The position numbers were made by a program, and so were the translations under genes. A stretch of 63,733 nt of DNA, counting the filler, from Calcarisporiella thermophila CBS 279.70 (lineage: Eukaryota > Fungi > Calcarisporiellomycota): NCBI RefSeq assembly GCF_041956535.1. It is 7 parts of 7 records of this genome, joined end to end, with 100 filler letters (N's around TTAATTAATTAA, not from the genome) between each part and the next. Parts side by side here need not be neighbours in the genome. Positions count along the whole stretch, not along the records: positions 25,249 to 42,886 come from NW_027192209.1; 6 more parts are not named here. One strand, given 5' to 3'. This document shows, one piece after another, positions 1 to 63,733 of this stretch. Within the stretch, counting starts at the first letter, position 1, and each line of letters opens with the position of its first letter. Under the pieces are notes generated by a model. That model saw nothing but the letters and a program-made list of their open reading frames with translations. It was not told where the DNA came from and made no database searches.

Positions 1-13
1 ATTAGCCCTCAAA

Positions 14-90
14 GATTTTGCTATAATTCTGGATTATAGCAAAATCCAGATTTGATTGGACCAATCTAAATAGATTGGTCCAATCAAATC
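14..90. repeat. Two adjacent perfect inverted repeats (hairpins)
   Basis: gattttgctataat(14-27)/attatagcaaaatc(33-46) and gatttgattggaccaatcta(49-68)/tagattggtccaatcaaatc(71-90). Confidence 0.9.
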
Positions 91-231
91 CCATAATTCT
101 TATTTCTATATTTCTGATTCTGTCTGATTTTTTGTGGAAACTCCCAGATAACCTCAGTATTTTCATTCTAATTTTCTCTCTCTTACTGAAAATCTTTTGA
201 TATGCTTCGATATACAGATTGTAAAACCATC

Positions 232-1076
232 ATGAGTGAATGTGAAGAAGCAGCTCGAGTATATTATGAGTGCATGACTACTGATAAATATGGACAAACG
301 TATCTCGATCCTGCTAAATGCGAGGCCCATAATTTTGATCCAATAAGGTAAGTAGGTTGATGATGTGATCCATGATACAGATAACGTATCCTATTACAGG
401 GTCTGTAAAGAGCAATATCTGAGACACAGACTAATATCTAAGTATTGCGATGATATTGGCAATATGTATGATTGGCCTGAATCAGATAAATTGATAGTAT
501 CACTCATGTGAGTAGGCGATGTATCATATACAATTGTTATAAGGAAAACAGAAGTCATTTTGTCTCTTTAGACCGGATAAATATAAGAAATACCAAACCA
601 GGCGCTCTTCAGGAGCCTCCTATATTCCGAAGCAAGCTCATAAGCGTGTTGAAAAGCGATCGGAAAACGTAAGGAATTCAAGATTTTTGAAGCTAATGAC
701 TGCCTACTCTCTGCTACAATTCTCTGCAGAAGCTTATTTCCTCGGTTTCCAAAGCAACTCAACGGATCCTTCCAAAAAAAGTCCAAAAGCGTACTGAAAA
801 GCAGTCAAAAAGTGTAAATAATGCATATTTAACGCCGAGTTTCGGTGTCATGACTTCTTAAGCACCATTTTACTACTCTTGCAGGAGCCCATTTCAATGC
901 TTTGTAAGGCTGCCCAACTCGTCGGACGTGATGTTAAGATCGGTGATACCTATGCTAAAGTGGTTACTCACAAAATGACAGAGCATTCTGTCATGTTAGA
1001 GGTGAAGGAAGACGTAGAGGAGGATGTGTGGGATCAATATGATATTGAGTATAATACAGATATGGAACCGCTTTGA
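232..1076 (+). CDS. Hypothetical multi-exon protein, Cys-containing N-terminus and acidic C-terminus
   Basis: ATG at 232 (MSECEEAARVYYEC...); GT-AG introns with gtaagt/gtgagt/gtaagg donors join open exons into ORF 879-1076; no family recognised. Confidence 0.4.
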
Positions 1077-1829
1077 GCTTTTTTAAGCAAGTGCAGAAAA
1101 TACTCAATACTCAATACTCAATGCTTATTAACATTAGGCAAAAGTAGGAAAATAAATACATCAATCCATTCTATCGCATGCAAAGAGCATATATAAATCA
1201 GCCCGAAAATTGTTCATTTATTTCAATCAATGGAAACTTTGTTATAGTAAATAATTCTCAAGTATTACAAAGAGGTAGTTTCAGTTGGCAAAAGTATGGA
1301 AGGTTCATGCTAAAAGCAAGTATTATTGGGGGGTAAATGGGATCCGATTCCACTTCAGTGAATTTGTAGAGCAACTTCTATCTAATCTACACTGTATGTC
1401 GCATGTGCAATATATTGTATATGCAATTTCCATAGACCAACCAGCCCCAAAGTTATCTAATTAGAGCGACCATCGCTTATTTGTCCAAACATAAAATATG
1501 TGTGTTCTTAGCGAGGAATTAGCCTTGGGAATTGGCACAAGAATCGGCATAATGTTAACTCGCAAAATTGACTGATATTCAAGTATTACTACTACTCCCT
1601 GTAAGAAAATTTATTTAGGCTCTGTGTAGTGTGTTTATCCTTAACTCTTCAAAACTTAGAACAAATATCTGGAAGCATGTTTCTATATATTTTTCGTATT
1701 GAGTACATCAAGAGCTACTGTATCTACTAATTATTTTAGTTAGAAATAATTCAACAACCTCAAGCCAGTATCCTAAATACGTAATATCTCGTCTATACAT
1801 TTATCTACTTACAGCTAACACATTAGCTC

Positions 1830-3832
1830 CTAGGCTGACCTCGTGAAGCCCAGCTTTTTCTTGCTTCCTCTGACAATGACCATAAAGGATCATAGTATTC
1901 ATGAACGGTTTCTCCTTTAACACCAGGAGCCACATAGCGAGATACACCATTGACTCGGTCATAACTCATATAAGTAGATGCAATCCGTTTACCTCCTCCT
2001 CCTGGCAGCTAAATTTAATAAAATTATCACGAATATTCGTGCTAACCATTAATAAAAACGTAAGTTCCATCTCTACAGAGTACCACTTACATCAATGACA
2101 AAATTTGGAGTGTAAAACCCAGAAGTTGTTCCGCGTATATTATGCTCTAGATTAAGTATTGTAGATAATGGTGTGCGTAGGTCTTCCACACCACGAACCA
2201 TGTCTCCTTGGTAAACATAATACTGTAATAGTGGGTTTAGTTCAATTGGTAACATTACATTTTAGTGCTCGCAACTAATCGACGTTTAACTTACTGGTTG
2301 AATGTTCATATTTCCGAGTTGTTTAATTAATGTTTTCATCGTTTCAACATCATCATTAATACCCTTGAGTAGCACAGTCTGATTTCTTACTGTTACTGCA
2401 TTTTCGAATAATACCTGCGCTGCCATTTTCGTCACCCATGTAATTTCATTAGGGTGGTTAAAGTGGGTATGAAGCGCTACATGCTTTCCCATTTTGCGTC
2501 CAGTGTTCACTACTTCAATTAATGCGGAGGTCCATGAATGATCAGTCAGCATCCTAGAGGGGCTTACAGCCATCCCTTTGGATGCAAAACGTAACCGCCG
2601 AATGTGTGGTATTGATAAGAGTTGGTGTCCTATTTCTGTAATGTGTTCTGGGTTAAGATAATACGAGTCGCCGCCAGAAACAACAATATCAATAAGCTGT
2701 GGTGTATTTCGAATGTATTCGAAAACTTTAGCCCATCGTCGACGGGCGGGAGCAAATGATTTTTTTGATGAGATAAGTTCAGTCGTACCCCCGACTGAGT
2801 AAGATCTCGTGCAGAAACGGCAATATACTGGACAAACACTCGTCGCTATATATAGAGAGAGCAGTAATTCAGATATATCAATGCATAAATCAAAAATATA
2901 AAAATATTGTAAGCATTCAATCCGATTCACCATAATGCTCAAAAATGAACTATAACATAAGGAAAATATAGAACTTACCCAAGAATAAAGCTTTATCAGG
3001 GTAACGGTGTACTAAACCAGGCACTGGCGAGTCGCGTTGTTCATGTAAACTGTCCAAGGACAGCATCGGGTGATCTGGCATTATTGTTGATTTAAGAGGC
3101 AAAAATTGTCGCCTCACCGGATCTTTGATAGGGTTTGCCCAATCAATTACTGAGAGAATATGAGGCGTCAAACGGACAGACATTGGAGCAAGATTCATGC
3201 CGGCCATAACATCATCTACAAAATCTTCTCGAGTCTGTAGGTGCTCAAATCCATTTTCCATGTTTTCAAACGTAGGAGGTAAAACAGCTTTAAGAAATTT
3301 CTCAAGTTTTTCTTTTCCTTGAACAGTTTCCGATAGCTATGATAGATTGAGATTAATTATAATTAAAATTAAAATTAAGATCTAGATTGATTTTCCTGTT
3401 AGATGAAAGGTTAGCGGCAGAAATGCATTTATATACCTGCCACCGGTAATCAAGAAATTGTCCAGCAGATAAATTAGCCCAAAAAGGTATTTTTTTCCAG
3501 TATTCATCTTTTGCTTTGATCGATTCGTTCTGTGCTGGTAGTGATGAATTTGTGACAATCGATATATCAATAGGAATTGGAGGAATCGATTCTATTTCTT
3601 TTTGCGCCGTCAGAGTGTGTTGTTCTTGAAATCTCTGAAGAAAAATAGCCCAGCGATGTAGAAGTTTAGTTGAACAACTCTTTACAGACTGAAATGGGCG
3701 TCGAGTGGAAAAATATTGCGAAGATTGAACGCAGGCTGTTAAGTTGATTTGTGAAAAGTTTCGAGTAGCCCGGAATAATAAACATTGTTTACTAGTTTGG
3801 ATACTTTGATTTAGGGATTTAAGGAATATCAT
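1830..3832 (-). CDS. kamA: Lysine 2,3-aminomutase-like radical SAM/PLP enzyme (KamA family), 5 exons, probable mitochondrial presequence
   Basis: Exons approx 3832-3437, 3336-2979, 2845-2295, 2222-2091, 2008-1830 splice in frame; HRYPDKALFL, CPVYCRFC (CxxxCxxC), SGGD, HFNHPNE, NQTVLLKGIND, YVYQGD, VIDLPGGGGK (PLP lysine). Confidence 0.92.
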
Positions 3833-4373
3833 TATGGTGCAATAGTATGAATATCGAGGGAAAGTGTCTCTAGATATTTATAAGACGAACAAAGAAAAGC
3901 TATTTGCAGAAACTCTAACGATTTTTTCCCAGAGAGATTCGATTTTAATTTATGGTACTCATCGTTAAGGTTAGATTTTCTTAATAATGGAAATTATACT
4001 AAATTATTGGAACGCCTGCGGAAAAATCACGTTATAGGGAACCAAATATTAAAGTTGAGGGAATTAGAATATCAGCTTCTCTAAACAAACTGCCTGCACC
4101 AGCCTATGAAATACTTTCTAAGCAGAGAGATACGCCAAAGGTATAATATTGAGACCAATCTGATGGATCAATCACATATGATGCAATATATAGTAGATTT
4201 ATAAGGTAAAATTAACAAGCTTGTTGTGAACATACCCACACAATCTTGTACACTATCTCAAAACTCAAATATATTATATAACAATACCAAGCATCAATTT
4301 CAACATTTTCTTATTAAACAAGCCATATTTTCTCAATCTTTTTTTATTTGCCAGTGATATTAAGACCACAATT

Positions 4374-5483
4374 ATGGAGGATATTGTTAACGCGTGGACG
4401 GAATGGGGAAAACTGGAAGAAGTTGTCGTCGGAAGGGCTGAAAACTCTTGCTTCATACAAGAAGAGCCTAATTTCAGGGGTTTTATAAATAATAAGCTCG
4501 TGGATATGACTATTCCATGGCCCGAAGGACGAAAAAAAGCTAGCATTATAGATAATGCGATTAGGCAGTTGAATTTTTTCGTAGAAACTCTAGAGGGCGA
4601 GGGTATACGTGTTCATCGGCCTGCTCCTGTTGATCACTATAAACCAGCCAGGACGCCGTCTTGGTCTACATACACCCAATATGGTACTACATGTCCCCGC
4701 GACTGCATGATAACAGTGGGAAATTGTGTTTTGGAAGCAACCATGTCCAAGCGAACTCGATATTTCGAACATCTTCCTTATCGTCATATTACCAGAGATT
4801 TGTGGAAGCGTGACAAAAATATGCAGTGGAAGGCAGCACCTAAACCTAGCATGGATGACGATTGTTTTAGGCCAGAATTCTGGGAGGAGCCCAAGCCCAA
4901 TAGTAAAAGAATCTATTCTTTGACCGAAAAAGAGCCCATTTTTGAAGCAGCTGACATGATCAAATGTGGGATGCACTTTTTCATCCTAGAGGGCCTGTCG
5001 ACAAACCAGGCGGGCATTGAATGGCTCCGTAGAGAATTTCCGAATATAATCTTCAACGAATGTAGATTTCACAATGAATTGTACCCGAATCACATTGATG
5101 CATCGCTTATTCCGCTTAGACCTCCATGTGATGGTGAAGGTGGCTTAGTACTCATGAACTCTGAAAGACCTCTGATGGAATCATATACTGATATTTGGAC
5201 AAGAAATGGATGGAAAATAATCAATGCCCCTGAGCCTGCAGATATTCCAGTCCCTATTTTCTCTCAATGTAGTAAGTGGCTGTCAATGAATATTCTCTCC
5301 TTGAGCGAAAACTGCGTTGTGATCGAGGAGAACGAGAAGAGTCTCTATAATCTATTGGACTCGTACGGATTTGACGTTATCACTGTTCCTTTCAGAGACG
5401 TGTATGAGTTCGGCGGTAGTCTTCACTGTACTACATGGGACATTAGGCGAAATGATTCGTGTATCGACTATTTTCCTAACTAG
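4374..5483 (+). CDS. Amidinotransferase (glycine/inosamine-phosphate amidinotransferase family), intronless, 369 aa
   Basis: VNAWTEWGKLEEVVVGR N-terminus, CPRD, FEAAD (Asp), HIDA (His), GGSLHCTTWD (Cys) catalytic triad. Confidence 0.92.
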   Translation: MEDIVNAWTEWGKLEEVVVGRAENSCFIQEEPNFRGFINNKLVDMTIPWPEGRKKASIIDNAIRQLNFFVETLEGEGIRVHRPAPVDHYKPARTPSWSTYTQYGTTCPRDCMITVGNCVLEATMSKRTRYFEHLPYRHITRDLWKRDKNMQWKAAPKPSMDDDCFRPEFWEEPKPNSKRIYSLTEKEPIFEAADMIKCGMHFFILEGLSTNQAGIEWLRREFPNIIFNECRFHNELYPNHIDASLIPLRPPCDGEGGLVLMNSERPLMESYTDIWTRNGWKIINAPEPADIPVPIFSQCSKWLSMNILSLSENCVVIEENEKSLYNLLDSYGFDVITVPFRDVYEFGGSLHCTTWDIRRNDSCIDYFPN

Positions 5484-6135
5484 ATTTTCTCCGGTTTACA
5501 AAAAAACTTTTTAAAAGCAAGTTTTGTAATCACTTAGTAATTTGAATAAAAAAAATTTTTAAGACGTTATTTAATACCACCGGATTCTATTTATATGTAA
5601 TCATTACTATTTATATCTATATTTTATCTACTGGCAAATTTATCTACAAGTACTAACAAAATCCAAGTAAACAATATATCCAAAGCCGGCTTTGCGTGTT
5701 ATGTATATGGTGTATAATGTATAATAGATTTACACCATATACATAATAATAATAGATTGCTGGTAAGTCCATTACTCTCTACTCTTTTCTAACATTTTGT
5801 TAACCAACGACATCTGAAGAATGAATTAATGTAGAAAATCTCAAAGTTGATCATAAATAGAATACCAAAAAATCAAGAATTAAAGTGATGCAAAATGCAT
5901 GCGATCATTTGATATGAGTATTGCATATATATTCCGGCTACTTAGGTAAAAATTATAGCGAATCAAAGAATCTATTTAATAAATCATTTTTGCATTTTGA
6001 CAACAAGCGATATTCAGGGTTCGATTCAGTTTCGGTTAAACCGTTGAATTGGAATGATATGATTGATACAGTCTATTTAAACAACGGGAAGCTTGAATTA
6101 TTATGAAGTTGAGAAGTTTACGTGATGAGCAATTT

Positions 6136-8594
6136 TTAAAATCGGCTGATGTCTCGTCCAAAAATCCAAGTTAAAAACCTGAAAAGGCAAATCTAGTTAT
6201 AAGCAGCTCTAATTATTGAATGAATAAATTAGAGTGACTTACCAGTACATTGGAATTAATGTCTTGTTTTTCCAGGATACGCTCATAGTAAAGTAAGCCG
6301 ATCTCCAGAATAGCCATGCTAACAAACCGGATTGTTTAGCCGTGCTGGTTCCATCGCCCAATTCAACAATAGCTAGAAACATATTAATAAACAGTAAGGA
6401 TACATGAGATAAAATGGGCAGATTATTAAATAATGTAGCTAAGGTTTATCAGCCATTAAAAAAGTAAATGATCTTACCACGCCAGCCTCCGATATAAGCT
6501 TGACTTCCCATGTGTTTGTAACTGAACGGCTGCACGAGTTCGCCATTGCCATCCTTAGCAATTTTATTCAGTGCTGTTAGATATATCCAATATTGAATGT
6601 TAGCAAGATATTGTTATAGATATTATATAAAATTGCTATAGGCTAAAAGATGCAAATTACCTTTACGAAGATATATGCCTTTTTGATTGGCTACCTGGGC
6701 GGTTGCAGGGAGATCATAATTTTTTATAGTGGCACAATCGCCAATTGCATAGCTATGTGTAAAGAATGAAAGAATGGTCAATATCAAATTCAATAATAAG
6801 AGCTAAGCTTTATCAATGCAATACAAACATATTTTCAATTGGTTTTTGACTAGCTACATCTATCACACGCAGCTTATCATCAGTCAGCAGACGCTGTCCG
6901 TTCCCTTTTGCCAAAGTCTCAAGGGTCTTTATTAGAGGGTTTTCTGTAAGTCCGGTGGCCCAAACGAGCATTCCATATGGCTCTATAGGGTTATTAGTAT
7001 TAATTTTAAGCTTGGTAGAAAGCACTGCCTAAAAATCAAAGTACCTTTGCCCTGGCCCTTGATGATGAGATTATCTTTATTCACCTCTTGAATCATCGCT
7101 CCTGTTAGGTCATTAGACTACTTGTTAAAAAACAGCTTCTCAGCGACCATTAAGCAACAATTCAATATTACCTGTTCTAATTTCAATGCCACGGCGGATG
7201 AACTTCTTGGTCGCATAATCGCTAAGTGATGAATCAAAGGACGAAAGAATTTTTGGCGCAATATCATAAACCGTTACTCGAACTTTATCCATAAGATTGG
7301 GGTAAAGATATGCCAAATCGTCTTTGATAAAATCGGTTAATTCTGCAGAGAATTCAACACCCTAAAATCATACAATGTACCAGAAAAAAGGGTTAGATAA
7401 AGACATAAAAGAGATCTGCTATACAATAATCCGTTACCGTTGGACCACCCCCCACAACTTGTGGTTATTTTTATTAGCAAGAAGTTAGCTTAGCTGTTAG
7501 GTCAAAGTTATACTATAAGCAATATTACCAGCAAAATGAAGTAGAGATTGTTGCCTCTCATTGCTAATGCCTGGTTGAGATGCCATTTCAAAACCTGCAA
7601 TATCAACATATAAAGAATGAGATCATATATCGATTTCATACCATCAGGTTATAAATAGCATTGCAAACGTACACTCTATAACTCTTGCGCGAATTTTTTG
7701 AGCATCTTTAATTTCTTTCAAAAATAATCCGTGTTCCATTACGCCAGGAATGTTGAAAGTATTTGATTTTGCCCCTACAGCGATCACTAATTTATCATAG
7801 GACAGCCGAAACTCCTCATTTTTATCCGAAAGGTTGCTTTTGCAAACTAGTTCTCGCTTATCCATGTCTATAAAAGAGAGGTGGCGAAATCAGCAAATAG
7901 AGATTATAGTTGGTCGGCGGAAAGTAATGCTCACCGATCTTTTCACAGAAAGCTTCATAAACAGCAGCATGTTTGGCGTGACTTTTTACTGGTTCGACTA
8001 TGGAACGAAATTCAAGTGTTCCCACTGAGGTACTTGCCAACAATGGCGTGAACACGAAATAATTTCGAGGCGAAATGATGGTAACATCGTATAGGTTCTT
8101 ATTTATTCCCTTGATAAGTTTAAAACCTAATGGAGAATTTAATCGAGAGTTAATCCAGAAGTTTATCATAGCAATTACACAGATTGAATTTATTTCATAT
8201 CATACCTGCCCAACCTGACCCAAGGATAACGAGGCGCTCTTGTATCAAAATGCACCAAAAAAAATGGGTGTTAATATTTTAAATAATCCATTCAAACTAA
8301 GAAGTACCTTTTTTATTTTTGGTGGGATTTTGTAAGGTTGAGGATATCGATGACACGGCCCGATCTATTGAGAAATTCCGCGCTTTAGGAAAAGAATTCC
8401 TCAGAATAAACGAAACTAAATAATGCGTGATTATACGTTAGCAGATTCAAATTAGAACTAACAATACAACGTTCAAATTAATAATATTGTCCGTGTACAA
8501 AATAAAATCGCAAAATAATTAAGAAACGGTGAATTTTGCATTTAAAACTAGAAATTATATTACCCTTAGGAGTTCGAAAATACACAAAATTCAT
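6136..8594 (-). CDS. Type II (alternative) NADH:ubiquinone oxidoreductase, multi-exon
   Basis: [69 protein letters not shown]-terminal WRSAYF...[10 protein letters not shown]; many short GT-AG introns; start codon approximate. Confidence 0.9.
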
Positions 8595-9299
8595 ATCTTT
8601 ATACTTCGCACGGATTCAATGAAAATCGCCCAAACACTCCCATATATATAAAATGTGACTGCCTAAACGATTCCTAAATTCGCCGTTCATGTAGTCATAT
8701 CTCGGAAATAGGTTAACTTCCGATTATGACCACTGATCGATATTCGTGATGTACGAGGTAAATAGTATCAGATAAACTTTGAAGTCTGACAGCTTAGAAA
8801 GAGAACCAATTGAACCATCCCCGCTATTCAATCCTTCCTATTTCATGTACAGACTATAATTATTTATCATCATTCTGTATAATAGAGTTCTCCTTTGTTA
8901 GTAATCTAAACAAAATATAAAATCATCACAAGTGGGTGCAAGAGCAAGGATCATAATGTTATTGCAAACATTTTGGATATTAGTCAAATGTCGAGCCACA
9001 ATAGTTCTTTTTCATTCTTAAATAGCTGTTCCTCTTTTTTAAATTATCCGCGGAATATATTATTATCCACCTGCTTTCTTTTGATATATGCTCAATGATA
9101 CGAAATATTAGAGCATACCGTAATTGAATTAGCGACAATCTTCTTTGATATTTATTATTTATCTTCAATTTCACTCGAGACAATTGAATCATTATAATGA
9201 GGTGTAAGATCTTCATTGTATGCCAAATCGTTCATTTTATATCTACTCATATCAAAAACCAGAGCATTCAAAGCAACAAATTGAATAATATAAACAATA

Positions 9300-10200
9300 C
9301 TCTTTTTCAATTATGTAAATAATAGGCTTTTATCATGCGTTTTCATATCTTCAATACAATTCGTGGTCTTGTTTAGTTTTCCAAGTCTGGTCGGATTCTC
9401 TTCGTCAAACTCTAAAGTAACTTTGTGAAGTAAAATACCTCAAAAATTGCATGAGGTATTATTATTTTAGCGATTCCAAAATGCAAAACCTTCTGTCATT
9501 ATAAGAGCAATTTGTATCACCATTCTCCAACATACTAGAGAATACCCATTGCTGACACTGCTTTCGAGAAATATTCATTTATCTCAGAAATACCACGGTT
9601 TCAACCTTTATTCTCTCTCTCTTCTGACTCATTCTAACAATAGGATAAGATTTAGAATTAATTAAGTACCAATAGATCACCTTTTAGTATACTCAATTTA
9701 ATAATAACCTAATTCTGGCCTAGCATCGTGTTCATACAATCATCTAGATCGAATAACTTCCAACCGATATTCATGTTTATCTCACAAATTGTGTTGTTGC
9801 ATTATCGCTGGGTTACCTGCTCCTCAAACATCCCATTACTTAACCCTATAGACGCTAACCTAAGGCCAATCAAGCGCCTTAGTCCATTTTGGCTTGGTAC
9901 CACCACTCGACAAGTTTTGTTTGGGCTTGAGGTTTATTTTCAACATAGTAGAAGAATTTGCATATGTGATTTATTGATTTCTTGATGAGCTAGTAGGATT
10001 ATTCTCTCCATCCTGTTGTATTTTTGATACAGTATCTCTGCTGGTGCTATCACGAGCAGCAATATTGCGTACGGATAACCCTCTTTGAGAAGGACAGATT
10101 TACGGGCGTGTTGAATAGGTGCGGTGAGAAATACAACATTATGATGAATATGAGCGAGGTTGACAGAATACTTCAAAAGGCTTCTAAATCATAAATGTGC
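9300..10200 (-). pseudogene. Highly degenerate non-LTR retrotransposon RT relic
   Basis: ORF 9940-10176 text (KSVLLKEGYPYAILLLVIAPAEIL) loosely resembles the RT GxxQGxPLSPLLF region; stops and frameshifts nearby; boundaries uncertain. Confidence 0.3.
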
Positions 10201-11162
10201 TTTTTTGCTAGTTCTTTAACGTACAAAAATACAAAAGCATCCCACCAAAACGTTTTAAAATATCTTTCCCCTCGAGAAGCTACAAACATAATACCCCTTG
10301 ACGGGTATGGTATAGCAACTGGTATTGTAAGTTTTTACAAAATATACAACCTATTTTTGTAATGGTAAACTTTCAAGTGATAGGGCCCATTTTATTAGGT
10401 ATGAGGGATGTCACGAAGCTTTGCACGTTACATCGAAAAAGGTTTAGATTCTGCTTAAACTAAATGTTGTCTTGCACATGCTGAATTGAACACATATCAA
10501 TATTAGTGTACTATGAGACCAAGTCTAGCTTGAGCCTAGGTTACATGACGATTATACCAAGGTTGAAGATAATCAACTGTTTTCTTGCGGTTAGTCATTT
10601 TCAAAAAAAAATAAAATCAATAACTATAAAATAAAAAAGGTCATACGTCACTTTACATTAATAATAGGTTAGATCAGCTTTGTGCTAATTAATAGTTACA
10701 CTCGGGCAAAAATAAAATTCCCCTCCATATTGTTTCTTTATTGGAGGAAGGAGTGAAAATGGCATCGAAATTTTATCTTGTCACTTTTTATAAAAGCCGT
10801 CATTTAATAATACTTTGAGTTTATAAGCCACCATTTGCGATTTAAGTTTAATCCTTTCATAAATACTTTTGATTGGTTTAAACTTATTGACTCATATTTC
10901 AAATTATATTCAATTCTGAATGTTGTATGAGGCGAAGTTGAAAAGCAATGACCAAATTTATCCTAAACTCTTGCAAAAACCGAGCGATTCCTCGGTGGGA
11001 TTAAGCTTATTCGATTACACCAACTAATTATAATATTTGTGATTCATATTCTAACGGTCTTACACTATATTTTAAACATACAAACCATCTAAATATATAA
11101 AGGCCTGTTTTTCCTTTGAAATTTACTACCAAGAGATTATCCAATTTTCCCAAATACCCAGA

Positions 11163-11516
11163 ATGAAGTTTACTTACGTGTATTTGTTGATATTGGGGTT
11201 GATAAGCACTTGCTACGCATGGTCATTTGACGCTTATTCGGTGGTTAATTATGGTGGGAAGAAATGTCACCTAGGCAGCAAGGCTGGCGCACTAGGATGC
11301 TACAACCTATGTAAAAGTGATAATATGGTCGGGTCGTTCAAGTTTAAAGCACCCAAAGCTTGTATTGTCAGGATTTACAGAGGAACTGACTGTAAAGGTG
11401 AGAAGCTAGGAGAATCGAACGGATCTTGGAACAAACCTGTGACGTCATATGATGGAGGCCACATGAAAAGCATCAGCATCAACGGTTTTGTAGGTTCAGA
11501 TTGTTCAGATTATTAA
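11163..11516 (+). CDS. Small secreted Cys-rich protein, beta/gamma-crystallin-like
   Basis: Signal peptide MKFTYVYLLILGLISTCYA; 6 Cys in mature part; YSVVNYGG / SFK / YRGTDCKG / KSISI pattern of Greek-key repeats; TATA-like tatataa at about 11094. Confidence 0.7.
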   Translation: MKFTYVYLLILGLISTCYAWSFDAYSVVNYGGKKCHLGSKAGALGCYNLCKSDNMVGSFKFKAPKACIVRIYRGTDCKGEKLGESNGSWNKPVTSYDGGHMKSISINGFVGSDCSDY

Positions 11517-11606
11517 ACTTGTATGAATGAATATAGCCTATTATTAAATACATATAATAATTCTTAAAACTTACGAATTCTTCTTTGTCGTCAACCCTGA
11601 CTGTTT

Positions 11607-14100
11607 TTGAGTTCTAATATTTCAGATAAATTATCCGAGTTTCGACAAGCACTTAACGAGTCAGAACAGCCATTTTCCCAAGATTTAGGGGCGAGCATCC
11701 CACAAGGGGGGAGAACACAGCACTTAGCCAATGAATGGAAAATGAATAGGCAGGGACTGGAGTACGATCGCACCGGAAGGAGACTTAGTTTTGAGGCGCT
11801 GCCATTCGAACCAGCACCAGTACTCAGAAATTTCTCAAAATTAGTGGAAGATGCATTAGAAGGAAACATTGAATACATTGGAAATTATACCTCGATGGCA
11901 CCTGTCTGTTGCACCCATCAGACCAAAAAGCAGGAGGACGTGTAACCCTTCTAGTGGAACGTCAAGGGGTACTTCAGGTTCCTAATCAACAAGTTAAGAC
12001 TCAAACTGTCAATAATGGAAACACCGAACGATACTGCTTAGGCGGAAGTGATAAGTCAAAGGGTTGTGAGAACAGACACATTCGAATACGAATAGACAAC
12101 GCCACAGCAGTGGCCTACATTCAAAATCAACGAAGCATGTAAAATCGTTCTCACTTCAACATTGCAACCACGATCTTGGAGATATGTATCGAACACAGCA
12201 TCCATAAGGCCACAGAACACCTCCCAGGAAGTCAAAACGACAAGGTAGACACAGGAAACTAGAGAAAATCCCCGTATTCCGACTGACAGCGTGGAACTCA
12301 TATCAATAAGAATCGGAGAGAGATGACAATAGGTTTTTACGCACCATGCGTCAACACGAAACTCCACCGGCTCCTATAGATTAGAAACAGGCCCGGAGAC
12401 AGATGCATTAACGCAGAAATGGCCGACGAGAGGTGCTCAGGCAAATCCACTATGAACAATACTCTCAAAATTACTCTGAGAAAATTTGGCAATACGAATG
12501 GGAGAAAGGGTAGTCATTGTGCAAAACTAACTGGTCCGCTTTGATTGGAAAGCACGTGCTTTAGAACTTAACACTCCAACCACCAATAATGCTCAATACG
12601 CAACCCCTAGGATCAACGACAGCACTCGCGAGACGCCCGGTAATCACTGGAGGTTTTAAGGATGTTCTCGAAACACAGATTGTTGAGAAATTTGTCAACC
12701 TCATCACAAAGGCCGAAAGGAAAATCACTAGGTAGCATTGCATATTGGCATGTAAGTAGCGTATTACTTGGTGCAGGGAGAACGGTAGAGATCCGCGCAA
12801 CAATAATTTGGCTGCAGCCAAAGAATGTCTAGCAGAGTTGTGCAGAAGATTCGGCCATGCACTCCTTCGGGTCTACAAGGCAGCAATCTCTTGCATTCGG
12901 CAACTACTGCATCTTGAAAAAACTCCCATGGCGAACTAACCAATGAACTAGAAAGTCATCAATGGAGCCGGAGAAAACGTGCGCAACCATTTCGGAATGT
13001 ATGAAGGTCTAGGTTTAGATAGGGAGACTTGAAAAACTTTGTGTTAAGCTTAATGGCTGGAGAGTCGCCTTTACCTCGACTTGACCAAAAAAAAAAAATA
13101 CAGCTCTGTTGTCTGCTCTAACAGCCATCCGTGGACCGAGATTGGATTTGGCGAAAAATAAAAGAAACATATCCGACTACGGACGATGACGGGAGAGCCG
13201 GATTTAGATCCAACTACGGCAACACACCTCCATATAAAACAAACCATAATATGACAGGTTCGCGGCCACTTTCATAACAGCAGAGAGCCCACCTGCACCA
13301 TAGTGGCATGATAGAGAGCAAACAGATTTGCCGAATCAAACATCTTGCCAACAGCCCACTCAACCGGATGCATCTCTGCCTCTCATGCATTACTTCAATG
13401 CTTTTTCTTAGGCACAATCTTGGGAGGCAGCAAACTGAGCCTTATCAGCGACCTGCGAACGATTCTAACATCGAGCAGGGATGGTCAACGTTCTATTGGA
13501 TATACTCTTGCGGCGAAATTGCATCCGGCGAATGAGGGTTGGGCATGATGCCTATGCGGCATGATTTTGGCCGAATCCGTGAAGACTATTAGCAAGAGCC
13601 CGAGGGAAATAGGCCCAGATGCCTATCCGTTACGCCCATACGATCGGACTCGGGAGGCTAGTAACGGGACAGCCACCCGATTGATAGGGTTACTTGCCGT
13701 TGACATTCCCGCCCTTTGTATCGAATCAGTTTCAAGAACCTTAACTTTGTTTTATCTCGAAGAGCGTGGCGTGACGGGTGGCCTGCAGACTGCCTTTGAA
13801 GCCCGGTATGCGGCTTTCTTGTTCCCATGGAATCCTGGCGGGTGCATTGAGGTAGATGCTCAAGCATCGGCCATTTGGCAAGGCGATGTCCTCGCTTTTG
13901 CCTGAGCCGGGTTATGGACGAGAGGAGGAATAAGCAATAATATTAACAAGCGGTGCCGGTACTCAAAGCAGGCATCATGGAGAAATGCGAGTTTTTCAAA
14001 TCAAAACCCTGGTACCCTGGTACTTCTTCATTTAGGATCATGAGTCCCTGGAAAGGACGCAGGAGAGCGCTTGTTCAACCTTTCTCCTCTATGTCCAGCA
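11607..14100 (+). mobile_element. Degenerate DIRS-type (tyrosine recombinase) retrotransposon relic
   Basis: RNase H-like IRIRIDNATAVAYIQNQ (ORF 11909-12142), followed by broken methyltransferase-like and recombinase-like text with many stops; right boundary uncertain. Confidence 0.65.
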
Positions 14101-14669
14101 AATAGTTTTGAAGTATCTAAGTTTTGGAAGTCAATGTCATTATGTAGCTACGATTTCCCTCTCGAATGCTTATCTTGGATAAGGGCCCCATTACATAAAG
14201 CCTAACCTGTACATTTACACCAATTTTTTCTCTAATCAATTCACGTAATTTATCCGCGGCAATGTATTTTCCTGTATTCGCTTGATATATATATCATTTG
14301 ATTTTGAATTCAGTTTAGGCAGTATTAACACCGCGAGCACTATGCTCGAGGTCGAATTTACTGCAGCTTAAATCGGCATTTTTTTTTATTTTTTTCAATT
14401 TTTCAATAAAATTTTCTAGATGCACTCCTCTGGCGTGCGCTACCACTCCCAGCGGGAGTCAGCGTTAGCTAATAGCAGAGACCTATAATGTAGCAAGACT
14501 AACCTGATCCAATGTTGGAATTTTCAATCAGAGTATATTCATCACCAGTTCAAAAAAGAAAGACAAATAGCTCAACTATTTAAGAATAACAAGATATCGT
14601 AAACAGGTAATATAGTTTATACGCAAACAAGTAAAAATCAGGCTTAAATTAAAATACTGACAATTTCAG

Positions 14670-14725
14670 AATAGACTGCGGACTTTGTCAGCAGTCCACG
14701 CTTCAGGATGATGAGGCCGATTTAT
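14670..14725 (+). repeat. 56-bp terminal repeat, probably DIRS inverted terminal repeat
   Basis: Exact reverse complement of 25258-25313; diverged copy at about 58046-58100 upstream of a DIRS gag. Confidence 0.8.
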
Positions 14726-14726
14726 C

Positions 14727-14826
14727 NNNNNNNNNNNNNNNNNNNNNNNNNNNNNNNNNNNNNNNNNNNNTTAATTAATTAANNNNNNNNNNNNNNNNNN
14801 NNNNNNNNNNNNNNNNNNNNNNNNNN
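14727..14826. other. Artificial assembly linker
   Basis: N44-TTAATTAATTAA-N44, stop codons in all six frames. Confidence 0.97.
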
Positions 14827-15372
14827 AGCCCACCCGCCACAACCCAAGAGTACAGCACAGATCCGTAGGACTTCTCAAAGCTAGGGAACAAGGATAGCAG
14901 ACACCGTTTTTAAATAACTTTGTTTTCAGTATTATTACCTTTTTACAATTAATTCTAAAAACAGCAATTTGGAAAAAATTTGATCAATATTTTACTTCAA
15001 TTTTATACTTTTTTATATTTTATTATTACTTTCTGTAACTATGAATAAAGCACGATTTGGGCTCCGAAGGAGCAGATACCATCCAGGGAGAGAACCTTGG
15101 GCTCTCACCCAAAGGGAATTGTAATAAATCATACGGAGTTAAATCTTTCTCTCCAACTTAAAATCCCCGTCACATGTACAACAAAGTTGGATGCGCTGAG
15201 ACAATGAATGTATAGCCATTCCATTTGGTTAATAGTACATTGGCCGAACTATGAATGATAATACAACTAAAAAAATATGTATACAGATGTTTTCCTGCTT
15301 TATTTTCTTATATTATTTTTATATTTTTCTAAGGATGTTATTCGATTCAAAAATATCTTTATTCATGCCTAA

Positions 15373-17452
15373 CTACATCTTGCTCCATCTTCCCACTGCT
15401 GTCAAAGTGGGTAGTGAGATCGGGAGAGTTTTTGACCGATTATGCTTCAAATGGCTTTTTACAAGTTGTCCCGCTGCCAATGCTGAGCAAAGGCTCAACT
15501 CACCAGCCATACAGGCAGCACATATAATTCGAGCTAAACGCTGTGAATTGGCACCCGGTTGAGTTGCGTGAGGACCTCGTACACCCAGCAAGTCAAGCAT
15601 TGTTGACTGGGCCGGAAGACCTGTTCCTCCCCCGATGGTACCAACTTCGATAGAATTCATTGTGCAGGATATGTAAAGATCGCGATTGTTGTTTAACCTA
15701 TAATAAGATTTTACATTTGTCTAAAGTTCTGCAAGCAGAATATAAATCGAATACTTACCCTTTCATCAGGGTAATGCAATTAGAGCTCTCTACATTCTGT
15801 GCCGGATCCTGCCCGGTTGCAATGAATATTGCAGTTAAAACATTAGCCACATGGGCATTAAACCCGCCAATTGAACCTGCCATTGCTGAACCAATCAAAT
15901 TTTTGCTCGTGTTCAATTCCACCAGTGTATCTACACTGGTTTTGAGCACCGTGTGAACAATCTCCTCTGGGATTACTGCTTCTGCTACTACTGATTTTCC
16001 CCGTCCTTCAATCCAGTTTATTGCTGCAGGCTTCTTATCTGTGCAATAATTTCCTGAAACAGAAATGACACGCATACTTGGGAATTTTTCCTGCAATGAG
16101 GCCATTATTCTCTCGCACCCCTTAGACACCATGTTCATCCCCATTGCATCACCAGTTGTTGCGGTAAATCGTATGAACACTAATCGACCCGCCAGCGCAA
16201 CTTTCAAATCCTTAAGCCTTGCATATCTGCTGGTTGAATTGAAGATTTCCGCCGCCCAAGAACTTCCTTCCTTCTCAAGCCACCCTTTTGCTTCTGCAGC
16301 AAGCGCAATGCTTGGAAACTCTACCACAGGTCCACGGGTCATTCCATCTTTTATCAGAACTGTGGAAACCCCTCCACTCATGTTGAGGACTTTACAGCCG
16401 CGTGCCGTCGAAGCCACCAAGGCCCCTTCAGTAGTTGCCATTGGTATCTGGACCATCTCACTATCGATTTGCAATGGGCCGGCTACTCCCACTGGAATAG
16501 GTACATATCCTATCACATTTTCGCAGCATGCACCTAATACTCTAGTATAGTCATAGTGGTGCATTGGTAATGCGTCTATTTCAAATTTCCTTTTCATAAT
16601 TTGACGAGAGACGAGCGATCGCCTTATGTGAACTGCTCGCGTGCAATCTTTAAGGACATTTTCAAGCGCATATGGTGAGATTTTCTTGTGTTGTAGTAGC
16701 AAAAGGATCTCTTCGTTGCTCAACATCTCGGCCCCAAATGAGTTGTCTCTTAGGGTTTTATGGTTTTCTTCAATTGACTCCGGCCCTGTTCCAGTTAGAC
16801 TATCTGCTGTATTTGGTATTAATATGCCTCCCCTATTAGTTGCATTATTTATACCCGTTTCTACAGTGACAGTAGTATGCATTGTTGCTCTATGCTTATT
16901 AGGCTGGTGATACGGTTTAATTAATCGCTTATTGCCGGCTTTAAACCTATTTATAAAGAGGAGAGAAACATTAAAGAAATTAATGAAGTGAGAAATAATA
17001 CTTTCAGCCAATTTGGCATAATGGTGGTGAATTAAAATTAATTCGAACCTCTACGCAAATTATTACCTTAAGAGCAATGCTTTACCGATATCTCCCAAAT
17101 TTTGCGAGGTAAAAAGCGGCAATAATGATGAACAGGAGCCACATAAAAGGGCCATAATGAAGAATAATCTTGAAATAATCATATGGACATTTGCGAACAA
17201 TGGGACAGAAACGGCTAGCGACATATGGTGGATCTGACGGATTAAAACAAACAGAGCACTGTCCTTTGTGCCAATAGTGCAGAGCATGACATTGGGATTG
17301 ACATTATGACTAGTAATAGTGCAAGCTCGAATAAAGCAAATGTATATGAGAGCCCCAATGAAGATAAAAGTAAAAGCAATTCTCATATGGCTCCTATCAG
17401 TATACCGCATAGTGTAATCCAATATGCTCTCTGTTCTCAACTTAACCAGCAT
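15373..17452 (-). CDS. HMG1: Class I HMG-CoA reductase, about 632 aa, short N-terminal membrane region
   Basis: Exons 17452-17067, 16946-15759, 15697-15373 total 1899 nt in frame; [63 protein letters not shown]. Confidence 0.95.
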
Positions 17453-18523
17453 GATAATTGAAGAATTAATACAAAACTTGTGAAGAGCATAAAATAATTA
17501 GAAATCAAACAGAAAAAAATTGCTAGGAGTTGGTAGTATAAAGTGAAAATACTAAATTACTAATCGCAAATAGTAATAAGTTAGAAAGATAGTGAGCTGA
17601 AATAGAGTGCGTTTATATGCTGCGATTACCTTGAATGCGAACGAAACTAGTTGTTCTAGACGTGAACAATGCAAATAGCATATCTAGTTTATATTCATAT
17701 TAACTTGGGCCAATTGAACCTCTTTCTTATCTCTCTTATCGATTTTTGGGAATGAATACAAATATCCTTGAACGTTTCGGGCACCTTCTAAGATTTGCTT
17801 TTATATAAAACTTTCAGATGTGAGGATAAGGATGGAATCTACTTATTTTGACCAATCGGACAATTTCCATTATTTGGCGAGATTTTCTTCGAACGCCTTC
17901 ATCACCTGGGAAATATTCCTTGACCTGCATACCGACCGAGATGGATTGGATGGATAGAATGATATGGATGTATCCTTATATACAAAAAAAAAAATACAGG
18001 ACTATTGTATTACATCTTACCTCGTTTACTAATATTTGAAAATGCGAATGAAATCACTAATTCAAAAATTATTTCTTTTTAGGAGGGTCTCGAATTACTT
18101 CCTGGAGGTTCTTTGTCGAGAATATAAATAATATTTCGTTTATACTCACCTCAATGGTCCAGTCCCTTGAATAAATATCGCAGTTCTAAAAAGATAATTA
18201 AGTAATTACTGCTGCCTCAACGGCTTGAGTCTATATTAGTGAAAACCTTTTGAATTGTCGGGATAAGAAAATCTTCACGGGAATAATCGAGAATTTTATT
18301 GGTGCAGATTAGACGATATAAGCGAGTTTGTCTTGCTATTTTAATTCGAGACCAAGTTCCCCAGGTCTGTTATTTAAAAATTCAGTCATATATCAAGTAG
18401 AATAAGTGAGAAATTTTCAAAAAGTCAAAACCTGTGTTGCATTTTCAAAGTTGTCACCTCTAGAATATATGATCATATTTTAACAGTAGTCTCCTTATAA
18501 TTTCACAATATCTTTGAAGAATA

Positions 18524-19703
<1,180 letters not shown>

Positions 19704-19914
19704 ACCACTTAAGCTGTATCTCTCTAAGCCATGACACAGACATCCAAAATTTCCCCAACCGATTCGATGAATAGCAATATTTATTTTTATCATTTTAGCC
19801 TATATCTCTTGATCATTATATCATCAGATTATTTGACTATCAATGGATGTTTTAGGTTGTTGAATTCTTCTTAACAGGCAATTCGTCTCATTATATAACG
19901 AAATGATTTCACAA

Positions 19915-20760
19915 TTAAATGCGAGAAGCCACAAGAATGAGATAACCCATCTCTGATATGTCTGCCATTGGTGATATAATAGAAGCTATGGAATCGATAG
20001 ACTGACTATCTATCAGTGAATTCAGATGCGCTCCATTTTCGCGAAATATCCCACATAAAGCAGAAAATGTTTTTTTTGTGTTATTCGATATATCTATCAA
20101 ACGATCCAATTTGAGGCCTGCTTTTGAGATAAGTTCTGGATACTCCTCCAAACTTGCAAGAGGGGACATCATAAACCCTCTCCTAAACGTCTCTATGGTT
20201 TCATTAACTTGCGGGGAGTTGCTTGCATGGCAAAATATATCAGTAAGCACAAGACGGCCACCGGGGCGCAGAACCTTTGCAACCTGCTGAAGTGTTTTGA
20301 GGCGATCCATATGAATTATGGATTCCAAGGCCCATACTGCATCAAATGAATTTGGCGGGAAAGGTAGGTCCATTGCATCGGCAAATTCGAAAGACACTTG
20401 TCCCGCCATTCCTGATTTAATAGCATTTTCTGTCGCCTGTTTCACTTGCGACTCACTAATACTAATACCCACGACTTTGGCCCCGGTCTTACGTGCAAGA
20501 TGAATTGCTGGTCCTCCTACTCCGCAACCAATATCAAGGACCCGCTCCCCTGATTTAACATCTATTTTTTCAATCAAAATATCTGTTAAATTTTCTGCTG
20601 CCTTAGGAAATGAGCTTTCATCTTCAGAATTTTCCCAGAACCCGTAATGTATACAGTCGCTTCCTGTAGCGGAAGTAAAAGCGGAGGAGATTAAGTTATA
20701 ATATTCTCCTACTTGTTCGGTAGATGGTACTTCGATTGAAGCTACTGCACAATTGGTCAT
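19915..20760 (-). CDS. Class I SAM-dependent methyltransferase, intronless, 281 aa, natural-product O/C-MT-like
   Basis: IHYGFW, VLDIGCGVGGPA (motif I), ADAMDLPFPPNSFDAVWALESIIHM, VLRPGGRLVLTD. Confidence 0.9.
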   Translation of the reverse strand: MTNCAVASIEVPSTEQVGEYYNLISSAFTSATGSDCIHYGFWENSEDESSFPKAAENLTDILIEKIDVKSGERVLDIGCGVGGPAIHLARKTGAKVVGISISESQVKQATENAIKSGMAGQVSFEFADAMDLPFPPNSFDAVWALESIIHMDRLKTLQQVAKVLRPGGRLVLTDIFCHASNSPQVNETIETFRRGFMMSPLASLEEYPELISKAGLKLDRLIDISNNTKKTFSALCGIFRENGAHLNSLIDSQSIDSIASIISPMADISEMGYLILVASRI

Positions 20761-20920
20761 TCTTAATACTGGGGTGAAGGATAAAATGATAAATTGTAAA
20801 AATATTTTTCATTGTAATACGGAAGAGACAGATTATATATATATTTTACCAGAATAAATCTTTTTTCTCTAGAATCTTATTTAGAGATATGTAAGTATAA
20901 TACGAGTATGACGCTTTTAT

Positions 20921-20964
20921 GATTTAGGCGTATATTTGATTTAGGCGTATATTTGATTTAGGCG
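20921..20964. repeat. 17-bp tandem repeat, about 2.6 copies
   Basis: Unit gatttaggcgtatattt in the MT/P450 divergent intergenic region. Confidence 0.85.
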
Positions 20965-21674
20965 CAAATATGATAATGCAATCTATTAATAAGTTGCTGG
21001 TTATGTGCAAATATAATGATGCGCCTCTGTTTATTATACTAATATGAATACTTTTTTAGTATTGTTTAGCCTGATCACATCAGTAAACTTTTTCGTTTTA
21101 CATTTCTAAAGTTAGGAAAAAAATCCTTATTATGGTTGTATTGAAACCACAACGGCATATATGTAATATAATGCAACCGTCTCTATGAAAAAAAAAAAAA
21201 AATGCTTAAATGCTTCAATTATCCAATCAAAATTTAAACCTGTTGCCAAATTAGTCGATTCTAGGCTGGAAAATACTACCCGAGAAAATGGACTTCAATT
21301 AATCGGGCCAAATAATAGAAATATCCCGATTGGCCAAACTCAAAAGGAACGGGGAGGATTTAAAATCTGATAGTAGAGTGAGCATTCTTTCTTTTACACT
21401 GACGGAATGGCTAGATCTTCTATAAATTAGGCTTCAAGTTTTAGTTTAGATATTTGAAATAAATATAGGCGTGATAAGAAAAACACTCATTTTTCTAACT
21501 CTCTTTACAGCCTACTGTATTTTTGAATTGATGTTCTAGATTAATACCTTATTCTATTTAGTTCGGAGTCAAATAATAAAAATTTGAAATAGCATAATTG
21601 AAAATTTACATAATATAAATAATCTGAGGATTGAACCTGGATTTTTTTTACAATTATTTCTTCAAAATTTTATC

Positions 21675-23491
21675 ATGTTCAACCAATCCTTGGTTACAGC
21701 TATAACATCCATATCAACAATTGCTATAGCATACTTTGCTTCTGCTATATTATTCAAAAAGTTTAAATACTCTCATCTTCCTCGTGTATCATGGGAATCG
21801 GCCAATTTCCTTGAGCGCATTCTACCAGGTGTGCGTTTAACAGATATCGCTGACCGCCTCATCGAAATTGCCCGAAATCCTAATTATCAGCCATTATGTG
21901 TTCTACGCGTATTTCCTCGCGATATTGTGTTTATAAATTCGTTGCAGGGCATGAAGGAAGCACTCGTTCATGGGCAGGCAAATTACAATGGAAAAAACAA
22001 AGTTGAAAGAGGACCCCTTTTTCGCTCTATGATCTTGTGGACGTTTGGGGGCAATAATATTGGAACTGTCATTGATAACGTAAATTGATATTTCAAATGC
22101 TTGGCTTTTTTATATTACTGAATATTTCTTACTAACTGAACATATCTCGATATTAGGAATGGAAATGGCGTCGCCACGCAATGGCTCCTACTTTTCAACC
22201 CAGAAAACTAGTTCCATCTCTTCTTACATATGTAGTCCAACGTGCTAATCAACTTATTGATGAAATTGATATTAAATCGCAGGAGGGAATAGCTTTGAAT
22301 GTTGACAAAGAATTCGTTAATTTGACATCAGATGTGATATGTCAATGTCTTTTTGGCCTTGCTGGAGAGGACGAATTAGATTATTCTGATATCGGAGGGA
22401 AAGATAATATTGGGGTAAAAGCTATCAATTTTTATAATAACTTACAATCTTTAATTAACTAGAAAAAGTAGCCTATGCTTCAAGATTTGAATTCAGGATT
22501 TATTTCCCCTTGGCAATTTATTCCAATCGTGAATAAAACCGAGTGGGCTAAGAGAAGTTTCAGCAGGAGTCGTGATCGTATTCATTCCTTCATCTACAAG
22601 GCTATTGAAAAATCGCTTGCTACTTATTCCTCAGTTACTGACAAGAATAAGTTACCTCTGGTATGTATTCTGGCAGAAATGCCGCAGTACTGCGGAAAAG
22701 AAGGTCGGACAGCTCTTATGCATGAAATGCTTCTCGTCCTCTTTGCCGGCCACGACACTACTTCACATACATGCTCCTTTGCTTTTGGCGAGATTGCAAG
22801 GCGGCCTGAAGTACAAAAGAATATTCTTGCAGAGGTTCGAGGTATTTTTGGCGACTTGGTTAAGGTTGACCCTAAAGAGGTTCTGCCTGAACACTTGAAT
22901 AAATTCAACTACACAACCGCGGTAATGAGAGAGACACTAAGGGTTTACCCCGCTATAGTTGTATTTAACGCCCATGTAAAGGATGATCTTGATATCTGTG
23001 GAAAAATGATTCCGGCCGGTAAGACTCATTTGTTTTTTATTATACTCCTTTATAGAGTATTTTGTGAGTTAATAGGCGAAGAAAACTTCTTTAAATATTA
23101 AATTTTCTCAATTATGCTCCTGTTAGATACCGATATACTCTGCAACGTCCGTGGAATTTTAATGGACCCAGAACTCTTCCCAAGTCCGGAAAAATTTGAT
23201 CCTGAACGTTGGACAACCTCCGTTGCAAATTCCAAAGCAAACGCTTATATTGAAGAGAAGTCTTCAATGGTAAATCAATGCATTCCGGAGGTTGCGTTTA
23301 ATGTCGGTCCACACACTTGCCTTGGTAGAAATCTGGCCACACTTGAGTTGCGTTGCTTAATTGCGTTACTGATTAACGCATTTCATCTCGAACTCAAAGA
23401 AAGTAATGGGATCAATCCGAAAGTCTATTTTACGATGAAGCCGGAGGGGGGAATTTGGATTAATTTCAAGAAACGCTGCTCTACTATGTAA
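21675..23491 (+). CDS. Cytochrome P450, 4 exons, unrelated to the three intronless P450s
   Basis: Exons approx 21675-22079, 22157-22414, 22472-23018, 23127-23491; N-terminal TM, WKWRR, FAGHDTTS (I helix), ETLR, PERW, FNVGPHTCLG (heme Cys). Confidence 0.92.
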
Positions 23492-23798
23492 CAAGACGTT
23501 TCATCTCCCTCATTAAATTAATGGAAATAAGGTAGCTATCATTGCATTTTTGTTAGTTTGTTAGATAATTGTTTTAAAGATGAATTTAGTTCGATCTTGA
23601 AAAAAGCCATAATGAGTTATTTTCTTATATCTTAAATACTCATGGCCCATTTAATGGGCTGTTAGCCAAATGAAATGCAGGCTATACATTCATTGTCTTG
23701 CGACCATCCAGCATGGTCACATTTGACTGCGCCACTTTATTACTCAACCAGCAAAATATAAAAGATTAAACAAACAGTAAATAATCCTCGGCCACTTC

Positions 23799-25313
23799 TT
23801 GCTCACACCGGTTACCGTTGGGCTAAGTATAATGTCATCCCAAGATGACCATGCTGGCGAGGTCTCTCTTCGAGCGGAGATGGAAATTCTTAAGTCTATG
23901 CTTGAGGAAATCAAGTCTAAACTGGAAGAGAACCGAGATGAGGAACGCGACGAGACGAGCAGCGAAAGCAGTGGTACTGCAGAAGATGAGCCTGACGAGC
24001 TCATATACGCTGCTAAGGCCAAACACTACCAAAGGATCCCACAATGGATGATGGACGCGTTCCCTCAAATCCTGGACCCCATTTTTTCACCCGAACACAA
24101 AATTCGGGACAGGGACCTTCGCGCAGAATGGTGGGCCCGCGCGCCAGCCATTCGCGATCAAGTTTATGACGCGCCAGCGATGCCAAGCAGCTTGCTTCAA
24201 GAGGCATCACATCAATCCAAAGCAAAAGATCGTTCACTGGCAGACTTCCAATCTCGTCTGGCCTTATCTACGAGAATAATCGACGCGCTTTTTCTTTCGG
24301 TCGCGAGATTCGTTGAAAATAATCGCGACGTGTTCCCAGATACTCTTTGCCAATATTGGCTGCAACTATATCGGGACATCACTTTTCAGATGCGAGACCA
24401 TCTCGCTACAATGTCAGAGTCAAGACTCGCAGAAATCAGACAAGCGGGTCAGTATAGCGCCAGCCTCCGCTATACAACTCCGGAGCACACCCTCATCCCC
24501 GAGGAGGTGGCCAGAGAATTCGCTAAGGAACGGAGAGCTGCATCCAAATCAAAAGTGAAGACGCGTAAGCAGCGTACAAGTTATAGAAATTCCAGGAAAC
24601 AGAGCGGAATCCGTAGCCGTTCGTAAAAACAGATTTAAACAAAATTCAAAAAAAGGATAATAAAATACTGTTGGAGAACGACCAGGCATGATCTAAGTCC
24701 GGATAGTTGTTGTGTTACGACGGTTATTTCATACTTATACAAATATGTATAAGCAAGTATCTTATCATCATTATTAGTCATCATCTCCTATTCTATCATA
24801 TATATATAGGATGTGCTTTCTCTCTTTTGAATTCTCTACTGGTGTGTGTTATTTGTGTTATCCCTTCTATCTGTCTTCTTTCCTTTTATTAATATACTCT
24901 TAATCAGTTCCAACAGGAGCCCGCAAGCTAACAAAACCAAGGCCGCTACTTAAGGACTCATTGGACATTACTTCAATATTCAATGAGCTTATGAGATGGG
25001 GACCTTCCACCAATATAAAAGCGAGAGATCTGAGGCGAAAACTGTGTTTCCTATGGGGCTTATGCCTTTTCGCTAGAGCTTCGGACTTGTATCGCATCGA
25101 CCCGGGGAGTATCATTTTGAGAGAAGATGGTCAACTGACCATCCTCTCNNNNNNNNNNNNNNNNNNNNNNNNNNNNNNNNNNNNNNNNNNNNTTAATTAA
25201 TTAANNNNNNNNNNNNNNNNNNNNNNNNNNNNNNNNNNNNNNNNNNNNTTTTATCCAATAAATCGGCCTCATCATCCTGAAGCGTGGACTGCTGACAAAG
25301 TCCGCAGTCTATT
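23799..25313 (+). mobile_element. Internally deleted DIRS-like element: gag-like ORF, tyrosine-recombinase fragment, terminal repeat across gap
   Basis: ORF 23799-24626 resembles gag-like ORF 57141-57692 (YDAPxM...D..LA); YR fragment DLRRKLCFLWGLCLFARASDL (24961-25148); repeat at 25258-25313. Confidence 0.75.
25149..25248. other. Artificial assembly linker
   Basis: N44-TTAATTAATTAA-N44. Confidence 0.97.
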
Positions 25314-25790
25314 TGAACTTATTCTATAGTGATTTTTGGTCTAACTTTCTACATTTTTAATAATATTCAAGAGTCTATAAGTGATCTATGCTGTAGCAGA
25401 ACGTGCGCTGCATATTTTTGAAATAAAATGAGAATAAAAATTAAAATAAAAAATAATGTGAAATGTTGCTAATTGTATAGGTCATTATTTAGTTCCCATG
25501 CTTGGGGGTGTGAAGGTATTTATCAACAACGTCAATCGAGTGAGTTATTTCAATATAGTTCTAAAGGTAAGAAGCAGATACGAAATATTCCGTTTTCGAG
25601 ACCATTTTCGCACTTGCAATCATGTATAAGCAATAGATAATAATATATTTAATGCATCAGAAGAGAATGGTAGAAATAATAAGAAATAAATAGCAATAGA
25701 ATACAGAGTACAAAGGGATCGTAAACTTTTGATACTAGAGTTTCTACGAAAAAAAAAAAAAACCAAATAAAAACAGACACAACAGCTAGG

Positions 25791-27989
25791 TTAGTCAATA
25801 AGAGGCGTGTTGCCATAAAGATTAGCATAACTGCCCAGTGCCCAGATGGAAAAGTGGAACTTGTAGTTCGGATAACGCATTCCGCCTGGAGGGGCGAAAA
25901 CTCCCTCTAGGCCACCCGGAAGCCACTCTCCGGTCTCCTGCTGTTGCCTCATGAGATAGATGATTCCACGCTTAATGGCTTCGGTATTGCTGCACTTAGC
26001 TGCCATCAGAGCGAGAACGGCATATGCAGTGTTAGTGACCTGGCTACCATCTGGGGATTGGACATAAGCTTTTGCCTTAATACTTTCGAGCGACTCGCCC
26101 CACCCGCCGTCCGGGTTCTGGTGTTTGAGCAAGAAGTCACATGCTTTTTTGCTTGCAGCAAAGTTGTCAGCGTATTTGCCGGCGTAGGACAGACCTTGCA
26201 GGGCAAACATAGTTGCATACGTGAAGCATACTCCCCAGCACGCGTACCAGCCGCCATTCTCTTGCTGGCTAGACAGCAAATATTTTACGCAGCGGTCGAT
26301 GCAGTGTTCAATTTCCTTCGTTCGGTAATCAGGATAGGCCTTAGAAAAAGTCGCCAGGCCCATAATAACCGAGCCAGTGCACTCAGGGTACAGGTTTTCA
26401 GTCATGACATCTTCATATAGCTCAGTAATATTAAAGTACTCCATAAGTTTGGGGGCACGGATAGGCTCGTAAGCAGAATATCCTCCACCTGGGTTCTCCA
26501 TCTCTAACACCAGATCCACTGCTTGCTCCAGACGCTCGTCGGATATCAGTTTGGGTACGATATTAGCCTGTTGCAGAAGCACGATAACCTTGACTGCCTC
26601 AATTGTAGTATCTGAGACAGCGTACGACTGATCGTGTGTGCTGAATGGCCAAGCACCTTTTGTGGGCTGCCTGTAGGTGCGTTCCATCGCACGTGGGTTC
26701 TCACGAATCTGTGTGCTCTCGATGAACTCGAGTGCCTTGCGCATGATTTCTCGGTTCTCTTCGAGGGTGGCTAACCCGGCGTCGAACGCAGCCTGTACAG
26801 TAAATGTGGTGTCCCACAGCTGGGTTCCGTTGGTGCCGGAAGAAGCCAACCCTTCGCGGCACAACCACATGGGATCGATGATACGCTCACGCATGCCCCG
26901 GATCCAGTGACTGTCGCGACCATGTGCATGGTACATCGCCAGCATGTTAGAAGCAAAGCTCACCGGAGCGATGCACAGGTAATGGGTGTTTGTTACTTCG
27001 AGCTCGATCTGGAACTGTGCTTCGCGGAGCGCGAGCTTGCGAAGGAACGGAATCTTCAGTGCTTCGTAGGTGTCTAACGCCTTAGTGAATGCGCGCCGGT
27101 ACCATGTGTCAGGTGTGTAGCGATCGGCGCTGCTGATGTTGTCCCGTTGCGCATACCAATCGATACTGTCGTACGGCTGGTCGTAGAGCTCCTTGCGTAG
27201 CGCGTTCGTCAGGTCGTTCAGCGGCATCTTGAACCGATGGCCATACAGATAGCTCATGCTGACAAAAACGTTGCGTGTGTGCACCCACCATTTGCCTGGG
27301 TTGAGTGGTGAAAAGGTTGGGGCCAACAAAGGCTCTGGGGGTAGGGGGTGCATGCCCTCCCACTCGTAGACGCCGAGTACGCATAGCCAGAACTTGCCCC
27401 ACGTTGGGATTGCACGCGCGCTGCCCAGCTCGTGCAATCTGCCTCGCGCCTTGGCCAATACCGGATGATTAGGACCCAAGCCGAGGATACGCAACATAAT
27501 GTAGTTCATAGCAGTGCCAAACACAGTAGAGTTGCTTTGGATGAACAGTCCCCACCCGCCTTCGTCTTCATTGGCCATGTTCAGCAAGTAACGGCAGAAT
27601 TCTTTTTTGATGTGCTCGTCAAAGTCAATGCCCATGATATAAGATGCAATTACGATGCCGCTAGTTACAAAGAGCGGGCCATCATCATTGCAAGCCCAGT
27701 GACCATCCTCAGCCTGCAGTCGCTTGAAGAATTCCCAGCCGTTTTTTGCTGCCTGCATGGGTTTCATTGCTTTCGGAAGTTTGAGCATGTCCAATGGCAA
27801 CCCTAGCCAATACTTCTCCAAAAAACTCTGTGGCCGCCTCTTGACCTCTTCGTCGTCGGTCAGGTATTCCCAGACGTGACGTCCATTGTAAACGTTGAGT
27901 CTCCACCGCCTGAGATCTGTACGGAACTCGCTTGCTGCTTTGTTGTCAGTAAAGCAGGTCTGCACGCTTTCAACGCTGCTATCTGTCAT
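25791..27989 (-). CDS. helA: 2,3-oxidosqualene cyclase, protostadienol synthase type (HelA/FusA/PdsA-like), intronless, 732 aa
   Basis: QW repeats (LQAEDGHW, QQENGGW, HQNPDGGWGES, QQETGEW), WWVHTR, SDTTIE catalytic motif, and C-terminal EGVFAPPGGMRYPNY, the signature that separates protostadienol synthase from lanosterol synthase (NKSCAIS). Confidence 0.93.
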   Translation of the reverse strand: MTDSSVESVQTCFTDNKAASEFRTDLRRWRLNVYNGRHVWEYLTDDEEVKRRPQSFLEKYWLGLPLDMLKLPKAMKPMQAAKNGWEFFKRLQAEDGHWACNDDGPLFVTSGIVIASYIMGIDFDEHIKKEFCRYLLNMANEDEGGWGLFIQSNSTVFGTAMNYIMLRILGLGPNHPVLAKARGRLHELGSARAIPTWGKFWLCVLGVYEWEGMHPLPPEPLLAPTFSPLNPGKWWVHTRNVFVSMSYLYGHRFKMPLNDLTNALRKELYDQPYDSIDWYAQRDNISSADRYTPDTWYRRAFTKALDTYEALKIPFLRKLALREAQFQIELEVTNTHYLCIAPVSFASNMLAMYHAHGRDSHWIRGMRERIIDPMWLCREGLASSGTNGTQLWDTTFTVQAAFDAGLATLEENREIMRKALEFIESTQIRENPRAMERTYRQPTKGAWPFSTHDQSYAVSDTTIEAVKVIVLLQQANIVPKLISDERLEQAVDLVLEMENPGGGYSAYEPIRAPKLMEYFNITELYEDVMTENLYPECTGSVIMGLATFSKAYPDYRTKEIEHCIDRCVKYLLSSQQENGGWYACWGVCFTYATMFALQGLSYAGKYADNFAASKKACDFLLKHQNPDGGWGESLESIKAKAYVQSPDGSQVTNTAYAVLALMAAKCSNTEAIKRGIIYLMRQQQETGEWLPGGLEGVFAPPGGMRYPNYKFHFSIWALGSYANLYGNTPLID

Positions 27990-29822
27990 AGTTTATTTGT
28001 GTAGGTTTATGATTGTGTGTGTAAATATATATGGCTGAGAAGCTGTATGTAATAGTATGAAAAACTATAGAGTGAACAGACAAAAGTGCATTAAAATATG
28101 ATCACTATGACAGGAGAATCAAGTGTAAGAAAGAAAACTCTATATACAACAACCGAAGTGGTAGTTAGTGATAAAGTCCCGGGGAGTTCGATAAAAGCGG
28201 TTAGGTCTTACTTCATATTGCCCTGCGGTGTTATTGGGTAGGTATCCTAAGAGAGGAAAAATCGGAGCGGTGAGCCTCCTCTTTTAGTGGCGAATCTTCA
28301 GTAAAGTGGGGCAAGTTGTACCGGAACAAAAATGGCTAAATTCAAATTCGTCGGAATCATGACTCATTGCCGAATCACCATTCAGCTGGGGCCAATTCAA
28401 TAATAAGCCCACCGTATCCGAAGATTCATTCGAAATGGGCTAGACAGTCACTAGCCCATTCTTCACGATCTCACCCTTCTTTCTCTTTGGAAGGCTAAGG
28501 TATATTACCGCAACATATCGGACTACAGAATTCCCCATGTATGTCCCTTAACGCATGTTCGTTTTCTTGCAGGCAATTGACGGATGACTCCCGAAACCAC
28601 TACATTTGAAAAGTGCATCGATGTCAGAACTTGCAAATAAAAGAGGCGGAGCTGTAAGAGGCAAAGCACAATGATTTTCTATGTATTGAGAATTATGAAA
28701 CTCTACAATAATTTGCACGTCATTTTCACTGTCGAAAATTTTGATACGCATTTGATGAGATGGAAATAAAATATCAGCCGCAACGTCACCTATGTAGTAT
28801 TTGGCAAATGCTTAAATTTCAATCATAATTTGCACTGTGTTTGACACAGAATCAAAGGCAACATGTTGCATAGAAAATTAAAAGTTGAAAGCTTCAACCA
28901 ACAAAATAAACATGGAAAGACGTGGAAACATGGTTTTTAATGGGGTTTTAGGTTAACAACACAAATATGCTTAACTCTTTCCGGCCGTTTGAAATTCGAA
29001 TTTTAAAATTTTAGAAAGAGAAGGTTGTGAAACGATTTACCTTTGAATTGTACTTCTCGGAACGCTAATGCAGAGATTCGGATGCTGGGCGGGTGTAGCG
29101 AGATCGAGATCAGGAGAGAGTTAGTGCGTGACGAGGAGGCCCAGATTAATGAATGTGAACCTTGCGTGCCTGGTATTAGCTCAGAAAACTTATTCCATAC
29201 CAGAATCGTCTCCTTCCTATAGTCATCCTAACCCAATTGTGTGACTGCGTTGCTTTTTTCCTCAATCGGTTACCAAGTCAACTGAGTTGTCTCTAGAGGT
29301 TGTAGGTAGGAAGCTGCCACGAGTCATTATTTTTCTTCCAGAGCACGAATTCTAACTAATATGTTTGTATCATATCCGTTTCTTGCTTCAATTGAAACTT
29401 GGGCAAGAAAAATTTAATTTGCAACCCAAAATATTGGTTACATTCATATATAGTACAATTAGGTAATCTGTGGTATTTCTACGTTACTTTCAGTCCAAGT
29501 TTTTACATATTCTGTCATATTGCCTTTTATCTACGTATTCCTTTGTCTTGCCCGGGTTTTTAATTGTTTTCCAATTCAATTGGATTTTAAGCATTGATTC
29601 TCAACAAGAGACAAGAATGTAAACTTTTAGCATTAAAAATTAGAAATATTGGCACCAAGTTCATACAGCCCAATTAATATAACATCATTATGAATTTACA
29701 TTTTTGCCAGTTTTATAATGAATGAAATTTTTGAGGAAAAAGAAGTAATATGTTATTAGCTTAGTAATCGCAATTGTAAGTGATAAAGGAAGAAAAACAA
29801 AAAAAGTGTTGAACAAATATCT

Positions 29823-31403
29823 TTAAACCTCGGTACGTTTAGTGATAATCATACGACAATCACGCTCTGGTTTGGCGGGGAATGAAGCAATGAAGCACTT
29901 CGCGGGCAACAACTTAGGAAGTCCATCTTCGTCAACATTGTGTGGACCGAAGATACTATCCTTGGGGAGAGAGATGTTATAGTCCTTGAGTATGTTTGCT
30001 ACGATAGCTAGCATCTCAACCCACGCGAGGTTGCGACCAATGCAGAAGCGATGTCCAAAAGAGAAGGTGAATAGATTGCGCTTGGCCACATCGTTGCCCA
30101 AGAATCGAGTTGGATCGAAGCGGCGAGGGTTTTCCCAGATGTCTTTGTGCATGTTGGGGGAGCGCAAGTTTACGTAAATTTCCACGCCCGGAGGAATATA
30201 GTGGCCCTGGATCGTTATACCTTTCGAGTAGGAAATACGGGGTGTCAATCCAGAAGTAGTAGGAGACTGACGTAGTGCCTCGTAGACACAGGCTTCGACG
30301 AATGGCAACTGGTTACGGACATCGGAATAGGTGATGAGGTGGTCGAGGGGGAATTGGCTGCGAACTTCCTCGACAGCGCGGCGAAGATGCTCGGGGTAGA
30401 GCAGCAACAGATGAAGGGTATACATTATTGCAGAGGAGGTTGTCTCGCTTCCGGCAAGCATCATCATGATACTCTCAGACTGCACTTCATGAGGAGTCAT
30501 CTTGATTTTGGACTCGGGGTCTTCAGCATCGATAAAAGCTTGCAACATGTCGATTGGCTTTTCGTATTTCTCCTCGGCCAAGAGCTTCTTGCGCATATCA
30601 ACAGATTCCTTGCTATAAACGGCCAAATCCTGGTATAATCTCTTCCAAGGTTGGATGATGACGGAGAAAGGCAACACCGCGAGAAGAAGGAGGACGATAG
30701 GGTTGTCCAAGAGTGTCATGGTTGCGCTTGACCACTTGATGACAGAAGTGCTGCCTTTAAACAGAGAATTGAATTTCCGTCCGAACGCTAATGCACTCAT
30801 GATATCGAAAGTGGCAAGCTGGGTATCAATTCGGTAGTTGACCTCGGTGGGTTTGCCGTCATTCTTCGCAATCAGCTCATCCCACTTGTATTTGATAGCC
30901 TGGATGCCATGACGAAGAATCAGTGGCTCCATCTTGCTCAAGAAGGTGTAGTTGAAGTAAGGGCCGATTTGTCGTCTCCTGCGATTAACAAGTTCGGGTT
31001 CTTTGAGCGATACAATGTTAGGGGTACCATAATCTTCGAAAATATCGAAAAAGTCGGCCTTTCTAAAGTCCTGGGAGCTAAGGACAGCACGGATATCAGA
31101 TGGGTTACTGATACAAACACCATTCGGCTTGAATACGTAGACATCACCGTAGGTTTTGCAGTCGGCTTGAACAATGTTATCGACGTTGCCAGAGAAATTG
31201 GCCAGGTTACCACGTTTTTCAGTGATACGAGCGAGAAGGGGGCCAGGGATATTGCGTAGAGGTGAGAAAAATAGTGCGTAGATGAGACGCCAGGCCACCA
31301 GAAGGCAAAACAAAGTAGCCAGGGTACGAGCGTACCCAAACTCATGGAGGGCAGCTTGAACTTGGGCAGTCAGGTTCAGCCAGTTGATGCTGAAAGCTAG
31401 CAT
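29823..31403 (-). CDS. Cytochrome P450, HelB/CYP5081-like paralog 1, intronless, 526 aa
   Basis: Start MLAFSINW matches paralogs 2 and 3; LAGSETTS, EALR, FSFGHRFCIG heme motif; family assignment from recall and context. Confidence 0.9.
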   Translation of the reverse strand: MLAFSINWLNLTAQVQAALHEFGYARTLATLFCLLVAWRLIYALFFSPLRNIPGPLLARITEKRGNLANFSGNVDNIVQADCKTYGDVYVFKPNGVCISNPSDIRAVLSSQDFRKADFFDIFEDYGTPNIVSLKEPELVNRRRRQIGPYFNYTFLSKMEPLILRHGIQAIKYKWDELIAKNDGKPTEVNYRIDTQLATFDIMSALAFGRKFNSLFKGSTSVIKWSSATMTLLDNPIVLLLLAVLPFSVIIQPWKRLYQDLAVYSKESVDMRKKLLAEEKYEKPIDMLQAFIDAEDPESKIKMTPHEVQSESIMMMLAGSETTSSAIMYTLHLLLLYPEHLRRAVEEVRSQFPLDHLITYSDVRNQLPFVEACVYEALRQSPTTSGLTPRISYSKGITIQGHYIPPGVEIYVNLRSPNMHKDIWENPRRFDPTRFLGNDVAKRNLFTFSFGHRFCIGRNLAWVEMLAIVANILKDYNISLPKDSIFGPHNVDEDGLPKLLPAKCFIASFPAKPERDCRMIITKRTEV

Positions 31404-31455
31404 TGTCAGAAGTGTGAAAAAGCTCCTAAAGAACTGGATGGCTGCTTTGTAGTAG
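31404..31455 (-). promoter_or_regulatory. Conserved 5' leader shared by the three cluster P450s (copy 1)
   Basis: ctactacaaagcagccatccagttctttaggagctttttcacacttctgaca-ATG; homologous to 34781-34832 and 35698-35750. Confidence 0.75.
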
Positions 31456-31800
31456 GAAAAAAAGTAAGTGTTTTTTAAGAAAGGGAAGAAAAAACAGAAC
31501 GAGAACGTAAGGAGTGTGAGTGTACCTCGGGATCTGCAGAGGCTTCGCATCGGAGAAAGAGGATGGATCGAGAACTTAGTAGTGTAACATGGCAAATGGA
31601 TCACCAGATAGAGTTGATGATTCATCGGTTCCAGAATCATACTCCAGTAAGGTGCCGAAAATTCGTAACTAACCCTATGCGTAAGTGACTCTCCGCATCC
31701 TTATTTCTAACTCAACTCTTAAGTCCTTGCGCCACTGACATTCCTATCTCGCTAAATTTTTTTAGCTAAAACCAGCTGTTACCAGCTCACACATTTAACT

Positions 31801-32580
31801 ATGTCAAACTTTACCAACGTAGCCATTGTCACTGGCGCTGCCCAAGGTGTGGGTCTTTGCATCGCAAAATCATTGGCCAAACGTGGTTATAAAGTGGTCA
31901 TCAGCGATGTTGAGATAGAGAAAGGCCAACAGGCTGCTGCCGAGGTTAACCAAGAGCACGGGGAGGGAACCGCCACATTTGTTCGCTGTGACCTGACCAG
32001 CACTAGCGACATCGATAACCTGCTTGCCACCGCCATCGAGAAGTTTGGCAGCTACTCTGTGCTTGTCAACAATGCTGGTTTTCTGCGCGCACCATTCATG
32101 GCCATCTCGGCCAAGGACATCGAAGCCACCATTGCTGTCAACCTCACTGCACCCATTTACGCGACACGGCAAGCCATCAGATATTGGAATGAAAACCCTC
32201 ATGTCAACGGCCAGGTAGTCAGCGTCACTTCGTCGTCTTCATTCAAAACTTATGCCAGTATCGCTGCCTACGGAGCAGCCAAGGCTGGTGCAGCACAGTT
32301 TACCTTCGCTTCTCGCGCGTTTGGGCCCAAGATCCGTATTAATGCCGTCGCACCCACAGCCATCGCCACCAATTTTGATAAGAACAAGATGCGAGTGGAA
32401 ACCGATAAAACCGGTCCTGGCTACGTACCAGAGGAAGAGATGCGTGCCATGGGCTTGAAGAGGTTGTCAGTCGAGGATGTTACTAATACGGTTCTCCGTT
32501 GCATCGACGACGACTCTTTGTACGGAAACGTCCTTTATATTGATGCTGTCGAGGGGCTTAAGATCAGGTCAGAATTTTAG
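31801..32580 (+). CDS. Short-chain dehydrogenase/reductase, HelC-like, intronless, 259 aa
   Basis: TGAAQGVG, CDLT, LVNNAG, TSSSS, YGAAK, INAVAP; divergent from P450 paralog 1. Confidence 0.9.
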   Translation: MSNFTNVAIVTGAAQGVGLCIAKSLAKRGYKVVISDVEIEKGQQAAAEVNQEHGEGTATFVRCDLTSTSDIDNLLATAIEKFGSYSVLVNNAGFLRAPFMAISAKDIEATIAVNLTAPIYATRQAIRYWNENPHVNGQVVSVTSSSSFKTYASIAAYGAAKAGAAQFTFASRAFGPKIRINAVAPTAIATNFDKNKMRVETDKTGPGYVPEEEMRAMGLKRLSVEDVTNTVLRCIDDDSLYGNVLYIDAVEGLKIRSEF

Positions 32581-33199
32581 TGCGTCTTCAGAGTCGAGTT
32601 AGGAGTTCAGATTAAGCTGGATTAACGCACGCAGCCAATCCCTTTTTTAAATAACCCTTTATTTTAGTAGAGATGGGTGAGCCAAGACTGTAGAAAAACT
32701 CAGTATAATAGAAACCTAGAAAATTATATCTGTGTAATTTGAAATCAAAACAAGCGATGCTACCAATACTTTTAAAGTAAAAATGTAAAATGCAGCATTT
32801 TGCGGTAACCAATTTCAATAACAAATATGATTCTCGTATTCATAGTAAAATTTTCAGAGGATCGCTTATACATAGCTGGATGCTGATGTAGGAAACTGGA
32901 CTCTCGGAAACTCTCCCCCTTGACTCCCAGTGATGCACATTGCACACTCCTGCCTCTTTTAACCATCATTTCCCCAATTCTTTATCTACTTTTTTAGCAA
33001 TTAAATTTTTCATTTTGATATCTACATCAACGATTTCATGTGCACAGTGTTATGTTAAACCGCACTTCAATGCGCGTGTATTTGACATTATATAAATAAA
33101 AAGGTAGGGTGGTGATATATTAACAATGGTGTGAGAAAGCTCAGTAAAATGTCAAAGAAATACGGTCGTGTGGCAGAAAGGAGAAGAACCCGAGAAAAA

Positions 33200-34780
33200 T
33201 TATGCCGCAATGCGCTTGGAGATTATCAGTCGGCAGTCGCGATCGGGATGTGTCGGTGCGAAGACGATGTGGCATTTAGAGGGCATCAGCTTCGGGACTC
33301 CATTCCCGTCAACATTGTGTGGGCCGAAAATGTTGTCCTCGGGAAGCGATATGTCATAGTCCTTGAGTAAGTTTGCGGCAATAGTCAGCATCTCAACCCA
33401 TGCGAGGTTGCGACCAAGACAAATGCGAGGCCCGTAAGAGAAGGCGAATACGTTGCGCTTAGCCTCTTCATTATTCATGAAGCGATCAGGGTTGAAGCGG
33501 TGAGGTTCATCCCAAAGATCCTTGCGAACGTTGATCGCGCACAGGTTAAAGGCAATTTCAACCCCTGGCGGAATGTAGTGGCCTTGTATGGTGATTCCTT
33601 TAGTGTATGAGATTCTGGGCATGAATCCAGATGTGATAGGTGAATAGCGTAGTACTTCGTATATGAATGCTTCAAGGTATGGAAGCTGGGTGCGACACTC
33701 GTTGTAGGTGATGAGGTGGTCGAGCGGGAATTGACTGCGCACTTCTTCGACAGCACGGCGAAGGTATTGTGGGTACAGAGTTAGCAGGTGGAGTATCCAG
33801 GTAAGAGAAGTGGAAGTCGTCTCGCTACCAGCAAGTTGCATGCCAACACTCTCGGCCTGCACCTCGAGAGGTGTCATCTTGATCTTGGACTCGGGGTCTT
33901 CAGCATCGATAAAAGCTTGTAGTAGATCTGACGGCTTACCTTCAGTGCTCTGTGCCAGGAATTCCTTGCGTAGAGCAACCGACTCTTTGCCAAATTCAAC
34001 AAAATCGCTATGCATCTTCAACCAAGGCCGGATGAGTAGAGAAAATGGGAATGAGGTGAGAAGGTTAAAATTTATTCGGACTCCCACGTATACCGCGGTT
34101 GCAGCAATCCAGTTGACTATTGTAGAGTTATTGTTGGCCAGCGAGTTGAATTCCCGACCGAAAGCCAGCGCGCTCATAATATCGAAAGTAGCAAGTTGCA
34201 GGTCATGGCGGTAGTTGATCTCGATGGGCTTTCCACCGTTCTCCGCAATTAACCCATCCCATTTGGCTTTGATCGCCTGGATGCCGTTGCGAAGAACCAG
34301 CGGCTCCATTTTGGATAGATACCCGTGATTGAAGTATGGGCCGATCAGGCGTTTTCTCCGACTGGCAAGTGACGGCTCGCTAAATGTCACTATATTGGCC
34401 ATGTAGGGATCGTTGAGGTCCCGATATATATCAATCTTTCTGAATTCTGGCGAACCAAGGACAGCCCTGATATCAGATGGGTTGGTGATGCAGACAGTGT
34501 TTGGTTTAGAGACGTAGATGTCGCCATATTTCTCGAAGTCTGCAATTGCCGCCTTAATTACCCTGGTAGGCGCACGATTGTATATGGCACGCTTATCAGT
34601 GATACGGGAGAGTGGCGGGCCTGGGATATTGTGCAGACGCGACAAAAAGAATGCGTAGGTTAATTTCCATGCCATCTGCAGACCCAACAAGGTTGCTAGA
34701 AAACGGATATACCCAAACTCATGGATGAATGAGTGAGCCTGAGTAAACAAGGCCGGCCAGTTAATGTTGAAAGCTGGCAT
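33200..34780 (-). CDS. Cytochrome P450, HelB/CYP5081-like paralog 2, intronless, 526 aa
   Basis: MPAFNINW start; LAGSETTS, EVLR, PDRF, FSYGPRICLG heme motif. Confidence 0.92.
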   Translation of the reverse strand: MPAFNINWPALFTQAHSFIHEFGYIRFLATLLGLQMAWKLTYAFFLSRLHNIPGPPLSRITDKRAIYNRAPTRVIKAAIADFEKYGDIYVSKPNTVCITNPSDIRAVLGSPEFRKIDIYRDLNDPYMANIVTFSEPSLASRRKRLIGPYFNHGYLSKMEPLVLRNGIQAIKAKWDGLIAENGGKPIEINYRHDLQLATFDIMSALAFGREFNSLANNNSTIVNWIAATAVYVGVRINFNLLTSFPFSLLIRPWLKMHSDFVEFGKESVALRKEFLAQSTEGKPSDLLQAFIDAEDPESKIKMTPLEVQAESVGMQLAGSETTSTSLTWILHLLTLYPQYLRRAVEEVRSQFPLDHLITYNECRTQLPYLEAFIYEVLRYSPITSGFMPRISYTKGITIQGHYIPPGVEIAFNLCAINVRKDLWDEPHRFNPDRFMNNEEAKRNVFAFSYGPRICLGRNLAWVEMLTIAANLLKDYDISLPEDNIFGPHNVDGNGVPKLMPSKCHIVFAPTHPDRDCRLIISKRIAA

Positions 34781-34832
34781 TGTTAGAAGCAAGAAAAAGT
34801 GCTTTAAGAACTCGATGGCTACTTTGTAGTAG
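34781..34832 (-). promoter_or_regulatory. Conserved P450 5' leader (copy 2)
   Basis: ctactacaaagtagccatcgagttcttaaagcactttttcttgcttctaaca-ATG. Confidence 0.75.
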
Positions 34833-35697
34833 CAAATAAAAGTTAGAGGGAAACAAGGAGAAATGAAAATAGGTGGTAAGTCCTAGCCATGTTAGTCATA
34901 ATTCCGCCCGCCTGCACACAATTTGTATCGAAGTTTGCCACGCAGTGTGAAGGGTGATTCATAATTCTCCCAGTTTGTCTGATGTGAATCCGCAAAATTC
35001 TAGTAGTGCACATGTCAAATCCAACTACAAGCGGGTAATGATGGAATTAATTAGACCATATAGTGTAACGTTGATACCGTGAATGGCGATTAACTTAACA
35101 GGGTCTTCGAAGGACAAAGCCACACGTCTAATTCGTCTGATCTATATCCACAAAGTTCGTGAACACAGGGCAAACCTAGTTTCAAGCGGAGGACTATTTT
35201 TGATCCAGTTTTACCTCGGATTAATATTGATTCATATATCTTAATTCCTCGCTCTCTTCAGAGCAGAGCGGGACAATACCAGAGGCCTCAGAATAAAGAA
35301 AAAAAAAATAACCTCTCAGCAAGCTATCTACGCACTAGCTTCAGGATTAGTTTGGACTCTCTCTCAGTGTGCTCTTTATTACATATACAAGAACCTCGCT
35401 TGTCCATAGACGAAGAGGCCTTCTCAGTAAAAGAATTCACGCAAATCCTATCTTTGCTTCCCCGTTATCTATTCTGTCTAATACGATTTAGTGGAAACAA
35501 TTTCGGACAAACAAGCGCAAATCCCGACCTTGGGAGGATTTACGATTATTTTGTGTAAGATTGCGTTGGGCGTTGCATATTCGTCAACCGCTACAGTCTT
35601 GCGGGGCTAAGGGAATGACTAATCTCCTATGCTTCTCCTTGCAGCTTTGCAGCGCCTTCCGACTTTTTTTTTCTTCCGCCCTTTTTCCTTTCTTTTT

Positions 35698-35750
35698 CTA
35701 CTACAAAGCAACCATCCCGTTCTTTTTGGCGCTTCTTCACATTTCTGGCG
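35698..35750 (+). promoter_or_regulatory. Conserved P450 5' leader (copy 3)
   Basis: ctactacaaagcaaccatcccgttctttttggcgcttcttcacatttctggcg-ATG; 1 nt longer than the other copies, so not an in-frame extension. Confidence 0.75.
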
Positions 35751-37334
35751 ATGCCAGCTTTCAGCATCAACTGGTTGGGCCAGCTTGCCCAGGTTCACGC
35801 CGTTCTCCACGAGCTTGGATATATCCGTTTGCTTGCAATATTGTTGTTTGGAGTGCAGGTGGCTTGGAAATTAACCTACGCATTCTTTTTATCGCCACTC
35901 CGCAATATCCCAGGCCCATTTCTTTCTCGCGTTACAGCTAGGCGCAGCGAATTCAAGGCTCTGTCTGGGAATGGAGAGAAAGCAACACAGCAAGACTACG
36001 AAAAGTACGGAGACATCTACGTGTACAAGCCAAATGTTATCTGCATCTGCAACCCGAAGGACATTCGGGCCGTGCTGAGCTCCAATCAATTCAGAAAAAC
36101 TGACTTGTATAAGATTTTCGAGTATCTGGGCATACCAAACGTGGCGACATTCACAGACCCAGTGCTTGCGAACCGCCGGAGGCGGCAGATCCACCCATAC
36201 TTCAACTTCACGTACCTAGGCAAAATGGAATCACTGATTCTCCGCCACGGTATCGAAGCGATTAAGACGAGGTGGGATGGGCTGATTGCGAAGAACGGCG
36301 GAAAGCCGATCGAGGTCAACTACCGCCACGACACGCAGCTCGCCACCTTCGACATCATCGGCGCATTAGTGTTTGGGCGTGAGTTCAATGCACTCGCAAC
36401 CAACAACATGTCTTATATCAATTGGGTTTCAGGTACTTTCTTCTATTTGATGCTCCGCAACAACTTCCCCTTGCTTGCCGTGTATCCCTTCTCGCTCCTT
36501 GTCAGGTCCATGAAAAAGTCGCATGATGAACTGGCGGAGTTCAGCAAGGAGTCGGTTGCCATGCGCAAGGAGCTGCTGGCTAAAGGGGTCGACGAGAAAC
36601 CCGCTGACCTACTGCAGGCGTTGATCGATGCAGAGGACCCTGAGTCCAAGTACAGGATGTCGCCTATCGAAGTGCAGACGGAGAGCGTTGGCATGCTACT
36701 TGGCGGGAGTGAGACGTCCTCCTCCGCAATTTCGTGGACGGTTCACTTTTTGCTATTGCACCCCGAGCACCTTCGCCGCGCCGTCGAGGAGGTGCGCAGC
36801 CAATTCGCGCCTGGTCACACCGTCACATTCAACGAGACTCGCGCCCACCTGCCATACCTCGAGGCCTGCATCTACGAAACTCTGCGCTATATTCCGGCAG
36901 GCACCGCCTCTTTCCCGCGAATCTCTCATTCTACCGGCATCACTATCCAGGGCCACTACATCCCGCCGGGCGTTGAGATCGCCGTCAACAAGTGGGCTGC
37001 CCACATCCACAAGGACTTCTGGGACGACCCGCTCACCTTCAACCCTGTTCGCTTCCTAGACAACGATGAGGCCAAGCGCAACATGCTTTCCTTCTCGTAT
37101 GGACAGCGCTTCTGCATCGGGCGCAACCTCGCATGGGTGGAGATGCTGCCCATCCTGGCCAACATGCTCAAGGACTACGACATTTCTCTTCCAGAGGGTA
37201 GCCTCTTCGGCCCCCACAACCTCGACGAGCATGGCCGTCCAAAACTTATGCCCACGAAGCCTTCTGTGTTCACCATGCCTGCCAACCCCGAGCGCGACTG
37301 CCGCATGATCGTCACCAATCGCTCCGAGGTATAA
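35751..37334 (+). CDS. Cytochrome P450, HelB/CYP5081-like paralog 3, intronless, 527 aa
   Basis: MPAFSINW start; LGGSETSS, ETLR, PVRF, FSYGQRFCIG heme motif. Confidence 0.92.
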   Translation: MPAFSINWLGQLAQVHAVLHELGYIRLLAILLFGVQVAWKLTYAFFLSPLRNIPGPFLSRVTARRSEFKALSGNGEKATQQDYEKYGDIYVYKPNVICICNPKDIRAVLSSNQFRKTDLYKIFEYLGIPNVATFTDPVLANRRRRQIHPYFNFTYLGKMESLILRHGIEAIKTRWDGLIAKNGGKPIEVNYRHDTQLATFDIIGALVFGREFNALATNNMSYINWVSGTFFYLMLRNNFPLLAVYPFSLLVRSMKKSHDELAEFSKESVAMRKELLAKGVDEKPADLLQALIDAEDPESKYRMSPIEVQTESVGMLLGGSETSSSAISWTVHFLLLHPEHLRRAVEEVRSQFAPGHTVTFNETRAHLPYLEACIYETLRYIPAGTASFPRISHSTGITIQGHYIPPGVEIAVNKWAAHIHKDFWDDPLTFNPVRFLDNDEAKRNMLSFSYGQRFCIGRNLAWVEMLPILANMLKDYDISLPEGSLFGPHNLDEHGRPKLMPTKPSVFTMPANPERDCRMIVTNRSEV

Positions 37335-38382
37335 ACCCACTTTGCGCTTCTTTTTTAATCTTCCTGTCTCGCCTTCTTGCTCTTAGACACTCATTTCCAA
37401 AAATTCTTCCTCGAGTCTGTACCATTTAAAGCACCACTCAATAATCCAGTACTAATAAAAGTTGAAGACACCAGATTTATATACTCAGCAAGCAGATTAT
37501 ACTTACAGCACCTTCTCTAATTTGTCGTCATAATTGCAATAAACACACATATTAAACCCTTTAGTGCCCATATCGATTGTAACATCAAAGTTCCTCAAAG
37601 TGCGCTAATAATTTTGGCATCGTAATTTTCAAAATACTACAATTAGATTTGATACGAAAAAGGATGAATATTTCATTATTTTACTTATTCAATCTAAGAG
37701 TGAATCTAACTGATAACCAGAGATATCGTAAGAGCTACAGAAGAGAAACGGATCATAAGCTACAGGACTATTACAGTCATGCTGAGGGGATTGGCTGCCT
37801 GCTTAGCAGAAAAGATTTTTTTATTATGAATGAGTGAGTATTTAACTGATCAAGACATTAATAGCCATTGTTCATCTCTTCCAGGATACTCCTTTTTGTT
37901 TGTAAGTATCCCAATGACCTGGCTTTGGTCTCCCTTCTTCGGATTTAGCTCTGCTCATATCTTTATTAGCTCCTTCCTTATATAGTAATTTCTATCTTAT
38001 TTTTGACTTAATGTCGACATGAACTCGGGAAGTATTTCCTATGCTTTTTTCCACACACACGTGGGTACCTCGCTCACACTCCTGAGATTCTATGAAAAAT
38101 CCACTGATTTCGAGTCCACCACTCTTTGACGTGGCTTATGCGACTTGATTTTCATGTTAAGAGCTAGCAGGAGCACAGTTGAACAAAGGAGAAATAAAAT
38201 AGGGGAACTGTGAGGTTGAATTTTTCTTTCCTATTTTTTCTTTCTCTCTTCATTCCTCCTTTCTTACTTCATCCCAACGCGTGAATATATATAGCATCAC
38301 CTTTTGCGGGAATACGTTTTTCCTAAATAGCCTGCTGGCCCAATCTCTCATATAACAGTTCATTACTGTTCTGACAGATGCA

Positions 38383-39852
38383 ATGGAGGCCTTCCAGCAT
38401 GGTGTAACAAGCAAAGCCTATCCTCTTTCGCCCTTGGACATTATCCCTAACCACCTGTATATCACGAATGTGTATTTTATTGAAAACACACTAAGCGATG
38501 GTGACGCCTTCATGCCTAGCGACGTTTTAAGGGAGTCATTCTACGGCGCACTTCAACAATATCCTATCCTCGCTGGCTATCTTCGTCGGAAGAGCTGGAG
38601 TAAAATGGAAATCGAAGTGGACAAGGACGATCTGAACATGCCCGAGTACGTTGAATCCGCCAGCGACGTTCACTTCAAGTCCCTCAGAGATCACCAGTTT
38701 CACAGGGACGCATGGCCGCGGGGGGTTAACATTGTTGACCCACGGGCGATACCCGACAGCAGCGGCTCTCCTAAGCTTCTCCGTGCGCATGTTTATCGGC
38801 TGGCAGAAAACAGTGGTGTCGTGATTGTCGTCCGCGCGTCGCACAGTGTTTTCGATGCCAAGGGGTACGTCTCGTTCATCAACGCCTGGGCCCAACTATG
38901 TCGCGAGAGTCTCGACCCAAACTTGCCGAGAACTCCTGTGAAGCCGCTCATCGATCGTAGCGTTCTCTATGAGCAATTACCTGCGGACGTAAGGCCGACA
39001 AGCAGCCCAGCAACGAGTGCCCGCGCGTGGCTCACTCCCATCCTGTCAATTTTTGTCCGGCTGGCGCTGAACCTGTATGTCATGGTTGCCCCCAAGCAGG
39101 CGGCCCCGGATTTCATTGAAAGCCATTTGTTCCGAATTTCCGGGGACTCGCTTCGCCGCTTGCGTGACAAGATCAGTGCGCTTGAGCCTAATAGCCCGCA
39201 TGTCTCCAACAACGACATAATCACGGCGCTCTTCACCATGGCGTTCGCCCAGAGCACCGAACAGTTGGCGGTACAAGCAAGTGCCAATGCTGGCTTCTTT
39301 TCAAAAGCGGTCAAGTACAGCAAGGATTTGATGGGCTCTGGCGAGAAGGGCATAAGCGCGATTGTTCCGTGTGATTTCCGCCACCGCATAGGAGTGCCAG
39401 AAAACTACACAGGAAGCTGCGCAATGGGTCTCTACGTCACTGCACCCAAAGAACTTTTGCTTAAGCCGATCACCCCAGAGTCCCTGGCCAAAGTTGCTGT
39501 GATTTCACGCAATACGATAGACCAGGTTGACAAAAAGCGCATTGAGCAGTTTATTAGTCGGGCTCTAAAGGTCATCAACCTGGTTGGGCACAAAGCAAAT
39601 GTGCTTTACTCCATGCTTGTGTGCCAGGCCTTTTCTAACCAGTCTCGGCTCAGATTCTACGACGCCGACTTTGGTCATGGCCAGCCTGCAAAAGTGGTGC
39701 CCATGGCATACTCCAACACCGTTGCCGTCGTCTTTCCTCCCGCACCACCAAGCAGTGATGACGTGGAAGTGTTCCTCACACTGCGCCCGAATGTAATGGC
39801 TAATTTGCTCAAGAAACAGGATCTTCAATCTTTTGCGACCATCGTTTACTAG
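38383..39852 (+). CDS. CoA-dependent acyltransferase (transferase/BAHD-like, HelD2/FusD-like), intronless, 489 aa
   Basis: LSPLD N-terminus, YPILAG, HSVFD (HxxxD), DFGHG (DFGWG-like). Confidence 0.9.
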   Translation: MEAFQHGVTSKAYPLSPLDIIPNHLYITNVYFIENTLSDGDAFMPSDVLRESFYGALQQYPILAGYLRRKSWSKMEIEVDKDDLNMPEYVESASDVHFKSLRDHQFHRDAWPRGVNIVDPRAIPDSSGSPKLLRAHVYRLAENSGVVIVVRASHSVFDAKGYVSFINAWAQLCRESLDPNLPRTPVKPLIDRSVLYEQLPADVRPTSSPATSARAWLTPILSIFVRLALNLYVMVAPKQAAPDFIESHLFRISGDSLRRLRDKISALEPNSPHVSNNDIITALFTMAFAQSTEQLAVQASANAGFFSKAVKYSKDLMGSGEKGISAIVPCDFRHRIGVPENYTGSCAMGLYVTAPKELLLKPITPESLAKVAVISRNTIDQVDKKRIEQFISRALKVINLVGHKANVLYSMLVCQAFSNQSRLRFYDADFGHGQPAKVVPMAYSNTVAVVFPPAPPSSDDVEVFLTLRPNVMANLLKKQDLQSFATIVY

Positions 39853-41204
39853 CTTCATCTGTATCTAGTATCTTCGGGCTGCAGTAAACGTTGGTTGCAG
39901 CTACCACATTTTTTCCCTCTCCCTTTTCTCTCTGATTTTTTGCGAGCCGAGTTTACACCTGTAAGCACCTTCTTTCTTCTCTTTTCATTCTTGAAATCAA
40001 CATGAAGTTAATCAGTGTCTTTAACCAGCCCTCAGATTCAGAGACAAAAAGGGTAACCTAGTTACTTTTATATCTTTTTCATAGACCTTCCCAGTTAATA
40101 CTCTGTTCTGAATAGTACCTCGATCTCACTTAACTATCAAAAATGGATATCACCTATTTTCCATTTAAAATATCGATTTCCTTATGTATTCAGCTCTTGA
40201 TGTTCAATTTCTCGCGATGAGGTGCAAAGGTCGTAGAAACTTGAGCAACATAGCGAATGCGATTGTAACGTACAACTATAATGTTCAGTTCGGTTCACCT
40301 CTCAGATTGATCGATGCATTTGTCAAAAGAACAATTTCTTTCTTAAATTCTTGTTCAAAGATGTGACTCAAAGAGGCTATCTTCTGCAGAGAGATAAAGA
40401 GGGAAAATTATTTGTCTCTTTTTTTACAAGTATTTTCAGGTTTATGCAAGGAGAGTAAAACTGTAACAAATAGTTCCAGAAACAATATAAAGCAAAGTTA
40501 AAGAGAAAATATTTAGTCGGGAAATAATTTATATTAATATGCAAATACAAACTTTCAAAAGATCTATTGTACACAGGTAGTATATTTTTCTATAAGATTC
40601 ATACAGGAACCCAGGTACTATATACAGTTTCGTCATGGTGATAAAAGTAATACGGCACGCCGATATTTAACTCTTCTTTTGAAACTATAATTCTTCGTTT
40701 TTCATTATCACAATTCTCTTCGCGAAAATTCAGTAATACATATCGAGCCATAAAATAATAAGATTGGATAAAAGAAATAAAAAAGAGAACAATGAGCATT
40801 GTAATGAGGCAAGAGTTGCATAAATATAACAGCTGTTTATATATTTTAGAACTTAGAATATCCAGGGTAAAAACTACAACAAGGCTTCTGTAAATATTGC
40901 TCAATTATATATGCATAAAATAATACAATAATATGTAAAATTTTCACGTTTGAAAAATTGAAGACTGTTTTTATGGATTAATATAACGGCTCGGCAGGTA
41001 AGCAGAATAATCTTAGTATAAAAAATAGGAGAAGAACAATAAGATGAAACAGATGTGTTTATTTAAAAAGGAAAATAATATGACTCTGGCATGTGTCTAG
41101 AAGTTCCAAGATCAATTGCAGAATTTCTTAATATAATTTTCATACTACACTGAGATTACATTAACACTTGATTCTCCCTTTGACAAGCAACATCATCTAA
41201 GTTG

Positions 41205-42392
41205 TTAACTCTTTTTGGCATATAACATACATCCATCGACCACAATGGTTGCTCCATTTGTGTATGCGCCAGCACGGGATGCTAGATAAATACAGGTTCC
41301 GGCTATATCCTCAGATTCACCAAAGCGACCAGCTGGAATTGCACTTTTAAGTTTATTCAAGAAGGCATCGTTGTCTTCCGAGACCAAGTCTTTTGTTAAC
41401 TCAGATCGGAAATATCCTGGCGCGATTGAATTCACGGTGATATGGCGATAGCTAAGTAGAGGGGCAAGCGCTTCTGTCATCCGGTGGAGAGCGGCTTTGG
41501 ATATATTGTATACTACATAACTCGGCATTGGTGTGTTGATCATTGCAGCAACAGAACCTATCATAATTACACGACTCGGATCTGCTTGGGTGCATTTAGC
41601 GGAAAGCAGCGGAATAAGTCTGTCAATGAAAAGAAATAAAATGTAGTAAAAAGTACTTCAGTATACTTTTTAAGGTTTTAGGTCGCATAGGGTAAAGCTT
41701 TGAGGATTCGAATCCATGAAGTCCAATATCAAAATTCCTACTTACGCCTTTGTTAAAAAATAAGGAGCTTTCAAGTTGATGTCAAAGAGATCATCCCAAC
41801 TCTCCTCGGTATAAGTGTCGAAATCTTGACTATTAGTTACTCCCGCATTGTTCACTAAAACATCGAGGCGATTCTCCTGTTTCATCAATTCTTCTACTAG
41901 CCTATTTATTCCATCTAGATTCTTCAAATCAGCAGGAATGCTAATGCATTGACCTGGCCCTTGTTCGTTTAATCTAGCAGCGACCTTGAGCAAGATATTT
42001 AGAAATGAGGTATTGAAAATTATTGCAATAATTCGTAAGCTATGAATAAAAGCATAGACAAGCAGCTTATTGTATTACCTGATTGCATACATCGGTTGAC
42101 CTGCTTGCAATGTAGACCTTAGCACCATTTGAAATGAAGCCCTAAACGCACAATGTCGGAGAAAATTATTATTCCTGAGTCAAAAAAAAAATTCATCTTG
42201 ATAAAATCCAAGGGAATTTGAGGAAAAATTCTTACATTGGCAATCATTTCTCCAATGCTAAACATGATTAGTGAATTGAATCTAATTAGCCTGAGCCCAC
42301 GATAGAATTGGAGCAAATTTTAGTTACCCTCGACTTCCACCAGTGACAAGCACCACTTTTCCTTTAACGCTAAACAACTTCGATATATCCAT
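41205..42392 (-). CDS. Classical SDR (3-oxoacyl reductase-like), 5 exons, host-type composition
   Basis: MDISKLFSVKGKVVLVTGGSRGIG, ADL, LVNNAG, GSVA, YNISK, VNSIAPG, IPAGRFG; in-frame GT-AG splicing. Confidence 0.88.
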
Positions 42393-42886
42393 TATGAAAT
42401 TGCAAAAAAAAAATACTGCCTTGAGGACTGTGAAATTATTAAGTGGGAGAGTCTTTGCGATTTTCGGGATATTATATACCAAATACTTGCTAAGATTTAG
42501 AATGGGAAGACTAGGCAAAGGTATATTGAACCTTTATACTAAACACCAGTGTCGAAATTCGAATAATGCCTATTATTTAAAATAATACAGTATTAAGAAA
42601 TTTAGATAAGAGTAAGATTATGAAATTCCGTAGAGATTGAAAATTCCTTACAATTCGTTAAATACAAAAAAAAAACATTAAGAATAATATAAGAAAACAA
42701 CCTAATTAGCAAGCGTAATTGTGATGTTATCGGAGTTGAACAGAATTCGCTTTCCAGTACTATTGCTACCAAAGAAACTGAAATATAAGATGGTATGGCA
42801 GTATCCGAATTTCAGCTTAATTGAAGTCACTTTTTCATTGGGAACAGGTGTATGACGTGTCTGTGGCTGAATACCCTTTTAAATAT

Positions 42887-42986
42887 NNNNNNNNNNNNNN
42901 NNNNNNNNNNNNNNNNNNNNNNNNNNNNNNTTAATTAATTAANNNNNNNNNNNNNNNNNNNNNNNNNNNNNNNNNNNNNNNNNNNN
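42887..42986. other. Artificial assembly linker
   Basis: N44-TTAATTAATTAA-N44. Confidence 0.97.
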
Positions 42987-43259
42987 AAAAATTGATAGGA
43001 ACTTGTTATTAATTAGAATAAAAAGGTTAAGCCTTATATAAGAATAAGAAAACAGATAGATGGAAATAGTAGAATAGATAGAATGGTATAACAAAAGAAA
43101 CATTTCACATATCACGTAATATTTGTCAAAAAGTGAATAGGGTAGAACAAAGGTAACGCTCAACTTAAAGAATTGGTCTTCCAAAAATTAGATGAAAAGA
43201 TTAGATTTGAAATAAAAGATTAGATTTCCTTCTCGCTAGGCGATTCTCATTGGTTAAGT

Positions 43260-43865
43260 CCACCACGGTTCATAACACATTTGTGTCCGAATTCGAGACA
43301 TATATCAAGCTATCCCAACAATATTCAAGCTCCGACATTAATTAGGAATTAGTTAACTTCCTCGAGAGAGGACAACAACTGCAATCTCGTGGAGAACAAC
43401 ATGGGCTCTCGGTCCTGGGTAACCTCTTTATTTACCATCAGATTATCAATAGATATAGGCCATTCTACGATCCTGATCTACTGGACTACGTGGTGAGGTT
43501 TATCCACGTCAAGCACCAGGAAGGATTTTACAAACATTATATCAAGCTCAGTACAATGTGGCGACTGGGTCAGCTGACCCTGGCCCCTAATCTTCGGGAA
43601 GCACTCTCCTATAGGATGCCGGCCTTCACAGACTCGAGAATATTCCCCACCCATAACCTGAAAATAGCTGGGGTCAATATCAAGCTCTACTCTATCAAGT
43701 TCGGCAGACTATACCAGATATCACCAGATCCAGTTGCGGTAACTAGAGAATGGGCGCACATTACCCCAGATGAAGGAGCGTGGAGAAGAGCCTGGAAAAG
43801 CTGGCCAAGACGCCCAAGCGAATCAAAGCAAAAGATCCTTCGATGGCGTCTCCAACATAAATCAG
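43260..43865 (+). mobile_element. LINE (non-LTR) ORF2 3' fragment
   Basis: WRRAWKSWPRRPSESKQKILRWRLQHK precedes the zf-RVT region; closely similar DNA at about 51307-51605; related text at 62080-62180. Confidence 0.75.
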
Positions 43866-43928
43866 GTTACAAAAGAGCAGTCACAAATATTTTCGTGGAA
43901 ACAAACCGTAGCCGAATCACTAATTTAC

Positions 43929-45055
43929 GGGTTCGATTCCCGTAGGCGATACCCGTCCATGAGAGTTTGCCGGGTTTTTTTCAGGACTCAACCGCTATCA
44001 ATAGTATAGCAGCAAGCAAGTAATATCAAGCGGCTACAAAAATAGGTAGCAAAAATTCTAAGGAGAAATCCAACCCAAAAAATGGGAGGCCAAGTGCAGT
44101 ACCTGAGTGATCTTGACATAGGAGTCTACCCTTCCATTACCTTCAGATAAAAATCATCAAGTGGATGTAAAAAATACATTCTAAAGGAGAAAAAAAAGTG
44201 CGTAGGAAACAAAAGAAAGATTTTCTTGCTAACGCAAAAAGTCGAATGAACTACGCTCGAGAGGCCCAAAAGGGCCTTGACCGCGCTCATCGACTACTGT
44301 ATGACCCTCCTATTAAATGACGTATACTCTTACGCACAGCCTCATCTTCAATTTCACCGGCTGGGCTTTTACGAGTTGGCTGCATAGATGTAAGATAGTG
44401 TTAAAAAATAAAAGCATCAACATTGCAAATTAAAAATATTTAGATGGAATGGGGGAGAGGATATAAAAATATATGAGTCTCTTTGGCACACATCGATATT
44501 TATAAAGATATCAATTTCCCATAAACTCGGGGTGCTATTCAATGATATCCTAGTTTTACTAGAAATGCATTTATAACCGGAGTAGTGGTTGGAGCAGCAT
44601 ATTGTGTAAATCCACCTGTGTTTAATAATAAAGCCGCTTGTAAAATATTTCATCCATTCAGGGGATAAGAGCATTCAAAGAAAAATTGATAAAATACGCT
44701 GACACATTTTTCCCTACTTGTAGTTTTTAATAGCCCCGGAGCTTAACTATTGTGTGCTGGGTTCGATTCCCGGTGACGGCACCAGTGCAAGAGATGTGAC
44801 CGGGACATGTTATAGGAATTGAGCTATAGGCAACTTCTTTACAACTCCTCCGAAATACAGTAAAATACGTCAGTGAAATTCTTCCATATAAACTTCTTCT
44901 TATTCTGTATCTTTCTCGGTACAAGCATTCCTCTCTACAAGGCTGGTCAGGAGCATTACCTGGGTGATTTTGACGTGGAAGTCTACTCTTCAATTCCCTT
45001 CAGATAAAATTCATCGAGTGGGTGAAAAAAAATACACCTCAAGGGAGAAAAAAGA
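43929..45055 (+). repeat. Two copies of a dispersed tRNA-headed repeat family (SINE-like)
   Basis: B-box GGTTCGATTCC at about 43930 and 44760; shared tail acctg(a/g)gtgat(c/t)ttgac...agtcta...gagaaaaaa; homologous to 63490-63733, 63050-63090 and, inverted, 52260-52500. Confidence 0.7.
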
Positions 45056-45786
45056 ATTATCATAAGTTGCCTGCTGATCCGAATGCAGGATTCCTGAAGC
45101 CTGGGATACCGCCATCCTTTCTGCATGCTTCCTTGTGTTTTCCTTACATTTTCCTTATGGACCATTTTTTGTAGGGCGAGATCATCACCAATGTACAAAA
45201 TTTGATACCGAAATGGTTACAGAAGCCGAATTGATAAGAGAAGGAAAACAGTGAGAGTTAAGGTAGTTTAGAAGCAAGGGGTGCAGGCAAATTGTGCTAA
45301 CAGAGAGAACCGCCAGAGCTGAGTTGATTAAACGCTCGCTCCATTTTCACGTCTGACCTTTTCGTCTGACTTAGCATGTCCTCTGTTTTTTCTTTCTTTA
45401 CATTTTTATATGGTATCTCCAGTATGCCTTCTAAAATTTTTATTTCTTTTTTCTTTTGCTTTTCTTTGCCTTATGTGTATCATGGAATTTATTGGGGCTT
45501 TGAATTGATATGTATATTGAATGGGGTGCCAATACGCCACTAGTGGGTATTTTTCGATCGATATCCTCGGATCCCAGTAAGTTTAAACACCCGAGTCTAG
45601 TTGAATTTGGTTTAAGTTCTGATCAATTGGGGTACATTTTTGCGAAATTTATAGTATCGCCTATTTCGAGGGCGTTTGACTTCTTTCGTTTGTTATGTGG
45701 CATCTACATAAATAGATTCTTTTCTAAAATTCCATCGCTCATTTTCCGTCACTGTTCGCTAGATTAGAGTCACTATACATAAAAAA

Positions 45787-46433
45787 ATGTCTGCTTTAGC
45801 GCGTCATTTTAATAAAATATATTCTCATTCATATGAACGCCATCCATTACTCACAATTGCTGTTACTAACTCCGCACTGGCAGCTTGCTCTGATATAATT
45901 GCACAGCGCTGCGTTCAAGATGATCGGGATCGTGGTTACGATGTCGCGCGGACAGGTAGATTTGCTCTCTTTGGATTCGGCATCGCCCCTATTCTTGGAA
46001 AATGGTATGAATTCTTGGAAAAGCGATTCCCGTTAGGAAAGGCTGTTGCGGGAGCTACCCTAAGGAGAGTTGTGAGTACTTTGATCGCTTAGCATATCCT
46101 TCTCATTATTTTGATTTTACTAAAACTATATTCTTTTAGTGCGCTGACCAGATACTTTGGGCGCCCGTTGGCCTTGCCCTCTTCTTTACATATATGCCTC
46201 TTGCTGAAGGCAAGGGTTTTGTGGGTGTTCGAGAACGTTTTGCCGACGCTTATCTTCCAGGGTTGCAAGCTAATTACACTGTCTGGCCTTTAGTACAGTT
46301 CATCAACTTTCGTTTCATGCCATTGCGGTACCGTGTGCCATTTGTAAGCGGAGTAAGCGTGTTTTGGAATGCCTATTTAAGTTGGCTAAATAACAAAGCA
46401 CGAGTCTCTGAGAAAGCGGATGCAAGGCTGTAG
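45787..46433 (+). CDS. SYM1: Mpv17/PMP22 family mitochondrial inner-membrane protein, one intron (46072-46139)
   Basis: SDIIAQ, RTGRFALFG, WYEFL, DQILWAP, NYTVWPLVQFINFRFMP, WNAYLS. Confidence 0.9.
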
Positions 46434-46556
46434 AATAGGTAATTCTGTGCATATATCTATTCGTTTGATCTCGGACTTTATCAAGATCTGGTGAATAAAT
46501 TTAATAAATATCAAATACTCTATACAAAGATTTTTTTATAATGTGTGAAACTAAAG

Positions 46557-48941
46557 TTATTTATAACTTGCGATGCGTAATGTACTCGAAATTAATTGAC
46601 GCCAATTGTCCCACATATTAACTTTACGACCGCCTTGATCCATTGCAAAAAGCTATATAAAAGTAGTAAATATTAAATTTTTATAGACTTGTAAGAATAA
46701 GCCATTGCCCTACCTTCATTTCATTACGCCGAGTAAACCTCTCTTCTACCTGAGAGACTTTGAGAGTTTGTCCATAATATGGGTAGAATGCACTAGTCCT
46801 TGAACTCTTCTCACGAAGTACCATAGTTCTATTCTCCCATTTGATGAAGGGCGGGCACTCTGTGCCAACTGGGCTTTCACAATGTATCATTTGAATATCA
46901 GCAGGAATAATACTCTTTGCGCAAATCTGAAAATCACGTTGTCCATTCAAGAATAAAACTTGAGCAAGAGCACGTTTTATGACCCACCATGCTTCTTGTA
47001 TTCCACCGTTCGCATCAAAAACTATTTGCAGTGCAGTTCCTGGAAGAGGACGAGATGGAGATGGAGAGGAAAGCAAAGAATTGGAGGAGGTGGAGGGAGT
47101 AGGCAAGAGAGCAGGAATTGAAGAATCGATAGAGGAAGGAACATACTCGCATTCTAAGTATCGCCGTGTAGATAGAGGAATCATATGATCGACAAAAATG
47201 AAATGTTGACATTGTGGTAAGAAGTAAGGCATCGTTCCGGATTCACTGAGAAAAACGCATAGAGCGTCAGAATTCATACTGTTGGGTTCTGGCATTGCAA
47301 ATAGATTCAGTGTATTGGCTGCTGTAGAGTTTGGAAGCAGAAGATCCCCCAACCTTTTTGGTAAGGAGAATAAACAAATAGAACGCAGCATTGTGATTGA
47401 GCGTATTCAATTACCTTGTTTCCAGTCTTATATTTTCCCCACATTCCTTAAATATATCTTCAAACGCTATGCACAGGTCACTGAAGTTATTTGCGCCAAG
47501 GAGATTTTTTGTGCCTACAGTCTGTCCAGTAGAAGGAAAAGACAGGAGATTGCCCTCTTCATATCCAATATAATTCACCATACTCTCTTTTTCATTCTGA
47601 TATTGTGAATTGAAAGATTAAATAAAATGGAATAGATATTATGGATAGATAGTACGTACGATTCTAACCACTGGTTTTACTCGGAAATAATTCCCGTCTC
47701 GTATATTCACTGGCATCGCCTGGTCATCATGCACAGGAAACAGAGCGTATGAGGTGGTTATTAGGTCCTTTGTTGTTAACAGAAAGTTATGAATAGGTTC
47801 GCCAGGAGCATCCTAGTAAAAAGAATAGCACGCGTTATTATTTTAACCCTTTCTTTTAATAATCCACTATTACATTTGCCAAATTTACATCAATGATCCG
47901 TTTAGCTTCTAAAATTTCAGCATCCGACACACTTGCTATATGTAATTTTCCATCTTTTACACCTACGAATGAGGAATTCCCCAATAACCGAATATCCTTC
48001 TTAATCTGCGAGAGTTTTGAGTTGAGCGTCGTTTGATATTTGGTTGGGATAAAATAATGCTCTTCATTTAGCTCCTATGATACATTTTCAATAGGCATTA
48101 GTTGGCCAAAAATAAGGAAGATATTGCCAGTATTAATTACAAGTAGTATGCTTATTAATTTCTTGGCTTTAATACGCTCAGATTCCGTGCCATTCAAGTA
48201 ATAAGCATCTGAAGTTATTCGTAAAGAGGCGTTGCTTTCCATTTCTATTCTTCGAATTGTCTTTCCATCTGGGATAAAAAAAATATTAAAATACAAAATA
48301 ATATAGGTGAACTATAAAATTACTACTCGATCCCATAAGTATATGAAGTTCTCTCTTATTCGCATTTATTCCTAATAAAAACAAAGCCGTCGAATTAGAT
48401 GAAAACTTTGAGCATATATATATTTTCTAAGAAATTTTGCAGCCATACGCTCTTCTTTGGTTCGGGAGTCTTCGCGTGCTATTTCAAATGACTTTTTCCT
48501 TTCTATACTAGCCGGGTTATCAACCTGAACATTCCATATGGAAATAATGCGCTCAATTAGCTCTGACTTTTTCCCCGAAGTTCGTTTGCCATTAGCCTTT
48601 AGATAATCCTTCAATTGTGACACGATAAATCCATTCGAAATATCAGTATGGAGTTGTTTATACTCTTTAGAAGAAATAGTTGTTGATGAGGGTCGTAATT
48701 TTTCTATAAATTGTTCTGGAGAAACGCTGGAGGATAATGAGGCCTCTGCTAACAAAGTGGTATCCTTGCGTATATTTGCTAAATTTCTACGAGGGATTTC
48801 AAAATTGATCTCGCCAAATGATTCACGAGAACATTGAGAAGTAGCAGAAAAGCAACTATTAGGAAGATATAGATGTGAAGTACTATAGACTACACGATTA
48901 TATGCACGGAAAGAAGAAATAGCTCGATTAGGTGTTCTCAT
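46557..48941 (-). CDS. SLS1-like mitochondrial inner-membrane regulator, multi-exon
   Basis: Presequence-like N-terminus; IEKLRP...GFIVSQLKDYL...KKSELIERIISIWN resembles the SLS1 N-terminal region; spliced frame closes at TAA 46557. Confidence 0.6.
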
Positions 48942-49103
48942 CTCTCCCCCAATGTCAAATATATCTTTATAATCAAATACAAATCGAAAAACTATGTGAC
49001 TGTATTTTACTGCTTGGCTTGATTTTAAATAGTATCAGAAACTGAACCGTATTTATTCGAGAAAACTATATGGTTTACAATTTTTTATCATCTCTTAGAA
49101 TAA

Positions 49104-49810
49104 ATGACCATAATGAATAACGGCAATATTGGGTCTGATGTCAATGAACCAATAACCTTTTCGGCTTATGGGTCGGCACTTGAGAAGGTATTTAGCGAAT
49201 CTATACATCAAAACATTAGAGATGCGACTTAATCTTGAATTTATTGTTTTAGAGATGGCAATTTTTCTTAGATCGCATCACTCCATTTACATATAATCGA
49301 TGGATAACGACAGCGTTTTTGCTCTCTCTTTTCTTTTTACGCATCATTTTGGTCCAGGGATGGTACATCGTCGCTTATGTGCTTGGTATTTATTTGTTGA
49401 ACCTCCTCATCGCTTTCTTGAGCCCCAAATTTGATCCAGCTCTGGAGGAGATGGTGAATGGCGAAGAAGAGGGAGATGGAATGCAACTACCTACACGTGC
49501 AGACGAGGAGATGCGACCATTTATCCGTCGATTGCCAGAATTCAAATTTTGGTATACTTATTTTTAAATTAGTTCGTATTTTGAAACTCTGCTTATTGTT
49601 CCATTTAGGTATTGGTCCACTCGCTCTATTCTTATTGCCTTTGTATGTACTACTATGCGTGCATTTGACTTGCCTGTGGTGTGGCAAATATTGCTCTTTT
49701 ATTTCATTGTATTATTTGGAGTGACGATGAGGAGGCAACTTCAACACATGGCACGATACCGATACGTCCCATGGACGCAGAAAAAGAGACCATCAAAGAA
49801 CTCGAAATAA
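49104..49810 (+). CDS. RER1: Rer1 ER retrieval receptor, 3 exons
   Basis: LDRITP, QGWYIVAYVLGIYLLNLLIAFLSPKFDP, RPFIRRLPEFKFW, TMRRQLQHMARYRYVP. Confidence 0.95.
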
Positions 49811-50761
49811 ATGTTACGAATATAGGTTTAATTTTTTATTAGCTTATTTATATCTCTATTTATGAATACAAAGGTTTGTCCTGAAAGTAGATAGAATGAT
49901 TTTCTATTTCACAATTTTTATATCTACACATTAAACCCTTAATTTCACCTTTCAATATAAAATATAGTATGTTGTACGCCTCCATATTTTTAGCTGATAC
50001 CTTCAAGTTAAAGTTTTGTCTTAAGTTCGTTTTAATTTTCTGGCCTACGAATAGAATATTTTGAATTTCAAGTTTACATTGGACTAAAGTGCTTCATCAA
50101 AAGTGGGAAATAAATGGAAGGGAATAAGGTTGGATGGCATGAGTATTCGAGTGAAATTTTACTATTAGGTTAGCTGTTTCTTCAAATAATCCAAAAATAT
50201 GTCATAGTCCATATCACATATCAAGCTCTCCTAACGAGATTCAAGCTCCGAAGTCAATTAAGAACTAGTTATAAACCGGCACTCATTAGCTTTGTAAGTC
50301 AACAGGTTATATAGTTATTATACCTTATTGTATATAAGGAATACTCCAATGAGAACTACCAAAATATAAACACCTTGTTTATGAATAAATCTATGGTTTT
50401 AACCATGGTCTCTCGAGTATCCCCTAGTTATCTGGAGTATATCGTGAAGATTTGTACGGAGAGTTATAAAAGCTTTTCTTATTAAAGGAAAAATAAGACT
50501 ATGAATTTCAAATCTGGCACTCGATATTCAAAAGCTACTGTAATCCTCCTACCTCGCCTAACCTAAAAATAAAACCTTATTCTTATATAACTATAAAATT
50601 ATAGCAAAATAAAATCTCAATCTTATACATCAATAATACTATAACAAGATAGTGCAATTCAATCTCAATTAAAAGCATTGAAAAGAAAAGCGATTTCAAA
50701 GAAATAGAATATCTAAGATTAAAGATTAACATAGTGCGTAAATTGATAAAATAAAAGAAAG

Positions 50762-51214
50762 GATTTTTTTTTTGAAGCTACGGATCTTTATTGAAAAGTA
50801 TTCTCATGAAGTTAATCGTTGAAGGTGAATCAAAGGTCGTACGCCTTTGTGCAGATCATAGCCAAATTGCTGGCAGAAGGTATAGACCAATTAAGGAACA
50901 GTAATAGTAGAATAACTCGACACGACAGGTACGGCAAGCAAGGAACAGTAACGAAAGACAGTAATAATGGGAAGACCAGACACGACAAGACAGAGGCGAT
51001 ACTTGTGGAGGAGCCAGGCACGACAGGACGAAGAGAGTGACTGTAGAAAACCGGACTGGAAAGACAGAAGTAATACTAATGGAGAGCATAGACACGACAA
51101 GCAAGACACAGAATTAGTGGAGTGTCCATTCACATTTTTTGTGCTGATGGGGGTTCGAACCCGTGCCATCTCGATGGCACCTGGGAGCGCTTACCACTAA
51201 GCTACTCCACCCCC
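50762..51214 (-). mobile_element. tRNA-derived SINE with poly(A) tail and 14-bp target-site duplication
   Basis: Minus-strand head with A-box TAGCTTAGTGG and B-box GGTTCGAACCC (51214-51141); T10 at 50764-50773; aaaataaaagaaag at 50748-50761 and 51215-51228. Confidence 0.8.
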
Positions 51215-51269
51215 AAAATAAAAGAAAGACCTTTTTCAACAAATAAAACTTTTATTGAAAAGTAACCTG

Positions 51270-52112
51270 TTCAGCTATAACGGTAGAGTAGCTTCTACGC
51301 CATTCCGACCGGGTAAGCTGACCTTGTCCCTAAATCTTCGGGAAGCACTCTCCTATAGGATGCCGGCCTTCACAGACTCGAGAAATTTCCCCACCCATAA
51401 CCTGAAGATAGCAGGTGTCAATATCAGGATTTACTCTATCAAGTTCGGCAGACTATACCAGATACCACCAAATCCAGTTGCGGTAACCAGAGAATAGGTG
51501 CATATTACCTCAGATGAAGGAGCGTGGAGAAGAGCCTGGAAGAGCTGGCCAAGACGCCTAATCAAGCCAAAGCAAAAGATCCTTCGATGGCGTCTCCTTC
51601 AACACAAGTTAATAACAGCGGGAATTGCCCAACACTTCGACCATTCTAGCCCAAACTGCAAGAGATGCCGACCAGAATAGAAAGAGACAATAGAACATGC
51701 CTTCTTTGAATGTGCGAGAATTGGACATCTGTGGAGGTGGTTTAACAGGCTCCATCAAAAGATCCTCGATAAGCCCTGGACAAGCATGCATAAGTACGAG
51801 AAACTCTTCGTATTCCACGAGGAGACACAGGGCAAAGATTGACAAGTTTCCATGTTGTTACACGACATCATGGTGTGGAGTATACATAAGACCAGGATTG
51901 CAATTGTAATGGACAACCAAGAACACGAGGACATCGCATTCAAGTGTACCTTTTTATCAGATCTTATCCTAGCAATCAAAGGACAATGGATACAGGCACA
52001 GAGGAAAAAGGACGAAGAAGGGTTCAAGAAAAAATGAGGAAAGAGCTCGCTAATCCAGATCGATGACAACCAAGAGGTAGCCTTCGATTTCGAGGAAGCC
52101 AAGAACACTTAA
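51270..52112 (+). mobile_element. LINE ORF2 3' end with zf-RVT, disrupted
   Basis: CKRCRPE*KETIEHAFFEC zinc-finger text, premature stops, similarity to 43560-43860. Confidence 0.8.
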
Positions 52113-52874
52113 TCCGACATTTCCAAGCACGGAACTCTTTAAATTATATCCTATATTTTCTAGTACTTAATAATTTTGTTCGGAAGCATATCTCACATTT
52201 ATACTATATATTAAATAAACCACAGGATGCAAGTTCCCGCGTCCTTAGAGAAAAGAAATAACTTCTACGCCAAAATCACCTGGATACTGCCCCCAGCCTA
52301 TCTTGAAGTGGTTTACAAAAGAGGAGGAATTAGATAGTTTGTTAGAGTTGGTTGATTTGGATGGTCGAGTATGTAAGCTAGTGAAATGTAGAAAGGAGAT
52401 TTTTCTTTACTCTCGCATATTGTTTGATAAGCAGAAAGCAAAGGAAAATAAAAGAAATTTTTTTCTCCCTTGGGAAGTATTTTTTTACATCCACCTGATG
52501 TAAAAGTAACAGAGGCAGTCATATAGACATCCAGGAAGCGCGATATCTTTAAAATAGAGCAGCCAATAGAATTGATTGCCGCTACGTTGCCGCCCCTCAT
52601 GGTTACTCGCCGCCCTCGTGGTTACTCTTATGCTCCCTCATGGCTAGCTTCCCTACAAAAAACCCGGATAAATAAAATGTTTAGAAAACATCAGGCATTA
52701 TGAAACCCGAACAAAACCTCTGTGTTCCTATATGTTTTCTTATCGTCACATATATTCTATATGCTCTTTTCTGTTCCCCTTTTTATATCACTTTGTAGAT
52801 TTAATAATGAATATTTAACGAATAGGTAATTAGTAGTAAATAATAGGTATTTATTTAATTTTGATATATATATA

Positions 52875-54400
52875 TTTATTATCCATTTTTGCTTTTCTTT
52901 CTGGCTGCTCTTGCTGGCTGCTCTTGCTGACTGGTTTCTTCTCGGCCTATTTTCGATACTAATTTCCTTTCCTCTGCCTCTGTCTCTGCCTCTACCAGTT
53001 GAATAGGTAATTTAAACCCTTCCCCTCCTTGCGTGTTTTGATGCTAAATGACCTAGGTTTCCTGTCATTTCACGCACTTCGCTTCGAATAAACTCTCTTA
53101 AATCTGCAGGAGATACTCTGAGATTCTCATTAATATTATTATCTATAGAAATAGATAAGCGAAAATATTAATCTTCAAATGTTGTTGAAGTTAATCGAAG
53201 TTGATATGCCACCTTCATCTGACACGGTGGAAACTTCTTCCTGGATATCGCTCTCTACAGTGCTTAGTTCAATATTCGAGCCTTGACCCTCCGCCTCGTC
53301 AGTGGTTCTGCTTGGTTGTGTAGCAATACCTTTTGCTTTTACTGATTGGTATGCACCTATGCATATTAAAATAATAAAAGTGGTTGTTAGTGTTATACAA
53401 TTAAATGGGAAGTAGAAAAGCGCATGGAAGAGCTATATACGTCTATTATGTATTAGCTGCTTTATCAATTCGTATATAGCCCAATCGCCCTGAGTAGTCA
53501 GAAAGTCATCTGCCTCCTTTATAAACTAAATCGAAATTACTAAAAAATGAAATCTTGACGCTAACAGTGGTCATATTGCGATGTACCTTTCGTACCACTC
53601 TTTTAGTAATGTACTGATCTTGAGCTTTATAGGGTTTATTAAAATCCATACCTAACTCCTTCATGATACGCCGTAACACACCCTATAATATCACAGTTTA
53701 AGATTTATTTCTATTCCTTATTAAACATAATGCTCTACAATTATTTACACGATACATTCTGGCATCAGTCGGATCAATATTCAAGTATGCCGCAACATTA
53801 ATATAGCTTTTATTTCCAAAAAGCTTTAGTTTCCTAATGGCACGTTCGCCATTCACTACCTTCTAACATGGTTCAATTATTGCTTTGTTAATATATCTAG
53901 TAAAAAGGAGTGTATATGAAAATCAATTCATAATTCAAGAGCACGTACCTCTGCATTACTTGCCAAATCACTATCGTTACTTTGACTACTACTTCTATCT
54001 TGCCAAGCATTCTCAGAAGTTTCCTGGATTGCATTGGGAGAGTCCAAATTGCCTGCTGAGCAAGCAGGGGTGATTATAGAATTGAAGTTGTTACAAGCAT
54101 TATTATTGCTGGTGCTTTGATTTCTCTCATGCTCCATCAATATTTCTCTGTGCCTGTTTGCTGCTGTAGCGAGCGACAAAAGTGCTTCAGCTGGGAATAA
54201 TTCTACGAGGAAATAGACGAAAGTATCGAAGTCTGGATGATCGTGATACATTGAAAAGCGCTTCTTGATGGTTAGAATATTTGAAAGAAAAAAAGTAAAT
54301 AAAAAGTAAAATAAAGAATTGGGGGTACCTTGGGAAAAATTAACGAATGTTTTTATCCAAAGGTTGTGATATAGAAAATCGTGCCATGTTGCAAGTCATA
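52875..54400 (-). CDS. Hypothetical multi-exon gene, possibly the accessory ORF of the adjacent DNA transposon
   Basis: Several open exons bounded by GT-AG introns (e.g. ORF 53928-54251); divergent from transposase relic; no family recognised. Confidence 0.35.
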
Positions 54401-54762
54401 AGCAATCAGGTGCTTCGTATCTAAAATCAAAGATTTAATTAATATAGGCTATAAATGTTTGATAAAACGAATCCAGTTACTTAGATCAGACTATTGAAAT
54501 TTTACTCCAATCATATTTGATCGTAATTAAGTATTTTTAGTAATTGCAGTATCTTAGCGCAAATTAATCCTTAGGGCAATACATGTTGCTTTAATAAGAT
54601 TTCTAGATTATGGTATATAAACATGTTTTATGAGAAATATATAAGGATACGTTTAACGAACTGTAGCTTACCGTTAGTGGATTCTTCCATCTCTCAGGGT
54701 TAAAACATAAATATTCAATTAAGATTATAATATACTGTATTATATACACCTGAACCCAATAA

Positions 54763-55660
54763 AAATGCCACCAAAGAGAGTGCCTTGCAATTGCCCTGTA
54801 TGCAAAGGTCGATTGGTGTCTAGGACAACTCAATGGCACCATAACCATATTTATGTGAAGAGGATAAGGCCTGAAAAGTGCGAAATTGTCAACGAAAGTA
54901 TACGGAGAAAGCAAGATATTATTGAGTAGGGTCAAATTCTTTTTCATATATTCTTTACTCATTTCTTAGAATTATTAATGTATATTGCCATTTCCTAAAG
55001 CTCTGAGAGTTCAGATTCATCTTTCAGTGATATATTGGACATTTATTATGAAGATATCGTACAAGAGTCGTCAGGTGGAGCGACGAGTGAACCCTATAGC
55101 GAAGAAGTTGAATATTATACCGCTGAACATGAAGTTGAAAGTGATGAAAGCCAAACTCAAAGCAGTAGTAGTGAATTCTCGAGTTCTGAGTCTGAGCAAG
55201 ATGGTGAATCTAGCTCTTATTTGATATTTGGACCATTTTAAAATAATATGTTAAACAAATTCTCTGCATAGCTGAATTGCCACAGAGCTTTATTAGAGGC
55301 ATAGAACTCCTTGAGGCGAATATTGAGCATAATCTCTCCAAAGAGGCTTTTAGCACTATAACTAGTATATTAAATACTAGTACCGAGACACCATATTTAA
55401 TCGAGAAAAAAGAACAAGCGCTAGTGGGAATCAAGCCAGTTTTGATCGATAGTTGAATCAATATTTGTATTGCCTACACTCGTGAATACGCCAATCTTAT
55501 CAACTGCCCCATTTGTAAAGAATATCGCTACAAAACGCATTCTTCACATTGTAAAGAGCGACCACGCAAGGTATTTCCGTATTTTTCACCTTTTGATCGA
55601 TTTCGGGTTCAATATGAAAAATCGGCACGATCAAATGGGATTTGATCTTCAGAGGTGTCC
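54763..55660 (+). mobile_element. CACTA/EnSpm-like transposase N-terminal relic
   Basis: CxC-type N-terminal motif (CNCPVC), acidic stretch, then LIDS*INICIAYTREYANLINCPICKEYRY, like the Tnp2 DxCxxxCxxY...CPxC...RY motif; contains stops. Confidence 0.6.
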
Positions 55661-56054
55661 TGGATGGATTAACGGGCACCTTCTGAGTTTACGTATATCT
55701 TATCCTTATTCTTTATATTATCTTAAATTCTACGTAACAACTTTGTTGCGTGGAGATTAGGAAATGTGGAGAATAAGGTTGAAGAATTCCCTTAAGAAAG
55801 TAAAAAACTTGATACTGATAAAAATAAGATCTTGTTGATTGATACTCCAGAAATGGAAAGAAATAATGTCCTTATATAAGTACGAAGGAAATAAGAAAAT
55901 AAGAAGATATTGCTAATAGAATAGTTGGAATGGCATAATAGGAACAACCATTGCGAATATCGCGCAATTCTTGACAAAAGATAAATAATGTTTACTAAAT
56001 GTAACACAAATTAAAGAATTGGTTTCCAGATAATATTAAAGTTGAAATAGTTGA

Positions 56055-56154
56055 NNNNNNNNNNNNNNNNNNNNNNNNNNNNNNNNNNNNNNNNNNNNTT
56101 AATTAATTAANNNNNNNNNNNNNNNNNNNNNNNNNNNNNNNNNNNNNNNNNNNN
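56055..56154. other. Artificial assembly linker
   Basis: N44-TTAATTAATTAA-N44. Confidence 0.97.
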
Positions 56155-58100
56155 TTGATCAACATTTGGGTGTGCATCTTGGACTCTTCTATCGACGATG
56201 CTGCAATCAGTAGATCGTCCAGGTAAGCCGCCACTCTTATCCCTGCATTTCGGCACACCGTGAGGACTGGGCGCAGGACCTTGGTGAATATCCGGGGGGA
56301 AGAAGTTAGTCCGAAGGGAAGAACTTTGAACTGATACTTCCTGTCACCCCAGATGAACTGGAGGTATTTCCTGGACTCCTGGTGGACCGGTACGTGCAGG
56401 AACGCATCTTTGAGATCTATCGAAGTCAACCAGTCTTCCTTATGTATCAGGGGTAGAATTGACTGAAGAGTTTCCATCTTGAAGCGCTCCTTCTTCACTG
56501 ACTGGTTGAGTAGACGTAGGTCTACCACTGGGCGGAGTTTGCCCGAGCTCTTCGATGTGACGAAGATGTTGGAGACTACTCCTGGGGTGTCCCGTGGGAC
56601 CTCCTCTATAGCCTGTTTCTCCAATAGTGATCTCACCTCCTCGGAAATGGCCTTCACGCCCTGGTGGTCGGCTGGGAGTCTGTAATGATTTGACTTTAGG
56701 TATTTTTCTTATCTCTTATCTTCACAGCAAATTGGAATATTTTACCTTAGATAGATAGTTTTAGTTTTGTGATTTTACGTCAGTTTTACATTGACCATTT
56801 TACGCCAACTTGTATTATGTAAAGAATGTTTTCTGAAGTTCATAAATAGTCCTTGATTTTTTGTAAAGAATAAATTAATCAATCTTTTTCTTCTTGACTT
56901 ACTTGATTTGGAATCTTTGGAACTCCGATCCCTCCAGAACTCGAGAAATCTTACAGAGTCTCTTTGGAGGAGATAGGTGGTTGAACCTCGGCTCCTTCCA
57001 GAATTGGATTTTGTAACCTTCTCTGATTATCTCGCGTATCCATAGAGGGGCGGGGATTCCTCGCCACGCGTTTCTGAATTTTCGCAAACGTCCCCCGACC
57101 GGTACGCGTGGCTCTACCTGTCGTGGGCTTGCGTCGGAAGCTAAACATTGGACGGGGAGGGCTGTTTTGCCCCGCCCGTCTTTTTCCAGTTTTTTGTTCT
57201 GTTCGACGAAGTGACTTGTGGTTGCTGTGCCGGGATTTGTGGTGGCTCCTCCTGGCGCGAGGTTTTTCGCCTCCTCTGTGAGCGATTCCGTTCCTTTTTA
57301 TGCGCTGCTAAATCTTCGCGCAATTCTTTCTCGTCGATGACGAAGCTTCTCCCCAATCTTTCGTGCAGTACAGCAGTAGGAATATCTGCTGCTTTGTATG
57401 CCTCATGGTGACGCGTTATTGTGATGTGCGATGCCAGGCTGAAGACTAAATCGCGCGCGTCCGACGCTCTTTGGAGTAGCCGATCGGCTACCTCCTCACC
57501 CAGTGCGTTCCTTAGCCGAAGAATATCTCCTAACAGGATATCCAAGGACCTGGAGATTAACATAACCTCCTTCGAGATTTCCGCCAGGTTCGCGTCGTGT
57601 CTTCTGGCGGTATTGCCCATGAATGGCCAGATCGACGGGTTCATCAGAGGTGCGTCATACTTGAGGTCTGATCGGGGGGACTGCTGTCCCATATTATTTG
57701 CCGCTCCTCAGACGTGAGGATGGATTCCGGTGCGAATGGTGTTTTGAGCCCAATCGCGTCCGCTATATTGTCCGCTGGCGTCCACTGATGCCTCTCACGG
57801 ATAGGCAATTGGAGAGAGTAGTGCCAAGAGAGATCCTTCAGTATTCGCGTGCTGATTTGTTGCTTGCGTGGACGAGGGCTCCATTTCTCAAACGGAAGTA
57901 TGCCAGCTCAAAAAACGGCCAAGGAGTTGCACTTGGGAAACGACAGCTTTTTATACTCTTGATTTATTCTCAGATTTTTTCTTTATTTTTCTTTAAATTT
58001 CTTTAATTTTCTATGCAAATTCTCTGGAAGTAGCTCATTTGTCTAATAAAACGGTCTCATCATCGTGAAGCATGGACTGCTGACGTAGTCCGCATTCTAT
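56155..58100 (-). mobile_element. DIRS-type retrotransposon 5' part: terminal repeat, gag-like ORF, RT interrupted by AT-rich insert
   Basis: RT: LRPVVDLR, FKMETL, SIDLKDAFLHVPV, YQFKVLPFGLTSSPRIFTK, AYLDD; WIREIIREGYKIQF; gag-like ORF 57141-57692; repeat about 58046-58100; insert about 56685-56900. Confidence 0.9.
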
Positions 58101-58392
58101 ATGTTTTCACATCCCTACGATTTCTATAGGATTCTATAATTTTTAACTCATTTCTCTATTGGAGTTTTTTGTAGGGCAAACCAGACATTACCTTGTGAAG
58201 TAGACAATACAGATTTCGATTCAACTACCCGAGCAGCTCGCGATTTGTTGTTATCAAACCTAAAGCCCAGCCGCCTTAGAAATTCCCGGGGAAACTTCTC
58301 AGAAACTACAGAAAATAGCTTCTTTCTCAGCTCATTACTTTCACCTCTCTGTAGGGCGGCAAGCTGACATAGGGTATGATGATAAGGATTAT

Positions 58393-58492
58393 NNNNNNNN
58401 NNNNNNNNNNNNNNNNNNNNNNNNNNNNNNNNNNNNTTAATTAATTAANNNNNNNNNNNNNNNNNNNNNNNNNNNNNNNNNNNNNNNNNNNN
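58393..58492. other. Artificial assembly linker
   Basis: N44-TTAATTAATTAA-N44. Confidence 0.97.
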
Positions 58493-58514
58493 AGCTCTCC
58501 TTCACACACGCGCG

Positions 58515-58539
58515 CTCTCTCTCTCTCTCTCTCTCTCTC
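58515..58539. repeat. (CT)n microsatellite at contig edge
   Basis: About 12 CT units. Confidence 0.9.
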
Positions 58540-60198
58540 CCCATGCCCTAATGCCGTGCTTTTCATTATCGAGGCGGGCATTTATAGACAGCCCGATTGT
58601 TGCTTGGCCGCGATTGTCCAAATTTTAGTCACAGGATTTCAAGGCGAGATTCGCGGGAGGGCCTGGCTCCCGCTCCACACGGAAACTGTGGAGAAGGTTC
58701 TACGGGCGGCAGAGAAAATGAACAAGCGGTAATTAAAATTCGTGCAGCTGGGGCGACGTGACAAAAGAGAGAAAAATTAAAACGCTGCAGCTCACTTCAA
58801 ACTCACCCTAAATGGAGGCTTGAGCGGCCGGCTCCATTTGTCCTTATTCCGCCTAACACGTCAATGCGTATCAAGCGCGGTTTCCTTTTAAGCCCATGTG
58901 AATGCTAAGATAAGAGGGCGCCTGCTGCTTACGCGCCTAATTGACGCTCCATTTTATGCTTTAAGCGTAAGCGTCGTACATGGATTGACGCGGCCATCGG
59001 ATTGATCGAGGCTTTAATGAAAGAGAAAGGCTCTCACCGAACCGCGCTCGCCCCCCATCTTAGCTAAAGCGCGCACGCAACGGGTAATGGGGAACGAGTT
59101 TTTTTTATAACGGCCCACAGCTTAAGTTGGTGCCAACCGCGATATCGGGTTTGTCGAGATAAATTGGCTCTGTTTTGTTTTGTTTATGTTGTCTGTTGGT
59201 GTCGCAAGCGACCTCGGGGCCTAGGTCATATGATGAGGTGGCCGGATTCGATTTTAATTAGGTCCTTTGCGGCCTGAGGGCGAGGGCCGCCGTCGATCCG
59301 AATGCGCCGAGCTCCACGTCTTAAACCCGCCCCCGCGAGGCAAGGATTGGCCCGAGCCGAATCTCTCGTCGAGGAGGGGCCAGCGTCGTCATCCACCACC
59401 CAATGGTGAAATGGGAGAGGCCGGTGCCGAGCCACCGGCTCAGCGCCTCTCCTATTGCGCGCGTCGGCCGCGACAAGTCGCGCTGGCCCTGAGCCGAAGC
59501 AGACCAAGGCAAGCAGCATGCAGCGTCAGGAGCATGCCAAACCTGGGGCAGGCAACAGGGCCAGCCTTTCTGACAGCTCCTTAGGCTCTCCTGAATGGCG
59601 CCGCTCGCTGTATCGACTTTTTTTTACAGTTGGGAAATTGGAATCCGATATGGAAGAAATGAAAACTTCAAAAGAGGGAACCGGTTCGTCCAGCTAATAA
59701 GCTGAGAAAGCGCAGAGAAGTAAACTTTCGACATGCACCTCAATGCTGACCCACGGCAAAAAGAAGTTTTTTTCTTTTGTTTTGAGAAGCAAGACATAAA
59801 AGGAACGCTCGCTTCCTGTGCGTGAGTTTTCGCAAACCATTTTTAAGGCCCTCCAGCCGCTACTCACACCCCCTTCCTCTGCTTCTCTCCCTCCCCTCGC
59901 CGGTGCCGACCCCCAGCCAGACGCCAACGGTGACGAGCAGCGCCGTCGAAAGAAGAAGACTCCCGCCGCACCCTCCTCGCTCCCTCCGCGGCCGGCTTGA
60001 ACCGCCCTTTCGCCATCCCTCTCTCCCCCCCCCCCCACCTTCTTCTCCCTCGACCCTTCTTCCCATTCCCTCTCCACTCCCCATACCCCCGCCCTTTGAT
60101 GCATTTAGCCATCCACTCGAGTCCCGCTTCCCAGCGCTGAGCGCATTGCTTTCCACAGATATATATACCTTGACTTTAGCTAATATAATAAACCCGCC

Positions 60199-61392
60199 AT
60201 GGCCCATTTCCACCCACGCCATAAAAGTGTCCCTCTTCTCATCAACGAGATGGAGGAGTCCGCCCTCACCACCTTCACCTCACGGCCCCCGTCATTCTCC
60301 ACCTCCGAGCTCTCGTTCAAGGCCGCGGCTCCTGCGACGCCTCCCCATCCACACACACATACTCATGCCCAACACCTAGTCGAAGCAGGCTGGCTCCGTT
60401 CGATCCCTGGCCACCTCCCCCATTACGGCGCCGAGGGTGAGGCCTACCGCGGGCTTGGGTTTGGATCCGTCTTGGGGGGCGAGGGGATGGGATTTCAGGC
60501 GCCTCCCGAGCTCTGTGACGACGACGAGGAGGAGGACGAGGAAGAAGAAACAGACGACGAAGAGGAGGAGGACGAGGAGGGAAAGGTGGCGGGGAGAGAG
60601 GCGGATGGCCGCGCCGCAGAGGCTGAGCCGCGCGGGCTGAAGATATTCGACGTGAACGTGGTCAGCTGTTTCTCCACCCTCCCCCCCTCTTCCCGGCCCG
60701 ACTCTTTGCCGCTGCCTTCACGGCCAACTCGTCCCACCGCAGACTCGTCGCGCTCGCCGTCCCCCCCCTCCCCCCTCCCCCCTTCCTCTCCTCACTCTTC
60801 CCACACCGAGGAAGCGCAGGTGGAAGAGAATCTGGATCTCCAAAAACGCCCCGTCCCCCCGGTAGTGCGTAGGTCATCGCTCCTCTCTGAGCTGCTGGTT
60901 GCCGAATCTTACTGCCGCGAGCTCAAGTTCCTAACCCATCGTCCGCACAACCCGCTCCCCCATACTTCTCCGGCTGCGCCGCATAAGCATCTGACCACTC
61001 CACTCTCCGCCTCGGTTGCCACCTCGAGCATCATGTCTTACGTCGACGCCGAACTTCTGGAGGACATGCTCTCTCAAAATGCGGGGGAGGAACCTCTCAA
61101 GGGCTACTGGGAATATGGAGCGAGTAAAGACGATACAAGGATTAGGTGGACACCGGGCCAGGAGGCCAATGGGAGGCGGATCCTGCGCGAGCGCTTCTGC
61201 GAGACAGGAGTTGAGATAACGCAAAGCGCCAAGAGTGGCGAAGAAAAAGAGACAAGACACAACAACTACGTTGTTGACGCCAGTGTTGAGGATGACGAAG
61301 GCGACGATGTCATGTCAGCAGTGCAATCGGAGCTGGGTGTCCAACCTTGCTTACATCGAGCGATCAACAAGGCGCACTGGAAGGTAAATTGA
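60199..61392 (+). CDS. Hypothetical low-complexity protein (poly-E/D tract, Pro/Ser-rich region), 397 aa
   Basis: Long open frame, GC-rich codons, RRSSLLSELL motif; 3' end may be spliced (AAG-GTAAAT) into the gap. Confidence 0.6.
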   Translation: MAHFHPRHKSVPLLINEMEESALTTFTSRPPSFSTSELSFKAAAPATPPHPHTHTHAQHLVEAGWLRSIPGHLPHYGAEGEAYRGLGFGSVLGGEGMGFQAPPELCDDDEEEDEEEETDDEEEEDEEGKVAGREADGRAAEAEPRGLKIFDVNVVSCFSTLPPSSRPDSLPLPSRPTRPTADSSRSPSPPSPLPPSSPHSSHTEEAQVEENLDLQKRPVPPVVRRSSLLSELLVAESYCRELKFLTHRPHNPLPHTSPAAPHKHLTTPLSASVATSSIMSYVDAELLEDMLSQNAGEEPLKGYWEYGASKDDTRIRWTPGQEANGRRILRERFCETGVEITQSAKSGEEKETRHNNYVVDASVEDDEGDDVMSAVQSELGVQPCLHRAINKAHWKVN

Positions 61393-61438
61393 ATTCCTCT
61401 CGTTGAATCTTCACTCCACCCCTTCAGAGCAGATCACT

Positions 61439-61538
61439 NNNNNNNNNNNNNNNNNNNNNNNNNNNNNNNNNNNNNNNNNNNNTTAATTAATTAANNNNNN
61501 NNNNNNNNNNNNNNNNNNNNNNNNNNNNNNNNNNNNNN
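61439..61538. other. Artificial assembly linker
   Basis: N44-TTAATTAATTAA-N44. Confidence 0.97.
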
Positions 61539-61953
61539 TTCGGGGAGTGAGGTGGCGGTCTTTAATGTAGGCCGGTTCACCCGACGACATCACATGACGA
61601 AGGATAAGATTATATAGTGCTATGTTATTGATCTTTTGTTGTTTCTTTGTGATCATTTGTTTTGGAAAGATGCATTTTTAGTTTATCCTTGGGAACATCT
61701 ATTTTGAGTCATTTTTTTTCCTATCTTTATTTAAATCCATCCATTTTGTCTTGTTGTTCCTCACCAATCTCTTATTTTTCTCTTTTAAGGTGAGGATACA
61801 CTGGTTATATTATTTTATTAGTATTATTATTAAAACCAATCTCTTATTTTTCTCTTTTAAGTCCGTATCTCTCCACAAGTCTCCAACCGCCCGTAACACA
61901 ATGTTACGAAAAAATTGTTTTTTGGTACGGGCAAGTCGCCTTGACAGTCACGA

Positions 61954-62700
61954 GTGACTCGAGAGTTAAGTAAATGTTTTATTGCAGGGATTGAGACCAC
62001 CGCTTACACCACCAAAACTGGGAGACTATACAAGCAGGATGCGCCAACCATAATCACCGAGGAATGGAAGGACGTCACCAATGACGATGACAGATGGATG
62101 AAGGCATGGGCCAGGTGGAAAAGTCGCCCGTCAGAACCCAAGCACAGAACCCTTCGCTGGAGACTTATGAAGCATAAAATAGTTACCGGAATCATCACTA
62201 GCAAATGGACTGGAGATCCTAACACTTGCAAAAGGTGTTCCCTAGGGATACCTGAAACAATTGCCCATGCCTTTCTAGACCGCCTAGCTATCGCGCAACT
62301 CCGGCAAAGAGTTGATGAGATAAACTGCCGAATATTTGGAATACCGCCACACGAATCCACGAGAGAAGGCAGACTGTTTGGACAAGACAAACAAATAAGT
62401 CAACGCTTCAACGAAGTGGTTGCTCTGAGCCACGACATAGCCCTGTGGATAATATACCGCTCGAGACTTGAATTAGTGCTGGGCGATGTCCAACCCAATC
62501 CGGAGCCATAACCAAACAATTTGACCACGAACTACAACGAGGAATAAAGTCCAAGTGGTGGATGGCAATGAAACAGGAACGGAAAAGAGACTTCATCGAT
62601 AAATGGTCAAGGGGAAACTGGGTGAACATCATAGATGATTCTGTTATTTTCATCCAGGACACCTCTGAAGATCAAATCCCAGCCCCAACTCGGGCTTGAG
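61954..62700 (+). mobile_element. LINE ORF2 3' fragment with zf-RVT
   Basis: WMKAWARWKSRPSEPKHRTLRWRLMKHK...CKRCSLGIPETIAHAFLD; related to the 43.5 and 51.5 kb copies. Confidence 0.8.
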
Positions 62701-63485
62701 AACTGCACCCAACCCTTCACTGCTGTATATTAATACCATCTCCTCTATCGTTTTTTTCCTTACTTTTTCTTTTTCTTTTTCCTTTTTTCTCCTTTCCTCT
62801 TCCTTTACCTTTTCAATCCTTCACTTCTTTTTGTTATTTCATGTACATAAGCAGCCTATCTTAATACCATTGCACACAACTTTTATCCCCCCGTCTTACA
62901 GTTATTCCTATCCCCTTCTTTATTAAGCTAATTGCTGTTTCCATACTTTCCTAGCTCTTTCCTCGTCACCTTTTCTCTCTTCCTCTTACACTTAAAATCC
63001 TTTTCTTCCTTTCTTTCTTTTTCCGTCTATCCTCCAAATTCTGCAAGGTAGGCCAGGAGCATTACCTGGGTGATTTTGACGTAGAAGCGACCCTACCTTT
63101 TTAACAGGATAGGACACTTTTCAATAAAGGTCCTTTGTTAAAAAAAAGAGAGTATAGCACGAGTGTAGCGTAAGGAGAAGGTGCAATATTCACGAGTATC
63201 ACGACGAAAATAACGTGATAGCACGACATGTATAACAAGGGTTTCGTTATTTCTCTTACTTTTATGTATAACTCTTCTTGACTTATTTAAACCCTTCGGT
63301 TTGTTTTAATGTTCTATACCAATTCTCTGAACTATAAAGATAAATTTTCTTGTTTATCAAGATCCGGACACCCCTCCACACAAAACTCCTTTCGCCTGCA
63401 ATATCAACGTTACGAGAAAATTTTTTTTTCTTTACGAGTAAGACACTTTGACAATCACTAGGTATTCGAGAGCGAATTACGCCGT

Positions 63486-63733
63486 ACTTGGATAGCACAG
63501 TGGTTAAGGGCCCCGGAGTTTAACCATTGTGTATTGGGTTCGATTCCCGGTGATGGCACCCGTCCATGAGAGTTTGCCTGGTTTTGCTCAGGTCTCAATC
63601 ACTATCAATAGTATAGCAACAAGCAGGTAATATCAAGCGACTACAAAATTAGGTAGCAAAAATCCTTAGGAGAAATCCAACTACAAAATGGGAGCCAGGG
63701 GCAGTACCTGAGTGATTTTGACGTAGAAGTCTA
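63486..63733 (+). repeat. tRNA-headed SINE-like repeat, same family as 43.9-45.0 kb
   Basis: A-box TAGCACAGTGG, B-box GGTTCGATTCC, GATGGCA 3' end; body similar to 43929-44130. Confidence 0.7.

Follow-up and report, generated by a model that had tools for sequence, protein, structure and literature searches.

Fusidane clusters and the Calcarisporiella locus

So far, every report of the fusidane pathway concerns an ascomycete mould, and early-diverging fungi are regarded as having few secondary-metabolite clusters. The closest described systems are the hel cluster of Aspergillus fumigatus (helA, helB1–B4, helC, helD1, helD2 and helE; PMC5696383), the fus cluster of Acremonium (Waltergamsia) fusidioides (PMC6437595) and the cep pathway of Acremonium (Hapsidospora) chrysogenum (PMC8245791), in which the CepB4, CepC2 and CepD2 genes can be unlinked. 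Enzymes of the pathway have been assayed in Aspergillus oryzae, and the functions used here come from PMC5696383 and PMC6437595. A 2022 survey found homologues of the tailoring genes absent or non-clustered in basal fungi and concluded that helvolic acid is probably not made there (PMC9602595).

We analysed a window of 63,733 nucleotides, joined from seven parts of the genome of Calcarisporiella thermophila (assembly GCA_041956535.1), a heat-loving mould outside Dikarya (Ascomycota plus Basidiomycota). We consider it probable that this fungus carries a seven-gene fusidane (29-nor-protostane) cluster of horizontal origin with a C-6/C-7-oxidised product. An N-free piece of the window holds six uninterrupted intronless open reading frames, packed in 14 kb of one contig (25791-39852) in the order oxidosqualene cyclase (OSC), P450, SDR, P450, P450 and acyltransferase, with strong Pfam matches (SQHop_cyclase N/C, p450 three times, adh_short and Transferase). 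The seventh gene, P450d, lies on the neighbouring contig within the scaffold, and no reading frame among the seven is interrupted or lacks its catalytic motifs. The initial annotation was thus right about the six intact genes, their order and the non-ascomycete host; its description of a gap-free contig applies to the piece, but in the scaffold the piece is bounded by gaps of 4,472 N on the left and 1,889 N on the right. In the GenBank/RefSeq record, locus tags 4065 and 4073 bracket seven called genes.

The locus shares with the A. fumigatus hel cluster orthologs of helA, helB1, helB2, helB4, helC and helD2 and a putative helB3 ortholog (48-72% identity), the intronless state of the genes and, barring one block inversion, the order A-B1-(B2,C)-B3. 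It differs in that neither helD1 nor helE is visible across the sequenced portion of 49 kb, the helB4 ortholog sits on the opposite side of the cyclase, the host lies outside Dikarya and the third P450 on the piece (P450c) falls outside the HelB3 clade proper. Six conserved core genes are common to the fus cluster, but a B3-type P450 is found here instead of FusB1 (a C-11 hydroxylase of a distant P450 family) and the extended SDR FusC1, both absent from the sequenced part. With the cep pathway the locus has in common the core genes and a putative C-6/C-7 oxidase of the HelB3/CepB4 clade, which here lies within the cluster; CepC2 and CepD2 were not seen in the sequenced part.

To the right of the acyltransferase, an unrelated SDR (41205..42392, minus strand; NCBI model 267 aa) has four AT-rich GT-AG introns with visible splice sites; searched as separate exons, it gave Pfam SDR matches for each. 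Its GC3 is 0.38, against 0.54-0.70 for the cluster genes, and it is probably a resident host gene outside the cluster. RER1, SYM1, HMGR and IDI, named in the initial annotation, are not on the cluster-bearing piece. A promoter-motif comparison among the cluster genes returned only A-rich words and a 5′ element common to the P450 paralogs, and a bacterial promoter scan of the locus, irrelevant to a fungal host, stayed at chance level.

Cluster enzymes and the predicted product

The cyclase (25791..27989, minus strand; 732 aa, intronless) is 70% identical to A. fumigatus HelA and carries the APPGGMR motif and catalytic Asp460. At 33 of 34 active-site positions it matches HelA, against 18 matching the Rhizopus lanosterol synthase, and on these residues an identity as lanosterol synthase was rejected. 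Phylogenetic analysis placed it as sister to all other fusidane OSCs (support 100/99). These features support its assignment as a protostadienol-type cyclase, a HelA/FusA ortholog, as had been proposed. Ile463, beside the catalytic motif, is unusual; the other enzymes have Ala, Ser or Gly there.

All four P450s fell inside the B1–B4 clades, and the heme cysteine and ExxR motif were found in the three on the piece. P450a (29823..31403, minus strand; 526 aa) is 69% identical to HelB1, sits inside the B1 clade (100/100) and keeps 28 of 35 B1-diagnostic residues, and is thus the HelB1/FusB4 ortholog, predicted to convert the C-4beta methyl to a carboxylate. P450b (33200..34780, minus strand; 526 aa), 65% identical to HelB2 and inside the B2 clade (100/100; 22 of 28 diagnostic residues), is the HelB2/FusB2 ortholog and predicted C-16 hydroxylase. 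P450c (35751..37334, plus strand; 527 aa) is 56% identical to HelB3 and 55% to the CepB4-like protein of Hapsidospora chrysogenum. It belongs to the B3 clade (100/100), yet is sister to both the HelB3 and the CepB4-like branches, and its I-helix motif GGSE is that of HelB3. It is most likely of the late C-6/C-7 tailoring type; its regiochemistry is uncertain because under half of the B3-diagnostic residues are kept (23 of 55).

The initial annotation had taken the six genes for the conserved core that makes the common intermediate. This does not hold: the third P450 is of the HelB3/CepB4 type, and the HelB4 ortholog lies outside the piece, so the six genes alone should not yield the 21-oic acid. 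Judged by orthology, the true sixth core gene is P450d (MU987582.1 633528-635108), a predicted C-21 oxidase on the next contig, beyond the left gap. It is 64-72% identical to HelB4, belongs to the B4 clade (100/100) and keeps 30 of 37 diagnostic residues; it lies 6.3 kb from the OSC across the 4,472-N gap at MU987582.1 636,368-640,839, joined only through the scaffold. What ties it to the piece is a gene-conversion tract (35380..35930, plus strand) that it has in common with P450c, covering the promoter and first ~60 codons of P450c, with a DNA identity of 85-98% compared with ~60-77% in the remaining coding regions. With the HelB4 ortholog beyond the gap and the extra HelB3/CepB4-type P450c, the cluster therefore comprises seven genes.

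The SDR (31801..32580, plus strand; 259 aa), the HelC/FusC2 ortholog predicted to carry out C-3 oxidation and decarboxylation, is 66% identical to HelC and 76% to the Patellaria copy, and has the TGxxxGxG and YxxxK motifs. Its best match among 1.84 billion representatives was a Metarhizium HelC (63%), with full-length non-HelC proteins at 28-44%; it falls in the HelC clade (100/100), its basal position there having a support of only 89/81. A 310-aa two-exon NCBI model was not preferred, as the 259-aa frame fits the start and length of HelC and the Patellaria protein. The acyltransferase (38383..39852, plus strand; 489 aa) is the HelD2/FusD ortholog, predicted to perform 16-O-acetylation, with identities of 48-54% to HelD2, 40% to FusD and 31% to HelD1, a place in the HelD2 clade (100/100) and the motifs HxxxD and DFGHG. 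Gene by gene, then, all members were assigned to the Hel/Fus/Cep clades, at starred support values, bearing out the earlier reading of a fusidane-type cluster.

We infer each catalytic step by orthology to the enzymes assayed in A. oryzae. The OSC would cyclise 2,3-oxidosqualene to protosta-17(20)Z,24-dien-3beta-ol; P450a would oxidise the C-4beta methyl to the carboxylate, P450b would hydroxylate C-16, the acyltransferase would acetylate the 16-OH and P450d, across the gap, would oxidise C-21 to the acid. Oxidation at C-3 by the SDR would trigger decarboxylation to the common 3-oxo intermediate, and P450c would act last on ring B, most likely at C-6/C-7. The predicted product is thus a 16-acetoxy-3-oxo-fusidane with C-6/C-7 oxidation, not the bare intermediate. 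This 6,7-oxidised fusidane, non-acetylated in the proposed scheme, would resemble compound 17 of Lv et al. (MIC 1 ug/mL) and would block bacterial EF-G.

A different protostane, or a silent cluster, is a possibility that we hold only tentatively. It would require another regiochemistry of P450c, which diverges ahead of the HelB3/CepB4 split, or extra genes (HelE, HelD1, FusC1/CepC2) in the gap or elsewhere, giving helvolic acid or a cephalosporin-P1-like compound; the 4,472-N gap does sit within the cluster, and in Hapsidospora chrysogenum the CepB4-like gene and core genes are on separate contigs. Against this, all seven frames are intact with their catalytic motifs, and neither the called genes nor tblastn revealed a HelE-like gene, a second transferase or an extended SDR within the 49 kb, as far as sequenced. 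The initial annotation had gone further and declared HelE and a second acyltransferase missing, an absence that is not assertable from one region of the genome with a 4.5-kb gap within the cluster.

Origin of the cluster

Six of the seven gene trees place the Calcarisporiella gene as sister to every other fusidane copy; the acyltransferase tree is the exception. The fusidane cyclase clade is itself nested within the housekeeping cyclases of Kickxellomycotina, and an AU test rejected a Kickxellomycotina group that excludes it (p 0.001). Its sister group is the Kickxellales housekeeping OSCs (Coemansia, Dipsacomyces, Martensiomyces and Linderina; 60-67% identity), which unlike the cluster OSC have a lanosterol-type C-terminal motif (NHSC-). 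Intronless CYP5081-like P450 arrays of Kickxellales contain the nearest non-cluster P450s (42-50%), and the nearest non-cluster acyltransferases (29-34%) are also from this order. With the cyclase nested in Kickxellomycotina and these nearest relatives in Kickxellales, the pathway looks to have been assembled out of Zoopagomycota genes and to have spread by horizontal transfer. No proto-cluster was found at the four Kickxellales loci examined, where the relevant genes were unclustered, and a metagenome scan returned two distant cyclases only. Vertical descent from a Mucoromycotina cyclase was rejected (AU p 1.8e-6). Convergent assembly from an imported cyclase and host P450s, SDR and transferase was rejected on the one-to-one Hel orthologs and on the lack of a clade uniting the four P450s (AU p 3e-5).

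That the contigs are contamination, or were placed here by mis-scaffolding from another fungus, seems very improbable. The region is gap-rich and near a scaffold end, cluster GC3 exceeds that of two flanking genes, and searches with two flanking genes did not place the host. The contigs nevertheless belong to a 672,666-bp GenBank scaffold with assigned RefSeq proteins, the AT-rich four-intron gene shares the gap-free contig, and intergenic GC is alike on either side of the gaps (about 0.27-0.42). The conversion tract links the two contigs to one genome, and the cluster genes could be matched neither to a known ascomycete lineage nor to another sample (cluster size 1).

A rival that bears on history rather than function is that the resident cluster was donated by a Pezizomycotina fungus, such as one near Patellaria, and that it sits basally only as an artefact of slow evolution, conversion between P450 paralogs and long outgroup branches. 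Every other named cluster found is ascomycete, paralog conversion is demonstrated, and grouping P450d with Patellaria was not rejected (AU p 0.18). The acyltransferase nests with Patellaria and environmental copies (98/95), its basal placement being rejected (AU p 0.005), but this conflict is limited to the root, which attaches through a branch ~1.8 changes per site long. We regard such a donor as unlikely: the OSC lacks an in-cluster paralog and has a short outgroup branch, and both its nested placements, with Aspergillus (AU p 1.5e-5) and with Patellaria (1.2e-6), were rejected, as was a grouping with Neolecta (1.2e-7). For P450a, b and c, nesting was rejected too (AU p 0.006-0.007 and 4e-8), and P450 placement was robust to removal of residues 1-70 and to a site-mixture model. 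Also conceivable is a donor from an early ascomycete lineage not yet sampled.

In our main reading it is probable that the cyclase descends from a Kickxellales housekeeping enzyme, that Calcarisporiella acquired the cluster horizontally and that its copy branched off ahead of the diversification among the ascomycete ones. Beyond this, we somewhat favour an assembly of the pathway outside Ascomycota, with genes of Kickxellales type as its parts: a sterol cyclase that had been duplicated, P450s from a tandem array and an acyltransferase. [quoted passage not shown] If this is true, C. thermophila would be the first non-Dikarya producer of a fusidane, and its end product may be new.

The intact cluster contradicts the 2022 view of basal fungi (PMC9602595), points to whole-cluster transfer between fungal phyla and would supply a root for how a class of antibiotics in clinical use originated. 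The change from a lanosterol-type cyclase to a protostadienol synthase now becomes testable by comparing the Coemansia and Calcarisporiella OSCs, as does the role of the HelB3/CepB4 ancestor, and the enzymes of this thermophile may serve combinatorial fusidane biosynthesis.

Gene content and host of the cluster

The piece of the window at 25249-42886 is free of N. Along it lie, in this order, six long frames without interruption: oxidosqualene cyclase (OSC), P450a, SDR, P450b, P450c and transferase. All six have strong Pfam matches and intact catalytic motifs, which bears out the initial annotation of six intact genes in this order. For the SDR (window 31801-32580), the NCBI model is a two-exon gene of 310 aa (5410-6427 of L001, the cluster locus); judged against the HelC orthologues, which it matches, the 259-aa intronless frame is probably the right gene model instead. 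An unrelated SDR with four GT-AG introns, searched one exon at a time, lies at 41205-42392.

The OSC sequence has a single database record, on scaffold MU987582.1 (672,666 bp; GCA_041956535.1). Proteins encoded on this scaffold beyond the window bear the name Calcarisporiella thermophila and have RefSeq accessions; their locus tags 4065 and 4073 enclose precisely the seven genes called on the piece. NCBI classifies this fungus in Calcarisporiellomycota, and phylogenomics places it as sister to other Mucoromycotina (10.1101/2022.06.24.497490). Because of the scaffold records, the classification and the phylogenomic placement, we regard the host as neither an ascomycete nor a member of Dikarya, as the suggestion of a non-ascomycete host had anticipated. 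Past the right gap lies an intronless NRT2-like nitrate/nitrite transporter gene (L002 18548-20056; GC3 0.67), beside which no nitrate or nitrite reductase is called and whose nearest sequence clusters are mostly from Ascomycota and Basidiomycota. A called gene of 592 aa near the scaffold end (L014 12060-14093) has zero Pfam matches, and degenerate ~165-bp repeats with 85-92% identity occur on both sides of a small gap (L003 ~19930-21530).

We compared these genes with the A. fumigatus hel cluster (L004), using gene names that follow the published order (PMC5696383). Identities were 70% for OSC and HelA, 69% for P450a and HelB1, 66% for SDR and HelC, 65% for P450b and HelB2, and 56% for P450c and HelB3; the transferase was 48-54% identical to HelD2 versus 31% to HelD1. 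In trees, each gene fell within its own Hel clade (support 100/100), and together these results support the proposed fusidane-type cluster. Of 34 positions selected around the active site on the basis of human lanosterol synthase and mapped by alignment, OSC has the HelA residue at 33, whereas a Coemansia cyclase has it at 23 and Rhizopus lanosterol synthase at 18. OSC also carries the APPGGMR segment, which has been linked to protostadienol formation (PMC8227516). The P450 paralogues have in common a short element on their 5' side, some 50 bases upstream of the start codon (window 31428-31463, 34806-34863 and 35667-35725), a remnant of their duplication or conversion.

A seventh gene and the predicted pathway

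The conserved fusidane core consists of helA, B1, B2, B4, C and D2 (PMC6437595; PMC8245791). The six genes of the piece had been taken for this core, but HelB4 is absent from 25249-42886 and P450c belongs to the HelB3/CepB4 clade. A HelB4 orthologue, the fourth cluster P450 (P0126, here P450d), lies outside the piece at L001 18473-20053 (MU987582.1 633528-635108), 6.3 kb past OSC on the neighbouring contig, with 4,472 N in between. It is 64-72% identical to HelB4 and has 30 of 37 diagnostic residues. P0126 and P450c are also 85-98% identical over a tract between about positions -370 and +180 relative to the start codon, a recent conversion that places both contigs in one genome. The cluster thus comprises all six core genes and, in addition, an oxidase of the HelB3/CepB4 clade, and the earlier gene count and the prediction of the common intermediate as product need correcting accordingly. 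Neither gene calls nor searches revealed a HelE, another transferase or an extended SDR among the sequenced bases of the 49 kb around the cluster, gap sequence excluded. Directly 3' of the HelB4 orthologue, on the same contig, is a DUF4436 membrane-protein gene (L003 11925-12963).

Orthology, with step functions taken from PMC5696383, suggests a pathway in which OSC would convert oxidosqualene to protostadienol, P450a would oxidize the C-4beta methyl to an acid, P450b would hydroxylate C-16, the transferase would acetylate the 16-oxygen, P450d would oxidize C-21, SDR would carry out C-3 oxidation and decarboxylation, and P450c would oxidize ring B last. The P450c step is the least certain, because this enzyme, which has a HelB3-type I-helix, retains only 23 of 55 clade-diagnostic residues and branches before the split of HelB3 and the CepB4-like enzyme, whose C-6/C-7 outcomes are unlike (PMC8245791). 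The same seven-gene set of A. fumigatus yields compound 17, a 6-hydroxy-7-oxo fusidane with an MIC of 1 ug/mL on S. aureus and greater activity than helvolic acid (PMC5696383). The target class of fusidanes is bacterial EF-G (PMC6437595).

History of the cyclase and its cluster

The OSC tree was built from 74 of the 120 matches listed, leaving out redundant Mucorales, basidiomycete and partial rows; Pezizomycotina ERG7 was absent among the matches listed, and Neolecta supplied the sole ascomycete lanosterol synthase. Calcarisporiella OSC formed the sister lineage of the whole set of HelA-type cyclases from ascomycetes and environmental samples (100/100). Approximately unbiased (AU) tests rejected its grouping with Aspergillus or Patellaria, and with Mucoromycotina or Neolecta. 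The fusidane cyclase clade as a whole fell within Kickxellomycotina, where the cyclases of Coemansia and Dipsacomyces were its sister group. A site-mixture model gave the same tree in these respects, and monophyly of Kickxellomycotina without the fusidane clade was rejected by the AU test. The Coemansia cyclase has a C-terminal motif of the lanosterol type and housekeeping neighbours. Dipsacomyces acuminosporus (L009 10001-11492) has three cyclase records. In one of them, P0093, residues of the active site are changed (His to Tyr, Thr to Ile), a hint that cyclases have diversified in Kickxellales. A fast-evolving HelA-type subclade (Emydomyces, Hortaea, Chaetomium, Coniochaeta and Lepidopterella; P0032, P0034-P0036, P0041, P0043-P0047, P0052-P0054 and P0095) does not match the GVFAPPGGMRY-segment pattern and possibly serves other triterpene pathways.

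Toward the cyclase, the order is B3(-) C(+) B2(-) B1(+) A(+) in A. fumigatus and B3(-) B2(+) C(-) B1(+) A(+) in Calcarisporiella, so that an inverted B2-C block is the single difference from B3 to A. None of the six A. fumigatus genes that are complete in L004, and none of the seven Calcarisporiella cluster genes, has an intron. The cluster moved as one unit.

Each of the four P450s was sister to the remainder of its own orthologue clade, also when the converted N-terminus was removed; nested placements were rejected for P450a, P450b and P450c, but not for P450d. The SDR was basal (support 89/81). The transferase disagrees, nesting with Patellaria and environmental copies, and a basal place was rejected (p 0.005); its root lies on a very long branch, and its unrooted arrangement resembles the other gene trees. 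The nearest non-cluster relatives of the P450s and transferases are from Kickxellales, and because their trees were rooted on these sequences, the nesting test applies to OSC alone. Nearer relatives of the SDR include many from Zoopagomycota, plus animal and unplaced sequences. In Martensiomyces pterosporus, five intronless CYP5081-like P450s stand in tandem (L013 1183-11620), with no cyclase nearby. The cluster may have reached both lineages from a Kickxellales-like donor, or it may have travelled by way of Calcarisporiella or of an early ascomycete absent from the sample. Fusidane clusters near the family base were also seen in Patellaria atrata (L008), whose genes also include an SDR of the extended (epimerase) type, as FusC1 is, and on a 70-kb JGI metagenome contig (L007).

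Calcarisporiella is unmentioned among the matches listed in the literature on fusidanes. Li et al. (2020) reportedly found clusters in Pezizomycotina only. Sun et al. (2022) described HelA-like cyclases in Zoopagomycota and Mucoromycota, where tailoring genes were absent or non-clustered (PMC9602595), and the summary of Li et al. (2020) in PMC9729932 speaks of several transfers between fungal classes. The Calcarisporiella locus is a seven-gene form of the known fusidane cluster family in an unexpected lineage, at the base of that family.

Follow-up and report, generated by a model that had tools for sequence, protein, structure and literature searches.

Does the oxidosqualene cyclase (OSC) encoded in this DNA of Calcarisporiella thermophila CBS 279.70 make sterols, or does it open a pathway of secondary metabolism? 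The window, i.e., the whole stretch analysed, is 63,733 nucleotides long, filler included, and the cyclase lies on a 17.6-kb contig within it. Fusidanes (fusidic acid and helvolic acid as well as cephalosporin P1) are, to our knowledge, the only antibiotics that target EF-G, and their gene clusters are described from Pezizomycotina. A genome paper is available for C. thermophila (PMC11393059), and, according to one survey, basal fungi either lack the tailoring genes or have them unclustered (PMC9602595). Our literature search for Calcarisporiella and helvolic acid gave nothing relevant and no published description of a Calcarisporiella fusidane cluster, and the papers found make no mention of the accession of the cluster record (GCA_041956535.1 MU987582.1).

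The cyclase and its C-terminal motif

The features of the cyclase gene are as follows.

25791..27989, minus strand: oxidosqualene cyclase, helA orthologue (putative protosta-17(20)Z,24-dien-3beta-ol synthase); 732 aa, intronless, no internal stop; from ORF, Pfam, identity and trees
Codon 26610-26612, minus strand: catalytic Asp D460 within VSDTTIE; from motif comparison
25875..25898, minus strand: codons of F698-A-P-P-G-G-M-R705, which at the C-terminus determines the product outcome in protostadienol synthase; from translation and alignment

The protein contains the SQHop_cyclase_N and SQHop_cyclase_C domains (PF13249, PF13243; E 1e-47 to 1e-50) and matches human lanosterol synthase 1W6K over its full length (phmmer, E 7e-174, residues 20-727 against 16-725). 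It belongs to the same two-domain alpha/alpha-barrel OSC family as 1W6K and fungal ERG7, with the catalytic Asp conserved, but it differs from lanosterol synthases in having F-APPGGMR for F-NKSCAIS, DTTIE for DCTAE and a clustered, dispensable-looking context. The minus-strand ORF reads GLEGVFAPPGGMRYPNYKFHF around the C-terminal motif; the reverse complement confirmed the F-APPGGMR that a sequence-only reading had reported at 25875-25898, and the ORF translation agreed with it. The motif F698-APPGGMR705 was aligned opposite F696-NKSCAIS (GVF-NKSCAIS-YTSYRN) of 1W6K. The string F-A[PSCAN]PGGMR was restricted, within the 120 best homologues, to the A. fumigatus HelA clade, so the match is no chance one, and the ERG7-type proteins carried F-N[KHR][NST][CV]xI[SA] at this position. 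A scan of bacterial and archaeal contigs with the cyclase yielded no relative. The cyclase is 70% identical to A. fumigatus HelA, the string GVFAPPGGMRYPNY being identical in both, and it has the protostadienol-synthase (PDS) state at 19 of the 23 signature columns, which are the positions separating the HelA/PDS clade from ERG7. The same reading had held that replacing APPGGMR by NKSCAIS converts the product to lanosterol; a small correction is that the swap mutant of Kimura et al. 2010 reportedly made roughly equal lanosterol and parkeol rather than lanosterol only.

The genome search proposed in that reading for a separate NKSCAI-type ERG7 found VTP21DRAFT_3810 (P0257), and the window cyclase is therefore not the only OSC of the genome. 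This second OSC lies on the same scaffold, ~590 kb from the cluster cyclase, to which it is 45% identical; it carries DCTAE and F-NRNCMIS, has introns and housekeeping neighbours, shows the PDS state at one of the 23 columns, and clusters with Mucoromycota ERG7 in the tree. The host's own sterol cyclase is this different, Mucoromycota-type gene.

Genes beside the cyclase

The neighbouring features of the cyclase contig are listed below.

29823..31403, minus strand: cytochrome P450, helB1 orthologue; 526 aa counted from the MLAFSINW Met, the length of the called gene (the mechanical ORF extends upstream to 31640); Pfam p450; 68.7% identity to HelB1
31801..32580, plus strand: short-chain dehydrogenase (SDR), helC orthologue; 259 aa; Pfam adh_short; 66% identity to HelC, 76% to the Patellaria cluster SDR
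33200..34780, minus strand: cytochrome P450, helB2 orthologue; 526 aa; Pfam; 65.4% identity to HelB2
35450..35900, plus strand: helB3-like promoter, 5' leader and first ~150 nt; 95-96% identical to the corresponding region of the helB4-like gene, which is on the neighbouring contig
35751..37334, plus strand: cytochrome P450, helB3 orthologue; 527 aa; Pfam; 100/100 clade with HelB3, its one partner sequence; 56.5% identity to HelB3 vs 54.5% to HelB1
38383..39852, plus strand: BAHD-type acyltransferase, helD2 orthologue; 489 aa, HxxxD present; Pfam Transferase; 48% identity to HelD2 vs 31% to HelD1; helD2 clade
41205..42392, minus strand: classical SDR, doubtful cluster member; two introns, GC3 38-39%, called gene 267 aa; Pfam on exon 3

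The best matches to the hel proteins were one-to-one at the listed identities, with 68% for a helB4 orthologue on the adjacent contig, and the P450 and acyltransferase trees confirmed the assignments. The six conserved early fusidane genes (helA, helB1, helB2, helB4, helC and helD2) are clustered, five of them on the cyclase contig. This contig is flanked by N gaps, of 4,472 N towards the helB4 contig and 1,889 N at the right, so the linkage of helB4 depends on the public scaffolding. All cluster ORFs are intact, and their translations show the heme-Cys, TGxxxGxG/YxxxK and HxxxD motifs. The late helvolic set is incomplete: a helB3 orthologue is present, and helD1 and helE orthologues were not found in the 49-kb scaffold span, of which 13 kb is N; either could be hidden in a scaffold gap. 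No tRNA or transposon-like repeats flank the genes within the cyclase contig, and the scaffold end has no telomere repeat. No part of the DNA resembled human sequence.

In the A. fumigatus helvolic acid cluster (helA, helB1-B4, helC, helD1, helD2 and helE; PMC5696383), seven genes have orthologues in Calcarisporiella (helA, helB1-B4, helC and helD2, 48-70% identity). The genes are all intronless in both species, the helB1-type P450 adjoins the OSC in the same orientation in both, and both clusters lie near a contig end, whereas gene order and orientation are partly different and the Calcarisporiella host is non-Dikarya. The Acremonium fusidioides cluster for fusidic acid and the similar clusters of Nannizzia gypsea and Patellaria atrata (PMC6437595) have six early genes in common with Calcarisporiella, i.e., the OSC, three CYP5081-type P450s, the helC-type SDR and the helD2-type acyltransferase. 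Those clusters carry fusB1-type (11alpha-hydroxylase) and fusC1-type (3-ketoreductase, PF01370/3beta-HSD) genes and lack helB3; in contrast, helB3 is present in Calcarisporiella, and tblastx/tblastn with the Nannizzia fusB1- and fusC1-like genes matched no homologue of either. FusB1 is an unrelated P450 and FusC1 an extended SDR. In an exon-by-exon comparison, the extra classical SDR at 41205-42392 gave no match to FusC1 and was ruled out as a 3-ketoreductase of that type, and its identity to HelC was as low as ~28-30%, over 80 aa.

The 95-96% identity of the helB3-like and helB4-like 5' parts points to a recent gene-conversion tract. A ~60-nt leader around CTACTACAAAGCAGCCATC is common to all four P450 genes; it was found only upstream of these paralogues and was rejected as a cluster-wide regulatory element. 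The four proteins are mutually 60-64% identical, compared with 43-50% among the A. fumigatus ones. Two intron-bearing P450s that adjoin the clusters of Patellaria and Nannizzia have just 25-30% identity with the CYP5081 set and were excluded from the P450 trees.

Phylogeny and origin of the cluster

The cluster OSC, on a short branch, is sister to all 34 sampled Pezizomycotina members (SH-aLRT 100 for the joint clade, 99-100 for the position), and together they are nested within Kickxellomycotina ERG7, beside Coemansia and apart from Mucoromycota. The ERG7 of Coemansia (Kickxellales) is the nearest non-PDS relative, a sister clade at 62-64% identity; it has DTTAE rather than DCTAE, close to the DTTIE of Calcarisporiella, together with F-NHSC[AG]IR, the ERG7 state at 15 of the 23 signature columns, and housekeeping neighbours with no adjoining P450, SDR or acyltransferase genes. 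In the three P450 orthogroups with enough taxa (helB1, helB2 and helB4), the Calcarisporiella proteins are likewise sister, on short branches, to all sampled Pezizomycotina orthologues, the helB1-like one being basal in its orthogroup at 100/100 and the helB2-like one also basal in its own. Since the OSC is nested in Kickxellomycotina ERG7 and not with Mucoromycota, the cluster is by tree position foreign to its host, that is, xenologous in Calcarisporiella, and we infer the direction of transfer. Base composition was rejected as a mark of foreign origin (cluster GC3 54-70%, adjacent native-type nitrate transporter VTP21DRAFT_4073 67%).

A lanosterol synthase or bifunctional sterol cyclase for primary metabolism would fit the family membership of the protein and its Kickxellomycotina ERG7-like ancestor, but such a role is barely credible for a cyclase that lacks both the N-K/R-x-C-x-I-S block and DCTAE, has the PDS state at most signature columns, does not group with the host lineage, and sits among tailoring genes at a gene-poor scaffold end while a canonical ERG7 is encoded elsewhere in the genome. 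The claim that this is a secondary-metabolism cyclase and not ERG7 is supported by the HelA identity, the signature columns, the helvolic-type tailoring neighbours and the separate ERG7-type OSC, and the enzyme is very probably a protostadienol-synthase-type OSC and the entry enzyme of a fusidane (helvolic-acid-like) antibiotic cluster in C. thermophila. It is highly unlikely that the contig stems from contamination or was mis-scaffolded from another fungus. N gaps border it on either side, and the clearly native-type genes (nitrate transporter, ERG7) are all on other contigs of the scaffold; but its sequences are matched in no sampled organism (best protein identity about 70-76%), its intra-cluster intergenic DNA has 31-37% GC like that across the rest of the scaffold, and it also carries the intron-bearing, AT-rich SDR gene. 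The two cluster contigs, moreover, have the conversion tract in common and are each scaffolded to host-type DNA, and the scaffold is present in two deposited samples.

Recent acquisition from a sampled lineage of Pezizomycotina (for instance the Aspergillus fumigatus group, or a Dothideomycete like Patellaria), with the basal position as an artefact, is improbable, though several observations agree with it. Proteins of A. fumigatus and Patellaria give the top identities (OSC 70%, SDR 76%, helB4-like 69%, acyltransferase 58%), of the 120 best homologues only those of the Aspergillus and Patellaria groups share the exact APPGGMR, the acyltransferase tree does not separate the branching order of Calcarisporiella, HelD2 and Patellaria, and 5'-end gene conversion among the four P450 paralogues could draw them towards the paralogue node. 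Yet the P450 topology was unchanged after removal of the N-terminal 75 residues, the paralogue DNA is only 50-83% identical past the first ~150 nt, and the single-copy OSC, with no close paralogue for conversion, is also sister to all and retains three ancestral ERG7 states lost by all sampled Pezizomycotina PDS. AU tests rejected the grouping of Calcarisporiella with the Aspergillus group (p 0.0004) and with Patellaria/jgi6 (p 6e-5), both groups having been chosen after the tree was seen. We tentatively suggest, as a possibility short of an even chance, that the cluster in Calcarisporiella is an early, slowly evolving offshoot of the fusidane pathway, separated before that pathway's diversification in Pezizomycotina, the seven-gene set (OSC, four CYP5081 paralogues, helC and helD2) having come together within or close to an early-diverging, Kickxellales-related lineage and having reached Calcarisporiella and the ascomycetes whole.

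Predicted pathway

Lv et al. 2017 (PMC5696383) and Cao et al. 2018 (PMC6437595) supplied the pathway roles, and orthology with the A. fumigatus pathway, which has been reconstituted, gave the proposed mechanism. In A. fumigatus, HelB1 oxidizes the C-4beta methyl, HelC carries out 3-OH oxidation and decarboxylative C-4 demethylation, HelB2 is the 16beta-hydroxylase, HelD2 is the 16-O-acetyltransferase, and HelB3 oxidizes C-6/C-7 (PMC5696383). In Calcarisporiella, D460 would protonate (3S)-2,3-oxidosqualene, which would pass through a chair-boat-chair fold to the protosteryl C-20 cation, and the F698-APPGGMR pocket would favour immediate proton loss, giving protosta-17(20)Z,24-dien-3beta-ol, over the hydride and methyl shifts by which lanosterol forms. 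The helB1, helB2, helD2, helB4 and helC orthologues would account for C-4beta oxidation, C-16 hydroxylation and acetylation, conversion of C-21 to the acid and oxidative decarboxylative C-4 removal, which would yield the 29-nor fusidane core, and the helB3 orthologue would add the 6-OH and 7-oxo groups. As neither helD1 nor helE turned up in the sequenced part, the pathway is predicted to end at a 6-hydroxy-7-oxo fusidane (6-deacetyl-1,2-dihydrohelvolic-acid-like) or at the 3-reduced form of this compound. From the genes we infer the product, activity and expression of the cluster.

Implications

The putative pathway is of a known kind in an unexpected lineage, an early-diverging, thermophilic, non-Dikarya fungus. 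For genome annotation, the cluster OSC should not be labelled lanosterol synthase. The early-offshoot origin, if true, would make Calcarisporiella the nearest living witness of the ancestral fusidane gene set and a thermophile source of fusidane enzymes, possibly of a new fusidane. As an outgroup, the Calcarisporiella cluster would date both the duplications behind the four P450s and the recruitment of helC and helD2 to before the ascomycete radiation of the cluster. The thermophile enzymes, and possibly a helvolic-acid congener, may serve combinatorial biosynthesis. A complete-looking, clustered early pathway with helB3 in this thermophilic non-Dikarya fungus would widen the host range of the fusidane pathway across phyla.

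The window cyclase and its signature

The contig at 25249-42886 is a single 17,638-bp piece with N runs at both ends, and it corresponds to bases 640,840-658,477 of the 672,666-bp scaffold MU987582.1 (GCA_041956535.1). The closest named relative of its cyclase (OSC) is HelA, the protostadienol synthase of the Aspergillus fumigatus helvolic acid (hel) cluster, with 70% identity over the full length.

Cyclase features
25791-27989, minus strand: window OSC, putative protostadienol synthase, an uninterrupted 732-codon ORF with PF13249 and PF13243
25875-25898, minus strand: F698-A-P-P-G-G-M-R705 of this OSC, by translation

The sequence-only reading had placed F-APPGGMR at these bases and had taken the gene for a secondary-metabolism cyclase rather than ERG7, the housekeeping lanosterol synthase. 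Translation confirmed the block, and in the match with human lanosterol synthase (PDB 1W6K, residues 20-727 paired with 16-725, E 7e-174) it lay opposite F696-NKSCAIS; the functional reading also holds. The block swap of Kimura and co-workers reportedly gave lanosterol and parkeol in roughly equal amounts; their 2010 study, which established the role of APPGGMR, is cited in PMC8227516 (ref. 26). Among the best 120 homologues, GVFAPPGGMRYPNY of the window OSC was matched exactly in the Aspergillus and Patellaria groups; the remaining ascomycete members of the HelA clade read GIFA[SCAN]PGGMR, the Coemansia OSC GVFNHSC[AG]IR and ordinary fungal ERG7 GVFN[KHR]N[CV]xI[SA]. An ascomycete sister group inside the HelA clade (P0032, P0034-P0036, P0041, P0043-P0047, P0052-P0054) carries GIY-[TV]PP[CGN]GYR-YPLY instead of GxF-AxPGGMR.

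Twenty-three signature columns were chosen without the window protein: in each, 20 HelA-clade proteins from ascomycetes were uniform for one residue and 30 ERG7 proteins for another. The window OSC showed the HelA-clade state in 19 of the 23 and the ERG7 state in 3; the corresponding counts were 2 and 15 for the Coemansia OSC, and 1 and 21 for a second C. thermophila OSC, VTP21DRAFT_3810. The catalytic aspartate is retained in the window OSC (VSDTTIE, with DTTIE at residues 460-464).

The host and its own ERG7

C. thermophila belongs to the phylum Calcarisporiellomycota, outside Dikarya (NCBI taxonomy), and phylogenomics placed it as sister to the remaining Mucoromycotina (PMC10079182); the CBS 279.70 genome release is described in PMC11393059. 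On the next contig lies a nitrate transporter that NCBI names C. thermophila VTP21DRAFT_4073; the proteins nearest to it come from Mortierellomycotina, Glomeromycotina and Mucoromycotina (44-50%). A search with Bifiguratus ERG7 as query recovered the second OSC of the genome.

Second cyclase
MU987582.1 48,226-50,976 (8001-10751 of locus L013): VTP21DRAFT_3810, on the cluster's own scaffold at a distance of about 590 kb

The sequence-only reading would have fallen had the window OSC been the only one in the genome, and a second one of ERG7 type was found. VTP21DRAFT_3810 (705 aa) shares 45% identity with the window OSC, carries GVFNRNCMISYPNY and VSDCTAE, and is encoded by an intron-bearing gene (2,751 bp for 705 codons) flanked by housekeeping genes (threonine synthase, SET, Suv3 helicase, aminotransferase and Nramp). 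In the tree it clustered with Mucoromycota (Glomeromycotina) ERG7 with SH-aLRT 97. Its terminal branch is rather long (0.57), and the grouping with Glomeromycotina, not Mucoromycotina, ERG7 comes from a quick tree.

The hel-type gene cluster

Six more genes lie on the window contig, and a further one was found on the adjacent contig. Identities below are to the A. fumigatus hel genes.

Genes accompanying the cyclase
29823-31403, minus strand: P450, helB1 orthologue, 68.7% identity
31801-32580, plus strand: short-chain dehydrogenase (SDR), helC orthologue, 66% identity
33200-34780, minus strand: P450, helB2 orthologue, 65.4% identity
35751-37334, plus strand: P450, helB3 orthologue, 56.5% identity
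38383-39852, plus strand: BAHD-type acyltransferase, helD2 orthologue, 48% identity (31% to helD1)
41205-42392, minus strand: classical SDR with introns, doubtful cluster member
L001 18473-20053, adjacent contig beyond a 4,472-N gap: fourth P450, helB4 orthologue, 68% identity

Comparison with the complete A. fumigatus hel cluster gave one-to-one best hits. Twenty CYP5081-type P450s drawn from six clusters fell, in a maximum-likelihood tree, into four orthogroups with exactly one Calcarisporiella gene in each (support 100/99-100), and the acyltransferase was placed in the helD2 group. Each of the seven core genes has an intact ORF free of introns, as in A. fumigatus, and the translations contain the expected heme-Cys, TGxxxGxG/YxxxK and HxxxD motifs. 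The SDR at 41205-42392 showed, exon by exon, only 28-30% identity to HelC over 80 residues and no match as a FusC1-type reductase; its membership is considered doubtful. The 49-kb stretch at 623.5-672.7 kb, about 13 kb of which is N, yielded no helE, no second acyltransferase and no fusB1-like or fusC1-like gene (the latter two from the fusidic acid cluster).

The public model of the SDR at 31801-32580 is spliced (310 aa), and the plain 259-codon ORF matches HelC over its entire length. For the helB1-like P450, the mechanical ORF (29823-31640) has 79 extra codons upstream of the Met of MLAFSINW, the likely start. The last ~50 kb of the scaffold (623.5-672.7 kb) is gene-poor, with five N gaps of ~13 kb in total, and no telomere repeat was present at the scaffold end. 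A contig end likewise lies within ~4 kb of the clusters of A. fumigatus, Patellaria and Xylariaceae.

Origin of the cluster

In both OSC trees (68 and 42 sequences), the sampled Pezizomycotina proteins of the HelA clade grouped together at SH-aLRT 100 and 99, with the window OSC outside as the sister of them all. Together they were sister to Coemansia ERG7, and this assemblage was nested in Kickxellomycotina ERG7, far from Mucoromycota and ascomycete ERG7. The Coemansia gene has housekeeping surroundings without nearby tailoring genes. Two placements of the window OSC, on groups picked after seeing the tree, were rejected by AU tests: beside the Aspergillus group (p 0.0004) and beside Patellaria/jgi6 (p 6e-5). 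In the alignment, the HelA clade has DTTAE/DTTIE rather than canonical DCTAE in common with Kickxellomycotina ERG7 (Coemansia, Smittium); this shared derived residue fits the origin of the clade read from the trees. Li and co-workers reportedly proposed in 2020 that the OSC arose in Zoopagomycota, with which our trees agree.

In the helB1, helB2 and helB4 orthogroups, each with five ascomycete members, the Calcarisporiella copy branches first on a short terminal branch (0.10-0.13). No branching order is readable for helB3, whose orthogroup consists of one copy from Calcarisporiella and one from A. fumigatus. Accordingly, the four Calcarisporiella paralogues are 60-64% identical to one another, compared with 42-50% in A. 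fumigatus, Patellaria and Metarhizium. Patellaria still shows a recognisable form of their N-terminal extension, MP(A/S)FSINW...HE(F/L)GYIR.

Gene conversion might be thought to produce this basal placement. The helB3-like (35450-35900) and helB4-like (L001 18170-18622) genes indeed share a tract that is 95-96% identical, covering promoter and 5' leader (at least 300 nt upstream) plus the first ~150 nt of coding sequence, with 54-77% identity outside it; recent conversion between paralogues on two contigs is therefore indicated. Since P450 paralogue DNA outside the tract is 50-83% identical, conversion cannot mainly explain the placement, and the topology was unchanged without the N-terminal 75 residues. 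Nor can it have affected the single-copy window OSC. A ~60-nt leader containing CTACTACAAAGCAGCCATC is common to all four P450 genes, and none precedes the genes for the OSC, the SDR or the acyltransferase.

Base composition is uninformative because native-type neighbours cover the same GC3 range. We reach these conclusions: in Calcarisporiella, which retains its own ERG7, the cluster is xenologous; the cluster OSC descended from a Kickxellomycotina-type ERG7; and this cluster split off before the sampled ascomycete clusters diversified.

Proposed pathway and related clusters

By analogy with the A. fumigatus reconstitution (PMC5696383) and PMC6437595, the OSC would form protosta-17(20)Z,24-dien-3beta-ol, the HelB1-type P450 would oxidise the C-4beta methyl, and the HelB2-type P450 would hydroxylate C-16beta for acetylation by the HelD2-type transferase. 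The HelB4-type P450 would then form the C-21 acid, the HelC-type SDR would give the 3-keto 29-nor fusidane core by oxidative decarboxylation, and the HelB3-type P450 would add 6-OH and 7-oxo. With neither helD1 nor helE, the end product may be close to 6-deacetyl-1,2-dihydrohelvolic acid or its 3-hydroxy form, a tentative assignment because gaps may hide genes and the helB3 function is drawn from one orthologue.

The clusters of Patellaria atrata (L009 4090-20984) and Nannizzia gypsea (L011 5368-21056) each hold the six early fusidane genes, and each adds a gene of the epimerase/3beta-HSD family and an intron-bearing P450 of unrelated type. PMC6437595 names the two Nannizzia genes as the nearest homologues of fusC1 (3-ketoreductase) and fusB1 (11alpha-hydroxylase); therefore, both clusters look fusidic-acid-type. 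The public model of the Patellaria helB4-like P450 (L009 4090-6032, 517 aa, introns) seems mis-called, because one unbroken 527-residue match fits.

Patchy spread and horizontal transfer of fusidane clusters across fungal classes were published by Li et al. 2020, as cited in PMC9602595 and PMC9729932. Basal fungi were described as having HelA-like OSCs without clustered tailoring genes (PMC9602595), to which the Calcarisporiella cluster is an exception; our literature search found no mention of it. Enzyme and pathway belong to a kind already known; what makes the cluster interesting is its host, a non-Dikarya fungus and a thermophile, together with cluster genes that are all early-branching and little diverged.
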